In this document: piece after piece, positions 1-64,000 of the stretch | Layout: every line of letters begins with the position of its first letter | Position numbering within the stretch: position 1 is the first letter of the stretch | Assembly: GCA_963796105.1 (NCBI GenBank) | Contig: CAWCKJ010000007.1 | Coordinates: 32,001-96,000 of the forward strand | DNA length: 64,000 nt | Direction of reading: 5' to 3' | DNA from: a candidate division FCPU426 bacterium | GTDB taxonomy: Bacteria > Oederibacteriota > Muellerivitia > Muellerivitales > Muellerivitaceae | Made by a program: the position numbers and the translations under genes | Notes under the pieces: model-generated | Seen by the model: only the letters and a program-made list of their open reading frames with translations | Databases searched by the model: none | What the model was told of the DNA's origin: nothing

Positions 1-481
1 CGATGATGACCGAGGGAAGAATGTTCTCAAATCGCCTTTCATTAACCACCACCATGGGAAACTTGTGGTGGGCAAGTTCGCGGATCAAGCTTTCCATCTG
101 AAGAGGCGGAAGGAATACCAAAAGACCTTCCACCACCGACGGCTCGGTCAAGGTTTGGATAATCTCCCGTTCCGCAACGGTTCCATGAGTGAAGGTCACG
201 AGAATAAGAAGCTTCCCCTGGCGCCTGGCTTCCTCTTCAATGCCCATGATGACCGCAGTCACATAGGGGTTCAGGGCAGGAGTCAAGACCCCCAGGAAAC
301 CCGTCTTGCGGGAGTTGGACAAGGCCTGGGCAAAACGGTTGGGCCGGTACTTCATCATCCTAATAATAGCCTTTATTTTGCGCCCGGTTTCTTCCCTCAC
401 CGCCAACCCGTTCATGACCCGAGAGACCGTCGCCTCGGAGACACCCGCTTTCTGCGCGATTTGTTGGATTGTCACACCCAT
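1..481 (-). CDS. LacI-family transcriptional regulator (3' end runs off the window)
   Basis: Not in the ORF track. Manual translation of the minus strand from ATG 481 gives MGVTIQQIAQKAGVSEATVSRVMNG...YRPNRFAQAL, a classic LacI HTH plus hinge helix. GGAGG lies upstream. Confidence 0.9.
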   Translation of the reverse strand, partial: MGVTIQQIAQKAGVSEATVSRVMNGLAVREETGRKIKAIIRMMKYRPNRFAQALSNSRKTGFLGVLTPALNPYVTAVIMGIEEEARRQGKLLILVTFTHGTVAEREIIQTLTEPSVVEGLLVFLPPLQMESLIRELAHHKFPMVVVNERRFENILPSVII

Positions 482-606
482 TCATTCCCTCCAGGAAATG
501 CAACAAAATCAAACGTCAAAGGGTTTATCCACTGTTTCTCCGTATAAATGTGGTGGCACCCTTCACGGGAAAATAGAAACACGCAACCTCCAGGGATATC
601 TAATCG

Positions 607-3600
607 TTATTGCACCGCTAAATAATCCAGGTTGACGCACCCATTCCCCGGTTCCTTATGAAGGACTACGCTGTTTGCTCCCTTTTTCAGGTCCAAATTC
701 AATTCCAGGTTGCCCCAGGTTTCCCAATCCCCCAAGTCCTTGAACCTTAATTTGTCCAGGGATTTTCCGTTCACCAGAAGGGTCAAGGTTTGCTCGCTCC
801 CCATGCCGTTGGCGAAGCGGACGATGGCATGGTATTTCCCCGTCCTGGGAACGTTCACCGTAAAATCCGTTTTCTGGCCCAAACCCTGGTAATAACCCGC
901 CACGAAACCCTTGCCCAGGAAACCCTCGTGATCCGACGCCACTTCGGCCCCACCGGAGAGCACCGCTTCCTCGGCCTCATAAACCATTCCGGCGGGCCTC
1001 GGAACCGGGATAGGCCGGCCGGTCGTGGTGACCGGCCCTATGCCATCGGCTGGGCGGTCCAATGCCAAAACGAGAAGCATTTGGCGAGCCTTGGTATTTC
1101 CCGGATCAAGGAAAACATTGATCTTATGCACAGTTTGGATGAACCCGGCGTGGCCGCCGGTGGGCAAGGCAGCATAGACGACCCGGGCGGGGATGGGAGG
1201 AAGCACCAGTGTCTTTTCCCGCCACCCATTCAGGTGGATATAGATTCTCTTGCCTTCATGCGTGGAGTGCCCGTACTCACCGGGCAGGAACGGCCCGGGT
1301 TTCTCCCCGCCCTTCGGAACGACGGGCAAAGTGGACCGGGCCTTTAATTCCGGTACTAAAAACCAAGGGCCACCCTGGGCGTAGGACGTCACAGCATCCC
1401 CTCCCACGGAAATCCGATAGCGACTGGCTGTTTCCTCCAAACGAGCGCTGGATTTCGCGGGAGATTTTCCCAGTTCGTCGAAAACGGCCAAGCGGTTCTT
1501 GCCAACCTTCATCCAGCAGGAAGGCAGCCAGATACCGGGACAGCCCTTTAAAATTTCAGGATAACGCCCCAGGTTGTGGCCGTTGAGCCAAAGGCTTCCG
1601 CTGGAAAGCCCGTCGGTAGCGAAACGGTACACGAAACCCGTTTCCGGGAGCCGGTCCAAATGGAAGGTCGTGCGGTAAAAAGCGGGCATCCCCTCGGTTT
1701 CGGCGGTTGTCGACCACTTGAGGCTTGGACCGTCGGGGTCCGCACCTCCCCTCATTTTCCAACCCGTTAGGGTCACCGAGCCGTCGCCGGTCTCCACCGG
1801 CCCGGCCAGGCCCTTGCGTGCTGCCAGGAAATTCAGGTTGCCGGTATAGGGGTAAAACTTAGACCTTCCAGAATAAGCGGTAAAAATGGAAAGCGAATGG
1901 TCCCCAGGTGCGATGGTGACGGGCACCTCAAAGTTTTTTCCCATCGTCCCTGTGTCGTAATAGGCGGCCCACTTCCCATCCACGAAAAGGGAGGCCCGGT
2001 CTCCGATTCGCTTGAATTTCATCAGGCTGACTGGGCGGCTGTTGGAGACCCGGGTGGAATACCAGGCATAAGCCGAGGTATCTCCGTCTTGGCCCATGGC
2101 GGGCGGAGCCCCATCCGGCAAGGAGAACCAGGCTTTGGGATCAATGGGGGGAGTGGCCAGGGCCATCTCCCATTGGGACCATTGGACCTTTTCCGGGAAA
2201 GCGGAAGGGGCCGACGGCACCCGAACCTTTTTCGCCCCTTCTTCCCCGTAAAGGGACAATTCGGAAGGCGCGGCGCTGCCATAAGGATGGTCCACGGTGA
2301 ATTGTGGATCGCCGGAAGAACTCCAGTTGAATTCACCTAGATACGGGGTTCCCACGACGATTTGGCGGCCCACAGCGGCATCCACGAACCAGGTCTTGTC
2401 GGCGGTTTCCTTACTCATCACCAGGATCCGGATTTTTGCCGTTCCGAAATTAAGCGTTTCTTCACCCACTCCCTTTGACGGGAAAATAAAAGAAAGCGCG
2501 GTATTTGAACCGGAGTTGAGATGGAAACCCGCGTCTTGAATGGTCGCTCCGCTTCCGGCTTCCGCGCTTTCAAATCCGACCCTCCCGGATTCACCGGCTT
2601 TGCCGAAACAAACCAGGGTCGTCAGGTCCACTTGGGAGACCATCCCCAAGATCCGGGTATCCGCTTGGGCCAAGGTCACTCCCGAGGCAATGGGAACCTG
2701 AACAGCCAGTCCCGTGATTTCACCGGGAGCCATCTTGATTCTGGCGCCGTCCCTCAAGACCGCCGTAATCTCGGCGTTTCCGGGGTTGTCCAGGAATATC
2801 AGGGTTCCCCCCGGGCCTGTCCTGGCCGTCACCGAGACCCCTTGCGCGAAACCCTGGAAGTCGTCCGTCGCGTCATCGCTGTCAGCCAGGATGCCAGAGA
2901 AAGATCCGGCGAAATAGGCCAGGCGCTTAATACGGAAATAAAGCTCCCGTGTCTCCCCGGCCTGCCCGAGGAAGGTTCCGTAGTCGTAGCTGGACGCATT
3001 CTCGTCGTCGTTGAAGTAACCGAAATTGGTTCCGCCGTGGGCCATATAGAAGTTGAACCCGTTGCCGCCCCGGGCCAATATCTCCCACGGATGCCTTTCC
3101 CCGTTCTTAAGGTCCTCGCCGGTGTTCCCGTAACGGTCGAACCAGGTGGTCCAAAGCTCGGTGCACATCCAGGGGCTTATGCGAAGGAAGGAGCCCACCG
3201 GCGCTTCCGGGGCCGAGTCACCGCCATGGTGGAGGCCGCTGAAATACATCGGCACCTCCAGCCCGTTGCGGCACGCCTGACTAAGCAGGTGCCGAAAATA
3301 ACCACCGTCCATGTCCAGCCCCCAATGCCGCCCCTCATCCGTAGCCTGTTCGTTCTCCAATTGGATCAAGATGACGTTGCCGCCCCTGTGAATTTGCCGT
3401 TTGGCGATGATCGGGAGCATGCGATCGAACCAGGCGTCTACGCATTTCAAATACGGACGGTTGTACTTGCGGACCTCCAAGCCGGGCTTAAAGATCAACC
3501 AGGTCGGGAACCCTCCGTTTTCCCATTCGGCGCAGCAATAAGGCCCCACGCGGACAATGGCCCAAAGCCCGACGTCCTTGGCCGTGTCGAGGAAGGCCCC

Positions 3601-3951
3601 CAAATCCCGGCTCTCAGTGGTGAAGTCGAACCGGCAGTCTTGTGCCTCGTGGTAGTTCCAAAAAACGTAAGTCTCGACCGAATTGAAGCCCGCGCGTTTG
3701 AGCTTGAGCAGGATGTCGCGCCAGTTTTCCCTCGGCACCCTCGCGTAATGCACGCTGCCCGAGAGGAGAAAAGTGCGCTTTCCGTTGATGACAAAGCCCC
3801 GGCCATCGAAACGGATGGCGCGGGCCGCCGCCGAGGCTGGCGGCAGGATGTCGTCATTGGGGTGATAACTCCAATAGCCGGACCATCCGGCCATCGGCAG
3901 GAGCGCGGTAACAACCAGTGGCAGGAATAACTTTACACATCTTTTTTTCAT
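607..3951 (-). CDS. Secreted GH35 beta-galactosidase with C-terminal fucosidase-C-like domain and CBM35/CBM6-like module
   Basis: Motifs SGSVHYAR, ETYVFWNYHE, RVGPYCCAEWENGGFP, IQLENE (acid/base), YMAHGGTNFG and SYDY. Signal peptide from MKKRC. C-terminal YEAE...NLDYL module. Confidence 0.9.
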   Translation of the reverse strand: MKKRCVKLFLPLVVTALLPMAGWSGYWSYHPNDDILPPASAAARAIRFDGRGFVINGKRTFLLSGSVHYARVPRENWRDILLKLKRAGFNSVETYVFWNYHEAQDCRFDFTTESRDLGAFLDTAKDVGLWAIVRVGPYCCAEWENGGFPTWLIFKPGLEVRKYNRPYLKCVDAWFDRMLPIIAKRQIHRGGNVILIQLENEQATDEGRHWGLDMDGGYFRHLLSQACRNGLEVPMYFSGLHHGGDSAPEAPVGSFLRISPWMCTELWTTWFDRYGNTGEDLKNGERHPWEILARGGNGFNFYMAHGGTNFGYFNDDENASSYDYGTFLGQAGETRELYFRIKRLAYFAGSFSGILADSDDATDDFQGFAQGVSVTARTGPGGTLIFLDNPGNAEITAVLRDGARIKMAPGEITGLAVQVPIASGVTLAQADTRILGMVSQVDLTTLVCFGKAGESGRVGFESAEAGSGATIQDAGFHLNSGSNTALSFIFPSKGVGEETLNFGTAKIRILVMSKETADKTWFVDAAVGRQIVVGTPYLGEFNWSSSGDPQFTVDHPYGSAAPSELSLYGEEGAKKVRVPSAPSAFPEKVQWSQWEMALATPPIDPKAWFSLPDGAPPAMGQDGDTSAYAWYSTRVSNSRPVSLMKFKRIGDRASLFVDGKWAAYYDTGTMGKNFEVPVTIAPGDHSLSIFTAYSGRSKFYPYTGNLNFLAARKGLAGPVETGDGSVTLTGWKMRGGADPDGPSLKWSTTAETEGMPAFYRTTFHLDRLPETGFVYRFATDGLSSGSLWLNGHNLGRYPEILKGCPGIWLPSCWMKVGKNRLAVFDELGKSPAKSSARLEETASRYRISVGGDAVTSYAQGGPWFLVPELKARSTLPVVPKGGEKPGPFLPGEYGHSTHEGKRIYIHLNGWREKTLVLPPIPARVVYAALPTGGHAGFIQTVHKINVFLDPGNTKARQMLLVLALDRPADGIGPVTTTGRPIPVPRPAGMVYEAEEAVLSGGAEVASDHEGFLGKGFVAGYYQGLGQKTDFTVNVPRTGKYHAIVRFANGMGSEQTLTLLVNGKSLDKLRFKDLGDWETWGNLELNLDLKKGANSVVLHKEPGNGCVNLDYLAVQ

Positions 3952-3982
3952 CCGGTTGATCCCCAATGAATCTTCTGCCTGG

Positions 3983-6133
3983 TTACTGGACCGTCAAATA
4001 ATCCAGGTTGACGCACCCGTCTCCCTCTTCCTTACGCAACGAGACGGTGTCGACCCCCTGTTTCAAATTAAGTTCAAAGTCCAATTCGGCCCAGGTTTCC
4101 CAATCCGTCAGGTTCCGGAAACGCAGCCGTTTCACTTGCTTGCCGTTGACGTAGAGACTTAAAGTCTGTTCTCCCCCCATGGCATTGGAGAATCGGAGGG
4201 TGGCCTTGTGCACCCCGCCCTTTTCCACCTTCACCCTGAACTCTGTATTTTGGCCCAAGCCCTGGTAATAACCTGCCACAAAGCCCTTGCCCGAATAGCC
4301 GTCGTGATCCATGGCGAGAGCGGCTCCCCCGGTTAAAACCGCATCCTCGGCCTCGTAGACGGTACCGATGGTTTTGGGAAGGGACCAATCATGTTCCGGG
4401 ATCAGCGGCTCCTGAAAGGGCGTCGGCGACAAGTGCTTCCCGGTGATTTTGAGGGTGAGGGTGTAGTCCGAAACGTGTTTTGCCGGGAGCGCAACCCGAA
4501 GGCCTTCCGAGTCCTGTTTCCAGTCAAGCTTGCCTTCATAGCCCAGCAATTCCACATTTTGGAGCCTATTTTGGTTCTTACCCGAAACCTTCGCCAAAGA
4601 CCGGACGAGGACTTTCCTGTCCTGGGGCCAGGCCAGCACCGTGGCGTAGAGAACGCCATCCTTGGTGGTGAAACGGATATCCGAGGGCTTGAAACGGATG
4701 GCCCGTTCGATGTTCATGCCCGCCCGGGCCTTGTTGGGGCCCTCCCCGAAAACCTTCCAGGGCCGGGTGCCGAATATGCTCTCCTGGTTGACCTTCATCC
4801 ACCGGGCCATTCCCTTGAGGAACTCGACCTCGTCGGGGTCTAGCGTGCCGTCGCCCTTCACCGGCACGGAAAGCAGCAGGTTTCCGTTCTTGGACACGAT
4901 GTCCAACAGCATATGCACGACCTGGTCCACGGTTTTATACTTATGTTTCTCGAACACGCCCCGGTCGTAGTGCCAGTTCCCGATGCACGTGTCCGTCTGC
5001 CAGGGAAGGGTCTGGATGCCGCCCGCACCGCCGCGCTCGTTGTCCTGCACCACTGCGGGGAGGTGTTCCGTCTGCACCCGCTTGCATGTCAGGACGGCTT
5101 CCAGCTTTCCCCCGTGGTTGGCCATATTGGAGTTGTAATAGTCCGCGGCGATATCCAAACCCGCCTTCCCCAAGGGAAGTTCCGTGTCGTCGAGATAGAA
5201 GAGATCCGGATGGTATTTTTCCACGAGCTCCTGGGCCCGGAGGTACCACTTGTCCGTGTAATAGGAATCATGGGGCGGCGGCGGTACGTTCCCGTCAATG
5301 AAGTGTTGCGTGTGCCATGCCTCCATGTCCTGGTTGTTCTTGATTGAGTTAGGCGGCACGAAAAAGGGGCCCCCGTACAGCTCCTGCGGGTCCAGCCCTT
5401 CCCACCACTTCCCCTTGCCGTCCGCCTGGGTCAGCCAACCATCGTACCGGATGCCGGCCTTGGGCCCCGTTGGGTCGTAGCCGTAGGCGGACTGGAACCA
5501 GAACCAGGTGCGCGAGGAATGGTTGGAAACGCCGAAACGCAACCCGGCCGCGCGGGCCGTCTTTTCCCAGGTGCCCACGATGTCCTTGTGGGGGCCAATG
5601 TGAACCGAGTTCCATTCCTGGTAGGTCGAATCATAGCAGTCGAAATTATCGTGGTGGTTGGCGAGGGCCACGAAATACTTGGCACCGGCATCTTTATAGA
5701 GGGCCATAAGTTTCTCCGGGTCCCAATGCTCGGCATGCCAGATGTTGTCGATATCCTTGAAACCGAATTCGGAAGGGTGCCCGTAGCGCTTTAAATGGTC
5801 GTTGTAATGGTAATTACCCGGGATGTACATTTGCCGCGCGTACCAATCCCCTTGCTCGGGCTGGCACTGGGCGCTCCAATGGGCCCAAATTCCGAACTTA
5901 GCATCCCGGAACCAAACCGGGCACTTGTAATTTTTTACCAGAGAACCCCAGTTCGGCTCAAAAAGACCGGAAACGGCTGTTCGTTTCGGCAGGGGCTTGG
6001 ATGGTGCCTTGGGCATGGCACGGCCTTTGGCATCGGTAATTTGGACATCCGTTCCCCCTGAGATCCTTGACGCCAGCATTACGGCGGCCAACCCTAGGCA
6101 GAACTTGAATTTCCATTTATAGGGATTTTTCAT
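3983..6133 (-). CDS. Secreted GH29 alpha-L-fucosidase with C-terminal CBM35/CBM6-like module
   Basis: Motifs WFRDAKFGIWAHW, GAKYFVALANHHDNF, PDLFYLD (nucleophile), DIVSKNGNLLL and SIFGTRPW. C-terminal YEAE...NLDYL module. Confidence 0.93.
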   Translation of the reverse strand: MKNPYKWKFKFCLGLAAVMLASRISGGTDVQITDAKGRAMPKAPSKPLPKRTAVSGLFEPNWGSLVKNYKCPVWFRDAKFGIWAHWSAQCQPEQGDWYARQMYIPGNYHYNDHLKRYGHPSEFGFKDIDNIWHAEHWDPEKLMALYKDAGAKYFVALANHHDNFDCYDSTYQEWNSVHIGPHKDIVGTWEKTARAAGLRFGVSNHSSRTWFWFQSAYGYDPTGPKAGIRYDGWLTQADGKGKWWEGLDPQELYGGPFFVPPNSIKNNQDMEAWHTQHFIDGNVPPPPHDSYYTDKWYLRAQELVEKYHPDLFYLDDTELPLGKAGLDIAADYYNSNMANHGGKLEAVLTCKRVQTEHLPAVVQDNERGGAGGIQTLPWQTDTCIGNWHYDRGVFEKHKYKTVDQVVHMLLDIVSKNGNLLLSVPVKGDGTLDPDEVEFLKGMARWMKVNQESIFGTRPWKVFGEGPNKARAGMNIERAIRFKPSDIRFTTKDGVLYATVLAWPQDRKVLVRSLAKVSGKNQNRLQNVELLGYEGKLDWKQDSEGLRVALPAKHVSDYTLTLKITGKHLSPTPFQEPLIPEHDWSLPKTIGTVYEAEDAVLTGGAALAMDHDGYSGKGFVAGYYQGLGQNTEFRVKVEKGGVHKATLRFSNAMGGEQTLSLYVNGKQVKRLRFRNLTDWETWAELDFELNLKQGVDTVSLRKEEGDGCVNLDYLTVQ

Positions 6134-6253
6134 GCCTTAAATTCCCCTTTTGATTCCTTCCGAGATATTGCTTCAGCCTTTGAAGCCGATTTTCCCGCGA
6201 AGGGTGCGATTGATTTCCGCGGATTTTTCAATCGTTTCGCCCTGAAATATGAA

Positions 6254-8827
6254 TCATTGGGCGACCACCAATTCCGCCGAAAAAGCGGGAACAAGGATTT
6301 TAAGTTCCGTCCCTGAAATACTTTGAGGGCCCGAATCCACTAACCGTTTTCCGGAACTCTCGGAGATGGTGTAGGTGTTGTATGAAGTGACGGAGTCTGG
6401 AAGGGCAATGGTGGTATTGATGGACGTATCATGATTCTTGTTGACCAAAACCACGAAAGTCTTGGTGGCGTCTTTGGCGCCGAAGGAATAAAGGTCCGGC
6501 GAGGAACTGGTGGCGCCCACGGTATTCCCATCCACCTTGGACCCCTTGCCGTCGTAGTTTCCGAAAAGACGGTGGGCGAGAAACAGGAAATTGTCCGGTT
6601 GTGCCCCACTCCAATCGCAGGCAATGTCCACCCCTTCCCGCATGAAGATGCCGAGTTTGACGGTTTCCAGCAGGCCCCCATGGTATTGGTGCTGAGCGGC
6701 GGGATAGTATTCGGTTATGGAATACTTGGTACCGGGATAATTCTCCGCGATGATCTTTTTCATCTTGGGGATCATCCCCACGAAGGGGTCCCACAGGTAA
6801 GGTTTGTTGCCCGGGTTCGCGCACCAGCTGTAGGGATCCTCGAGGGTCGGGTCCCACCAAACCCTCAGGGCCTCGAACTGCTTGGGCGTGACCACTGGAT
6901 CGTAGGGATAGTCCCCCGACATGCTGATCGTGCTGCCTTTGCCGTCGGTATCCCAAACATCGGGGCAGCCGTGGTTGTCCAGGAAGTCGATGAGCCGAAT
7001 GCCCGCCTTGTCCGAGAGCTTCTTCATTTGTCTCAGGTAATAAACCACCTGCGGAAGATCCCCGTGGGCCTTGCGGTCGGTCCACATTTCATGGCCCTTT
7101 TTCGCGCTGTCATCCAACTCAAATTCCTTGACGCCACCGGGCATGTAGTCCCAGTTCGAGCCGGCCAGTTCCATGACCCCCCAGCCGCTCCAGCCGATCA
7201 CTTGGGCGCTCGGGTCCGCCTCTTTCACGGCGTGGGCGTACTTGGTGTTCAGGTCCACGAGATCGTCGTAGCCGACGCCCTTGGGCCAAACGTCGCGGTG
7301 GTTGGCTACCCAACATCCAGGCTCATTGTCCATCTGGTAGAACTTCACCCCACCCTGGGAGGCCGGCCCGAAGAGCTTCACGATTGTTTGGACCCATTCC
7401 TTCTGGTATTCCGGGGTGGAAGGCACGTAGTTGAAGTGGGGGTCGTTGTCCATGATGTGCTTGTCCCCGGGCAATATGCCGTTGCCCGCGCCCTGCCCGT
7501 CGGTGGCCGTTTGGTTGGGATATTTGGAAGTCGGGAAGGAACAAAGTCTCGGCCCGTCTTTGTTTGTCGGTTTGGCCACCCAGCCGGTGGTGGGTATGGT
7601 GATGATGGCCTGGCAGCCGGCCGAAAAAGCCTCTGCGATGAACTTGGCGTAACCCTTGTCCTTTTCCTGGCCGCTCGCCGGAGGGCCGCCTGAGTTCAGG
7701 AAAAACCAGTCACCACCCCGGTTATCCGAGTCCTCTTTCCAGTTGTAGTTGGAGGTGGCGTTCCCTCCCCAGCGATTCAAGGTACCGCCCAATTGTTTCA
7801 GCTTTTCCCTGTCCTGGTAGTTGTAGCCCCAGAGGTAGGGCGAGATGGGATGGCCAAGCTCGGCTGCGAGAGAAACCGAGGCGGACTTGATCGAAACCGG
7901 GGCGACAGTCACGGTTACCGACTCGTAGGATGAAGTCTGTTTCTCGTTTTGCGCGGCCACGCCCACGACGTGCGGGCCCGCGCCCGGCAGTAAGGCGGAC
8001 TCGAGCTTCACCTGCCGTTTGTCAGCTCCTTTCACCTGGCCGGTCGCCTTCCCGTCGATGGTCACCAGGTATCGCTGGATGCCCTCGTCGCTGGCCTTGT
8101 CCCACATGAGCATTACCCCGCCTGGCGCCCGATACCACCCGAGGTTTTCCACCGGCGTGACCAGCGCGGTGTCGGTCACGTAAATTTTGTCGAAATGCAT
8201 GTAAACGGGCTTGTTCTCGGGGTAATCCCCTGACAAGTTGAGATTAAGAGTTTTCATCTTGTCCTTGGTCATTTTGGAATAATTCGGGAAGGAAGCAAAG
8301 GGAATGACCACCCGCGTCCATGTTTCGCCGATTTTCTTGCCATCGGCGTAGTTGCTAAGTTTGACCGAGCCGGAATCAACATCGCCGGTAAGCGCCGCCT
8401 CGAAATCCGCACCCGGAAAATTGGTCTTGGCGTAAAGCACGAGGTTTTTGGCCTGGGAAAAATCCTGGTTTGACCAGGAATTGTTGAAGGCAACACCGCC
8501 ACCTGCCCACTTCTTATCCCAATGCTTGTTGTCGCCGTCGGTAACCCAAGTGAACTCAAAGGAAAGGCAGTTGTCGTTGTTGGCCTCGCTGTCGAAAATG
8601 ACCCAATTCGAATAACCGCTTTGGATCTTGGATTCCATCTTCTCCTTGCAGGGGTCGGGCCGCAAAAGAAATTTGTGTTGGTCGCCCAAACAAACGATGC
8701 TTACGCCCCCTTTCCCGTCCTTGCCCGAAGAGTCGGCCCAGCAAGGGCCGTAAAAGGTGATGTCCTCGTCGCTCCAGGCGGCTGTGGATATGCATGCAAG
8801 AAAAATAATAAAAGAGATCTTTCGCAT
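6254..8827 (-). CDS. Secreted GH44 endoglucanase/xyloglucanase with N-terminal CBM-like and Fn3-like domains
   Basis: Motifs ISPYLWGYN, RWGGNATSNYNW, MDNEP (acid/base), HRDV, YPGTKYSITEY (nucleophile) and NYDGKGS. Signal peptide present. Confidence 0.88.
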   Translation of the reverse strand: MRKISFIIFLACISTAAWSDEDITFYGPCWADSSGKDGKGGVSIVCLGDQHKFLLRPDPCKEKMESKIQSGYSNWVIFDSEANNDNCLSFEFTWVTDGDNKHWDKKWAGGGVAFNNSWSNQDFSQAKNLVLYAKTNFPGADFEAALTGDVDSGSVKLSNYADGKKIGETWTRVVIPFASFPNYSKMTKDKMKTLNLNLSGDYPENKPVYMHFDKIYVTDTALVTPVENLGWYRAPGGVMLMWDKASDEGIQRYLVTIDGKATGQVKGADKRQVKLESALLPGAGPHVVGVAAQNEKQTSSYESVTVTVAPVSIKSASVSLAAELGHPISPYLWGYNYQDREKLKQLGGTLNRWGGNATSNYNWKEDSDNRGGDWFFLNSGGPPASGQEKDKGYAKFIAEAFSAGCQAIITIPTTGWVAKPTNKDGPRLCSFPTSKYPNQTATDGQGAGNGILPGDKHIMDNDPHFNYVPSTPEYQKEWVQTIVKLFGPASQGGVKFYQMDNEPGCWVANHRDVWPKGVGYDDLVDLNTKYAHAVKEADPSAQVIGWSGWGVMELAGSNWDYMPGGVKEFELDDSAKKGHEMWTDRKAHGDLPQVVYYLRQMKKLSDKAGIRLIDFLDNHGCPDVWDTDGKGSTISMSGDYPYDPVVTPKQFEALRVWWDPTLEDPYSWCANPGNKPYLWDPFVGMIPKMKKIIAENYPGTKYSITEYYPAAQHQYHGGLLETVKLGIFMREGVDIACDWSGAQPDNFLFLAHRLFGNYDGKGSKVDGNTVGATSSSPDLYSFGAKDATKTFVVLVNKNHDTSINTTIALPDSVTSYNTYTISESSGKRLVDSGPQSISGTELKILVPAFSAELVVAQ

Positions 8828-9363
8828 TAGTGCTCCTTGGATTTTTTCACCACTCCAAAATGTAACAGATATTTCTCTGGCCGCTTAGGAATGTTTGGCA
8901 CAATTGCTGTAGTTGATATTTATCCTCTGCCGCATAAACCATCGTAACGTTCCTGGAATCGGAGACGGTACTCACATCCTCGAAATAATCGACTTGGCCG
9001 TCACCAGTCATATCAATCAAGTGTATAAACCGTCTGCCGTCTAATGGAACTTTTCAAACGATTAAAACCGCCAATTTCAATGCGCACGTAAAGGGGCTTG
9101 GATAAACTGGTATGACATCGACCCCTTAACGAAACCGCTACTCATAATGACCTCGTTGCTCAAGGTGTCGGCTTGTACTGAATCCGAGGAGATAAGGCCG
9201 GAAAAAATCTATGCTATGCGAGAAAGACCCTGAAATTAAATCCAGTGATAGAACATGGAAATTTAATACATACATGATTGAGTAATCACATATATCCCCC
9301 CCGAGTTGTCAGCGAAGAAAAGATGGAATGTTTTCAAAGAAGATACTCGAAAAATAAATGTTT

Positions 9364-9406
9364 TAATTTATAAAATAAAAATATTTAATTTATATTTATT
9401 AAACGG
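9364..9406 (-). promoter_or_regulatory. Candidate shared operator/promoter motif, copy 1 (upstream of the GH44-GH29-GH35 arm)
   Basis: Minus-strand CCGTTTAATAAATAT...TTTTATAAATTA matches 11547..11589 (+) at 36/43 positions without gaps (manual alignment). Confidence 0.45.
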
Positions 9407-9407
9407 T

Positions 9408-11231
9408 TTACAAGCTTTCTTTTTCCCGGTAAATTTGCGGAGATAACCCGGTTGCCCGCTTGAAAGCCTGGATGAAATAACTAGAAGAGTTGAACCCGCT
9501 TTCCTGGGCCACACGCTCGACAGAAAGAGGACTAGTCCGCAAAAGGCGCTTGGCCTCCTCCAAGCGCAGGCCCTGGAGGTATTTTGAAAAACCCAGCCCC
9601 GTCGTCCTGCGGAATCCCTTCAAAAAGGTGGGCACGCAAAGACCTGTTTGTTCCACCAAATCCTTCAATTTAACTTCCTTGGTGAAATTCCGGTCCATGA
9701 ATTGCTTTACTTCCTCCATGCGCGCCAGGCGCCTTCCCTCGGAGGGACGGTCCCCGACTTTCCCGATTTTCTCCAGACCCTCGCGGAACAGTGTGAGCAT
9801 CTCTTGGATGGTGGGAGCCTTGAGCAGACGTTCTTCCAGCGAATCGGCCAGCACGTCCAATTCCTGTTCCGAAACAAAACAGCTGCGAAGGGAATCCGTC
9901 ATGATGAAGAAGGCCTCCAGCAGGCAGAGCCGAAGGCTTTCGTTCTGCTCGTTGGAGTAAATGAGCGCCTGGCGAATGAATTCCGCCCGGGCCGCCTCCC
10001 GTTCCTGATGCGAACCTCCTCGGTAGGCCTTTCGAAGCCAGGCTAGCGCCGGGCGGAGGCCCTGGCCCTGCCGAATCGGAACTTTTTCCGCGTAATCCTC
10101 GTAAAAAATCAAGGAGCGCCCCATCGAGGAGCAAAGGTTCATGGCCATCACTGCCTGCAGACGAGATTCCACAAGCTTGACCCCGGGCGCCAGGGTGGAG
10201 CCGATGCCAACCAGAAGTTCCATGCCGGTCTTTTTCTCCAGGCGGCGGCAAATGGCCTCCACGCGATCGCGGATTTCCAACTTGGCCTGCACCTTGGTCT
10301 TCGAGGGCGACGCCGAGGTCACGAACAGCACGCCGTAATCCTCCAGTTTGCCTGCGACGGTCTCGGGAAATTCCCGGGCCACGCTTAAGGCTTCCCATTG
10401 AAGCCGGTTCGCGCAAACCATGGATTTCAATGTGGACCATTGCTCCAGAGCCGGAGCATGGTGGGTGACCGCCAGTACGGTCGTGGGGTAGCGTGTGATT
10501 CCCAGTTCCTCTTTTTCCCATTTGTGCGAGACTTCACCAACGCTCACCCTCGGATGGAACTTATCCAGTCCCAGCATGAAGTCCATCCAAATGAAATGCG
10601 GCAGGTTGTGGGAAATACAGCCTTTTCGCAACTCTTCCAGCCGTTCCGCCATTTGTTCATCCGCCCGGCCGCACAAGTAGTCCGCGAGGATTTCTAGAAG
10701 CTCTTGGCTTCCTTCCAAGGCGGGGGGAGTCAGCACAACGGTATCAAGCGCCATGCGGGCGTAATCCAGGAAATCCGGGTCCGGAGCATCAGCGCGCCGG
10801 CCGGAAAGGGAGGTCCATTGCGTGCAAATCTCGGTTTCCGTGAAGAATTTCTTCACAAAGGACCCGGTTGCCAGGAAGCCGTGAAAGGTGTCATCGGTGA
10901 CCACCGGGATAAAAATTTCGTTGAACCCGCGGTGTTTCCCTATTTGGGTTCTTCTTTCCTTCTTCAGCCGAGAGAAATACAGGTTGTTGAACTGCTCTCG
11001 GTCCTCGGTCTTCCCGAAAAGAGATTCAAAGTGAGTGGGATTATGTAGGAAATTGTGGCTGTAGAAAAGGGGTCTCCATTCGGAATAATTCCCGGCCGGG
11101 ACAAAGAAACAGTTCAGGTTCAAGTAAGTAGCGAAGAGATTGTAGATACGCATGTAGATAGTGAAATAAAGGTCTCGATTGACGCTGGGAGGAAGGAAAA
11201 TCGGTTTGGAATTCCGGCCGGTAGAGCTCAC
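9408..11231 (-). CDS. AraC-family transcriptional regulator with N-terminal PocR-like sensor domain
   Basis: C-terminal double HTH (LRLEEAKRLLRTSPLSVERVAQESGFNSSSYFIQAFKRATGLSP). N-terminal HRGFNEIFIPVV...GFLATG segment is PocR-like. Confidence 0.85.
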   Translation of the reverse strand: MSSTGRNSKPIFLPPSVNRDLYFTIYMRIYNLFATYLNLNCFFVPAGNYSEWRPLFYSHNFLHNPTHFESLFGKTEDREQFNNLYFSRLKKERRTQIGKHRGFNEIFIPVVTDDTFHGFLATGSFVKKFFTETEICTQWTSLSGRRADAPDPDFLDYARMALDTVVLTPPALEGSQELLEILADYLCGRADEQMAERLEELRKGCISHNLPHFIWMDFMLGLDKFHPRVSVGEVSHKWEKEELGITRYPTTVLAVTHHAPALEQWSTLKSMVCANRLQWEALSVAREFPETVAGKLEDYGVLFVTSASPSKTKVQAKLEIRDRVEAICRRLEKKTGMELLVGIGSTLAPGVKLVESRLQAVMAMNLCSSMGRSLIFYEDYAEKVPIRQGQGLRPALAWLRKAYRGGSHQEREAARAEFIRQALIYSNEQNESLRLCLLEAFFIMTDSLRSCFVSEQELDVLADSLEERLLKAPTIQEMLTLFREGLEKIGKVGDRPSEGRRLARMEEVKQFMDRNFTKEVKLKDLVEQTGLCVPTFLKGFRRTTGLGFSKYLQGLRLEEAKRLLRTSPLSVERVAQESGFNSSSYFIQAFKRATGLSPQIYREKESL

Positions 11232-11546
11232 ATCACCCCCGGCGCAGGCAGCAGGTTATCGTTGTTGGATTGGAAATTCCAATAGCTGGCTAATCCGACC
11301 TGCTGCAGAAAATCAGTCAAAACAAGCGGGCGGAACAGTTTTTTAACCCAAATTTCCATTCAACTTGCTCCCCAAGTTTTTACATGACTTAAAAAATTTG
11401 TAATAAAACCTTCGCGATATTAAAAGCAATTCAACAAAATCCATGCCAATTCGCCATTAATTTATATTGTTGCCATGTTCCCCTTCACAACACCGGATGC
11501 TTCTTTCGAATAAAATTCATCGTATAGGAAAAATAAAGCTTAAAAC

Positions 11547-11589
11547 CCGTTTAATAAATATTAACACAAAATTTGTTTTTTATAAATTA
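11547..11589 (+). promoter_or_regulatory. Candidate shared operator/promoter motif, copy 2 (upstream of the lipoprotein/OMP arm)
   Basis: Matches the reverse complement of 9364..9406 and lies ~100 bp upstream of ATG 11692. Confidence 0.45.
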
Positions 11590-11691
11590 TTTCATCTGTC
11601 CTTTGAGTATTATCATTGAAGTTTCGATTTTCTTCGCACAGGACCATATTTGGTTGTTCCCAAAAAGAATGATTCACTAGGAGGATGGCAA

Positions 11692-12624
11692 ATGAAGCAA
11701 TCACCTTGGATGGTCCTAGTCTTGTTTTTAATCTTGCAGTCGGTCTGGATTTCCTTTGAGGGTTGCCACAATGGGGCTTCCCCGACCATTCCTCCCATTC
11801 TTACATCCACACCCACCAAAACCCTGACTCCAACCCCCACGTTTACGTTGACCCTGACCATTACCAGCTCACACACAAACACTCCGACCGCCACTCCCAC
11901 TCCCACAACCACTAATACCAACACCCCATGGCCGACAAATGTTCCTACTTTGACTTTTACCATTACATCTACTGATACCGATACTCCAACCATTACCGAA
12001 ACCCCGACCAAAACCAACACACAGATCTATACACCGACAGTTGCCTTAACAAGCACTCCCACCAACACGTTCACTTCAGTCGCACCTGCAAACTGCACCT
12101 CCACCTCCACGCCCGCCCTCATCGATGATTTTGAGGCCAACACAAGTTCCAACACGTCCATCCTCCAGGATCAATGTCGCACAGGTTATTATTTCTGGTA
12201 CGGAAGTCCGAGTCCGAGCGTCGTTGTTGCCTCACCCGGAACAGGATTCGCTTGTACGAGTGGAACCAGCGCCAATGCCCTTCACTATACCAGTGGACCG
12301 GTGACTGGTTATGGATCCGTTTTCGCTATTGCTTCCATTTCAGGAGGAGAACCTTATGACATCAGCAGTTTCACGGGGATTCATTTCTGTGGAATGTTGG
12401 GAAGCACAATCTCAGCCATCGGGCCGGGTACCCTGGAAATTGATGATGCGAGTGGCGGCAATTGTAAGTCCACGATTCCCACTTTTACAACTTCTTGGCA
12501 ACAGATCCAAATTGCCTTTCCACTCACCGGCGCAAACCTTCACCAGGTTACGACAATACTCTGGACCGATGGAACGACCACTTCTCCAGTGGACTATTGG
12601 TTAGATAACATTTCTTTCTATTAA
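11692..12624 (+). CDS. Putative lipoprotein with long Thr/Pro-rich linker and C-terminal CBM11-like domain
   Basis: GGAGG RBS before ATG 11692. Hydrophobic leader ending FEGC, ~100-aa TPT-repeat stalk, then LIDDFE...YDISSFTGIHF...WQQIQIAF...DYWLDNISFY jelly-roll pattern. Confidence 0.7.
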   Translation: MKQSPWMVLVLFLILQSVWISFEGCHNGASPTIPPILTSTPTKTLTPTPTFTLTLTITSSHTNTPTATPTPTTTNTNTPWPTNVPTLTFTITSTDTDTPTITETPTKTNTQIYTPTVALTSTPTNTFTSVAPANCTSTSTPALIDDFEANTSSNTSILQDQCRTGYYFWYGSPSPSVVVASPGTGFACTSGTSANALHYTSGPVTGYGSVFAIASISGGEPYDISSFTGIHFCGMLGSTISAIGPGTLEIDDASGGNCKSTIPTFTTSWQQIQIAFPLTGANLHQVTTILWTDGTTTSPVDYWLDNISFY

Positions 12625-12806
12625 TAAAGTCTGATGCTTCATCGTGTATACCCAATGACGCGCCTCCAGTTGTTGAACCACCGATAAAGTCACTCTATAA
12701 ACTCAGTTAGTTGAGGTCGTCATAGGCTTGAAGTTGCTGTTGGGCCCCATGTGGACACTTTTCGTACCGATGTTTTGCCGAACCGACCATTTAAATTAAG
12801 GTGGTT

Positions 12807-13580
12807 ATGAACCAGAGAAAATATCATATCCTCTTTCCCGTTTTTTTCGCGCTAGGGTTGTTTGCCGGTTGCGGGGCGGTGCTGGTTAATAAAGGCTCAA
12901 AGGACGAACCCCTTTCAGCCGGGTTGAAAAACCCCGAAACCACCCTGCCCAAGATCATCGTGCCGGCCGAGCAAAAGCTCATCGGGAATTTCGAGGACGG
13001 CACGATCCACATGAACCCCAAACTTTACGGAACCAACGGCGCGGGCCTATGGAGCGTCAACATCTACGGCGGAAGCACCATCAACGAGGTGTTCGTGGTT
13101 CCCGGCGGGGCCAACGGCACCAAGATGGCCGCCCATATTTTCGGCAAATTGGTGAACAAGGGGGACGGAACCTATCCTTCCTTTCTCCTGGACGGCAAGT
13201 TCAAACCCAACGGTTACTACGACGCCAGCCCCTTCAACGGAATCCGTTTCTATTACAAGGCGACCTCCATCGACCAGGCCCCTTCCAGGCGCTTTACCAT
13301 CCCCATCGCACCCACTATGCCCTCCACTGCGGGAGGAACCTGCACCGGCAACTGTTACAACAATTTCGGCTGGGACCTTTCTTCCAAGGGGGATTGGACC
13401 CTCATCACCCTTCCATTCAGCAACCTCACCCGGCAGTCGGGATGGGGAAATCCCATCACGCCGCCTGAGTTCACCGAGCACTCGAATGAGATACTGGGCA
13501 TAGAGTGGTCCCATAACGCGGGCAACACCGCGGGAACTTATAACATCGATTACTGGGTGGATGAGGTCGAGTTTTTTTAA
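12807..13580 (+). CDS. Lipoprotein with CBM11-like carbohydrate-binding domain
   Basis: Lipobox LFAGC. Motifs LIGNFEDG, YDASPFNGIRFYYK, WTLITLPFSNLTRQSGWG and IDYWVDEVEFF. Confidence 0.72.
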   Translation: MNQRKYHILFPVFFALGLFAGCGAVLVNKGSKDEPLSAGLKNPETTLPKIIVPAEQKLIGNFEDGTIHMNPKLYGTNGAGLWSVNIYGGSTINEVFVVPGGANGTKMAAHIFGKLVNKGDGTYPSFLLDGKFKPNGYYDASPFNGIRFYYKATSIDQAPSRRFTIPIAPTMPSTAGGTCTGNCYNNFGWDLSSKGDWTLITLPFSNLTRQSGWGNPITPPEFTEHSNEILGIEWSHNAGNTAGTYNIDYWVDEVEFF

Positions 13581-13652
13581 TAAAAATTTCGGAAGACAAG
13601 TTCCGGGTATTGAAAAGTTGAAACTGGTTTAATTTGTTGATGCGAGGTTATT

Positions 13653-16487
13653 TTGATTCTTAGATTCAAGACAACATTCAAGGGCTTCCTTTTCTTAGCC
13701 CTTCTATATATAGGCCCTCTGGCTGCAGGCCTTTGGGCGAATCCTTCGTATAATGTGACTTCCGACGAACCCCTTTACCAGCGCGTGAAGGCGTTGGAAG
13801 CCTTCGGCCTTTTGGATCCCCAAGACCAGGCAGTCCTCGACCAGGGCCGGGTGGTGACGAAACTGGAGTTGGATTTCTTCACGGAAAAGGCCAAGACCAA
13901 CTACCAGGCTTCCCAAGGGTTGCAGGTCGCCCTGGCGTCCCAGGCCGCGTCCACTTCCTCCTCTAAAACTACTCCGGCTCCAACGGCGGTAATGGCGACA
14001 ACACCGGCCACGGATCCGAATTTTGTGCAAGGTTTCTCTCTTTACCAGCAAAAGCATTACGCCCAAGCCGTTCCCAAATTCCAGGCTGTCATCCAGCAAA
14101 ACCCGAATAACGCGATGGCCTACTATTACTTGGGTTATTGCCAGGTCATGGCGGGGAACACAAAGGAAGGCGCGGTGGCTTTGACCCTGTTCCTTCAGAA
14201 ACAACCCAATCCTTCCATCCAGGATTACCTCACACGAGTGAAGGCCAAGCTGATGCCAGCGGACCAGCAATGGGTTGACGCGCAAACGGCCGCCACATCG
14301 AATCCAACTCAACCCGCCAACGCCGATCTCGAGCGGGAAATCAACGCACTCCTCAAGATCCTCGATGAGGAATCGGATTATCTCAAGACGAGAATGGCCT
14401 TGGACGATTATCGTTTGAAAGAACAGGAAAAGGAACTGGAGGCCCTCCAATCGACGCAGGATGACGTCAACTCGGTCTTCCGGAAGTCCAACAAGTCCTC
14501 CGGCTCCCCCCATTTCACCTATACGGCGGACAACCGGACGGAAAACCTTCACCTGTCGGGCATTACCGTGGTGGGCGCTACCCATAGCTATTACGAGTTC
14601 ACCTTGGGAGTCTGGAGCGACTTGGGAGGGGAAGGCGCATTTACCATGAATATCAACGGAAGCATCCCGGATTGGAACTCTTCCTCGGCCCCGGTCTCCT
14701 TTTCCGTAAATTCCTCGTCCTTGAATTTCAATGTGGACGGAATGCTGGGACACTGGAACAACACTGTGGCGGTGGAAGCCTACTCCTTCGACACGGATTT
14801 GGGGGATTTCACCAGGAGCGCTGGCACGAATTCCCTGCGTTTCGAGGACCCCTTCGACATCAAGAGGTATTCGGGCGACAAGAACCAAAAATGCTGGGAC
14901 GATTACATGACAAACCTGGGGTTCGTCCCCAGTACGGCCTCCTGGACCAATCAGAACCAGAGTATGGAGGTTTTCGACGGCCTCTACATGGTTGGAACCA
15001 AATTGCCCCTGGTCAGTAAGGACGCGAAACTGAACCTGCTCGTCGGCCGGACGGACGGTGATCCCCACCGATGGGAAGAAGGGCTCAGGTACAGCCAGCC
15101 CTGGGCCAACGGCTTGTTGCAGACTTCCCTGTCAACCGAGTGGGTGAACGAGGACGAACTGAACGCCTCGGCAACCCAGGCGAATATGGACATGAAATCC
15201 TGCGCGGGGTACTTCGGTTTAGACTTTAAGCCCGTGGTTTTGGGTTTTGAGCTTGGATACAGCCATTTATATACCGGCATATATAATTCCAGCGTTACGA
15301 GTTACGCCCCTAACGACAACATTAAACCCCTCACCTATGACGCCCCTGCCGGCCAGGCCTCCTTGAACCTTTACCCCTTGACGTTTTATTACACGGCCAT
15401 CAGCGATGAATTCTCGAATTTCCAAAGCAAGGTTGTCCTCGGAGGAATCCAGTTCTGGAAGTTCGGTTTTCCCGGCCAGCCCGTAATGGACAACAATTTC
15501 GGGTATGTGGGCCTACCGGGTGACCTTGTCAGCGACCGATACGGCTGGCGGGTCAACCTGGGATGGAAGGGGCGCCAGGAAAGCTGGACCAAGTCCCTGC
15601 CAAGTTTCCTGGATGACATAATCATCAACTTGGACGTTGCCCAGAGAACCGAGTACCAATCCATGCAGGACGAATTGGGCTATTACCCCGTGGAGGCCTA
15701 CAGCCTCATCTCGGTTTTTTATCCGGAGGACAACGGCATATTCGGAACCATGTGGTCAAACTGGGGGACGACGCATTTTGCCGGCCAAGAGTATGTAAAT
15801 AATATTGAAAGCATCCGCGGCGACGGGAATACCATCGCGCCCTACATCATCAGCTTTGGCCCCCCCGTTTCTGAGCGGGTTCCCATGATACTTCCTTATG
15901 ATGTTTCGGGCGCTAATCCGATCGTGTTTTCCTACCCTGAGACCATCAATGGTGTTCCTGTAACAGTTGGCAGCCAGCCTGCCACGGTCACCAAGACCTT
16001 CACTTCCTTGGATCACATTAAGACGTTCAATTACGTTACCCTGACCTTGAAACCTCAGATCAACAAATGGTTAAACCTGAATACGCCTTTTTACGCCGGC
16101 CTCTTCTTCACCGACAACCGGGTGTCCGGAACCACCGACAACCCTTCCTTGAAAAACGTCCCCGACCCCAACCGGCCAGGCCAAACCCTGGGGTACATTC
16201 CTAACCTGTTCGAACAAACCGTTTACGACGCAGCCTTTTTATATGGGGTTTTCAACCACGTCAACCTCCTTGCGGATTACGGGCTAGAGCTGTGGAAATC
16301 CAACTATACATATCCCAGGGTTGATTACCGGACGGATTCCGTGGGAACCGGGTTCGCTTACGACATCCCTTGGGGCGGATGTAAATGGGAATTTCGCTAT
16401 AAACATATCAATTTCCGGGACCTTTATGTCTCGGCCAACAGCTACCAAGCGGACCAGATTTATTCCTTTTTCCTCTTCCAGTTTTAA
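13653..16487 (+). CDS. Outer-membrane protein A: SLH-like + TPR + coiled coil + predicted beta-barrel
   Basis: Signal peptide; EPLYQRVKALEAFGLL...VTKLEL (SLH-like); TPR (AVPKFQAVIQQNPNNAMAYYYLG); coiled coil; aromatic beta-rich body ending in FQF. Confidence 0.6.
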   Translation: MILRFKTTFKGFLFLALLYIGPLAAGLWANPSYNVTSDEPLYQRVKALEAFGLLDPQDQAVLDQGRVVTKLELDFFTEKAKTNYQASQGLQVALASQAASTSSSKTTPAPTAVMATTPATDPNFVQGFSLYQQKHYAQAVPKFQAVIQQNPNNAMAYYYLGYCQVMAGNTKEGAVALTLFLQKQPNPSIQDYLTRVKAKLMPADQQWVDAQTAATSNPTQPANADLEREINALLKILDEESDYLKTRMALDDYRLKEQEKELEALQSTQDDVNSVFRKSNKSSGSPHFTYTADNRTENLHLSGITVVGATHSYYEFTLGVWSDLGGEGAFTMNINGSIPDWNSSSAPVSFSVNSSSLNFNVDGMLGHWNNTVAVEAYSFDTDLGDFTRSAGTNSLRFEDPFDIKRYSGDKNQKCWDDYMTNLGFVPSTASWTNQNQSMEVFDGLYMVGTKLPLVSKDAKLNLLVGRTDGDPHRWEEGLRYSQPWANGLLQTSLSTEWVNEDELNASATQANMDMKSCAGYFGLDFKPVVLGFELGYSHLYTGIYNSSVTSYAPNDNIKPLTYDAPAGQASLNLYPLTFYYTAISDEFSNFQSKVVLGGIQFWKFGFPGQPVMDNNFGYVGLPGDLVSDRYGWRVNLGWKGRQESWTKSLPSFLDDIIINLDVAQRTEYQSMQDELGYYPVEAYSLISVFYPEDNGIFGTMWSNWGTTHFAGQEYVNNIESIRGDGNTIAPYIISFGPPVSERVPMILPYDVSGANPIVFSYPETINGVPVTVGSQPATVTKTFTSLDHIKTFNYVTLTLKPQINKWLNLNTPFYAGLFFTDNRVSGTTDNPSLKNVPDPNRPGQTLGYIPNLFEQTVYDAAFLYGVFNHVNLLADYGLELWKSNYTYPRVDYRTDSVGTGFAYDIPWGGCKWEFRYKHINFRDLYVSANSYQADQIYSFFLFQF

Positions 16488-16540
16488 AGTGGAAACGCCG
16501 GGCTAGGGAGGCCCGGAAAAATTCAAGGGAAAGAAGAAAC

Positions 16541-18733
16541 GTGAAAAAAATATCCATCAATTTAATTGTAACCGCCTTTTTCACCGGATTGGCCTTTAAC
16601 GCTTGGGCCGGCCATGGGGTCTTGACCTCCACGGAACGGGATCCCTGGGTGAACCAGACCGTCCAGGATTTGGTGGACGCAGGTTTGGTTGTCCAACCCC
16701 AGAAACCCGTGGGCCAGTTGACCAACTTGGAAGTGGCCCAATTGACCCATTTAGCCGTCCAATCCTGGCTGTCCCAGGATCAGGAAGCCCTGACTTCCGC
16801 CGGAACCAGAAACCAGGGCCCCGAACCCGCGGTGAGCCGAAGCCTGCAGAAGCTGGCGGACGAGTTCCAGGATGAGCTAATAACCATGGGCCAGGACATG
16901 GCCCAACTTGAGGACAGGCTGTACGACTCCCAGCACCGAAACGAGATATTCAAAACCCTCCAGCAGGAATACCTGAAGCGAACTGGAACAAGCATGGCGG
17001 GATACGCCAGGGGTTATTTCAATACATACCGTGGTTCCGGGATCAACGCCCCTTACGGCCCGTGGGACAACAACGATATTCTGCTGGGAGACCTCATCCT
17101 GAAGAGCATCCCGGTTCCATTCCTTTTATTCAACACGGACTTGCGTGTAACCCGAACCAACGGCTTGATATACGCGGATCCGATCAATCCAACGTTCAAC
17201 CTGCGCTGGATTTCCCTCACCTACGCCAACGAGTTGGCCAATTTTACTGCCGGCGACTTTTTCCGGAGTTACACCCCCTTGACTCTCTGGAACTATGAAA
17301 TCCCGGTTTATACCCTGATCGAACCCACTTCCTATCAAAGGGTCCGCAATGACATCGAGGGAATGATATTTATGGACCATGGGCCAAATTGGCACATGCG
17401 GGGTTTTGAGGGGACCTCGGACAGGGCCGTTACCAACAGCGATGTGTTCAGTTCCTTTCACTTGCAGGCCATGGGCGGAATCTTAACGCCGGAATCACAA
17501 TATCTTTACGCTAATGATTACGCCGGAAGCGAAGCGGCCTTGGACTTGTTCGGGGACAAGCTGGAATTCAAAGGCGCCGGTTACCTTCTTTGGGTGGATA
17601 CCAACAGCGTCAATTACATTTCGGGACTAACGCCGAACGGGGAGCAATACCAGGTGGGTAGCCTCTCGGCAAAGGGAACCCTGCCCCTGGGAAAATCCGT
17701 CACGCTGTCAGCCAACGGCGAATACGCCTCTAGCTACTACCAGGATGACGCCAACCAAAACCAGAATAACCTCAAGGATTGGGCAGTCCTAGCTGGCGGT
17801 TCCTTGGATTTCGAGGGTGCCCTATTAAGCGTTAAATACTTAAGCAACGGACCTAATTTTTATTCACCCGGGGCACAAACCAACCGCTTCAGCCCCGTTC
17901 CAAGTACCGCCGGTTATTTGAACGGGAACCAAAAGCTGGATGACGGCCTTTCAGGCTACCTGGATAATTACGTCTTCCAAGGTGTCGGCCAACCTGTGTT
18001 CGCCCCCTTTGACCGTATGGCGGAGAATATCCTTCCATACGGCGACTCCACCCCAAACCGGGAGGGCCTAATCCTGGGGTTGAAAGCTGATCTTGGAAAG
18101 GGAGGATGGCTCAAGCCCCAAGCGTCCATGGCGGTCAACATGCACGAAGTGCAGCCGGATATTCTGACCGTGGTTGAACATTACTACATTCCCGCGGATA
18201 GCCAGATCAATACGATAGCCGCGAGGAAATTCGGAGGATATGAGGGGGCTCTGGTCGTGGATTTGGGCAAGGTTCTCGAAGGGGCGCCTAAAACCTGTGC
18301 CTTATCCGGCGATTACAAGCACCAGAGTGTTGACCTGGGAACAGGAGCAAACCCATTTACGTTGGACAGTTATATCGCCAGCGCGGATATCGGCCCATTC
18401 CCCCACGTACCCCTTTTTGAAGGACTGGTTCTTTCTGCGTCTTTTGAACAGGCAAAATCCAGCGGAAGCGAATTCGTTCTGAGTGAACCCGCCACAATAC
18501 TCCCGACCCTGGCGGAATACGCTTCTTACTATGACACGTCCTTGATCGGAAGTTACATTTACCAGCCGCTGGATTTCACCCGCACATCCTGGGCTTTCGG
18601 CTTCAAATGTAATTTAAGCCGAACCTTTGAATTGCACGGGGATTGGTTCATCAACAAATACACCTGGTCCGATGTCCCGGGCTATGACCGGCGTGAACAG
18701 ATTTGGAGGTTATCCACAGATGTTTCTTTCTAA
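16541..18733 (+). CDS. Outer-membrane protein B: SLH-like + coiled coil + predicted beta-barrel (OmpM-like)
   Basis: DPWVNQTVQDLVDAGLV...LTNLEVAQL; SLQKLADEFQDELITMGQDMAQLE resembles the OmpM stalk; C-terminal Phe. Confidence 0.65.
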   Translation: MKKISINLIVTAFFTGLAFNAWAGHGVLTSTERDPWVNQTVQDLVDAGLVVQPQKPVGQLTNLEVAQLTHLAVQSWLSQDQEALTSAGTRNQGPEPAVSRSLQKLADEFQDELITMGQDMAQLEDRLYDSQHRNEIFKTLQQEYLKRTGTSMAGYARGYFNTYRGSGINAPYGPWDNNDILLGDLILKSIPVPFLLFNTDLRVTRTNGLIYADPINPTFNLRWISLTYANELANFTAGDFFRSYTPLTLWNYEIPVYTLIEPTSYQRVRNDIEGMIFMDHGPNWHMRGFEGTSDRAVTNSDVFSSFHLQAMGGILTPESQYLYANDYAGSEAALDLFGDKLEFKGAGYLLWVDTNSVNYISGLTPNGEQYQVGSLSAKGTLPLGKSVTLSANGEYASSYYQDDANQNQNNLKDWAVLAGGSLDFEGALLSVKYLSNGPNFYSPGAQTNRFSPVPSTAGYLNGNQKLDDGLSGYLDNYVFQGVGQPVFAPFDRMAENILPYGDSTPNREGLILGLKADLGKGGWLKPQASMAVNMHEVQPDILTVVEHYYIPADSQINTIAARKFGGYEGALVVDLGKVLEGAPKTCALSGDYKHQSVDLGTGANPFTLDSYIASADIGPFPHVPLFEGLVLSASFEQAKSSGSEFVLSEPATILPTLAEYASYYDTSLIGSYIYQPLDFTRTSWAFGFKCNLSRTFELHGDWFINKYTWSDVPGYDRREQIWRLSTDVSF

Positions 18734-21086
18734 GAGCCAATACCTCCAGAAATTATTCATGACCGCCCTGATGGCCTCGGCGTTTTGCGGGACTTCTTGG
18801 TGTTTTTCTTCCGGCGATCCTTTCACGATCGTGCCAGCGGGGGACCCCACTTATTCGGAATTAAAACAACTGGCCCGGGCTGGATGGTTGTCGGAAAAAG
18901 ACGTTTCGTGGGCTTCCCTGACCCGGTATGACGTGGCCAAACTCATCCTGAAAGCGCAAAGGAATTCCAATGAAATAACCTTGGCCCAAGCGAACATCAC
19001 CACGCCCACCCCATCCAGTCAGGTGGGCACGCTCGAACCGTTACAGGAAACAGGAACCGCCCCGGTCACCGCTGCCGGGCCTGCAAAACAATCCGCCGCC
19101 GAAATGGCCGTGGTCCGGGCCCAGGCCGCCAAATCCCTCCACAGCCTCCAGGAAGCCTACCAATACGAACTCAAGTCTCTTAAAGAAAAGTTAAAAACCC
19201 TCCAGGCAGAAGCCACCGAATTGGAGGCCCAGCAATACAACCTCAGAAAGAAGTTGATGGGCTTCAACCAGAACCCTTCCATTTCAATACACGGCCTGGG
19301 ACTGGCTTACGGGTATTCCCAACAATTCATTGGGAATTATCCGGTTTATATCAATGGAAATCCCGGTACCCGGACAACCCTGGGATACTTGGACTTGGAA
19401 CCGATGGGAACCATCTCCAAGGAAGTCAGTTGGGACACGATCCTGAGGCTGCAATCCTCACTGATACCCAACGACACGCCTGTATTTAACCTGCGCCGGA
19501 TCTCCCTGGATTTCAACCCGCCCTGGCTCTCGGCTACTTTGGGCGATTTCGACGAGTCTTACACCCCCTTCACGATATGGAACAGAAACAGTCTTGACCT
19601 GGCCTATGCTCCGGAAATGTGGAGCCGCTGGGACAACCGGGTCAAATACGAGAACTTCTTCAACGACGAGCCTAACTGGCCGTTTCGGGGATTGAGGGTG
19701 GGTGAGTCGGTGATGTGGCCTGATTCCGGCGCCCTGGATTCCCTGAAGGCCTCGGCCTTTATCCACATGATCCGCAACGGGTACAATTACAACAGCGGCT
19801 CTTATTTCGGCTCCAACCAGTACACCGACTGGATTTTCGCGGGGACTGCGGGGTTGAAATCCAGGAAGTGGTACTTGGGCGGGACCTCCCTGCAGTTGGG
19901 CCTGGATTCCTACGGCATCATCCTGGATGAACCCCTTGATACGGAACAACCTGGTTCCCCCTACGACCCGGAGAATCCCGCGACTTGGGCGCACCAATAC
20001 TTGATCGGCAGCCTTAAACCCGACATCAAGGTCGGGTTAGGGGACGATTGTTATGTCGGGGGAACTGGCGAGTACTCCTATTCCAATTACCAGGACGACA
20101 AGCGGAACCCTGGCCGGGTGATCGGGGATTACGCGGTGATGGCTGGCCCTTACGTCAAGTTCGGTCATTCCACGCTTAGCGTGAATTACCTTAACGTCGG
20201 CCCCTACTATTATTCCCCCTTGGCACAGACCCGGCAGGACGGCGTCTCCTTAGTCAATGGACTCACGGCACCCTCCATGACCTCGCCCGACCTCTTCCAC
20301 CCCATGTTGAACTACCAGAATGTCTTGCCGGATGTGCCACGCCCCGGAGACATCTTCGGCTTTTACGACCGCACCCAGGATAATACCTTCCCCTACGGTA
20401 TGGCCACCCCCAACCGGGAAGGATTCGGCCTGGAAACCGACCTGAAATTGCTTTGGAAGGAAACCCTATGGATCAAGGGTTCCGCCTACCGGGTCAAGGA
20501 AATATTCAGCAATATGGTCATCAACAACGCACAAACGGGATATATTCCCGTGGACCTTCCTTTCAACACTGCCTTGATTCCCATCCGGAATTTCACTTAT
20601 GTCAACGCGGGCCCTTCATTTAATTTGGGGCCCTCTTTGGGCTGGGACCGGGACTTGGAAATTGGCTCAAATATTCGTTACGAGCAAACCACCAGCGACC
20701 TGGGGACCTTGACCAGTTCCTGGATCATCGGGGGGTTGCGGGTCGACCTTTTGCCGGTTTGGGAAATCGCCGCCGCCATCAGCCAGCAGAATTCGAAGGG
20801 AACCGACGCAGGCTATCAATACATGGATAATGACGGAGTGTTTCACCAAACACTTTGGGCCCATTATTCCTACGTGTATGACAACAAAGACCTTGGGCAT
20901 TACGCGCCTTTCACCGTCGACGGCAACATCATGAGCCTGAGGTTTTCCAGCATTATCAAGGTCAACCGCAATTCCAACATCTACTTGGATTACGATTGGA
21001 CAAAGGGGAACCTGATGCCTGGGAACCCCGCCCAAGGCACCGTCAATAATCAATTCATGGAGTTGAGTTATGAAATCCAATTTTAA
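18720..21086 (+). CDS. Outer-membrane protein C: SLH-like + coiled coil + predicted beta-barrel (OmpM-like)
   Basis: GGAGGT RBS before ATG 18720, overlapping the stop of the upstream gene. FTIVPAGDPTYSELKQLARAGWL...LTRYDVAKLILKA (SLH-like); coiled coil; ends YEIQF. Confidence 0.65.
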   Translation: MFLSKSQYLQKLFMTALMASAFCGTSWCFSSGDPFTIVPAGDPTYSELKQLARAGWLSEKDVSWASLTRYDVAKLILKAQRNSNEITLAQANITTPTPSSQVGTLEPLQETGTAPVTAAGPAKQSAAEMAVVRAQAAKSLHSLQEAYQYELKSLKEKLKTLQAEATELEAQQYNLRKKLMGFNQNPSISIHGLGLAYGYSQQFIGNYPVYINGNPGTRTTLGYLDLEPMGTISKEVSWDTILRLQSSLIPNDTPVFNLRRISLDFNPPWLSATLGDFDESYTPFTIWNRNSLDLAYAPEMWSRWDNRVKYENFFNDEPNWPFRGLRVGESVMWPDSGALDSLKASAFIHMIRNGYNYNSGSYFGSNQYTDWIFAGTAGLKSRKWYLGGTSLQLGLDSYGIILDEPLDTEQPGSPYDPENPATWAHQYLIGSLKPDIKVGLGDDCYVGGTGEYSYSNYQDDKRNPGRVIGDYAVMAGPYVKFGHSTLSVNYLNVGPYYYSPLAQTRQDGVSLVNGLTAPSMTSPDLFHPMLNYQNVLPDVPRPGDIFGFYDRTQDNTFPYGMATPNREGFGLETDLKLLWKETLWIKGSAYRVKEIFSNMVINNAQTGYIPVDLPFNTALIPIRNFTYVNAGPSFNLGPSLGWDRDLEIGSNIRYEQTTSDLGTLTSSWIIGGLRVDLLPVWEIAAAISQQNSKGTDAGYQYMDNDGVFHQTLWAHYSYVYDNKDLGHYAPFTVDGNIMSLRFSSIIKVNRNSNIYLDYDWTKGNLMPGNPAQGTVNNQFMELSYEIQF

Positions 21087-21150
21087 TAATGTTCCGGTGA
21101 GAGAGGATCTCCAGCCTCGGCCGATGCAGGAGAAGAAAGAAAGGCCTGTC

Positions 21151-21870
21151 ATGAAAAACTCGCTATTCACGGCTATCGGCTTGGTCCTTTTGGGGCTATT
21201 GACCTTGCTTGAACCGGGTTGCACAACCAAATTCCCTTCCATCACCACCATGTCACCATTGTCTTCCTCTAATTGTTACCCTTATATTTTGCAAACTTTT
21301 AATAGTTCTTCGGATTTAAGTAATATTAGTAATGGCGGGCAAACATTCGGAACAGGACCCGTCACTGGCGTTAATTCAGGAGTCACAGTCGTTTATTCCC
21401 TTTCGCCCCTATATGCCACTCAGGGAAATATGTCCTTGGATGTCGATATCCTATCGGCCCCGATGACGAACGGCACGGTCGAAAATTGGGACGACAAAAT
21501 ATTCTTTTATAACACTAAAAACATACCGGGAATGAGCTGGAACGATTATTCCATGTTAATCGCGGATGTCTACATCGATGCCTCGGTAATCCAAGGGGCG
21601 GGATACCAACAACTCCAACTTTGGGCCGACTCATCAGCAACCAATAATTACTACCAACCCATCTGCCTCCCAAAGAACCAGCCCAACATCACCGCAGGGC
21701 AACAAGCCCTCACCTGGGTCATCGATTTTACAGCAGGTAAAATTACTCCTGGTTCACAACTCAGTGACATATATTTCATTCTCAACGCAAATACGACTAA
21801 TGGTACGGGAAATATCTACATTGACGATATGCGGTTGGCTTATAAGGTCTGTCCGACTCCCACACAATAA
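21151..21870 (+). CDS. Putative lipoprotein with CBM-like (galactose-binding fold) domain
   Basis: MKNSLF leader with LEPGC lipobox; WNDYSMLIADVYID...GNIYIDDMRL pattern. Confidence 0.6.
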   Translation: MKNSLFTAIGLVLLGLLTLLEPGCTTKFPSITTMSPLSSSNCYPYILQTFNSSSDLSNISNGGQTFGTGPVTGVNSGVTVVYSLSPLYATQGNMSLDVDILSAPMTNGTVENWDDKIFFYNTKNIPGMSWNDYSMLIADVYIDASVIQGAGYQQLQLWADSSATNNYYQPICLPKNQPNITAGQQALTWVIDFTAGKITPGSQLSDIYFILNANTTNGTGNIYIDDMRLAYKVCPTPTQ

Positions 21871-22008
21871 TTTCCCGGAAAACACTTCGCCATAGTTTCA
21901 TCCCAGGAAGTTCGTATTCTTCCTGTTAAAATATTTACACACGAATAACAGCGGGCCTTTCATTGAAGAAATAAATTCTCCACTTCCTGGAATTGACATG
22001 GAGGAATT

Positions 22009-24789
22009 TTGAAAAATCACGCGTTTACCCGGTTTTTGCTGGTTTCCGTTATCCTTTTGCCGCTGAAAGTAATTGGCCACGAAGGGGTTGGGCGTGAACG
22101 CATCCTTATGGATGCGGAGTGGCGATTCCGTTTGGGAACCATCAGCGGATCGGAGATTAATAACGGCATTGTGATCACTAACTGGCGTTATCAGGGGCCC
22201 TGGAAAACAAAACCCGCCGATATTGAGAAATCCCTGGGCGCTACGGGAGTGAAAACCTCCGGATCAGATTGGAAGGATGCCGTCAACGGAAAGGACCTTT
22301 TCGACAACAAACCTGGATTCGCCTTGTGCCGGGCGGTTATGCCCGATTTCCCGGGCCCCCACCGGGTGCTTCATTTCGCGGGAGTGGACGACAACTGTAC
22401 CGTTTACGTTAACGGAAAAAAAATGATTTACCACGAGGGGTGGAACGACTCCTTCGACATTGACCTGGACCCGGTCTGGAAGGAAGGCGGCTCCAATGAG
22501 GCGGCGGTCCTGGTCGAAAACATCTGGGGAGGAGGAAACATTAAAGAAGCCGATCTGTTATCCCCCGACAGGGTTGAAAAAATTCCGGATGCGGCCATGC
22601 CGGGTTACTACACTAAGGGATGGAAAAAAATCCATATCCCCCACGATTTCGTGGTGGAAGGCACCTTCGATTTCAATGCCGACGGCAGCCACGGGTTCCT
22701 TCCCAAGAACGCGGCTTGGTATCAAAAGACCTTCGACCTTCCGATTTCGGATAAGGGGAAGGCCTTGTGGATTGACTTCGACGGCATTTACCGGGACAGC
22801 CGTGTTTGGCTGAACGGCAAGTTGTTGGGCCGCCATTTGAGCGGTTACACGGGTTTCCGCTACGACATCACGCAAGCCGCCAACTACGGAGGAAAGAACG
22901 TTTTAACCGTGTACGTGGATGCGCGCGATTCCGAGGGCTGGTGGTATGAGGGAGGCGGCATCTACCGCCACGTTTGGATTAACAAGGCCTACCCCTTGCA
23001 TGTGGAACCTTGGGGCGTATGCGTGGTTTCCGCTACCAACCGGGAATCCAACCCTACCCAAGCCGCCGTCCGGATCGAAACTTCCATGATCAATGCGGCT
23101 GGAGTGAAAAAGGCTTTCCGCCTTGTTTCCCAGGTAAAGGATGCCCATGGCAAGATCGTCGGCAAGCTATCGGGGACCAAGATTTTGGGGGCCGGTTCTA
23201 AAACCGTTCTTTCCCAAAAGATCTCCTTGGCCCGGCCCCACCTTTGGTCGTTGGAAGACCCATATCTTTATACCCTCGAGACAAATGTCATGGTGGGGTC
23301 CAATGTGGTGGACAGCGTTACGACCCCCTTTGGCATTCGTACCATCCGCTTTGACATAGGGAGGGGGTTTTTCCTGAACGGCCGGCCCGTCAAGATTAAG
23401 GGAACCTGCAATCACCAGGATTTCGCGGGGATCGGAATCGCCATTTCTGACCGTATTTTTGCTTACCGGTTGGACCGCCTGAAAGATATGGGCTCCAACG
23501 CCTACCGATGCTCGCACAATCCCCCGGCGGCCGAATTGCTCGACGAGTGCGACCGGAAGGGCGTGTTGGTGATGGATGAGAACCGCAAGCTGGGCGACAC
23601 GCCGGAAATTCTCGACCAAGTGCGCAGCATGGTCCTGAGGGACCGGAACCACCCCAGCGTCATCCTTTGGTCCCTGTGCAACGAGGAAGCCCTGCAGGGC
23701 TCGCCCACAGGGCAAGCTAGGGGAGAAGCCATGAAAAAAATGATCCTAGGTCTGGATAAGACCCGTCTCATTACCTGTGCCATGAACGGGGGATTCGGCT
23801 CCGGGCTCTCCAACGTGGTGGACCTCCAAGGCTTCAACTACCATCCTAAGGAATACGAACCCTATCACCAAAACCACCCCAAAATACCGATTTTCGGCAG
23901 CGAGACTGGCAGTACGGTTTCCACAAGGGGTATCTACGCGGACGCCAAGGATAAGGGCTACGTGAGCGCCTACGACGTCAATCCCCCCGGGTGGGCCAAC
24001 ACGGCGGAAGAGACGTGGCAAGCCATCGACCGTCCCTACATGGCGGGCTGCTTTGTCTGGACGGGTTTCGACTATAGGGGCGAACCCACGCCTTACTGGT
24101 GGCCTTGCATCAATTCCCATTTTGGGTTGATGGATATATGCGGTTTCCCCAAGGATAACTTTTATTACTACCAATCCGTTTGGACCGGCAAACCCATGGT
24201 GCATCTCCTTCCGCATTGGACTTGGAAGGGAAAAGAAGGCCGCGAAATCGCGGTTTGGGCCTACAGCAACTGCGATCAGGTGGAACTGTTCCTGAATGGC
24301 AAAAGCCTGGGTGTAAAGGACAACCCAAAAGACGGGCATATGGAGTGGAAAGTGAAGTACGAACCCGGCACACTTTCCGCCAAGGGCAGCAAGGATGGAA
24401 TGGTGGCGGCGGAAGACAAAGTGGAAACCGCCGGTGCGCCCGCCAAAATCCGTTTGACGCCGTACCAAACGGGGCTTTTGGCGGATGGCGAAGATGAAAT
24501 GCCCGTCAAGGTGGAAATACTCGACTCGGAGAACCGTATCGTGCCCACGGCGGGAAACGAGGTGACTTTCCGGGTGACTGGACCTGGGCTGGTGGCGGGT
24601 GTGGCCAACGGCGACCCCTCCAGCCATGAGCGGGACAAGGTGGGGGAAGGGCCCGCGCATCGCAAGGCGTTCAACGGACTTTGCATGGCCGTAGTCGGAT
24701 CCACCAACGAGGCTGGCCCTGTCACCCTTACCGCCACTTCGGCCGGATTGGAGCCGGCTACGGTGGTTTTAATTTCCACGGTTCCTTGA
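22009..24789 (+). CDS. Secreted GH2 beta-galactosidase
   Basis: TTG start after GGAGG. Motifs WWYEGGGIYRHVW, FGIRTIRFD, KGTCNHQD, YRCSHNPP, RDRNHPSVILWSLCNEE, FGSETG and WTGFDYRGEP. Confidence 0.93.
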   Translation: MKNHAFTRFLLVSVILLPLKVIGHEGVGRERILMDAEWRFRLGTISGSEINNGIVITNWRYQGPWKTKPADIEKSLGATGVKTSGSDWKDAVNGKDLFDNKPGFALCRAVMPDFPGPHRVLHFAGVDDNCTVYVNGKKMIYHEGWNDSFDIDLDPVWKEGGSNEAAVLVENIWGGGNIKEADLLSPDRVEKIPDAAMPGYYTKGWKKIHIPHDFVVEGTFDFNADGSHGFLPKNAAWYQKTFDLPISDKGKALWIDFDGIYRDSRVWLNGKLLGRHLSGYTGFRYDITQAANYGGKNVLTVYVDARDSEGWWYEGGGIYRHVWINKAYPLHVEPWGVCVVSATNRESNPTQAAVRIETSMINAAGVKKAFRLVSQVKDAHGKIVGKLSGTKILGAGSKTVLSQKISLARPHLWSLEDPYLYTLETNVMVGSNVVDSVTTPFGIRTIRFDIGRGFFLNGRPVKIKGTCNHQDFAGIGIAISDRIFAYRLDRLKDMGSNAYRCSHNPPAAELLDECDRKGVLVMDENRKLGDTPEILDQVRSMVLRDRNHPSVILWSLCNEEALQGSPTGQARGEAMKKMILGLDKTRLITCAMNGGFGSGLSNVVDLQGFNYHPKEYEPYHQNHPKIPIFGSETGSTVSTRGIYADAKDKGYVSAYDVNPPGWANTAEETWQAIDRPYMAGCFVWTGFDYRGEPTPYWWPCINSHFGLMDICGFPKDNFYYYQSVWTGKPMVHLLPHWTWKGKEGREIAVWAYSNCDQVELFLNGKSLGVKDNPKDGHMEWKVKYEPGTLSAKGSKDGMVAAEDKVETAGAPAKIRLTPYQTGLLADGEDEMPVKVEILDSENRIVPTAGNEVTFRVTGPGLVAGVANGDPSSHERDKVGEGPAHRKAFNGLCMAVVGSTNEAGPVTLTATSAGLEPATVVLISTVP

Positions 24790-25350
24790 AAAACACGATC
24801 GTTCAAGACAATTTCCCCGCAAGTCGCGAAAGTAGCTTGTGGTGAAAAATTGAAACGGCATTCACTACCGCGTTAGGTGAAAATATTCATTAAGAAATAA
24901 TACAACCCCTCGCAAGCCCTTAGGCCCACCCAGCGTTGTACTCTTTTTTGTGTTTGATCTTAACCACAAACCAAAAATCATGAGATTTTCTGATATTTTT
25001 TGTGAATTTAAAATCATTGGGAATTTGAAGATAAGTGCAACCCCCATTGGTTACATTCCACTGCTTAATACTTATATTTGCCCTAAAGAGATTGCCACAT
25101 AATCCCCCTTTAAACTTTTTTTGCTTCAAAAGCCAAGTAAAACGAGGGGAAGACAGTAGGCTAAATATCTTATGGGCGTTAAATCCACCATTAGATTTCG
25201 TATTTAACTTGGGGAACACACTAGAGAACAACTCAAGTGTGTTAGTGATTTTTCCAAATATCATTTTGAGGGACACACTAGATTTTTTTACGATTTGGAT
25301 TGACCAACCTGTTTCTTATGAAAGTCTTTCGCACTCGGTTTTTACCGGTC

Positions 25351-25380
25351 TTGACTGCCTTTGACTGCCACTGACTGCCA
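25351..25380. repeat. Three tandem 10-bp direct repeats (TGACTGCC core); candidate integrase arm-type sites
   Basis: ttgactgcct ttgactgcca ctgactgcca, ~110 bp beyond the tRNA 3' end. Confidence 0.6.
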
Positions 25381-25489
25381 GAAGCAAGAAAGGCCTCCGG
25401 CGAAAAATTTTTTCGACCGGAAGCCTCTCAATTGCGCTAGGAACAATGAAATTAAGGTCCCACAAGGATTTTCGAAAAAGTTTGAGCCG

Positions 25490-25575
25490 TGGTGTGGAAG
25501 GTGTGAGTGGAGCCCTCACAAAGGCCCACTAGATGAACCTGAATCTAGTGCGTCTGCCAATTTCGCCACTTCCGC
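25490..25575 (-). tRNA. tRNA-Leu(CAG) with degenerate 3' half (probable pseudo-tRNA or att junction)
   Basis: Minus strand: GCGGAAGTGGCGAAATTGGCAGACGCACTAGATTCAGGTTCATCTAGTGGGCCTTTGTGAGGGCTCCACTCACACCTTCCACACCA. The D-arm, anticodon stem and CCA end are canonical. The anticodon loop is 10 nt, the T-loop is broken and the acceptor stem has a mismatch. Confidence 0.75.
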
Positions 25576-25841
25576 GTTGGGAAAAAAGCCTCTGAAAGCG
25601 CTAATGTTACAATAATTTCCGGACATCGTCCAAAAATACTTTTTAGAGATATTCATGAGCCTGAATCCTTTGTTTCCATAAGCCCTTGTCTTATGGAAGA
25701 TCGTAGCTTAAATTAAGTACCAAACCCAATTAGCAACGGGGTGTTGGTCCGGGGCCACTCCCCCGACCCGAGGTCAGCCGGTTTCCCTTCCTCACTCGAA
25801 CAGATTTCAAACGTCCATTCGATAAAAGGCAAAATGATCGG

Positions 25842-25925
25842 GCCATCAAGGGACGACTCTTCGAGCCGCCACTTGGCCGGGACATGCCCCCCGGCCAAGT
25901 ACACGGCTAGGCCCCGGCCGGGTCC
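25842..25925 (-). repeat. Structured dispersed repeat or possible ncRNA, copy 1
   Basis: Near-identical to 54739..54828. Two hairpins; on the minus strand the differences between copies preserve pairing. Confidence 0.7.
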
Positions 25926-26012
25926 AAGGCAGCCGGTGAATCGAAGAAAGCCCTAAAATGGGCCTCCAGCGGTTAAAATCATCCATGGATAAACAATTCA
26001 AAGGATTAAAAA

Positions 26013-28040
26013 TTGTCAAGAAAGCATAGAAACAAGGGTTTTCACCCCAAGCAAAAAAGCCACCACAAGAAAGGGGAACATCCCTCCGTCAAGCAGCACG
26101 CCCACAAGCCCAAGACCATCGCGGGCCAGTTCGAAAAAATCGGGTTAGTCCAAGGAAACGAGAAGGGTTTCGGGTTTTTCATCCCCGAGGACGGCTCGAC
26201 AGACGCTTTTCTTCCCCCCAGGGAAATGAAAGGAATCCTGAGCGGGGATACCATCCGCGCCAGGATCTCCAAGGATTCCCGAAAGGAGGACCGGTTTTCC
26301 GCCGTGGTCGTTTCAGTCGTGAAGAGGGCCCACCCGACAATCGTCGGGGTCTTGAGCAAGACGAAAACGGGTTATCTACTGAAACCCGATGACCAAAAGG
26401 TGGTCCACTGGGTCCACTTGGAACGGGTCCCCCCCGAGGCCAAGGAAGGCCAGAAGGCGGTGGCGCGGATCACCCAATGGCCGAGCGAGGGCCGGCGCAT
26501 GGAAGGGGTCGTGGAGGAAATCCTCGGTTTCGCGGGCGATCCAGGGGTTGATATCCTGGCCATCGTCAAGAAATACAAATGGAACGAGAAATTCCCGCAT
26601 ATAGTCGAGAACCAATGCAAGAACTTTCCAGAAAACCCCACCGAGGAGGATTGGAAAGGGCGGCTGGACCTCCGCGATACTCAGATCCTCACGATCGACG
26701 GCCCTGACGCCAAGGATTTCGACGACGCCATTTCCCTCAGCCGGGAGTCCTCCGTACGCTACCGGCTGGGCATCCATATCGCCGATGTTTCCCATTACGT
26801 GCAAGAGGGCACCCCCCTGGACGCGGAGGCCCAGGAAAGGGCCACCAGTGTCTATTTGCCGGACCGAGTGCTTCCGATGCTTCCCCATTCCCTTTCCGAC
26901 GGTCTTTGTTCCCTTCGGGAAGGCGTTCCCCGCCTGGCCCTCTCCGCTTTCCTGGATTACAACCTCGAGGGTAAATTGCTCGGCACCGAGTTTGCGTCCA
27001 CCCTCATCCAAAGCGCCCGGCGCGGCACCTATGAGGAAATCCAGCAGGTTTTGGACGGTACCGCGGCGCCCGCGGTCCGGAGTAAATACGATAAATTACG
27101 CCCCATGCTGGAGGATATGCTCCGCCTTTCCCGCTTGATCCGAGCGGGACGGCGCGACCAGGGCTCGATGGATTTCGACCTGCCGGAAGTCCGGGCGATC
27201 ATGGGTCCCGACGGGCTGGTCCAAGACGTCCGCAAGTTGGAGCACTTGGAAACCCACAGGCTTATCGAGGATTTCATGGTCGCGGCCAACGAGGCTGTCG
27301 CAACTTATCTCACCCAAAAAGGAATCCCGGCCCTCTACCGCATCCATGAGCCTCCCCAGCCCTCTGATTTCGAGGATTTGACGGCTTTTTTGAAGGCCTA
27401 CCGTGTTCCCTTCAAGCCATCCGAGTTGGGGACTCCCTTGGGCTTAAGCGCCCTCCTGGAGTCCGTGAAGGGCAAGCCCCTCGCCCCCTTGATCACCATG
27501 CTGGCCCTGAGGTCCATGAAGTTGGCGGTTTATTCCACAAGGAACCTCGGCCATTTCGGATTGGCCCTGAGGTCCTACTGCCATTTCACTTCCCCCATCC
27601 GCCGATATCCAGACCTGGTGGTCCACCGCGCCATGAAAAAATCCTTCCAGGCCCGGGACGCTGCCTCCAAAACCTCCACCTACGACCGCTTGGCTGCCCA
27701 TTGCAGTGAGCGGGAAAGGGCGGCTGAAAAGGCCGAAAGAGAGGGCCAGAAAGTCATGCAGTTGAGATTCATGCAGGACAAGGTCGGCAAGGAATACTCC
27801 GGCCCTGTCCGGCATATGACCGCTTACGGCGTTTACGTCGAGCTGGAGCCTTACGGCCTTGAGGGCTTCATTCCCCTGGAAAACATCGCGGAAGAGGGAC
27901 TCCGCTATGATCCCGAATCCCTGACCCTCAAGGGAAATCGAGGAACGGTAGTGAGATTTGGTGATATATTGAAAGTCAAAGTCCTGGCGGTGGATATGCT
28001 GTTCCAGCGGCTGATTTTGGCGAGGAACCATGGCGGATAG
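26013..28040 (+). CDS. rnr: Ribonuclease R
   Basis: CSD domain (KGFGFFIP), RNB domain ([25 protein letters not shown]), C-terminal S1 domain; directly upstream of smpB. Confidence 0.93.
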
Positions 28041-28488
28041 AGCCCCAACCATACAAAACAGGAAAGCCCATTTCGATTATTTCATCCTGGAAAGCCAGGA
28101 GGCCGGCATCGCCTTGGCCGGATGCGAGGTGAAATCCATCCGCCTGGGCAAGGCCAACCTTCAGGACAGTTTCGGCCGGGTCGAGAAGAACGAAATTTTC
28201 CTTTACGGGATGCACGTGTCCCCCTACGCCCAGGGAAACCGCTACAATCCCGATCCCATCAGGCCCCGCAAGCTCCTGCTCAACCGGGGAGAGATCAATA
28301 AATTAGCCGGGAGGGTCCATGAAAAGGGCCTCAGCCTGGTGCCCTTGAGGCTTTATTTCAAGTCGGGAAAAGTAAAGGTTCAGTTGGCCTTGGCCAAGGG
28401 CAAATCCACCGTGGACAAGCGGGATAAGCTGAGGGAAAAGGAAGCCAACCGCGAGATCGAGCGGGCGATGCGTCGGAAGCTTAGATAG
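28030..28488 (+). CDS. smpB: SsrA-binding protein
   Basis: [37 protein letters not shown]...DKR. Confidence 0.97.
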
Positions 28489-31108
28489 GCTTGAGGTTGG
28501 CCAAGCCCTGGATGGCCCTCAGGAAGCTTTCCCCCGGCAAGGGGTGGCTGTAGAAATACCCCTGGACGTGGTCGCAGTCGTGGTTTTTCAGGAAAGTCAG
28601 CTGTCCCTCGGTCTCCACACCCTCCGCCACTACCTCGAGCTTCAAACTGTGGGCCAGGGCAATGACCCCCGTGACGATGGCGGCGTCGTTCGGGTCGATG
28701 GTAATGTCCCGCACGAAGGACTTGTCGATCTTCAGGGTCTCCAAGGGGAAGCGCTTCAAGTAGCTTAACGAGGAGTATCCAGTCCCGAAATCGTCCAAGG
28801 AAAGATGGATCCCCATTTTTTTGAATTCGTTCAGGGCCAGGATGGTAAAGTCGGCGTTTTTCATGGCGATGGTCTCGGTGATTTCCAGTCCCAAGTATTG
28901 GGGATCCATGCCGGTTTCCTGAAGGATCTGGGAAATACTGCTCACCAGGTTCTTCTGCTGGAACTGCCTCCCGGACAGGTTGACGAAAATGCAGAACTTG
29001 TCATTCCCTGCCTCGTGCCATTTCTTGATCTGCTGGCACACGTGGCGGATCACCCATTCCCCGATGGGAACGATCAGCCCTGTTTCCTCGGCCAAGCCGA
29101 TGAACTCCGTCGGAAACACCAGGCCGAGGTCTGGGTGCTGCCAGCGAACCAGGGCCTCCGCGCCGATGACCTTCTGGGTTTTCATGTCGATCTGCGGCTG
29201 GTAATAAACGACGAACTCCTCTTTTTCCAACGCCCTCCGGAGGTTGTTTTCCATGAGCAGCTGCTTGAAGGCGCTCACGTTCATGACAGAGGCATAAAGT
29301 TGGTAGTTGTTCCTTCCCTGCTCCTTAGCCCGATACATGGCGGTCTCGGAGTTCTTCATGAGGACCTCGGGATTCTCGCCGTCTTCCGGGTAGAAGGCAA
29401 TGCCGATACTGGTGGTCACGTGGAGCTCATGGCCGTTGAGCTTGAATGGCGTAGAGAGCAGTTCGATGATCTTTTGCGCGTGCTCAGTGGCGTCCTCAAT
29501 CTTGCTTACTTGCGGCAGGAGCAGGGTGAACTCGTCGCCTCCGAAGCGCGCTATGGTCTCGTTCTGGTTGAGGACGTCCAGGAGCCTCTCGGCCACAGCC
29601 ACCAAGAGCTTGTCCCCCACCTGGTGACCCAGGGTCTCGTTGATGTTCTTGAAGCGGTCCAGGTCCAGGACCAGCACGCTGAGCAACTGGTTGTTCAGCT
29701 TGGCGGTTTTCATGGCCTGTTCCAGGCGGTCCTTGAAGAGAGTCCGGTTGGGAAGGTTCGTCAGGACGTCGTAATAGGCCTGGTGCCGGATGGTCTCATC
29801 AGCCCTCTTCCGGTCGGTGATGTCCCTCGCGACAGCTTGGACCACCTTCCGGCCGTTCCAATTGAAAACGTAAAAATTGATCTCGAAAGGGATCTTCAAC
29901 CCGTTTTTCGAGAGATAGGACCTCTCAGCCCCAATCAGCTGCCCCTTTTCTAATAGGGCCCTGAAATGCTTTGGCATCCCGTTCACGTCCTCGGGTACGG
30001 CGAGGTCGTAGGGGGTCATGTGGAGCAATTCCTCACGAAGGTAGCTGATTTTGGAGCAGGCGATGTCGTTGACCTCCATAAACTTCCCGGGTACCGCGTC
30101 GTCGGAGATGGGGAAAAGGAAGATCGCGTCATTAGCCTTGTTGAAAAGCTCCCTGAATTTCTCCTCGCTCTCCCTCAAAGCGAGCTCGCTACGTTTACGC
30201 TCCAGGGTGCCCGCGAACAGATCGCCCGCGATTCGGAAAAAAGCGATGTCGTCGGTGTCCCAATCTCGGGCCTCCCGGAGGGTGCTGAAGGTCATGAAAC
30301 CGATGATCCGGCCGGCGGACACCATGGGGACGCTTATGATGGACTTGATGCCCCAACTGATGAGAAATTCCTTTTCCTTGACCGCGATAGGAGGCAGGTC
30401 CTCGGGGCTTCCCAGCAACACTGTCTCCAGGCGGTTCAGCTTGTCAAAGAACCAGGGATAATCCGACAACTTCATGTTTTTCGGCCAGTTGATGGGAGGG
30501 GGCGCGTCCTCGGCAGACCATATAAATGCGGGCGTGACTACGGCGCCATGGCTTTCCATGAATATGTAAATCCGTTCCGCCTTGATAAAACGGCCGATCG
30601 TCTGGAGCGCCTGCTGGATGCCCGCGTCGATCTTATCAATGGGCAGATTGATGAAGTGGGAGGTCAAAGCGCTGATGAGCTTTCCGAACTCAACCCTGTG
30701 CTTGAAAACCTCCTCCCTTTTGTCCCATTCGGTGACGTCCAAGGAAAAACCCACCACGCCATTGAATCGGCCGTCGGCGTCCAAAAGGGATGAGTACCTT
30801 GTCTCAAAAACGGAATTTTCAACCCGCGAGGTGGAGGTGAAATTTTCCACCCGCAAGGCCCGGCGAATTTCCTCGATGAGCGGTGGGTTTTTTTGGTACA
30901 TATCCAGGGCGGAACGGCCCACAACCTCTCCTGGTTTCAACCCGAGGGAATGAAGCCCGTCCCCTTCAGAGAGGGTGAAAATACCGTTGCGGTCCAGCGC
31001 GAATAAAATAAAAGGGGCTTGAGAAAGGGCGTTCCGAAGTTTGTTATCCCCGGACTCGGTTAGACTCTGCCCAGGTGCGGCAGATCCATCGCTTTCATGC
31101 GTGATCAC
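28481..31108 (-). CDS. PAS-GAF-PAS-GGDEF-EAL c-di-GMP signalling protein
   Basis: Intact [15 protein letters not shown] and [10 protein letters not shown] motifs; PAS and GAF segments upstream. Confidence 0.93.
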
Positions 31109-31240
31109 GCTTCCTCCAATGGGGTAAATAATTGGTTTGGAACGTTCAACCTGGCGGTTTTCTTTAGGAACAGGATTTTATTTTAGGGAAGCTGGGCCAA
31201 TAAATAAAGGTAAAAGGGCGGAACCGATAAACACCTTTTT

Positions 31241-31822
31241 TCAGCGGAAATAATCAGGCTCATTACCAGGTTTCCACTTGATGCTGCAGCCAACGCCGGG
31301 TTTTTGATCCTTTGGACTGGGACGCCCTTCCAATAGGGCATCCAGGGCTTCCCTCAGGCTTTTTCCCGTGACAGGCAGGCCGTTTCCGGGCCGACTGTCG
31401 TCCAATTGGCCCCGGTAAACCAGATGGAATTCCCTGTCGAATAGGTAAAACTCCGGCGTACAGGCCGCCCGGTAGGCTTTGGCCGTTTGTTGGGTCCCGT
31501 CAAAAAGCAAAGGATAATTGAGGCCTATTTCCTTGGCCATTTGTCTCAAACTCTCCGGGGAATCGTCCGGATATTTCACGGAATCGTTGGAACTGATAGC
31601 CGCGATACCAACCTCTTTGGGACCGTAATCTTTTCCCAAACAAGCCAGTTCCCCCTTGACGTGCTGGACATAGGGGCAATGCCTGCAGACGAACATGATC
31701 AAGAGAGCCTTTTTGCATGAGAAATCTGCCAGGCTCAGGATATGCCCTGATTGCACATCCGGCAGGTGAAAATCAGGGGCTGGAGTTCCCAATTCCATCA
31801 TGGTGGAAGGCGTGAGAGACAT
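31241..31822 (-). CDS. Thioredoxin/AhpC-TSA family redoxin
   Basis: LGTPAPDFHLPD, CRHCPYV, AACTPEF, YRGQLDDSRP, GCSIKWK. Confidence 0.9.
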   Translation of the reverse strand: MSLTPSTMMELGTPAPDFHLPDVQSGHILSLADFSCKKALLIMFVCRHCPYVQHVKGELACLGKDYGPKEVGIAAISSNDSVKYPDDSPESLRQMAKEIGLNYPLLFDGTQQTAKAYRAACTPEFYLFDREFHLVYRGQLDDSRPGNGLPVTGKSLREALDALLEGRPSPKDQKPGVGCSIKWKPGNEPDYFR

Positions 31823-31851
31823 AACTCCTCCTAATTAATTTGGGGTTTAAT

Positions 31852-32151
31852 TCAGCGGCCCTTTTTGGAATCCTTACTGTCGGCCTGGTCCGAGACAATA
31901 TTTTGATCCGAGACGTTTTCCTGCTCTTGGGGAGTTTTGTTATCAACCTTTATTTTAAAATTTTGTTTCCTCTTTTTTCTCTTCTTGGGTTTGGCCCTAT
32001 GGTTGTAATGATGAGTGACTTCGGGCTTCTCGGCGGGTTTGAGAAGGTTCGAATCATCAGATTGCGCCAGGGCTTTGGGAGCCAAACCAAACCTGAGAAT
32101 TCCAATAGCCAAAATAGCGAGTAAATGTCTTAGGTATCTATTGTATTTCAT
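31852..32151 (-). CDS. Small basic secreted hypothetical protein
   Basis: Signal peptide ending ALA; Lys-rich; 4-bp overlap with the upstream omptin gene. Confidence 0.55.
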   Translation of the reverse strand: MKYNRYLRHLLAILAIGILRFGLAPKALAQSDDSNLLKPAEKPEVTHHYNHRAKPKKRKKRKQNFKIKVDNKTPQEQENVSDQNIVSDQADSKDSKKGR

Positions 32152-33236
32152 AGGTTTATTTTACGGTTAAACTGCGCTGAAAAACAATTTCCTAAAACCT
32201 CTTGAGTTTTCAGGTGCTTAGAATCTGGCTCCTGACCTTTTGTGCCTGTATTAAAATCATAAGAGAATTCACAACCGACACGATACTGATAGGAATTCAC
32301 TTGATCGTTCACCAAGTCGCTGGCCGGCAAGCTTTGCGAATAATCGGTTTGTATCTGGGTTCCAGTGTTAGAGAAAGTTATATATTGCCCATAGGCAGTA
32401 AGAAACCACCCTTGGGCGAGATCCCATCTTAAATCCCCCTTTAGAATAGTTGAAAAACCGCTTCCATTCCCTTGCATAACCAAATCCCGAAGAAGATGGT
32501 GGTCCATGTCGTTAAAATCGCATAGTCCGACATCGGCCCCAAATCCGCCGTGAAGACCCGCGTTGAGCTCAAAGTCGAAATTCAAGCCGATGAAGTAATT
32601 GTTATAGTTTATTTCATAACTTAAGACCGGTGTGGGTGAAGCCGCGCTCACAGATTGGTTGGATGTACCGCCAATAATAAATGGCCCATAAAAACCAGCG
32701 TAATTGTAAACATAAAAGGTCCCCCAATTCTGGTGCTCATATCCCAATTGGACATTCACGCCGCAACCATCATTGGGGCCGAAAGAGGTCAGCCTCTTCT
32801 TGATAAGGAGGCTGAAAATTCGTGCCGGTGTTTCAACACCTGTAGAGATCGTGTCCCCTATCGCGGAATTGTAGTAATCGTTGTAAAGAGATTGAGTAAT
32901 CCAATCCCTGTCCCTGAAAGACTGGCTCGCCCCGAAAAAGGAAAAGGCGTAATCCACCGAGACGAGGAAATCCCCTCTTCCCAGATTGAGATCCGCCCCC
33001 AGATCAAGCAAATCCGCGTTCAAGTTGTATTCCAACTTGCTTTCGCCGTTATAGGTTCCAACAATCTGGTTATTGATAGTCATCGGTGAATAACCGGCGA
33101 AGGTAATGTCATAACTGGTTTGGCCCGTGATTTCGGATAACCCAGTCCACAGGCCAATGATGGGATCCGCGGAAGCTAATTGCCGTAACGAAAAGCAAAA
33201 CAACAAGATGAACCAAATGAACTTTTTCACTTTCAC
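32148..33236 (-). CDS. Omptin-family outer-membrane protease
   Basis: Signal peptide; ESKLEY, RDRDW (Asp-x-Asp) and DMDHHLLR (Asp-x-His) catalytic motifs in the omptin order. Confidence 0.7.
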   Translation of the reverse strand: MKVKKFIWFILLFCFSLRQLASADPIIGLWTGLSEITGQTSYDITFAGYSPMTINNQIVGTYNGESKLEYNLNADLLDLGADLNLGRGDFLVSVDYAFSFFGASQSFRDRDWITQSLYNDYYNSAIGDTISTGVETPARIFSLLIKKRLTSFGPNDGCGVNVQLGYEHQNWGTFYVYNYAGFYGPFIIGGTSNQSVSAASPTPVLSYEINYNNYFIGLNFDFELNAGLHGGFGADVGLCDFNDMDHHLLRDLVMQGNGSGFSTILKGDLRWDLAQGWFLTAYGQYITFSNTGTQIQTDYSQSLPASDLVNDQVNSYQYRVGCEFSYDFNTGTKGQEPDSKHLKTQEVLGNCFSAQFNRKINL

Positions 33237-33853
33237 TCCATATATATTTTATTGAGAGGAGGATGAGCTTTTTAAAAGCGGGGCTTTTCATCAGCCCGTA
33301 TATATTTTTCTATCACAATTTACTTCTTATCGTTTCCTTCCGCAATAGGAACGGTTCTCACGACTTAAATTCACCAAGCGGTCATAAAGATCAACCAATA
33401 TAAGTCTCATCCTTGAGGGATTCTGGAGTGAGTCCTGATCGGGTATGTTATTAAAAGCCTAATCGGGAACTTTACGATCTTAATTTGGGGTATTAATAAC
33501 TGAATTAGTTCCGAATTTCATGAGCCGAATTTGTAGCCAAGCCAGTCAGCATTTCACTTCTTATTGAAAGTCACACCCTTTTAAAACATTTCCTAGCCAC
33601 GGATATGCCGATCATCTACAAATACATAATGAGATCGGTATCATACCAACCCCATTAAAGGCTTTATTGAAGGCTGGCATATATGGGATTCCTTGGATTT
33701 GCTTGAAATTCAAAATTCTTACTTTTTTTACCGCAAGACCACCAGCTTCAGAATTTGGCTTTTGCCATTAGCCGTCACCCTTACGAAATACAACCCGTTT
33801 GACAATGACGTTCCCCATTTGTCCAATCGGCAATTTCAAATAATTAGCTTAAA

Positions 33854-34444
33854 TTACCCAGGGGTTTGCTCCTTCTCGCCAGTTTTACCATCCCGGGACA
33901 AATGGGTATGGCCACCTACCAATAAACTCCCGAAGACCAAATTGCCCTTCCGCTCGACCTTTTCTATCTTCACGAATGCTACTCTTCGGTTTCCGCCCAG
34001 GATCCTCAAGCATAAAACATCAGGTACTTTCGAGGAATGCTCCAGAACCTTCGCGGATGGCTTTAAAATTCCCAACTTACTATCTTCCAACTTTTTCTGG
34101 GCGTTCAAAGCTTCGGCTGGCGACAAATAAAGGGAGAAATGGCTAACAGGCGCAAGGAATCTCATCTGGGGATCGGTTTGTCCCTGATTGGGATCAAAGA
34201 GAAGCTGAATATGTCCGATATCTTGCTTAATTTTCAGATGAATAACTTTATCGTGGTTGATGACTTTGGCGATTTCATTGGAATTTTCATGCAAAGACAC
34301 AAATATTTGCGGGATAGCAAAATTACCGTTACTAAAACGGTCTAACTGGCCAAAGAGAAACAACCCTATCCAAATAACCGTGATAAAACTGGTTAAAGAA
34401 CCTACCCAAAAAACGATCAGCTTATGTTTGCTTAATGTTTTCAT
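33854..34444 (-). CDS. Hypothetical membrane-anchored protein
   Basis: N-terminal TM helix; GGGAGAAGG upstream; AT-rich. Confidence 0.55.
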   Translation of the reverse strand: MKTLSKHKLIVFWVGSLTSFITVIWIGLFLFGQLDRFSNGNFAIPQIFVSLHENSNEIAKVINHDKVIHLKIKQDIGHIQLLFDPNQGQTDPQMRFLAPVSHFSLYLSPAEALNAQKKLEDSKLGILKPSAKVLEHSSKVPDVLCLRILGGNRRVAFVKIEKVERKGNLVFGSLLVGGHTHLSRDGKTGEKEQTPG

Positions 34445-34571
34445 GACCCTTCTCCCATCCAGAGCGATCTATTAACTAGAACCTCAGGTTTTTCATCTTC
34501 ACACCCTCTAGACGGGCGAGTCGCAATTCCTTTCAAAAATATTTTAAGGTTAAACCATTATTTTTAAATTG

Positions 34572-34864
34572 ACTCAACTTTGGCAAATTCCTAGCGGCCT
34601 GCTTTAGATAGCTATTCCCCCCCCTTTGAAAAGGGACTTATTTACTTCACTCCCGAAAGGACGATATGCCCGCAAATAAACAAAAAACGCCTGAAAAAAA
34701 GAAGGCAAAAGAAGGAAAAGGGAGTTAACTATATAAGCCCCTTTGAAAAGGGGGATAGGGGGGTATTAGTTATTGCTGAAACCAGAAACAAGTCTAACTT
34801 CCCCTTAATCCCCCTCTTCAAGAGGGGGAAGAATCAACATCCTAAAAACTTGCCAAAGTTGAGT
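34572..34864. mobile_element. MITE-like element, family 1 copy A (15-bp perfect TIR ACTCAACTTTGGCAA)
   Basis: Perfect terminal inverted repeat; internal CCCCTTTGAAAAGGG palindrome core shared with 57699..57921 and 39819..40032. Confidence 0.75.
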
Positions 34865-34914
34865 TATTGAGGTTTAAAAAAGTGGGATTTTAAAGAAAAG
34901 GAACCTTGGAAATA

Positions 34915-37152
34915 TTACAACATTGACTGGGGATCGAGATCAACCACACGGAATACCCCAGGATGGGGCTCTGTCATTTTGTCATCCAGAAATTGAACCA
35001 ACTGGCGGATGGACTGCGCTTTCATGGCTTTCAATAAAATCTGGAACCGATAATGGCCCCTGAGTTTGGCGATCCCCGCCGGGGCCGGGCCATAAACCCG
35101 GACTCCCAGGCTCGACGCGTTTTTTTTCAAAAACACCCCAGCTTTTTCAGCAATTTCTCTGGCCTTTTTCTCAAACTTACTCCGGTACATCATTAATCCC
35201 AGGCGTGTAAAGGGCGGGTATTCCAAAATTTTTCGAAGTTCCAGTTCCCCTTCCCAAAAAGCCCCCGTGTCATGCTTGACTGCGGCCTGAATGGCGGTAT
35301 GTTCCCCATGAAAAGTCTGTAAGTAGATGACCCCCTCCTTGTCGGCCCGTCCGGCCCGGCCCGCCACCTGCACCATGAGTTGGAAAACCCTTTCCGACGC
35401 CCGAAAATCAGGCAGGGAAAGTCCGACGTCCGCGCCCACCACACCCACCAGCGTGATTCCCGGAAAATCATGACCCTTGGCGATCATCTGGGTCCCAATG
35501 AGGATGTCGATTTCTTTCTTTCGGAATTTCCCGAGGATATCGTCGTGGCTCCCCTGTTTCCTGGTGGTGTCCAAGTCCATGCGCGCAATTCGGGCCTTGG
35601 GGAACGCGGCCATGACTTCCTCCTCCACCTTCTGGGTGCCCAAACCGACGGCCCGGACGGCCTTATCCCCGCACTTGGCGCAGGTCTCAGGCAAGGGCCC
35701 CTGCCAGTTGCAGTAATGGCATATCACAACAGGCTTGCCCTCAGCCCCGCCGGAAACTTTTCCAGGATTGCGGTGAAGCGTGACTGGGATGGCGCAAGAG
35801 GGGCAATGAACCTGTTCCCCGCATTTCATGCATAAGAGAAGGGTTTGAAATCCCCGTCTATTCAAAAAAAGAAGGACCTGTTCCTTCTTTTCCAAAGTTT
35901 CCCGAATCGCTTCCCTAAGGGCGATGGACAATACCGGCCGGTCCTCTCCCCGTACCGCCCATTCCTCCCTCAGATCCACAAGTTTTATTTCCGGAAGGGG
36001 CCTTCGATTGATTCGTTCAGGCATGGTCAAGAGGGTGTATTTGCCGGCCCTTGCGTTCTGCACCGATTCCAACGAAGGTGTGGCGCTCCCTAACAGGGCT
36101 ACCGCCTTGCAGATTTGGGCCCTTTTCACCGCCGCGTCACGGGCATGGTACCGAGGGGCGTCTTCCTGTTTGTAGGTTGACTCATGCTCCTCATCCACCA
36201 CAATCAGCCCCAGCTTGGGAGCCGGGGCGAATAGCGCCGACCTGGCGCCTACCGCCACTTTCGCCTGGCCGAGGGCCATTCTCCTCCATTCCCTCATTCG
36301 GTCCCCCGCCGAAAGACGGCTGTGGAATACCGCTACCTGGTCCCCGAACCTGCCCGTGAACCGTTCCACCGTCTGGGGAGTCAGGGCGATTTCAGGGATG
36401 AGGACAATGGCCTGTTTGCCCTGGCTGAGCGTCCGGCTGATAGCCTGGAGATAGACCTCGGTCTTTCCGGATCCGGTCACGCCCTGGAGAAGGAAGGGAT
36501 GAAATATCCCGGCATCCAGGGATTTGACGATGGAATCCAAAGCTTTTTGCTGCTGGGGTTGGAGCTTGTGGGGCTGGGTGAAGGCTCCCAATTCTTTTCG
36601 CTTCCTTCCGGACTCATCCTTGATAGCCGCCACAAGGACATCCGCCAACCCGCTTGATTTCAACGCCTCGGCCAGGGCCCTGGTTCTAGCTGTCAGGGGT
36701 ATTTTTTTATACTTGAGACTGTCCCAGTTCACTCCCCTCAAAGTCCCAGACTTGGCGAGAATACTTTCAACCTCCGCCTGTCTTTCCAGCCCTTGTTGGG
36801 TTAATTGAAGGAAAGCCCTTCCGGCTTTGCGGTACCCCGCCGGAATGATGGCGAAAAGAGCCTCACCCTGGGAGCAGTAGTAATAATCCGCGATCCAGCG
36901 TCCCAGTTCCATCAAATCCTCCCCCAGGCACTGCTCCGGGTCCAGGATCGAATCGATGGGCTTCAAGCCCTTGAGATCCCCAGGGGCTTGGCGGGAAAGG
37001 CCCATGACGAGCCCCACCGCCTGGCGCCTGCCGAAGGAAACGAGGCATCGCATGCCGGGTTTTACCAGCCCCTCCAGCGCAGCAGGTACCCTGTAGGTGA
37101 AGGACTTCTTCAGGGAAATGGCGAAAACTATTTGGGCGAATGAATCAGGCAA
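34915..37152 (-). CDS. priA: Primosomal protein N'
   Basis: GVTGSGKTEVY, IPEIALTPQ, DEEHE, Cys-rich zinc region, GTQMIAKGHDFP. Confidence 0.97.
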   Translation of the reverse strand: MPDSFAQIVFAISLKKSFTYRVPAALEGLVKPGMRCLVSFGRRQAVGLVMGLSRQAPGDLKGLKPIDSILDPEQCLGEDLMELGRWIADYYYCSQGEALFAIIPAGYRKAGRAFLQLTQQGLERQAEVESILAKSGTLRGVNWDSLKYKKIPLTARTRALAEALKSSGLADVLVAAIKDESGRKRKELGAFTQPHKLQPQQQKALDSIVKSLDAGIFHPFLLQGVTGSGKTEVYLQAISRTLSQGKQAIVLIPEIALTPQTVERFTGRFGDQVAVFHSRLSAGDRMREWRRMALGQAKVAVGARSALFAPAPKLGLIVVDEEHESTYKQEDAPRYHARDAAVKRAQICKAVALLGSATPSLESVQNARAGKYTLLTMPERINRRPLPEIKLVDLREEWAVRGEDRPVLSIALREAIRETLEKKEQVLLFLNRRGFQTLLLCMKCGEQVHCPSCAIPVTLHRNPGKVSGGAEGKPVVICHYCNWQGPLPETCAKCGDKAVRAVGLGTQKVEEEVMAAFPKARIARMDLDTTRKQGSHDDILGKFRKKEIDILIGTQMIAKGHDFPGITLVGVVGADVGLSLPDFRASERVFQLMVQVAGRAGRADKEGVIYLQTFHGEHTAIQAAVKHDTGAFWEGELELRKILEYPPFTRLGLMMYRSKFEKKAREIAEKAGVFLKKNASSLGVRVYGPAPAGIAKLRGHYRFQILLKAMKAQSIRQLVQFLDDKMTEPHPGVFRVVDLDPQSML

Positions 37153-37280
37153 ACCTTACTCCTGGAATGAATTCAATATTGCCAGCATCCACTTTTGGAC
37201 ATTCTAGGCTGATCTGGAGATAGACGTTTCAATCCAGTATGGGGATTCAACCGGTAATCCGCCAGGAAAACATGGGGCTT

Positions 37281-39779
37281 CTACAAAGCCTTCCATACCC
37301 CTTCGCCTGGGTAACAAACCTTGACCGAGGGAAATCCCCTGCCGATCGGATCGAAAACCCTGAGGCTGAAAAGATATTTCCCCTGGTCCAGATGAACGGT
37401 GGTCTCGTAATGTTTTAATTTCCCAGGCCTAGGCCGAAGTAGGAGCCTATCCCCCAGCCATAGGTTCGCGGGACGGTCCAATTCCGCCGCGAAAATGTAT
37501 TTACCGTCCCTGGGGGCCTCGAACCATCCTTCCAGCCGGCCCGCTGAGACGCCGTCATCCAGCTTATGCGGCGCCGGAGCGTTCCAATTCGATACCCGGT
37601 CCTCCGCGAATATCAAACCAACCCCCATCTTATAATCCGATTTGTAATATCTCCGGACCCAAGGGCCGGGCGGGACTCTTCGAATATAGATGAGTTTGGC
37701 GGAGTTTTCCGGAATCTGGTCCCCTGGGATGAAGAGACGCAGGTGGAAAACGGTGCTATCGGGATGATCCGGGAAGGCGGGGCTTTTTTCCCACTGCCCC
37801 TTGGGATATTGGGCCTTGAATCTTTCCACAATATCCGGCACAGGAAACTGGTCCGTCTTGAACAAGACGACCACATCCGGAGCCTTCTCCCCGGCCTCCA
37901 AGTCGATGGGATTGCCTTCTACTGAAAAATGATAATAGGTCTTTCCCTCGGTCATTACCTGTTCCGGCAAGTAACCCTCGTTCGAGGCCACGTAAACCCG
38001 GTATTTCGGCGCGTCCTGGTTGATCATTTGCGCGAGGAGCGGAAGCTGGGTCATGTGGGTGAAGAAGTGGTTATAGACTTTCTGAAATGAGGTGTAACCG
38101 CCGAATCCCAAAACCAGGACCCAAAGGGCCGAAGTGAATGCGGCCCGGGAAAAGGGTTTCAGAGCCTGGGCCGATGATTCCATCAACTGGTTAAACGCCA
38201 GAGCGCCGAGAAGGAGAAAAGGCGGGATACTGGAAATGAGGCGGTTCCCGCCGGGATCTCCCAGGATGTGGGGACTCATCCCCACGAACGCGCACAAAAG
38301 AATGAAGACGCGGGGCCAAGAGGGACGGCTGAGGGCGAATACCACCCCTGGCACAATGAATACCAGGTCGGACACGTTGAAATAAGGATCGCCGTAAAGG
38401 CTGATATCAGAACGGTCTCCGCCACTGTAACCCAGGCATTGGATGGTCTTCAGCAATCGACCGGCTAAGGACCCCATCATCTCAAAGAGGTTAAGTTGTG
38501 CTGATCCTTGGGCCAAGAGTGACATTCCATTCAACCGGCGAAGCAGCTCACCATTCACGATGATGGGATAGACCAGCAATACGCAAAGCAAGACACCGTA
38601 GGTCCAATGAATGAGGGCCCAATCGCCTTTTCCCTTCTCCGCCGCCTGGTAGTTCCTGATAAAAGCCAGGACTAACCCTCCGCATATGAACACTCCAAGG
38701 ATCCAGCTTTCCCCAAGCGCGGTAATGACCATTCGCCAGCCGGACTGCTCCGGCAGGACATACCGGTGAAGGTAGAGGAAGAGAATGGAAAGATAACTAC
38801 ATAAGCCTAACCCCTGGAACCATTTCCACAGGTCCGCCTTCTTTCCCTTTTCGCGAAAATATATCCACGCCAGCACTGCGGCGATGGCATAAGGCCCGAT
38901 GGGCCTGAAGGCCGTATAGGTGTAATAGCCCAGGGCGATGGAAGCGCCCCATTCGAGGAAATGGGCGGCATTAGGTTTTTTGAAAATCCGCATGGAAAAA
39001 AGAAGGACCAAAGCCAGGGTCAAGGGTAGGGGCATGTACCGCATGTAACTCAAAAGCATCATAAGAAGCGCGCGGTTCACTGCCCCAAAGGAGGCCATAA
39101 GTAGGCCGATCCGGCGCTTGCCAAATTCCTTTCCTAGCAGGTAATAAATCCAAAGGGCCGTGACATCAAAAATAGCCGAGACAAGCCGTTGGACGAATAA
39201 GCCGTGCAAACTAGGAAAAAGATATAAAACCAGGGCGATGGCGTAGGCATAGAGGGGCTCCCCGACCTGATAGCCGGCATAGAGGAAGAAATGCCGGTAC
39301 TCGGTGATCTGGCAGGCGTCCTCCAGGGGTTGGGAGGGGTCGTCCCAATAATTCCCGCAAAAATCACCTGCCCGGTAGAGACGCATGAAAGCGCCAAGCA
39401 TGAGGATGGCGGCCAGGATCAGCCTGGAAGGAACCTTGCCGATATCATCCCCAGGCCCGCTTGGGATCATCCTCCGGTAGGCCCAGTCCATTAAGGACGC
39501 TCCCCCGACCAAAAGAAGCGTTAACCAAGTTAATTGACGCGGCTCCCAAAGATGCTCCCCCGCGATGAAAATCGGATGGAAATGCTGAAAGCCAAGCAAG
39601 GAAATGGTGACCAAAATCCAACCGGCGAGGATTTTCCAAATCTGTTTGGATTGGGAAGACAGGGGGGACCTAGGCGCTGCTATTCCCGCTGGAATATGAA
39701 TAGTTTTTTGTTTGGATTTTGTTTGCTTAGCTGTGGAACCCGCTTTGGGAATGATCGGGATTTTATTATTCCTCGCCAT
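37281..39779 (-). CDS. Multi-pass GT-C (GT39/ArnT-like) glycosyltransferase with C-terminal PA14-like domain
   Basis: LRLY-like motif (FMRLYR) followed by NYWDD in the first external loop; many TM helices; C-terminal LEGWFEAPRDGKYIF (PA14-like). Confidence 0.65.
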   Translation of the reverse strand: MARNNKIPIIPKAGSTAKQTKSKQKTIHIPAGIAAPRSPLSSQSKQIWKILAGWILVTISLLGFQHFHPIFIAGEHLWEPRQLTWLTLLLVGGASLMDWAYRRMIPSGPGDDIGKVPSRLILAAILMLGAFMRLYRAGDFCGNYWDDPSQPLEDACQITEYRHFFLYAGYQVGEPLYAYAIALVLYLFPSLHGLFVQRLVSAIFDVTALWIYYLLGKEFGKRRIGLLMASFGAVNRALLMMLLSYMRYMPLPLTLALVLLFSMRIFKKPNAAHFLEWGASIALGYYTYTAFRPIGPYAIAAVLAWIYFREKGKKADLWKWFQGLGLCSYLSILFLYLHRYVLPEQSGWRMVITALGESWILGVFICGGLVLAFIRNYQAAEKGKGDWALIHWTYGVLLCVLLVYPIIVNGELLRRLNGMSLLAQGSAQLNLFEMMGSLAGRLLKTIQCLGYSGGDRSDISLYGDPYFNVSDLVFIVPGVVFALSRPSWPRVFILLCAFVGMSPHILGDPGGNRLISSIPPFLLLGALAFNQLMESSAQALKPFSRAAFTSALWVLVLGFGGYTSFQKVYNHFFTHMTQLPLLAQMINQDAPKYRVYVASNEGYLPEQVMTEGKTYYHFSVEGNPIDLEAGEKAPDVVVLFKTDQFPVPDIVERFKAQYPKGQWEKSPAFPDHPDSTVFHLRLFIPGDQIPENSAKLIYIRRVPPGPWVRRYYKSDYKMGVGLIFAEDRVSNWNAPAPHKLDDGVSAGRLEGWFEAPRDGKYIFAAELDRPANLWLGDRLLLRPRPGKLKHYETTVHLDQGKYLFSLRVFDPIGRGFPSVKVCYPGEGVWKAL

Positions 39780-39818
39780 ACTCGCTCCGAAATGTTTTCT
39801 CTATTATCGGATATTTTT

Positions 39819-40032
39819 ATGCTTATCCACAAAGTACCTGAGATTTACTCAGGTTCGGCAAGTGCTCAACTGATTTGATGCTTACAATGTTCCCCCCCTT
39901 TGAAAAAGGGGGACAGGGGGGGTATTAGCTTTTATTGTGTAACACCCATAGGCTAACTTCCCCTCTATCCCCCTCTTTCAGAGGGGGAAGATTAAAAAAT
40001 CAATAAACCACAGGTGCATTGTGGATAAGCAT
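39819..40032. mobile_element. MITE-like element with family-1 core but a different 22-bp TIR containing DnaA-box consensus
   Basis: ATGCTTATCCACAAAGTACCTG ... CAGGTGCATTGTGGATAAGCAT (20/22 inverted match) surrounds the same palindromic core. Confidence 0.65.
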
Positions 40033-40059
40033 GGATATTTTATAATTTTAATACCAGTT

Positions 40060-40233
40060 TTTATCCATTCTTTATGGAGCCCCACGGGCAAGACCGTGGA
40101 ATCTATTCCGACCCACTTCCGCCATGGCTTCGGTGGGTATCCGCCGACAAGACGCATGCGGAATCCACCGTAGCCCTTCCTTCAGCCTTTCATCCCCGGC
40201 TAAAGCAGGGATGTACTGGCGATGACGGATAAA
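40060..40233. mobile_element. Small non-autonomous element with IS200/IS605-like subterminal hairpins
   Basis: TTTATCC...GGATAAA termini; hairpins CCACGGGCAAGACCGTGG and ATCCCCGGCTAAAGCAGGGAT. Confidence 0.5.
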
Positions 40234-40242
40234 TATCCGTAA

Positions 40243-41088
40243 TCAACCCCGTCCGCTTCCCTGGAGGCGGGGATCCAGCATATCCCTGAGACCCTCCCCC
40301 AGGAGGTTGTAACCCAGCACCGTGAAAAAGATCGCAAGGCCTGGGAATGTGACCAGCCACCAGGCTTCCATCAGGTGTTCCTTGCCTTCCATGAGCATGT
40401 TTCCCCAGCTGGCGGTGGGAGGCTGGACGCCCAATCCAAGATAACTCAATCCTGATTCCACCAGGATGGCCCCTCCCACCCCCAAGGTGGCCACAACGAT
40501 GACCGGCCCCATCGCGTTGGGAAGTAGGTGCCTTGTGATGAGGCGTAAATCGCTCATGCCGATCAACCGGGCCGCCAGGATATATTCCCTTTCTTTTAGG
40601 GACAAAACTTCACTTCGCACCAGCCGGGCCACGTCGGTCCAAGAGGTCAATCCAATGATAACCATGACATTGATGATGTTGGGCCCCACGAAAGCTATGA
40701 CCATTAAGATAAGAAGAAATGTCGGTATGCACATGAAAATATCGGTGATCCTCATCAAGAGCCCGTCCACCCACCCCCCGTAATAGCCGGCTATGGAACC
40801 GATCGTCACACCTATCAAAATGTAAATCGAGACAGCCACCAATCCCACTACCAGGGAAATTCGGGAACCATAGAGCAAACGGCTGAACACATCCCGCCCA
40901 AACTGGTCCGTTCCCATCCAGTGGTGCCAGGATGGAGCTTGAAGACGGTTTACATCCCCCAAAATTTGAAAATTCGGGTCGAATGGTGCGACCCATTGAG
41001 CGGTAATAGCAGCCGCCACCAGCAGTCCCACCAGTACCAGGCCGCAGAAAAGCAGGGGATGGATTTTAATAAACTGTTTCAACTTCAT
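40243..41088 (-). CDS. oppC: Peptide ABC transporter permease (OppC/DppC type)
   Basis: HWMGTDQFGRDVFSRLLYGSRISL; EAA motif region; LGLGVQPPTASWG. Confidence 0.92.
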   Translation of the reverse strand: MKLKQFIKIHPLLFCGLVLVGLLVAAAITAQWVAPFDPNFQILGDVNRLQAPSWHHWMGTDQFGRDVFSRLLYGSRISLVVGLVAVSIYILIGVTIGSIAGYYGGWVDGLLMRITDIFMCIPTFLLILMVIAFVGPNIINVMVIIGLTSWTDVARLVRSEVLSLKEREYILAARLIGMSDLRLITRHLLPNAMGPVIVVATLGVGGAILVESGLSYLGLGVQPPTASWGNMLMEGKEHLMEAWWLVTFPGLAIFFTVLGYNLLGEGLRDMLDPRLQGSGRG

Positions 41089-41139
41089 CCTTTTCTCTCC
41101 CGTTGATCCGTCATTCACGCCGTGATGAATCCGCCATTT

Positions 41140-42111
41140 TTATTTGTACCTGATCCTGGGGTCCAGCATCGCGTAGCCGATATCCGCCAGCAAGCTGCCT
41201 AAAAGGGTCAGGAAAGCCGCGATGATGCTCACCCCCATCACCACCGGGTAATTCCTGGACATGATCGCCTCATAAAAAAGACGGCCCATTCCAGGCCAGC
41301 TGAATATGGTCTCAATAATGGGGCTACCCCCAATTAAACCCGGAAGGGACAACCCAACTAAGGTGATTACCGGAAGAAGCGCGTTGGGAAGGGCATGCCT
41401 GACGACGACCTGAAACTCCGAAAGGCCCTTGGCCCTGGCGGTGCGGATGTAATCCTGTCGTATGACTTCCAGCATGCTGGTGCGGGCGTAGCGCGAGACG
41501 GAGGCCAGTCCCCCAAAAGTGGTGACGAACAGGGGAAGGAACAGGTGCTGGGCCATGTCCCAGGCCTTCTGGTACCAGGGAAGGTACTCGGACCCGATGC
41601 TGGTCATGCCCGAAACCGGAAGCCAGCCCAATTGAACCCCGAATACCAGCATGAGCATCAGGGCCAGCCAAAAGGTCGGGGTGGCGAATCCCACGAAGGA
41701 GAAAAGGGTCGTGAACCGGTCGAACCATTTGCCCTGGTAGTAAGCCGCGGCCACTCCCAAGGGCACCGCGATGAGGAACAGGAGGACTTCCGACAGCCCC
41801 GACAACAGTAGGGTGGCTGGAAGCCTTTCGCCGATGATGCTTAAAACCGGCCTTCCATCTTTGAAGGAAATACCGAAATCAAGCGTGAACATGCCCTTGA
41901 GCCAGCGCCAGTATTGGATATAGACGGGCTGGTCCAGCCCCCAATGGGCCCGCAGTTTGGTAATGTAGCCCGGGTCGATTTTGGAGTTCAGGTTGACGCT
42001 GAGGGAAGCGGGGTCGCCTGGCGCCAGTTTCATGATTCCGAAGGAAAGAATGGAAATTCCCAGGAGCAGGGGAATCATCATCAATAACCGGCGGATCAAG
42101 TATTGGCGCAT
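41140..42111 (-). CDS. oppB: Peptide ABC transporter permease (OppB/DppB type)
   Basis: LAPGDP, GLDQPVYIQY, DYIRTARAKGL, ETIFSWPGMG. Confidence 0.92.
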   Translation of the reverse strand: MRQYLIRRLLMMIPLLLGISILSFGIMKLAPGDPASLSVNLNSKIDPGYITKLRAHWGLDQPVYIQYWRWLKGMFTLDFGISFKDGRPVLSIIGERLPATLLLSGLSEVLLFLIAVPLGVAAAYYQGKWFDRFTTLFSFVGFATPTFWLALMLMLVFGVQLGWLPVSGMTSIGSEYLPWYQKAWDMAQHLFLPLFVTTFGGLASVSRYARTSMLEVIRQDYIRTARAKGLSEFQVVVRHALPNALLPVITLVGLSLPGLIGGSPIIETIFSWPGMGRLFYEAIMSRNYPVVMGVSIIAAFLTLLGSLLADIGYAMLDPRIRYK

Positions 42112-42168
42112 GGACTCAATTCCAATAATTTAGCGGGAACGAATTTCTCAGGGTGTTTTGCCGGGGAA

Positions 42169-43815
42169 TCAAGGCATGTATTTTTGCTGGCTCACCGGCA
42201 CATACCAGCGCTCGGGATGCCAGCCGATTCCGTTGTGGTTGGTTTCCAATCCCTTGTATCGCTTGTGAACGGCCGGAAGGGCGTAAGGCACATAGAGGAA
42301 TGTCGCGGCCACGTCGTCGGCCAGTATCTTATGGATTCTCTGGTAGATCTTGGCCCTCTTGGCCGGATCCAGGGTTTCCCTTCCCTCCACCAGCAGACGG
42401 TCCACGGTCCGGTTCTTGTAATCCACCATGTTGTACTGGTGCTCCCCCATCTGGGAGGAGTGCCAGGTCAGGTAACAGTCTGGCTCCGGCCCGAACTGCC
42501 AGCCCATGACCATGGCGTCGTATTTTCGCTTGTTGATGTACTCGCTCAAAAGGGTGGTCCATTCCATGATCTGGGGCTGGCAATCCACCCCGATTTCCTT
42601 CAACTGCTGTTGGACGATGGTGGCGATTCGCTCTCGGCTTACGTTGCCCTGGTTGGTGAAAAGCTTGAAGCGGAACGGGGTCTTCTTGCCCCTGAGGGTC
42701 TTCACCAGGATTCCATCCGGCCCCGGCCTCCACCCGGCTTTCTTCAGGAGTTTTTTCGCCCCCTCCAGGTCGAACGGCAGGGGTTTTACCTTCTTATTGC
42801 ATGCCCAGGAATTAGGGACAAAGGGCCCGGTGCAGATACTTCCCAGCCCGTAAACCACGTTTTGGATGATGGCCTGGCGGTCGATGGCCATGGTAAGGGC
42901 TTTTCTCACCTGCAGGTCCTTAAAAAGGGGATTTTCCAGGTTCCAGCCTATGTAAATGTAAACGAATTGATCCGTCTGGTACTTGTCATAGAAATCGGTG
43001 AAGCGGGAAGTATCCGTTTCCTTGGCGTATTGTTCCGGGGTCAGGGTTCCGGTGGTCCAGGCCCCCATGGCGTCCGTTTCCCCCTTCAGCAGGCTTAGAA
43101 ACTCGGAGGACTGGTCCGGAATGATGCGCATGATGAAGCGCTTGATATGGGGTTTGCCCTCCCAATAATCGGGATTGGCCTCCAGCGCGATTTGCTGGTC
43201 GGTTTTCCATTTCACGAACCGGTAAGGCCCTGTGCCAATGGGGTGGCGGTTGAAGGCGTCATAGTGGTTGATGTCCTTTCCGTCCAAAAGGTGCATGGGA
43301 AGGATGGCTCCGAAGGTGTTAGTCAAAGCCGGCGCGAAGGCTTTCTTATAAATGACCTGGACCGTGTAGGGATCCAGGATCTTGACGTCCTTGATGTATT
43401 GGTAATCGGCTCCAAAGGGGGTGTTGACCGTCGGGTCGGTATAGACTTTATAGGTAAAAAGAACGTCGTTGGCCGTGAACTCCACCCCGTCGTGGAACTT
43501 CACGCCTTTTCGGAGGTAATACGTGATTGTTTTTCCGTCCTTGGAGACGGTCCACTTTTCCGCCAGGCATGGTTCCAACTCCATGTTCTGGTTGTATCGA
43601 AGGAGGCCGTTGAAAACCAGGCTGATGATGTCACCGCCCGAGCTTTCATCCGACAGGACGGGATTGAGGGTCTTGGCGTCCCCGATGGAAGACTCAATCA
43701 GCATGTCCCCGTCGGCCACGGACCCGCCCTGCTGGTAGATCTTGGGATCGACCTTTTTACAACCCACTGGAAGCAAGAACAATAAAACAAAAATAGATAA
43801 GAATACTTTAGGCAT
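42169..43815 (-). CDS. oppA: Peptide ABC transporter substrate-binding lipoprotein (family 5, OppA/AppA type)
   Basis: Lipobox PVGC; LRKGVKFHDG, PIGTGPY, VRKALTMAIDR. Confidence 0.9.
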   Translation of the reverse strand: MPKVFLSIFVLLFLLPVGCKKVDPKIYQQGGSVADGDMLIESSIGDAKTLNPVLSDESSGGDIISLVFNGLLRYNQNMELEPCLAEKWTVSKDGKTITYYLRKGVKFHDGVEFTANDVLFTYKVYTDPTVNTPFGADYQYIKDVKILDPYTVQVIYKKAFAPALTNTFGAILPMHLLDGKDINHYDAFNRHPIGTGPYRFVKWKTDQQIALEANPDYWEGKPHIKRFIMRIIPDQSSEFLSLLKGETDAMGAWTTGTLTPEQYAKETDTSRFTDFYDKYQTDQFVYIYIGWNLENPLFKDLQVRKALTMAIDRQAIIQNVVYGLGSICTGPFVPNSWACNKKVKPLPFDLEGAKKLLKKAGWRPGPDGILVKTLRGKKTPFRFKLFTNQGNVSRERIATIVQQQLKEIGVDCQPQIMEWTTLLSEYINKRKYDAMVMGWQFGPEPDCYLTWHSSQMGEHQYNMVDYKNRTVDRLLVEGRETLDPAKRAKIYQRIHKILADDVAATFLYVPYALPAVHKRYKGLETNHNGIGWHPERWYVPVSQQKYMP

Positions 43816-43891
43816 TAATTATTAACCTCGTGTGCGGAGTTATCTCAAGGCAATATTATTTCTAATTCCCAATTCCTAACTTCTAATTATT

Positions 43892-46555
43892 TTACGCTCC
43901 GTGGCACTTCTTGAATTTCTTCCCCGAACCGCACCAACAAGGCTCATTACGGCCGACCTTGGGGCCGTCCCTCCGAATCGGCGCCACTTTGGCTTGGGCC
44001 TGGGGCTGGCTGCCCTGGGCCTGCCATGGGTCCATTCCAGGCGGGGGTCCCATGCCGGGAGGAAGTCCCGGGGCGACAGGCATGGGCTGGGGCGCAGGTT
44101 GCTGGGCCACGGCCGCGGTGGGATCGAATTCGGGGTGTTCTTCTTTCATCATAATGGGCCTTTGCCCGAACATCTGGTCGGAGGCCTTCACGGTTTGGAC
44201 CAGGAAGATGAGCTTGAGGGTATCCTCCTCGATTCTGCCCAGCATTTCCATGAACAGCGACAATCCTTCCCTCTTGTACTCGATGAGCGGGTCTTTTCCC
44301 CCGTAGGATTGGAGGCCGATCCCTTCTTTTAGATGGTCCATGGAAAGAAGGTGGTCCTTCCACTGGTTGTCTATGACTTCCAAAAGAATGGCCCTTTCCA
44401 GGGTGCGCATGACCTCCGGGGTGAGGGCCTTTTCCTTGACCTCGTAGGCTTTCACCATCTCATCCTGAAGGGCCTTGAAGATTCCCTCGCGGTCCATCAG
44501 CCTGATGTTTTCCATCTTCCAAACTAGATCCGTCTGGAAGATTCCCTTGTGCCACTTCATCAGGCCCGGAATGTCCCATTCCTCGGACTTGTTCTTCTCG
44601 GGCATGTAAACTTCCACCCCGTCCGCGGCCACGTCCTCCACGATCTGGATCATATGGGAGCGGATGTCAGGCTCCCGGAGGACCCGGTTGCGTTCCTTAT
44701 AAATGCGCTCCCTCTGCTTGTTCATGACGTCGTCGTATTCCAGCAGGTGCTTGCGGATGTCGAAGTTATGCCCTTCCACGGCTTTCTGGGACCGCTCGAT
44801 GGCCTTGGAAACCCATGGATGGGAGATGACCTCGCCTTCCTGCATTCCCAGCTTGGTCATCCAGTCCTTGAGCCGGTCGCTCCCGAAAATGCGCATGAGG
44901 TCGTCCTCGAGGGCCACGTAAAAGAGCGAGAACCCGGGGTCCCCCTGCCGGCCGGAACGGCCGCGCAATTGGTTGTCGATCCGGCGGCTCTCGTGCCGTT
45001 CGGTTCCCAGCACCGCGAGACCCCCCACTTCCTTCACGCCGGGCCCCAGAACGATGTCCGTTCCACGTCCCGCCATGTTGGTGGCGATGGTGACGGCCCC
45101 CGGCTGGCCCGCCAAGGCGATGATCTCGGCTTCCCTGTCGTGGAACTTGGCGTTCAAGACCTCGTGCTTGACCCCCCGCTTCTTCAGCATGGAGGAAAGC
45201 AGTTCGTTCTTCTCGATGGAGACAGTGCCCACGAGGACCGGTTGTTTTTTCTCGTTCATCTGGTGGATCTCTTCCACGATGGCGTTGAATTTTTCCTTTT
45301 GGGTACGGTAAACCGCGTCGGGTTCGTCCTTACGGACCATGGGCCGGTGGGTGGGCACGCAGATGACGTCCAGCTTGTAAATCTCCTTGAACTCGGAGGC
45401 CTCGGTCTCGGCGGTTCCGGTCATGCCGGAGAGTTTCTTGTACATGCGGAAGAAATTCTGGAAGGTGATGGTGGCCAGGGTCTGGTTTTCCGCCTCGATC
45501 TTGACCTTTTCCTTCGCTTCCAAGGCCTGGTGAAGGCCGTCCGAGTAGCGCCGTCCCGGCATGATGCGCCCCGTGAACTCGTCCACGATGATGACTTCCC
45601 CGTCCTTCACGATATAGTCCACGTCCCTCTTGAAAATGACGTGGGCCTTCAGGCCCTGGTTGACGTGGTGAACCAGCTGGACGTTCTTGTGGTCATATAG
45701 GTTGTCCACCTTCAGGAGCTGTTCCACGTGCCGGACACCCGGCTCCGTGAGGAAGGCCGCCCGGGTCTTTTCCTCGATGTCGTAATCCGGTCCCTTCTTC
45801 AAGGCCGGGATGATCCGGTCGATGCGGTAGTAGAGGTCGGTGGATTCCTCGGAGGGCCCCGAAATGATCAAGGGAGTGCGGGCCTCGTCCACCAGGATGC
45901 TGTCCACCTCGTCCACGATGGCGTAATTCAGGTTGCGCTGGACCACGTAGTCCATGGTGGTGGCCATATTGTCGCGGAGGTAGTCGAATCCCATCTCGTT
46001 ATTGGTGCCATAGGTGATGTCGCAGCCATAGTTATCCTTGCGCTGCTGGTAGGAGAGGCCGTGCTTGATGACCCCGCAGGACATGCCCAGGAAGTTGTAG
46101 ATGTTGGCCATGCCCTTGAAGTTTCCGAGTCCCAAACTGTCGCGTTCGGCCAGATAGTCGTTGACCGTGACCACGTGCACGCCCTTGCCCTCCAGGGCGT
46201 TCAGGTAAACCGGCAAAGTGGCCACGAGGGTTTTTCCCTCGCCCGTTTTCATCTCGGCGATGCGCCCGGAGTGGAGCACCATTCCCCCCAGCATTTGCAC
46301 GTCGAAATGTCGCAATCCCATGACCCGCTTGGACGCTTCCCTCACGACCGCGAAGGCCTCAGGCAGGAGATCGTCCAGGGTTTCACCGTGGGTCAAGCGG
46401 TCCTTAAACTCGTTGGTTTTGGCCTTCAGCCCCTCGTCGGAAAGAGCCTGTAATTTTTGCTCGAAATCGTTGATATCCAGCAGTCTTGGCCGGATTTTCT
46501 TGATTTCACGCTCGTTTTTGCTTCCGAACATCTTAGTTAAAATCAGGTTGATCAT
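43892..46555 (-). CDS. secA: Preprotein translocase ATPase SecA
   Basis: [36 protein letters not shown] and SEC-C motif [14 protein letters not shown]. Confidence 0.98.
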
Positions 46556-46884
46556 GGATCCTCATTCATGGGAAGTGGCGCAAAGCCGGTTAAGTATAAG
46601 GGCTTTAAGGGGGTCGTTCAAGGCGTGAAAGGCCCTAGCTCACAGACCGCTTTACATTAAAAGCGAAACTAAAATCATTCTAGGAAACGGCCATCCGGCA
46701 GGAGGGGCTTAAGGAAGATTCTCAATTTGACCGGCGGAATCGTCTTTGAAGCGGGTAAAGGTTGAGTGGAAGTTATATTCCCTACCTTTATGCTTAATAG
46801 AAATACAAATGATGAATCCCATGGTTTGTTTTTACCCCGGGTCGGAAAGTTGAACATCCCTGATAATACTGCTATCCTTCCATC

Positions 46885-47067
46885 ATGACCGCTAAAGAGA
46901 AGGTTATCAAAGCCGTACGGGATCTGCCCGACAATGCTTCCATCGAGGACGCCATGGAGCGGTTGCTGTTCCTGGCTAAGATCGAAAAAGGGCTTGCTCA
47001 AGCCGATTCCGGCCGGACCCTTTCCCATCTTCAAGTGAAGGAAAAAATGGCGAAATGGCTGAAGTAA
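46885..47067 (+). CDS. Putative antitoxin of a RelE/ParE-type module
   Basis: 60-aa ORF overlapping the toxin start; C-terminal IEKGLAQADSGRTLSH pattern. Confidence 0.75.
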   Translation: MTAKEKVIKAVRDLPDNASIEDAMERLLFLAKIEKGLAQADSGRTLSHLQVKEKMAKWLK

Positions 47068-47354
47068 GGTGGACTCCACAAGCAGTTGACGATTTGGAAT
47101 CCATCGCCGATTTTATCGCCAGGGATTCCCCGCATTACGCGCGTCTCTTCGTGATCAACGTCTTGGAAGCTTTGGACCGTCTCCCTGTTTTCCCAAAATC
47201 AGGCCGAGTTGTTCCTGAATTGAAAAATCCGGCCATTAGGGAAATCATACTGGGAAACTATCGAATTGTTTACCGTCTCAAAGGTCAAATCGCGGAAATA
47301 TTAACTGTCTATCACGGGGCTAAAATGGTGAAATCCACAAAATTCAAAAACTGA
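47055..47354 (+). CDS. RelE/ParE-family toxin
   Basis: VRWTPQAVDDLESIADFI...PKSGRVVPE...REIILGNYRIVYR...ILTVYHG. Confidence 0.9.
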   Translation: MAEVRWTPQAVDDLESIADFIARDSPHYARLFVINVLEALDRLPVFPKSGRVVPELKNPAIREIILGNYRIVYRLKGQIAEILTVYHGAKMVKSTKFKN

Positions 47355-47396
47355 AATCTTTTATGGCGATATTTTTTCGATCCGCATTTTGTTTGG

Positions 47397-47882
47397 TTAG
47401 TTTTGTTCTTTAGGAGGAGCCAGTTTCGTTTCCAGCTGTTTGATCTTATCCTTGATCCCAACCGTGTCTTTTTGCTGGGCCAGGGCTTTGACTTCCGAAT
47501 CCTTGGCCGCCTGTCTCAATACCGATGTTTGCCAAAGGCTGTAAGCCAATTTTCTTTTCTCCACGGCCAGCTGCAATTCAAATTCCGCTCTTTCCTTCTT
47601 TTCCTGAGCCTCAGCCTTCACCTTCTTAGCGGCTTTCACCCAGCGCAAATAGGCCCGCTTGGCCCTCTTTTCATAGAGGGTGGCTTCCAACCGGGAACGA
47701 TCCCAGGAGTCCTTTAAGGTTTGCGCCTCGATTTTGGCTTTTTCTAATTCCGCAACCCCCGTGGTCAGAGCCTGGTCCAGGGTGGAAGGTTTGGCATTCG
47801 GGGTTCCGGCAGGCACGGAATCGGCTCGCGAGGAATACACTAAAGCGCAACAAATTACGGCGAAAAGAAATAGGAGTTTCAT
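47397..47882 (-). CDS. Secreted coiled-coil hypothetical protein
   Basis: Signal peptide; helical K/E/A-rich sequence; directly downstream of ligA. Confidence 0.7.
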   Translation of the reverse strand: MKLLFLFAVICCALVYSSRADSVPAGTPNAKPSTLDQALTTGVAELEKAKIEAQTLKDSWDRSRLEATLYEKRAKRAYLRWVKAAKKVKAEAQEKKERAEFELQLAVEKRKLAYSLWQTSVLRQAAKDSEVKALAQQKDTVGIKDKIKQLETKLAPPKEQN

Positions 47883-47894
47883 GGTTATTCCTTT

Positions 47895-49949
<2,055 letters not shown>

Positions 49950-49989
49950 TTAACCCATCTCCCCCAAGGGGAAAGGGAAATTTTTCGAG

Positions 49990-50721
49990 CTACTTCCCGA
50001 TTTTCAGGCGGTTGGCGAGGTAGTCGGAGAGTCCGGCGGCGAGGGTTTTCTTCATAGTGGTCTCAAAGTCGTAAGCGACCCGGCGGATGGCGATTTTCCG
50101 GGTGGAGGAATCGTAAAGGACGTAACAGGCGCGGGGGTCCCCGTCCCGGGGCTGACCCACGCTTCCAGCATTCACCAGGTACCGGCATCCGCTTTTCAGG
50201 ACGTATTCCTGGTCCTTCAATATCTCCACCGTCCCGTCCTGTTTCTGCTCGGCGATGAAAGGCTCATGGATGTGCCCGAAGAGGCAAAGGGCCCCCTCGA
50301 AATAGCGGAAGTTATTATCGATGTCCTCTTTCTTGCTCAGGTAATGCCAATCCCCGCTTTGGAAGGGGGAAGAGTGAACCAGTTGGATCTCGCCGATTTC
50401 CTCCCTCAGGCGCAGGCTTTCCAGGAACTTGAGGTGCTGGGGCTTCAGGCGCGCCTGGGTCCAGGTCAAGGCCTGGGCGGCGGGGGGATTGAAATTGGCC
50501 AAGGGAGTTTTTCCCAGACAGCCTGAGTCATGGTTGCCCAGGACCATCTTCCAACAGCGGAGGGTTTCGATAAGCTCGATGACCTCGATGGGATTGGCGT
50601 AGTACCCCACTAAATCGCCGAGGCACAAGTATTCCTGGGCCTCTTCGGCCTTCATGGCCGCGGCCACCGCGGTCATGGCTTCCAGGTTGCTATGGATGTC
50701 GGAAAAAACGCCGTAACGCAT
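49990..50721 (-). CDS. Metallophosphoesterase
   Basis: SDIHSN, LGDLVGY, GNHD, FGHIH, NAGSVGQPRDGDPRA. Confidence 0.92.
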   Translation of the reverse strand: MRYGVFSDIHSNLEAMTAVAAAMKAEEAQEYLCLGDLVGYYANPIEVIELIETLRCWKMVLGNHDSGCLGKTPLANFNPPAAQALTWTQARLKPQHLKFLESLRLREEIGEIQLVHSSPFQSGDWHYLSKKEDIDNNFRYFEGALCLFGHIHEPFIAEQKQDGTVEILKDQEYVLKSGCRYLVNAGSVGQPRDGDPRACYVLYDSSTRKIAIRRVAYDFETTMKKTLAAGLSDYLANRLKIGK

Positions 50722-50870
50722 GGGACTCCTAGATGGAAAATTCAACGGCTTATTTTAGCACGGACGTTATGAAATCAACCTGGATTGGTTGGGAAAATTT
50801 CAGCGGCTTGGGGCCGCCGGGAAAATACGCGCGCGGGTGGAGAAACCAGTTTAGGGGCTTTCTCCGGGGA

Positions 50871-51221
50871 TTACTTGGCTCTCTTGTGGAGAAGATAGCT
50901 CAATATCTTCAGGCGGTTTTCCTGGCGGTCATTGTATTCCCAGAATTTTTTCAAGGAGGGAAGAAAAGCCGATTGGGTGTTCAGGCGGCCCAGGTTCTTG
51001 CCCTCGGGGCTTTTTTCCCGGAGGAGGATTCCCGTTTTTTCCAACCGCTCGAAAGGCTTAAGGACCTCCGCCATGGACCGGCCCAGGAGCCTGACGACAT
51101 CCTCGGGAGGCTCGGCCACATCCTGCTTCTTGGAAAAATAAATCAAAAGATCCCACATGACGAAGGAATCCACGACTTCGTCGATGAAGGCCTTGATTTC
51201 CTGCGGGATGTCTATTTCCAC
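50871..51221 (-). CDS. Hypothetical protein, possible winged-helix fold
   Basis: Likely GTG start at 51221; DSFVMWDLLIYF...RLLGRS...LEKTGIL pattern. Confidence 0.6.
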   Translation of the reverse strand: MEIDIPQEIKAFIDEVVDSFVMWDLLIYFSKKQDVAEPPEDVVRLLGRSMAEVLKPFERLEKTGILLREKSPEGKNLGRLNTQSAFLPSLKKFWEYNDRQENRLKILSYLLHKRAK

Positions 51222-51326
51222 GGCAAACCCCTGATATGAGCAGTGTACATAAAACGCGACCGTTAAATATGCGCCACTTTCACTCAAGCCGCCAGCTGAT
51301 CGCCCCCAACGGACGAATGATAGCCC

Positions 51327-51734
51327 TCAATTGTCTTGGACTTTATCCAATTTGTCCAAAATCCCGTTCACGAATTTCCCTGATTCCGGGGTGCTGAATT
51401 TTTTGACGATCTCAATGGCCTCGTTGATGGCTACTGATTTAGGAACGTCCTTTTCGTACAAAATCTCGTAGGCCGCCATCCTGAGGATATTGCGGTCCAC
51501 CGCCGCCATGCGGGTCAAATCCCAATTCTCAGCCAGTTCCCGGAGGCGCCGGTCGATTTCCGCGACGCTGTCCCAGGTGCATTTGACCAGGCGAAGCGCC
51601 AGGACTTTCGCGGCTTCCGGGGCGCTGGCCTGCGGAAGGAAACTCTCCTCCAGGTCCTTCAGTTGGATGGTGCCGAGGTCCATCTGGAAAAGCATCTGCA
51701 AAGCCAGTTCGCGCGACCTTCGTTTTAATCCCAT
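51327..51734 (-). CDS. nusB: Transcription antitermination factor NusB
   Basis: RRSRELALQMLFQ, VDRNILRMAAYE, INEAIEIVKKF, FVNGILD. Confidence 0.97.
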   Translation of the reverse strand: MGLKRRSRELALQMLFQMDLGTIQLKDLEESFLPQASAPEAAKVLALRLVKCTWDSVAEIDRRLRELAENWDLTRMAAVDRNILRMAAYEILYEKDVPKSVAINEAIEIVKKFSTPESGKFVNGILDKLDKVQDN

Positions 51735-51778
51735 AGCCTGCCTTTAAACCGGAAAACCCGGATTTCGAATTAATGTGT

Positions 51779-51904
51779 AACCTCTGAAAAAGTCGGCCAT
51801 CGCCTCCTTTTTCAGAAAACAAATTATGGAAACCCCACGATTTCCCGCGGAAATCTTTGGGGTCGAAACCTCTGTTGGTCGCTTTTAATAGTTTTTCAGA
51901 GGTT
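51779..51904. mobile_element. 126-bp MITE-like element with 13-bp perfect TIR (AACCTCTGAAAAA)
   Basis: Perfect inverted termini; internal hairpin ACCCCACGATTTCC-CGC-GGAAATCTTTGGGGT; lies between ribH and nusB. Confidence 0.55.
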
Positions 51905-52375
51905 TCAATGTATTTGACCCAAAACCGAAAGCGTTTCCAAAAGGTGCAGGGCCGCCTCGGTCCCTTTGTTGTCCAGCCCGTCCCCCGCTCGCGCCAAGGC
52001 TTGCTCGAAATTCTCGGTCGTCAGGACTCCTAGCGCCACCGGCAGGCCCATCTCCTCGGATAGAATCCGCAAACCCGCCGACACCTCCCGGCCGATAACC
52101 TCATGATGCGTGGTCTCACCACGGATAATCGCGCCAAGGGCGATGACACCGTCGAACCGCCCGGTCTTGGCCAATTTCCGTGCCGTCACCGGTATTTCCC
52201 AGGCCCCTGGAACCCAGGCCACTTCCAGGTCCTGCTCCCTCACCCCTTGCTTGGACAAAGTTTCCAAGGCCCCTTCCAATAGCTTGCGGGTGATAATGTC
52301 GTTGAACCGGCTCACCACCACCGCCACGCGTTTTCCTGACCCCTCGGGAGTCCCCTCGTATGTTTTGTTTTTCAT
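51905..52375 (-). CDS. ribH: 6,7-dimethyl-8-ribityllumazine synthase
   Basis: VVSRFN, WVPGAWEIP, LGAIIRGETTH. Confidence 0.97.
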   Translation of the reverse strand: MKNKTYEGTPEGSGKRVAVVVSRFNDIITRKLLEGALETLSKQGVREQDLEVAWVPGAWEIPVTARKLAKTGRFDGVIALGAIIRGETTHHEVIGREVSAGLRILSEEMGLPVALGVLTTENFEQALARAGDGLDNKGTEAALHLLETLSVLGQIH

Positions 52376-52390
52376 TGTAGCCCCCCGGTC

Positions 52391-53596
52391 CTATTCGCTT
52401 TTCTTATTTAAAAAATGCCCCATCTTGGAACGCTTGATGTCCAAGTACCTCGCGTTGATGGCGTTCGGGGGAATCTCGATGGGAACCCGTTCCACTACCT
52501 TCAAGCCGTATCCCTCCAAGCCCACGATTTTCTTGGGATTGTTGGTTAAGAGGCGGATTTCCCTCACTCCCAGGTCCACCAGGATCTGGGCCCCGATCCC
52601 GTAGTTGCGCAGGTCCGCTGGGAACCCCAGCTTCTCGTTGGCTTCCACCGTGTCCAGCCCCTGGTCCTGCAATTGATAAGCCTTCAATTTGTTCAGGAGG
52701 CCGATTCCCCTTCCCTCCTGCCTCATGTAAAGGACAAGACCCCTGCCTTCCTTCTCGATCTGGGCCATGGCTGAGTGTAGCTGGGCTCCGCAGTCGCACC
52801 GGAGGGAGTGGAAGACGTCCCCTGTCAGGCATTCGGAATGGACACGAACCAGGGCCGGCTTTCCGGCCAGGTCACCCTTGACCAAGGCGAGACTATCGTC
52901 GTCCTCCGTGACCGTCCGGTACACGATGAGTTTCCATTCGCCGGTTTCGGTGGGCAGCGGGATTTCCAGCACCCGCTTGACCATTTTTTCCTTTTCCTGG
53001 CGGTAATAGATGAGGTCCGCGATGGTGACAAGGGAAAGTCCGTGCCGCTTGGAGAAAACCTCCAAGTCTCCCATCCGCGCCATGCTTCCGTCGTCCTTCA
53101 TGATCTCGCAAATCATTCCCACGGGCCTCAAACCCGCCATGCGGACCAGGTCGATGACCGCCTCGGTATGGCCGGCCCGCCGAAGAACCCCCCCCTCCCG
53201 GTACATGAGGGGAAAAACGTGCCCGGGACGAGCCAGTTCCGCGGGCTTGGAAGCAGGGTCCGCCATGACTTTAATGGTCAGGGAACGGTCATGGGCCGAA
53301 ATGCCCGTCGTGATTCCGGTCTTGGCGTCCACCGAGACGGTGAAAGCGGTGCGAAAGTCGTCCTCCTGGCGGTTCACCATCATGGAAAGTCCCAGGCGTT
53401 CCAGGTCCTCGGCCATCATGGGCACGCAGATCAAGCCCCGGCCTTCCTTGGCCATGAAATTCACGGCTTCCGGCGTGACGAACTGGGCCGCCATAACCAG
53501 GTCGCCCTCGTTCTCGCGGTGTTCGTCGTCCACCACGATGACCATCCGGCCCTGGCGGATATCCTCCATGGCTTTCTCTACCCTTTTGATTTCCAT
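52391..53596 (-). CDS. ribBA: Bifunctional DHBP synthase / GTP cyclohydrolase II
   Basis: [41 protein letters not shown]. Confidence 0.97.
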
Positions 53597-53655
53597 TCAA
53601 AATCTCTTTTCACAGCGGATGAAAGAATACATAAGTGGGGTCCCGGCATAACCTT

Positions 53656-54096
53656 TTAGAGGTATAAATCCAAGAGCATTCCCCGGATCTCGTCCAGGGC
53701 TGAGATGATCTTCATGGAATCCTGCTGGCCGACCAGCAGGAGCTGGCCCAGGTTCTCCAGGGCCTCATCCACCCTTTCGGTGGTCAAATAAACCACGAAT
53801 TTCCCGTCCTTCTTCCGGCCGTGTTTCTCCTGGAGGCGGAATGAGCCGCTCACCACCTTGTTCATGAACTTTTTCACGGAAGCTTTGTATTCCTGGAACT
53901 CCTTGCGGCCCTTGGAGGTATAAAGCTTCCTGCCCCGGTCCTCCACCTCGGCGATCAACATGGCCATTTCGGCCCTCAAGGCGGGATCTAAAACCTTCTC
54001 GATTCGCTCCTTGAAAGCCGGGGCGAATAGAGGGGCGATAGGCTGGGGCTTCTCCCCTCCCCCTACCCCTAAACCCTCTATTTTATCGATTGTCAT
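53656..54096 (-). CDS. yaaR: YaaR/DUF327-family protein
   Basis: GRKL...YKASVKKFM...VDEALENL...LDEIRGMLLDL; 4-bp overlap with ribE. Confidence 0.75.
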   Translation of the reverse strand: MTIDKIEGLGVGGGEKPQPIAPLFAPAFKERIEKVLDPALRAEMAMLIAEVEDRGRKLYTSKGRKEFQEYKASVKKFMNKVVSGSFRLQEKHGRKKDGKFVVYLTTERVDEALENLGQLLLVGQQDSMKIISALDEIRGMLLDLYL

Positions 54097-54704
54097 GGGA
54101 TTCCTCCCCCCGCTGAATAACCGGCCGCCAGTTTTTCCAAGTGCTTGGCCAGCATGTCCACCTCGACATCAAGCCGGTCCCCGGCTTTTTTGGCCTTCAA
54201 GTCGGTGTTTTCCATGGTATGAGGAATCAACGCCACCTCGACCCGGTCCTCCCGGATCGCCGCCACGGTCAGGCTGATGCCGTCCAGGGCGATGCTCCCC
54301 TTTTCCACCACGTAACGAACCAGGTTCTTGGGAATCTTAACCGCCATTCGTCGGCCTTCCCCCTCCGGTTTTATCTCCAGGATTTCGGCGATGCCATCCA
54401 CATGCCCTTGGACAAAATGCCCGCCGAGGGTTTGCGACAGGGTTAAGGGAAGCTCGAGGTTGACGAGAGACCCCGCGGTCAAGGCCCCTAAAACCGTCCG
54501 GCTCATGGTTTCAGGAACGGCTTGGAAAGAAAGGTATGGGGGCGCGCATTTCACCGCCGTGAGGCAGCAGCCGTTGACCGCCACACTGTCTCCAATACCC
54601 ATGCGGGACGCTGTCTGGGGCGCGTCTAAAGTCAGCCAAAGGTCATCGCCTTTTTTTTCGGCCTGGTGGACTTTTCCCACTTCCTGGATTAATCCCGTAA
54701 ACAT
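54093..54704 (-). CDS. ribE: Riboflavin synthase (alpha chain)
   Basis: MFTGLI N-terminus, GDSVAVNGCCLT, GGHFVQGHVDG, KGSIALDGISLT. Confidence 0.97.
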   Translation of the reverse strand: MFTGLIQEVGKVHQAEKKGDDLWLTLDAPQTASRMGIGDSVAVNGCCLTAVKCAPPYLSFQAVPETMSRTVLGALTAGSLVNLELPLTLSQTLGGHFVQGHVDGIAEILEIKPEGEGRRMAVKIPKNLVRYVVEKGSIALDGISLTVAAIREDRVEVALIPHTMENTDLKAKKAGDRLDVEVDMLAKHLEKLAAGYSAGGGIP

Positions 54705-54738
54705 GACTACCCCTTCATGAATGAACTAATAAATGAAA

Positions 54739-54828
54739 GCCATCAAGGGACGACCCTTCGGATCGCCACTTGGCCGGGGCATGATCCCCGACCAAGTACA
54801 CGGCTTGTCCCCGGCTAAAGCCGGGACC
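54739..54828 (-). repeat. Structured dispersed repeat or possible ncRNA, copy 2 (between ribD and ribE)
   Basis: Near-identical to 25842..25925, with an additional GTCCCCGGCTAAAGCCGGGAC hairpin. Confidence 0.7.
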
Positions 54829-54841
54829 TGAAATCAGCCGG

Positions 54842-55945
54842 TCAGAGTTTCTCAAATTTCCCGGTCAGCTGGAAGTCTTCCCCCGCTCTTTCAACGGAAA
54901 TATCCGCCAATTGAAGGGCCTGATTCGGATTTTCAACGCCTTTAATCCCGGCCCAGCCAGGGCCGTTTCCGCCCAGGATCTTGGGGGAAATAAAAAGGAC
55001 AGCCTCATCGGCCAATCCTTCCTCGATCCAGGAGGCGTGGACCTTGCTTCCGCCTTCCACAAGAAGCGTCCTTACGTTCAATTGATGAAGAACCCTTAAA
55101 ACAGCCTTTAACGATAGCATTTTTTCCCGGGATGGCACCCGAAAAACAAGCGCGCCGGCTTTTTCCATCCTCCTTTGGGCCGGCAAGGATGAATGGACCG
55201 AGGTGAAAACAATCGTTTTGGACGAGCCCTTCAAAAGGTTGCACCCAAGCGGCAGCCTCAACTTTCCGTCCAGGACCACTCTCATGGGCCATCCGTCCCT
55301 CCGGTTGAATCCGGCCAGCCGGGGGGTCAAGGAGGGATTGTCCTTCAAGGCCGTTCCAATGCCCACTAGGACGGCGTCCGCCTTGCACCTGAGTTCGTGC
55401 GCCCTTTTTCTCGCCATTTCCCCCGTGATCCACTTGGATTTTCCGGATGGCCCCGCCATTTTCCCATCCAAGCTGATGGCGGCCTTCAAGATAACCTTGG
55501 GCCTCTTGCGCCGGATGCTGGAAAGGAATGATTCGTTGATTTGATAAGCCTGTTCCGCGAGAAGCCCCACCTTGACCTGGATTCCGGCTTTGCGCAGGAG
55601 TTTGAAGCCCTTGCCTTGGACGAGGGGAAATGGATCTTCCATCGAAGCCACGACCCTTACGATTCCGGATTGGATGATACTTTCCACGCAGGGCGGGGTC
55701 TTCCCATAATGACTGCAAGGCTCCAGGTTCACGTAAAGGGTGGAACCCTTGGCCTTGTTTCCCGCCTTCGCGAGGGCCAGGATTTCCGCGTGAGGGCCCC
55801 CGTATCGGCTGTGACCCCCCTCGCCGACCAGGCGGCCGTTTTTCACCAGGACCGCGCCAACTTCCGGATTGGGCGACACGTATTTCCCCCGGGCTTGGGC
55901 CAGCCTTAGGACCCGATCCATCCATTTTCGATCCGAACTTGACAC
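54842..55945 (-). CDS. ribD: Bifunctional diaminohydroxyphosphoribosylaminopyrimidine deaminase/reductase
   Basis: SPNPEVGAV, HAE, LEPCSHYGKTPPC, SKWITG, VEGG. Confidence 0.97.
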   Translation of the reverse strand: MSSSDRKWMDRVLRLAQARGKYVSPNPEVGAVLVKNGRLVGEGGHSRYGGPHAEILALAKAGNKAKGSTLYVNLEPCSHYGKTPPCVESIIQSGIVRVVASMEDPFPLVQGKGFKLLRKAGIQVKVGLLAEQAYQINESFLSSIRRKRPKVILKAAISLDGKMAGPSGKSKWITGEMARKRAHELRCKADAVLVGIGTALKDNPSLTPRLAGFNRRDGWPMRVVLDGKLRLPLGCNLLKGSSKTIVFTSVHSSLPAQRRMEKAGALVFRVPSREKMLSLKAVLRVLHQLNVRTLLVEGGSKVHASWIEEGLADEAVLFISPKILGGNGPGWAGIKGVENPNQALQLADISVERAGEDFQLTGKFEKL

Positions 55946-56231
55946 ACAGCCTCCTCAAAAGGAACAAGGGTCTGGATAAACGTTGTGACAGTATGTAATA
56001 GGATAATCAAACGTTCAAGACATCCCGTTGGCTGCTAATCCGCAATTCGTGTTTTGCCGCGGATTCATCCCTGTCAGCCATCACTGGAATGGCGGAACTA
56101 AAAAACTTTGCCAAGGTCATAATTCCATAATTTTTATCAAGGCATTTAACCTTTCCAAAATTCCATGACGAGGTTAAAATCTCCCATCTTTCAAACAGCC
56201 TGCGTCCCATCGACGCGAAAAGAGGTCCGAT

Positions 56232-56855
56232 ATGCCGACATTAGTCCTGGTGCGCCACGGCCAATCCCAGTGGAACCTTGAAAACCGGTTCACCGGCTGG
56301 ATCGACGTCCCCTTGAGCCCCTTGGGGGAGGAGGAGGCCAAAAAGGCCGGCGAGAAATTGAAGGGTTATAAATTCGACGTGGCCTTCACTTCCGCCCTCC
56401 AACGCGCGCAAAGAACCCTGGGGGTCATCTTCCAGGTCACCGGCTTGAAGGATGTTCCCGTTTTCATGGACCAGGCCTTGAACGAGAGGCACTACGGCGG
56501 TTTGCAGGGCCTGAACAAGGCCGAGACGGCGCAAAAGTACGGCGAGGAGCAGGTCAAGATCTGGCGCCGCAGCTACGACGTTCCACCTCCCAAGGACGAA
56601 ACGGGATTTTCCGAGTCCCTCAAGGACACGGCGGCCCGCACCCTTCCTTACTATCAGTCCCACATCGTTCCCTATTTAAGGAATGGCAAGAATGTCCTGG
56701 TCTCGGCCCACGGCAATTCCCTGAGGTCCATCGTGATGTTCCTGGACAACCTGACCAAGGAAGAGGTCATCGCCTTGAACCTGGACACCGGCGTTCCCCG
56801 CGTCTATGAGATGGACAAGGACTTGAAGATCCTGTCCAAGAAGGACCTTCGATAA
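56232..56855 (+). CDS. gpmA: 2,3-BPG-dependent phosphoglycerate mutase
   Basis: [36 protein letters not shown]. Confidence 0.96.
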
Positions 56856-56881
56856 TCTTGGACCGGCTGGAGGCGCCATTC

Positions 56882-57679
56882 ATGAAGAAGCCTCGATTCG
56901 CTTTCATCCCCTGGCGTCCCAGCCGGACCCTTTTCATGCTCCCATTGGCGCTAGTCCTCTCCGGTTGCGCCGCTAATTCCCCCCGCCTCCCCCGTGATTT
57001 TTCACAGCTGGTCCCATTGGAAAAACCCACCATCCTGGAGCAGGAACAGCTGGTGGGCCTGCGCAAACCCGACAACATGATCACAGATCCAGTCACTGGA
57101 AAAAGGGCCGTAAAAGAGGTGATCGAGGCCTTTTGGAAGTTGAGGGAAAAAGCCGGGAGGGACGGCTGGGAACTGGTTTTGGTATCAGGCTACCGTTCTT
57201 TCGAGGGCCAAAGGCTTCTTTGGAACCGCCTTTACAACAAGGCTACCGATCACACAAACGGGGACAGCCAGAAAACCGTGAAAGAAGTCATGAGGTACAC
57301 CTCCGTTCCGGGTTTCTCCCGGCATCACTGGGGAACGGAATTGGACATCTCTGAAAAGACCCTCCGGGGACAGCTCTTGACTCCTGATGAGGAAATCTCA
57401 TCGAAAGTCATGGATTTCTACCATTGGATGGAAGTGAACGCTCCCAAATTCGGCTTTTGCAAGGTGTACCGGGGAAAATCGGGAATCATCGCGGACGAAC
57501 CCTGGCATTGGAGCTATTGGCGCTTAGCGGTGATTTACCAGCGCCAGATGGACAACTTGCCGACCTTGTCCAGGGTTTTGCGGACGAAGGGCGTGGAGGG
57601 CGGTGAATTTATCCAGAACCACCTCAATGAAATCCTTCAGTGGCAGAGTTCCTCAGTGGATACGGATTGTTCGAAATGA
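56882..57679 (+). CDS. M15-family (VanY-like) D-Ala-D-Ala carboxypeptidase lipoprotein
   Basis: Lipobox LSGC; SGYRS, PGFSRHHWGTELD, EPWHW. Confidence 0.88.
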   Translation: MKKPRFAFIPWRPSRTLFMLPLALVLSGCAANSPRLPRDFSQLVPLEKPTILEQEQLVGLRKPDNMITDPVTGKRAVKEVIEAFWKLREKAGRDGWELVLVSGYRSFEGQRLLWNRLYNKATDHTNGDSQKTVKEVMRYTSVPGFSRHHWGTELDISEKTLRGQLLTPDEEISSKVMDFYHWMEVNAPKFGFCKVYRGKSGIIADEPWHWSYWRLAVIYQRQMDNLPTLSRVLRTKGVEGGEFIQNHLNEILQWQSSSVDTDCSK

Positions 57680-57698
57680 TTGACTTATAGATTAAGCA

Positions 57699-57921
57699 AT
57701 TCGACTTCGGCAAATTCCGAAAGGCATGCTTTAGATAGCTATTCCCCCCCTTTGAAAAGGGGTATTTCGGTTTATGGGTAACATAGGGTTTTTTCCCTAT
57801 GAGCGCTTTTGGATAGGGGGGTATTAGTTGTTGCTAAAACCCAAAACAAGTCTAACTTCCCCTTAACCCCCTCTTTCAGAGGGGGGAAGGACCAAAGTCC
57901 TAAAAATTGCCAAAGTTGAGT
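57699..57921. mobile_element. MITE-like element, family 1 copy B
   Basis: Right TIR TTGCCAAAGTTGAGT is identical to copy A; left TIR matches 12/15; internal blocks are shared. Confidence 0.72.
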
Positions 57922-58003
57922 CCTTAACAATAAATAGTATTTTGTTTCTGTGCCTCTGTGCGCTGCCGAAGGCAGCCTGTGGTGAATGCTTTTTTAGAAT
58001 TTC

Positions 58004-58294
58004 TTAATCCAACCAGGCCAAAGCCTTATCTAACTTTTTTTTGATCCACATTAATTTATTTCTTAAATGCCATTTCTTCCAAACCAGCCTCACCAAAACG
58101 ATGGTGGCTAAAATGAATGTCAACCAATATATAATCGTCCAGCCAGGCCATGACGGCGGGACCTCAATAGTGAAATCCCCGCTTTCTGCCCAGTTGGCCC
58201 CGAATACGGAATGAGCGGAGAGGTAAAATATCACCCAGGGCAAAAATCTTTTAGTTGTTCGCGGAGTGACCACAACCATTCTCCCAACCGGCAT
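58004..58294 (-). CDS. Small membrane hypothetical protein
   Basis: Two hydrophobic segments flanking WAESGDFTI; abuts the upstream ORF stop. Confidence 0.5.
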   Translation of the reverse strand: MPVGRMVVVTPRTTKRFLPWVIFYLSAHSVFGANWAESGDFTIEVPPSWPGWTIIYWLTFILATIVLVRLVWKKWHLRNKLMWIKKKLDKALAWLD

Positions 58295-58633
58295 TTATTT
58301 GTGGGCTGTCAGCTTCACCCGGAATTGATGGCCCGAAATCTTCTTGAAATCCATTGAAACATCCCAATAAATGGATTTGTTCTGTCCCGGAATGACCCCT
58401 TTCCCCACATCTCCTGTCAGACCCTCAGGCTGGGGATGGATCGTGTAATGGGTCCCGCCGTCTTGCGACACTTCCATGATAATTTCATTGGGAACCTGTT
58501 CCGGGTCCACCAGGTCGTAGGTGATGAGCACCAGGCTGGTTCCCTCTTGTTGCCTGGCCGAGACGTTCCAAATGTCAGTGGCGCCCAAATACCCTGGCAC
58601 CACAAGAACGAGGAAGAGGATGATTTTTTCCAT
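58295..58633 (-). CDS. Small secreted Ig-like domain protein
   Basis: Signal peptide from MEKII; ITYDL...SQDGG...GDVG...GQNKSIYWD beta-sandwich pattern. Confidence 0.6.
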   Translation of the reverse strand: MEKIILFLVLVVPGYLGATDIWNVSARQQEGTSLVLITYDLVDPEQVPNEIIMEVSQDGGTHYTIHPQPEGLTGDVGKGVIPGQNKSIYWDVSMDFKKISGHQFRVKLTAHK

Positions 58634-58744
58634 GTCCAGAAAATAAGCCGGGAACTTCCTGGGGAAGCTTGGGTTTGGGAAGTAATGATTTTTCATGGCC
58701 ATCTACAAGTATACCGACATGAAATTTCCCCTTCAATTTTACCG

Positions 58745-60721
58745 TTAATTCCCTGAAACATTGCCAACCGCCTGGCCAAAGATGGAACGGTGAGGCATGG
58801 ACCTTGCCCTTTTCATGCAAAGTTCCGCGTCGTCCATCCTTTTCTCAACCGTATAAATGGCCCCGAGATTGTAGTAAAACTCGAAAAACTTTCCCCTCGT
58901 TCGGCGAATCGCCTCCAGGTAAAGAGCCTCCGCCATGTCCAGGTGGTTGTTATAAGCGCAGAAAACCGCCATGGATTGAAGGTCCCGGGGATAGTCCGGG
59001 GGATCGAAAAAATCCCCGATACCGGAAGTTTCTGGGTTCATCCCAATGATGGAATTTTTTTCCATCAAAATGGACTTGGAGACGCCTTTCATGGCTATCA
59101 CACCCGCGTAATCCAGGTCCGCTACAGAGTCAGAGTAGCCCTTTCTTAGGTAGATAGCCGAATTCTCATCCAGGTAAACCGGACGCCAATCCTGGGAGGA
59201 TTGGAGCTCGACAATCCAGGGAACTTCCTCGAAAGGGTTGAACATAAGGAGATCGGCATGGTATTTGTCCAGGAGGGTCTTCAGGCCTCCGGAAGCCTGG
59301 GCATTTTTGTATTCCGAGAAGAATTCCTCCCCCATGACCTCCAAGCGCCCGTCAATGAAGGCCTTCCCGGGGGTCAGCCATTCCAACCATCCGCCGGAAT
59401 TGAATTGGTTAAAGATCCTCCCGTCCAAATGGTTTCGATCCAGGAACTCGCAGGCTCCCGCCGGCACTTGCCCCCTGTCCAGTCCCAGGCCGAACCGGTC
59501 CGGTCTCCGGTCCGCCAGGTAATAGGCCCCTGTGAGGACCCTCGCGCAGAACCCCAGAATAAGCAGTGTGAATATCCAGGGGGCCGCCCAATGCCCAAAG
59601 ACAGCTCCCTGGATTTTTCGGAGCCAATCCCACTTCAAGTCCTTCCAGCAGGAAGCCGCCAGGGGGGCGCAAGCGATCATGAAAATCTGGATATTCCTGA
59701 GGGCCGCGATGGATAGGCCCAGCAAAATAAAAAACATCAGGTACTCGTGGATTTTTCTCTGGCGATATGTAAGCACAAACGCGAGGAAAAGGAAAACACA
59801 GAAAAGTTTGTAAACCAAAAGGTAAAGGGTCGGCGCCGCAAAGAGTCCCCCGCCCATGGTCCAGGGCGATTGGAACTCGAAGATCGCCTGTTTGAAAACA
59901 TTGGAAGTGCCGGCGGTATTGAGCAGGGTGAGAGGGAAAACCAATCCCTTGATGAAATAGGGGTTCACCAGGCACGCGGCCAAGCCGAGTGCGGAATATC
60001 GGCATAATTTCAGATCCACCTTTGGGCCGGCGAGAAAACTAGACAGGCAGTAAAGCGCCATCAGGCCCAAGCCAATGGCAAAAAGGCCTTCCACGTTCAC
60101 CCAAACCAGCATGATGAAGGGAAGAAGTAATAAAAAATCCCTGCCCCTGGCGGCCCTGGTTTCCAGGACCCAAAGAGTCAGGCTCATCAAGATCCAGCTG
60201 AGGGTCTCGGGTCTCGCCCGGAACCGGTATTCGGACGCCGCCAGGGCCGCGGCCAATAACACCACGCACATCCAGAAAGGCGCGCCTGTTAAACGGAGCC
60301 TTTTCCAGGTCAGGAAAAACAACAGCAGGATGAATACGGAATTCGCGAGGGAAATCAAGGGGTAATTTCCCAGCCGGTAGAGGGTGTAAAGACCTATCTG
60401 GTAGAGCCAATGGATATCCAGATAAGGATGGTCTGGGACTGTGTATGTAAATGGGTCCAAGGCGGGGACTTGATGATTCTCCAGGATCCACTGCCCCCCC
60501 TTCAGGTGATAGCCCAGGTCGGAGTCGTTCAATAACCGCGCCCCGAAAATGACTGAGAGCAGGAGGCAGGCGTACAAGGCGATATGCCACGGATCGAACA
60601 GTTTTTTAAGGGCTGGCGGCTCGGCCTGTCCATTTAGTCCGCTTGAAATCATTGGCAACATGGGTGGATTATAGCCGGGAGAACCGCCAAGTGGTTTATT
60701 AGGCCCGGCATAAAACCACAT
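58745..60721 (-). CDS. Polytopic membrane protein (GT-C-like) with C-terminal TPR; true start may be ~60660
   Basis: DLGYHLKGGQWI...DPFTY, RARPE, WVNVEG, FIDGRLEV; many TM helices; C-terminal TPR. Confidence 0.7.
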   Translation of the reverse strand: MWFYAGPNKPLGGSPGYNPPMLPMISSGLNGQAEPPALKKLFDPWHIALYACLLLSVIFGARLLNDSDLGYHLKGGQWILENHQVPALDPFTYTVPDHPYLDIHWLYQIGLYTLYRLGNYPLISLANSVFILLLFFLTWKRLRLTGAPFWMCVVLLAAALAASEYRFRARPETLSWILMSLTLWVLETRAARGRDFLLLLPFIMLVWVNVEGLFAIGLGLMALYCLSSFLAGPKVDLKLCRYSALGLAACLVNPYFIKGLVFPLTLLNTAGTSNVFKQAIFEFQSPWTMGGGLFAAPTLYLLVYKLFCVFLFLAFVLTYRQRKIHEYLMFFILLGLSIAALRNIQIFMIACAPLAASCWKDLKWDWLRKIQGAVFGHWAAPWIFTLLILGFCARVLTGAYYLADRRPDRFGLGLDRGQVPAGACEFLDRNHLDGRIFNQFNSGGWLEWLTPGKAFIDGRLEVMGEEFFSEYKNAQASGGLKTLLDKYHADLLMFNPFEEVPWIVELQSSQDWRPVYLDENSAIYLRKGYSDSVADLDYAGVIAMKGVSKSILMEKNSIIGMNPETSGIGDFFDPPDYPRDLQSMAVFCAYNNHLDMAEALYLEAIRRTRGKFFEFYYNLGAIYTVEKRMDDAELCMKRARSMPHRSIFGQAVGNVSGN

Positions 60722-60806
60722 TTTTGATTTTAAATTGAGTTGAAATCTTAAATAAACCTGAAGTTAACTAGGTTATAATCCACTCTCATTCCGGAGGATT
60801 ACTCAA

Positions 60807-61373
60807 GTGGAACCCCGACCCAAAACATCTAAAAAGAGCCCATCAAAACCCAAAGCCGGGCGCGTCCCCAAAAACGCCTTCAAAAACCCCGCAAAAAAAA
60901 TTAATAAAGTATCCGACCAGGACACGAAGCTTCTCTTTAAATGCGTCCAACTCCAGGGCCAAGTAACCCCTGGGGATCTGGCGAAAGAACTACATTGGAA
61001 CAAAGGCACCTTGTCCCAACACCTGAAAAAACTTGTGGCGCGGGGAGAAATTGAGCGATTGGGAAGCGGACAAAACACAAGCTACAAAGCAGTAACCAAA
61101 AGCGAAGAAAATTCACCGGTGGAGGAATTGGAACCCTCTCAAACCATTATTCCGCCCGTTGAAAACAAACAAAGTGAAATAAGTAACCCCGTCACGACTG
61201 TCCAAAAGGAATCTAACTCAGTGAGTCTTTTCACTTTGGAAGACCTTCAAGACCCGGCAAAGAACCTTGAAAAAGCAAAAAGCAAAGCCAATATTTGGCG
61301 CGCCGTGATCTTATTGGAAATTTTGGTGATTCTGATTTGGTATTTGTCCCAAATATTCAGCCACCATTCTTAA
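60807..61373 (+). CDS. Winged-helix protein with C-terminal TM anchor
   Basis: GGAGG RBS; TPGDLAKELHWNKGTLSQHLKKLVARGEIERLGSG; C-terminal hydrophobic helix. Confidence 0.7.
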   Translation: MEPRPKTSKKSPSKPKAGRVPKNAFKNPAKKINKVSDQDTKLLFKCVQLQGQVTPGDLAKELHWNKGTLSQHLKKLVARGEIERLGSGQNTSYKAVTKSEENSPVEELEPSQTIIPPVENKQSEISNPVTTVQKESNSVSLFTLEDLQDPAKNLEKAKSKANIWRAVILLEILVILIWYLSQIFSHHS

Positions 61374-61618
61374 AGACATTAACTAAATTACTTCTTTAAC
61401 ACTGTGGGGCTCCGCACCGAAGTAAGTTGTCGTTAGGTTTAAGTCATAAAATCTTTGAATTTTCCACCGCTAAACCTTTGTGGTTCTGAAAGAACCTGTG
61501 GTGAACGTGGATTTTTAATGTTTCTAATGTTAAATCTTTTAAACCTCGTTGTCTTAATCCCCTTTTCCCCTCAAAATACCCGCGTTGATTTTCTTATTCC
61601 TTCCAAAAGGATTATCCA

Positions 61619-62635
61619 ATGAAACAAATTTGGATCACGCGCCCCATCGGCCCTGACGGCCTGGAAATAAAAGAAGCCACCCTTGCCCCCCCAGGGCCTG
61701 GACAAATGACCGTGGAGATCAAGGCCGCGGGTTTCAACTTCGCCGACTTGATGGCTTCCAAGGGTCTTTACCCGGACGCCCCCAAACTGCCCTGCGTGGT
61801 GGGTTACGAGGTGTCTGGTACCGTGGAAGCCGTGGGCGAGGGCGTGGACAGGCATTGGCTCGGTAAAGGCGTTTTCGCCTTCACCCGTTTTGGGGGGTAT
61901 TCGGAAAAAATCAATCTCCCTTTGGAACAAGTTTTCGAGAGGCCCAATAATTTAAGCCCTGATGAAGCCGCGGCCCTTCCCGTGAACTACATCACCGCCT
62001 ACCAGTTGGTGGTGGCCATGGGAGGTTTGAGGAAAGGCGAAACTATCCTGATCCATAACGCGGGAGGGGGTGTCGGCTTGGCCGCGCTCCAGTTCGCCCG
62101 CAAAATCGGGGCTGTCACTTTGGGTACCGCCAGCGCCGGCAAGCATGCTTTTTTAAAGGCCCAGGGTCTGGATGAAGCCATCGATTACCGCACAGGAGAT
62201 TGGGAAAAGGAAGTCCTGAGGATTACCGGGGGCAAGGGCGTCGAGTTGATCCTGGACCCCATCGGGGGGGCTTCCTGGAGGAAAAATTACAAGCTCCTGC
62301 GCCCATCCGGGCGCCTGGGGGTTTACGGCATTTCAAGCGCTTCCCTGTCCAAGGGCCCCAAACTACTGACATTCCTGAACCTTCTCGCCAGGATGCCTTT
62401 TTTCAATCCGGTTTCATTGATGAATAATAACCGGGGTGTTTTCGGGGCGAACCTGGGGCATCTATGGGGTGAGACTGAAAAAGTGAAGGGATGGTTCACG
62501 GAGATCCTGAAAGGCGTCCGTGATGGATGGCTCAAGCCCTACGTGGACCGGACTTTCCGTTTCTCCGAGGCGGCCGAGGCTTTCCGTTACGTGGAGCAAC
62601 GCAAGAACACGGGCAAAATCCTGCTGATTCCGTGA
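61619..62635 (+). CDS. MDR-family (VAT-1/quinone oxidoreductase-like) dehydrogenase
   Basis: GFNFADL, GYEVSG, ILIHNAGGGVG, KNTGKILL. Confidence 0.92.
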   Translation: MKQIWITRPIGPDGLEIKEATLAPPGPGQMTVEIKAAGFNFADLMASKGLYPDAPKLPCVVGYEVSGTVEAVGEGVDRHWLGKGVFAFTRFGGYSEKINLPLEQVFERPNNLSPDEAAALPVNYITAYQLVVAMGGLRKGETILIHNAGGGVGLAALQFARKIGAVTLGTASAGKHAFLKAQGLDEAIDYRTGDWEKEVLRITGGKGVELILDPIGGASWRKNYKLLRPSGRLGVYGISSASLSKGPKLLTFLNLLARMPFFNPVSLMNNNRGVFGANLGHLWGETEKVKGWFTEILKGVRDGWLKPYVDRTFRFSEAAEAFRYVEQRKNTGKILLIP

Positions 62636-62700
62636 TTGATAATCATTTCAACTGTCCACTACACATTCCCGTCATGGATAATCATCATCGGAAGAAAAGT

Positions 62701-62946
62701 CTAATTCCCAAATAATTTCTGAAGTAATTCCTGTCGGTCTAATTTTAAATGTTCAGCTACGTCCGAAAGAATCGCTGATAGGGTGCCTGTCCTGAGGGGG
62801 TTATGTGAGGGGATCGTAATGTGATGCTGGCCGTTTTGGATCGTTGTCAAACGCATGTGGCTTCCGGTTTGACGGGTAATTACATAACCGAAAACCTTAA
62901 GTTCATTGGCGAGATCCCCTCCCGACAAATTCCGGGGGAGCCTCAT
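62701..62946 (-). CDS. hicA: HicA-family toxin
   Basis: RQTGSHMRL, HITIPSHNPLRTGTLSAIL. Confidence 0.9.
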   Translation of the reverse strand: MRLPRNLSGGDLANELKVFGYVITRQTGSHMRLTTIQNGQHHITIPSHNPLRTGTLSAILSDVAEHLKLDRQELLQKLFGN

Positions 62947-63149
62947 ACCGCGATAGTTTCCTCGCGTACAAAATGCAGCCGGATTACCTTGGGCATATTT
63001 TTTTCATCAAAATGACATTTCACCGCGTCACGAATCATTTCATGAAGTTGGTCCAGGTTGTCGGCTTCGGTAAATAAGGATTCACCCAAAGCGCGGGCTA
63101 CATAGCCCCCTTCCGGGGAATCTTCGATCATAAAAATCAACTCATTCAT
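62943..63149 (-). CDS. hicB: HicB-like antitoxin (short form)
   Basis: EGGYVARALGESLFTEADNLDQLHEMIRDAV; 4-bp overlap with hicA; GGAGG RBS. Confidence 0.8.
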   Translation of the reverse strand: MNELIFMIEDSPEGGYVARALGESLFTEADNLDQLHEMIRDAVKCHFDEKNMPKVIRLHFVREETIAV

Positions 63150-63305
63150 GACAACCTCCATAAAACATTATACAAAAGGTATTGGCTTTAAACGACACCA
63201 TCATAATTTAGGACATATTAAGGGTACCTCAAAAAATTCATTGTAGAGGCTGTGGAATAAGCACATTCGTGGCTAAAACTGTGGTTTCGAAGAAACCGGT
63301 GGTTC

Positions 63306-63517
63306 AACCGAGGGGGTTTTCGGGGCGAACCTGGGGCATCTATGGGGTGAGACTGAAAAAGTGAAGGGATGGTTCACGGAGATCCTGAAAAGGCGTCCGC
63401 GATGGCTGGCTCAAACCCCACGTGGACCGGACTCTCCGTTTCTCCGAGGCGGCCGAGGCTTTCCGTTACGTGGAGCAACGCAAGAACACGGGCAAAATCC
63501 TCCTGGTTCCGTGATTG
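63306..63517 (+). pseudogene. Frameshifted duplicate of the 3' end of the MDR dehydrogenase gene (direct repeat of 62429..62638)
   Basis: ~210-bp near-identical direct repeat with a 1-bp insertion (GAAAAGGCG vs GAAAGGCG) and scattered substitutions. Confidence 0.9.
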
Positions 63518-63602
63518 GGAAGACATTTCGGCCAACCATTCATCTCAATTTTGAAATAAATTCCACCTTGACAAAGTTATACCAAAGTTATACTTTTGAT
63601 TT

Positions 63603-63839
63603 ATGAAAACAGCCATATCCATACCCCCAAAAGTTTTTGACAACGCCGAAAAGCTGGCGGAAAAGATGGGAGTTTCCCGGAGCCAGCTTTATGTCACTGC
63701 CATCAAGAATTACCTGGATGGCCATAATGACGATTCCGTGACGGCCAAGCTCAACGATGTTTATGCCCACGTGGATTCAAAACTTGATCCCGCTTTGAGG
63801 AAGATTCAGGCAAAATCCATCTCCAAGGATGGGTGGTGA
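63603..63839 (+). CDS. RHH/CopG-type antitoxin of a MazF/PemK module
   Basis: MKTAISIP...AEKLAEKMGVSRSQLY; stop codon overlaps the toxin start (GTGA). Confidence 0.85.
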   Translation: MKTAISIPPKVFDNAEKLAEKMGVSRSQLYVTAIKNYLDGHNDDSVTAKLNDVYAHVDSKLDPALRKIQAKSISKDGW

Positions 63840-64000
63840 ACCGGGGCGAAATTTGGTGGGCGGATTTACCCGGCCCCAAGGCCTCGGAACCCGGCTACAG
63901 CCGTCCCATTCTCATCATCCAATCAGACGCTTTTAATCGAAGCCGCATTCAAACCGTTGTCGCTGTCGCCCTGACATCCAATCTCCGATTAGCCGACGCT
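63836..64000 (+). CDS. mazF: MazF/PemK-family toxin (truncated by the window end)
   Basis: Manual translation: MNRGEIWWADLPGPKASEPGYSRPILIIQSDAFNRSRIQTVVAVALTSNL. Confidence 0.9.
   Translation, partial: MNRGEIWWADLPGPKASEPGYSRPILIIQSDAFNRSRIQTVVAVALTSNLRLADA

Follow-up and report, generated by a model that had tools for sequence, protein, structure and literature searches.

The chu_1276-chu_1280 'atypical PUL' of Cytophaga hutchinsonii encodes a pair of outer-membrane barrels and, after them, CBM-like surface proteins and a glycosidase. According to published work, chu_1276, chu_1277 and chu_1279 are needed for cellulose use and SusC/SusD are not involved (PMC12016534). The chu_1276 mutant is described as growing poorly on low glucose and CHU_1277 as a participant in cello-oligosaccharide assimilation (PMC12016534; PMC5553014), and loss of CHU_1276/CHU_1277 is reported to reduce cell-associated beta-glucosidase activity (PMC5553014). 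For CHU_1279, presence is reported to count for more than binding; the same report notes TBDT structural matches for CHU_1276 and records the cluster from just three species of Cytophagaceae (PMC12016534). The UniRef label of CHU_1277 is TonB-dependent receptor.

A second point of comparison is provided by barrels tethered to the cell wall. OmpM1 of Veillonella parvula (8BYS, 8BYM, 8BZ2) has a single SLH head, a coiled-coil stalk and a C-terminal 16-stranded barrel with long loops 3 and 7, and is described as a homotrimeric general porin and tether that is constricted by these infolded loops (PMC10628300). SlpA of Deinococcus/Thermus, also reported as a homotrimer, has 28-30 strands (PMC9388160), and the plan of SLH head, stalk and large barrel is found as well in cyanobacterial SomB-type porins. 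SusC/SusD utilisomes combine a 22-strand barrel with surface lipoproteins, and cluster with glycosidases and a regulator.

The locus described here lies in a 64,000-nucleotide stretch of DNA (the window) from a candidate division FCPU426 bacterium. Three large open reading frames on one strand encode barrels A (13653..16487, +, 944 aa), B (16541..18733, +, 730 aa) and C (18720..21086, +, 788 aa), as a preliminary description of the sequence had noted; the motifs quoted there are present. The frame of C extends over 18627/18720-21086, and its probable start is the ATG at 18720, with GGAGG 10 nt upstream, giving 788 aa and not 819; the start of C and the stop of B then overlap by 14 nt. Upstream of A is lipoprotein D (12801..13580, +; lipobox LFAG-C), a predicted CBM-like beta-sandwich; in at least 37 of the 47 loci showing A, it is encoded immediately before A. 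Downstream of C, lipoprotein E (21070..21870, +) belongs to a broad family shared with D and also carries a lipobox; its first in-frame ATG overlaps the stop of C and its true start is probably near 21154. Neither D nor E was matched in a Pfam search. Both resembled SGBP-B, CBM30 and CBM11 clusters in atlas features (0.91-0.93 for D), a likeness that serves as a lead. A putative lipoprotein rich in Thr and Pro, with a CBM-like domain at its C-terminal end (11692..12624, +), opens the plus-strand gene run, and one of its paralogues has a weak Mann_GBD match. The lipoproteins flanking the trio, and a TPR insert in A, had escaped the preliminary description.

A GH2 glycoside hydrolase identified by Pfam (22009..24789, +) lies downstream of the barrel module. 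On the minus strand are a divergent AraC-family gene (9408..11231, -), likely the local regulator of the module, a GH44 endoglucanase/xyloglucanase-family protein (6254..8827, -), a GH29 alpha-fucosidase (3983-6133, -) and a GH35 beta-galactosidase (607-3966, -), the last two each with a CBM35/CBM6 domain. GH35, GH29 and GH44 together suggest xyloglucan as the substrate; a GH44 gene is also found beside a second copy of the module in the same genome. An Rfam search of the window gave 0 matches.

As single sequences, A, B and C had no match to Pfam SLH (PF00395). With family profiles, OmpM1 (8BZ2/8BYS) was the top match among 177,635 PDB sequences for all three proteins, with E-values to its SLH region of 1.1e-5 (A), 1.6e-4 (B) and 2.2e-3 (C) and alignment of the TRYE-type SLH motif. 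The three chains thus appear to carry an SLH domain that is divergent and falls under the detection level of PF00395, in line with the SLH-like segment seen earlier by eye. The head lies at about residues 29-90 in A, behind the signal peptide; it has a TRYD motif in C and a degenerate TNLE motif in B. At the position of the binding Arg, C has Arg in 99/99 rows and A has Arg/Lys in 94/94, and B has Asn in 49/49. The TPR insert of A (about 125-190, by Pfam) precedes its stalk. Long coiled-coil helices were predicted at 224-282 in A and 126-184 in C, bearing out the coiled coil read from the letters, and the stalk of B aligned with that of OmpM1 in the profile alignment. In the stalk, NF033921 (por_somb) was matched weakly, far under the cut-off (E 6e-4).

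In the structure models of A and C (pLDDT 75 and 85), SLH helices and coiled coil are followed by a plugless barrel (residues 287-943 in A and 187-787 in C) in which 22 strands were counted from DSSP in each case, giving an OmpM-like plan with more strands than the 16 of OmpM1. B was assigned the same barrel by homology to the modelled C, with which it aligned over 678 columns at a probability of 100%. The beta-rich body ending in Phe that had been noted earlier corresponds to this barrel; the terminal Phe is near-universal (43/44 A, 41/47 B and 43/44 C open reading frames). SLH-barrel proteins had been said at that stage to have usually smaller barrels, which does not agree with the strand number reported for SlpA. 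Pfam and NCBIfam gave no name to the barrels of A, B or C. BLASTP found no similarity between A and C, and hhalign matched only the SLH head; kinship of the two barrels is suggested by their common 22-strand, loop 3/loop 7 topology. The long loops 3 and 7, which in each model come after strands 5 and 13, would fold into the barrel, and in C they hold 17 of 43 invariant columns in 14% of the chain.

Structural alignment (VIA) to residues 211-1016 of SusC BT1763 gave Z 13.5, rmsd 4.8 and 391 aligned residues for C, and Z 13.8, rmsd 4.5 and 403 for A, within a range of Z 12-14 that was tied across porins, OmpM1 and TonB receptors and singled out no family. The barrels of A and C aligned over their full length with TonB receptors, of which the barrel part alone was covered; OmpM1 aligned with part of the barrel (186-633 of C and 284-799 of A). 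Foldseek matches to ushers and TonB receptors (TM-scores 0.2-0.35) were dismissed as generic barrel likeness. The strand number, the TonB systems of the genome and the labels and structural matches given to CHU_1277 and CHU_1276 would fit TonB-dependent transporters whose plug or gate had gone unrecognised. Against this, none of A, B and C matched PF00593 or a plug domain, strand 1 comes straight after the coiled coil in the models of A and C, and the barrel of CHU_1277 begins at residue 29, right behind the signal peptide. Such transporters are highly improbable here, and the TonB-dependent reading of A, B and C was rejected for want of a plug. The trio had been proposed to replace a TonB-dependent SusC: SusD (PF07980) was not found in the genome and the barrels have no plug, which agree with the proposal, but the genome still encodes 9 TonB-dependent receptors. 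Compared with SusC/SusD utilisomes, the trio has neither plug, TonB receptor signature nor SusD, and uptake would be passive.

Among known systems, relatives of the barrels were found in the Cytophaga pair. The CHU_1277 family matched the profile of B with P 99.95% and E 1.5e-37 over 515 columns, and BLASTP of the window B, of the trio the closest to CHU_1277, gave 27% and E 2e-9. The CHU_1276 family matched A moderately by direct profile comparison (P 93.7%, E 1.9e-7) and matched the A of two-gene loci with P 99.5% and E 3.6e-22, from which the bridging step to A had P 97%. As judged by profile comparison, B is homologous to CHU_1277, and A, more weakly, to CHU_1276. The loci share the order of an A-type and then a B/C-type barrel; downstream come surface proteins, predicted to be CBM-like in the present locus, and a glycosidase, and in both there is no SusD and no room for a plug. 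They differ in that the Cytophaga pair has neither SLH head nor stalk, whereas three stalked barrels and an additional upstream lipoprotein are present here. D and E are candidate counterparts of CHU_1278/CHU_1279 by type, as predicted CBM-like surface proteins. Relative to OmpM1, likeness is detectable in the sequence of head and stalk and not of the barrel, and the 16-strand homotrimer contrasts with a predicted 22 strands, three fixed paralogues per operon and partner lipoproteins. No tie of SlpA to glycan loci was noted (PMC9388160). No paper linking SLH-stalked barrels to CHU_1276/CHU_1277, or describing the operon, was found in open-access literature listings.

Four copies of the trio are present in this genome. 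Across the order, A-B-C order was found in 44/52 loci and the remaining 8 were interrupted by contig ends, so that the trio stays together. In other families of the phylum only a pair was found (0 trios in 28 loci), and since the pair occurs in most of these families, three genes are not required for function. B and C form sister clades and are adjacent and separate in every complete copy; we infer a two-gene A+BC ancestor, whose second gene was duplicated to give the trio.

The glycan context noted earlier holds for the window, with its GH35, GH29, GH44 and GH2 genes, but not for the commonest copy across the order, which occupies a housekeeping setting between an rlmD fusion (23/52 loci) and lepA (19/52). 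Homologues were never single where neighbours could be seen. This lepA-linked core copy was present in 31/31 genomes of the family, 4 of which lack GH9. It would suit a general porin and outer-membrane tether of the lineage, an OmpM equivalent whose duplicated copies took on glycan uptake as a secondary role, as would the failure to find any other Pfam SLH protein in the genome and the role reported for OmpM1. Yet even the core copy retains three CBM-like lipoproteins, the barrel search found none in families f3, f4, f6, f7 and f9 of the phylum, and the homology of the barrel leads to CHU_1276/CHU_1277 and not to OmpM, with stalkless Bacteroidota homologues in glycan loci. A mainly general porin and tether is considered unlikely. 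Non-core copies adjoin GH44, GH2, GH31, GH29, GH5, GH36 or sugar-binding proteins, and pair loci adjoin GH9, GH8, GH44, GH62, CBM9 and CBM11. Among 99 genomes of the phylum, in which kin are not independent, 58 had both barrel and GH9, 24 neither, 11 the barrel only and 6 GH9 only.

The SLH heads would bind peptidoglycan or a pyruvylated wall polymer and so tether the outer membrane. A CsaB-type pyruvyltransferase (PF04230) was not found in the 96.8% complete genome, which may therefore lack the classic SLH ligand. The genome has five OmpA-domain genes that offer alternative tethers.

We consider it probable that the SLH-stalked barrels of the CHU_1276/CHU_1277 family, predicted to be plugless and 22-stranded, form together with the flanking CBM-like lipoproteins a channel that admits plant-glycan fragments without TonB and is tethered to the wall. 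The observed architecture, CHU_1276/CHU_1277 homology, fixed gene order and glycosidase neighbours are brought together in this explanation. The surface lipoproteins D and E would bind the glycan and GH44 would cut it (xyloglucan or beta-glucan for the window copy); oligosaccharides would then pass by diffusion through barrels whose lumen the long conserved loops 3 and 7 constrict, with further trimming by GH35, GH29 and GH2. Single SLH heads and stalks would have to trimerise to grip the wall. The lepA/rlmD setting of the commonest copy and the 11 genomes with the barrel and without GH9 count against this explanation.

Instead of importing glycan, the barrels could serve at the surface as a scaffold, or as an export route, by which cellulases and binding proteins are positioned. 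The lowered cell-associated beta-glucosidase activity after loss of CHU_1276/CHU_1277 and the weight of CHU_1279 presence over its binding would agree with this, as would the top Foldseek matches, an usher and other export pores with low TM-scores throughout. The poor growth of the chu_1276 mutant on low glucose, the part ascribed to CHU_1277 in cello-oligosaccharide assimilation and the conserved residues in the putative constriction loops argue for import, and a scaffold or export role appears distinctly improbable.

Among the possible assemblies of the import channel, that with a single chain each of A, B and C is favoured, at just short of even weight. Counted in its favour are that the barrels are never single where neighbours are visible, the lack of the SLH Arg in B, the fixed stalk length (linkers vary several-fold), the overlapping B and C frames and the repulsion in BBB, the sole charge-repulsive combination in a crude count of stalk e/g charges. 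The same count gave AAA -7.7, AAC -6.5 and ABC -3.8 and did not single out ABC. Glycan uptake by separate homo-oligomers, or by a two-type complex containing A with B and C as alternative partners, is a serious possibility to which roughly a third of the weight is given: two genes suffice in most families, the AAA stalk is best by charge and the stalk of A is about 9 residues longer than those of B and C, the solved OmpM1 and SlpA are homotrimers, and the Bacteroidota pair is wholly stalkless. It is opposed by the retention of B and C, adjacent and from distinct clades, in all complete copies, by the Asn of B and by the repulsion in BBB.

Tentatively, and with rather less than even confidence, the A-B-C assembly may be extended to an obligate heterotrimeric porin, in which three different 22-stranded barrels are joined by a coiled coil of unlike chains and by an asymmetric SLH head to which all three contribute. 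It would tether the outer membrane and import glycan fragments from lipoprotein lids, and would represent, with its stalk, a cross-phylum uptake family free of SusC/SusD to which the stalkless Cytophaga machinery also belongs. A genetically fixed hetero-trimeric porin would be unusual; a full-text literature search, judged by title and abstract, returned no SLH heterotrimeric porin of this kind. If the obligate heterotrimer is correct, CHU_1276 and CHU_1277 would form a plugless heteromeric channel.

How Cytophaga imports the products of cellulose breakdown without SusC/SusD is a long-open question. Its two essential barrels are now placed in a wider family and argued to be plugless despite their TonB-receptor labels, and a form of the barrel fused to an OmpM tether is found in an uncultured, glycosidase-rich phylum. 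A host that can be cultured and is genetically tractable thereby opens the way to concrete tests: whether the two barrels form one complex, whether uptake is TonB-independent and whether loops 3 and 7 gate the channel.

Gene A (13653-16487) is followed on the same strand by B (16541-18733) and then C, as the preliminary description had it. C most likely begins, on sequence grounds, at ATG 18720, which has GGAGG in front and gives a 14-nt overlap with the B stop. The genome (G000; 4.98 Mb, 96.8% complete; the window is G000:C7:32001-96000) was taken to be that of a diderm because BamA and LpxC are present. No Pfam or NCBIfam family was assigned to A, B or C, the exceptions being the TPR insert of A and a match, below threshold, of the C stalk to por_somb. 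B and C are 27% identical, with a profile alignment spanning 678 columns; the similarity of A to C is confined to the head. The TPR insert lies in the A linker (residues ~125-200) and was found in few A copies only. It shares 67% identity with part of another, separately encoded TPR protein (G000:C4:1134916-1136358) and seems to be a recently inserted domain.

Family profiles (103 sequences for C, 71 for A and 47 for B) were run against the PDB. The top match of each was OmpM1, the SLH-stalk-porin tether of Veillonella, with the alignment covering the SLH head and, in the case of B, also the stalk, which bears out the proposed SLH and OmpM likeness. AlphaFold models of A (pLDDT 75) and C (pLDDT 85) comprised a pair of SLH helices, then a disordered linker, one long helix and 22 strands (counted manually from DSSP lists). 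No domain separates the stalk from strand 1 in either model, so that the TonB plug, named beforehand as contradicting the proposal, is absent. In structure searches, the A and C barrels aligned over their whole length with the barrel portion of TonB receptors (SusC BT1763, Z 13.5-13.8, about 400 aligned), at scores tied with maltoporin, OprP and OmpM1; these matches set the size class of the modelled barrels, not their family. The OmpM1 constriction consists of infolded loops 3 and 7, as described in part of PMC10628300. Strands 5 and 13 of both models each precede a long loop, and 17 of the 43 invariant columns of C fall in the loops corresponding to OmpM1 loops 3 and 7; by analogy, the loops after strands 5 and 13 would fold inward. 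Profile A also matched PDB 10aw/10dn ('50 kDa outer membrane protein') in the region of the stalk and the initial strands (E 1.4e-4); this may be a further stalked porin or may reflect coiled-coil bias. By language-model features, the B barrel resembled DUF6029 proteins, commonest in Myxococcota (0.96), a likeness that may extend the barrel family.

The module (predicted CBM-like lipoprotein D, then A-B-C, then one or more lipoproteins) is present in four copies in G000. The trio was surveyed for togetherness, as had been suggested, and A-B-C was found in 44 of the 52 loci of the order: it was read directly in 43 and recovered by profile search at L049, where the ORF filter had masked B. The other eight loci are interrupted by contig ends. 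Of the 47 loci showing A, at least 37 have D directly upstream of it. Barrel genes are split by stops or frameshifts at L054, L069, L074 and L078, which may be read as assembly errors or decay.

The core copy, present in most genomes of the order, is flanked by a 1,400-aa RlmD fusion (23/52 loci) and lepA (19/52); the labels lepA, hrcA, grpE and dnaK are presumptive and based on motifs. The ORF directly upstream (1,240-1,540 aa; L006:38-4177 (-), and at 23 loci, for example L047:14858-19132) joins an RlmD 23S rRNA methyltransferase (residues 1-470) to ~900 residues that Pfam does not match and that have no paralogue elsewhere in the genome. Among the representatives scanned, extra copies adjoin GH44, GH2, GH31, GH29, GH5, GH36, sugar-binding proteins and LacI or AraC regulators. 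The core copy does not lie among glycosidases, and the C3 copy of G000 adjoins transposases and a CBM11 protein with no glycosidase in view. In the window, an AT-rich intergenic stretch (11270-11650), likely a divergent promoter region, separates an AraC gene from the module. The minus strand carries an unassigned 362-aa ORF in a low-GC stretch (32148-33236), an 832-aa PMT_2/PA14 membrane glycosyltransferase-like protein (37281-39779) and a protein of 658 aa whose TPR match is weak (58745-60721).

A broad B/C profile matched 69 of the 99 genomes of the phylum, and none in families f3, f4, f6, f7 and f9. The trio occurred in 0 of 28 loci from other families; an A-type gene directly precedes a single B/C-type gene in 24, and four are interrupted upstream. 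The gene that follows is non-barrel in 27/27 visible cases. Homology between the first gene of the pair and A spans 715 columns (P 97%), and pair barrels, judged by eye, carry SLH-like heads and stalks. In a rapid ML analysis of 56 selected barrels (midpoint root), B (14) and C (14) were monophyletic sister clades (support 99), separate from pair-type and Bacteroidota barrels. Because of these sister clades and the pairs in other families, the trio most likely arose, judging from the sequences, from a pair by one duplication.

Pair loci sit among GH9, GH8, GH44, GH62, CBM9 and CBM11 genes. Barrel and GH9 occurred together in 58 of the 99 genomes, which are related and not independent; a further 24 had neither, 11 had the barrel without GH9 and 6 had GH9 without the barrel. 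The CBM11 and GH9/GH44 content resembles that of Goldbacteria/FCPU426 as described in part of PMC7031533, where outer membrane, porin and TonB are not mentioned. In family f3 (G001-G005), GH9 genes were present in 5/5 genomes and a barrel profile match in none; either another uptake route or homologues diverged past detection could account for this. In family f12 (L082:9287-11563, L080:3-1967), the B/C-type protein is seemingly stalked and lacks the SLH head, which the A partner retains.

The B/C profile found 39 more loci, nearly all labelled Bacteroidota, with a stalkless B/C-type barrel in 38. An A-type barrel lies directly upstream of it in 36, and in 36 it is followed by putative CBM-like lipoproteins, either one or two; these loci lie near GH2-like, GH16, GH3, GH18 or sulfatase genes. 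Independently, the ESM Atlas likened the B barrel to 570-595-aa Bacteroidota proteins (0.96). In one Bacteroidota family, 39/41 genomes had B/C-type barrels (up to 9 matches each). Some Cytophagaceae-level genomes (G099, G100, G123, G124, G128) had 7-9 matches, suggesting expansion for different substrates. A profile search of 1.84 billion sequences returned 2,518 representatives at E<=0.001 and 308 at E<=1e-30. Source records name the L165 proteins CHU_1276 to CHU_1279 (Cytophaga hutchinsonii), and the fourth gene (375 aa) agrees with 7/7 published CHU_1279 residues. The CHU_1277 family matched B (E 1.5e-37, 515 columns, from residue 29; BLASTP E 2e-9); the CHU_1276 family matched A (E 1.9e-7) and pair-type A (E 3.6e-22). 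As reported in part of PMC12016534, the chu_1276-1279 cluster is induced by cellulose and present in two other species, chu_1276, 1277 and 1279 are required for cellulose use whereas SusC/SusD are not, and CHU_1276 has TBDT-like structural matches. CHU_1277-type Bacteroidota barrels are stalkless, whereas each barrel of the trio is stalked with an SLH-like head. Both the OmpM plan and the cluster of Cytophaga have been described before; in the open-access literature, no description was found of the plan combined with a Cytophaga-type barrel, or of a fixed three-barrel form.

Each chain has a single SLH repeat, which points to trimerisation (compare parts of PMC9388160 and PMC10628300). That the trio assembles as a heterotrimer, one chain of each, is put at slightly under an even chance. 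A, B and C co-occur at every locus of the order not cut by a contig end, stalk lengths are fixed while linkers range over 14-222 residues, and a BBB stalk is repulsive in a crude charge count; AAA and AAC nevertheless score better than ABC, and the A stalk is ~9 residues longer than the others. The SLH of B has Asn for the binding Arg in 49/49 rows, this position being Arg in C (99/99) and Arg/Lys in A (94/94), which favours a heterotrimer; pairs suffice in other families, which speaks against one. No CsaB-type enzyme was found in G000, which has five OmpA-domain genes.

No SusD was found in G000, and none of its 9 TonB receptors, inspected by eye, lies beside glycosidases. The module most likely is a passive, substrate-biased channel system for glycan. 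Lipoproteins would capture the glycan, surface GH44 would cut it, the fragments would diffuse through loop-constricted barrels and exo-glycosidases would finish them. For the window copy, GH44, GH35 and GH29 together suggest xyloglucan as the substrate.
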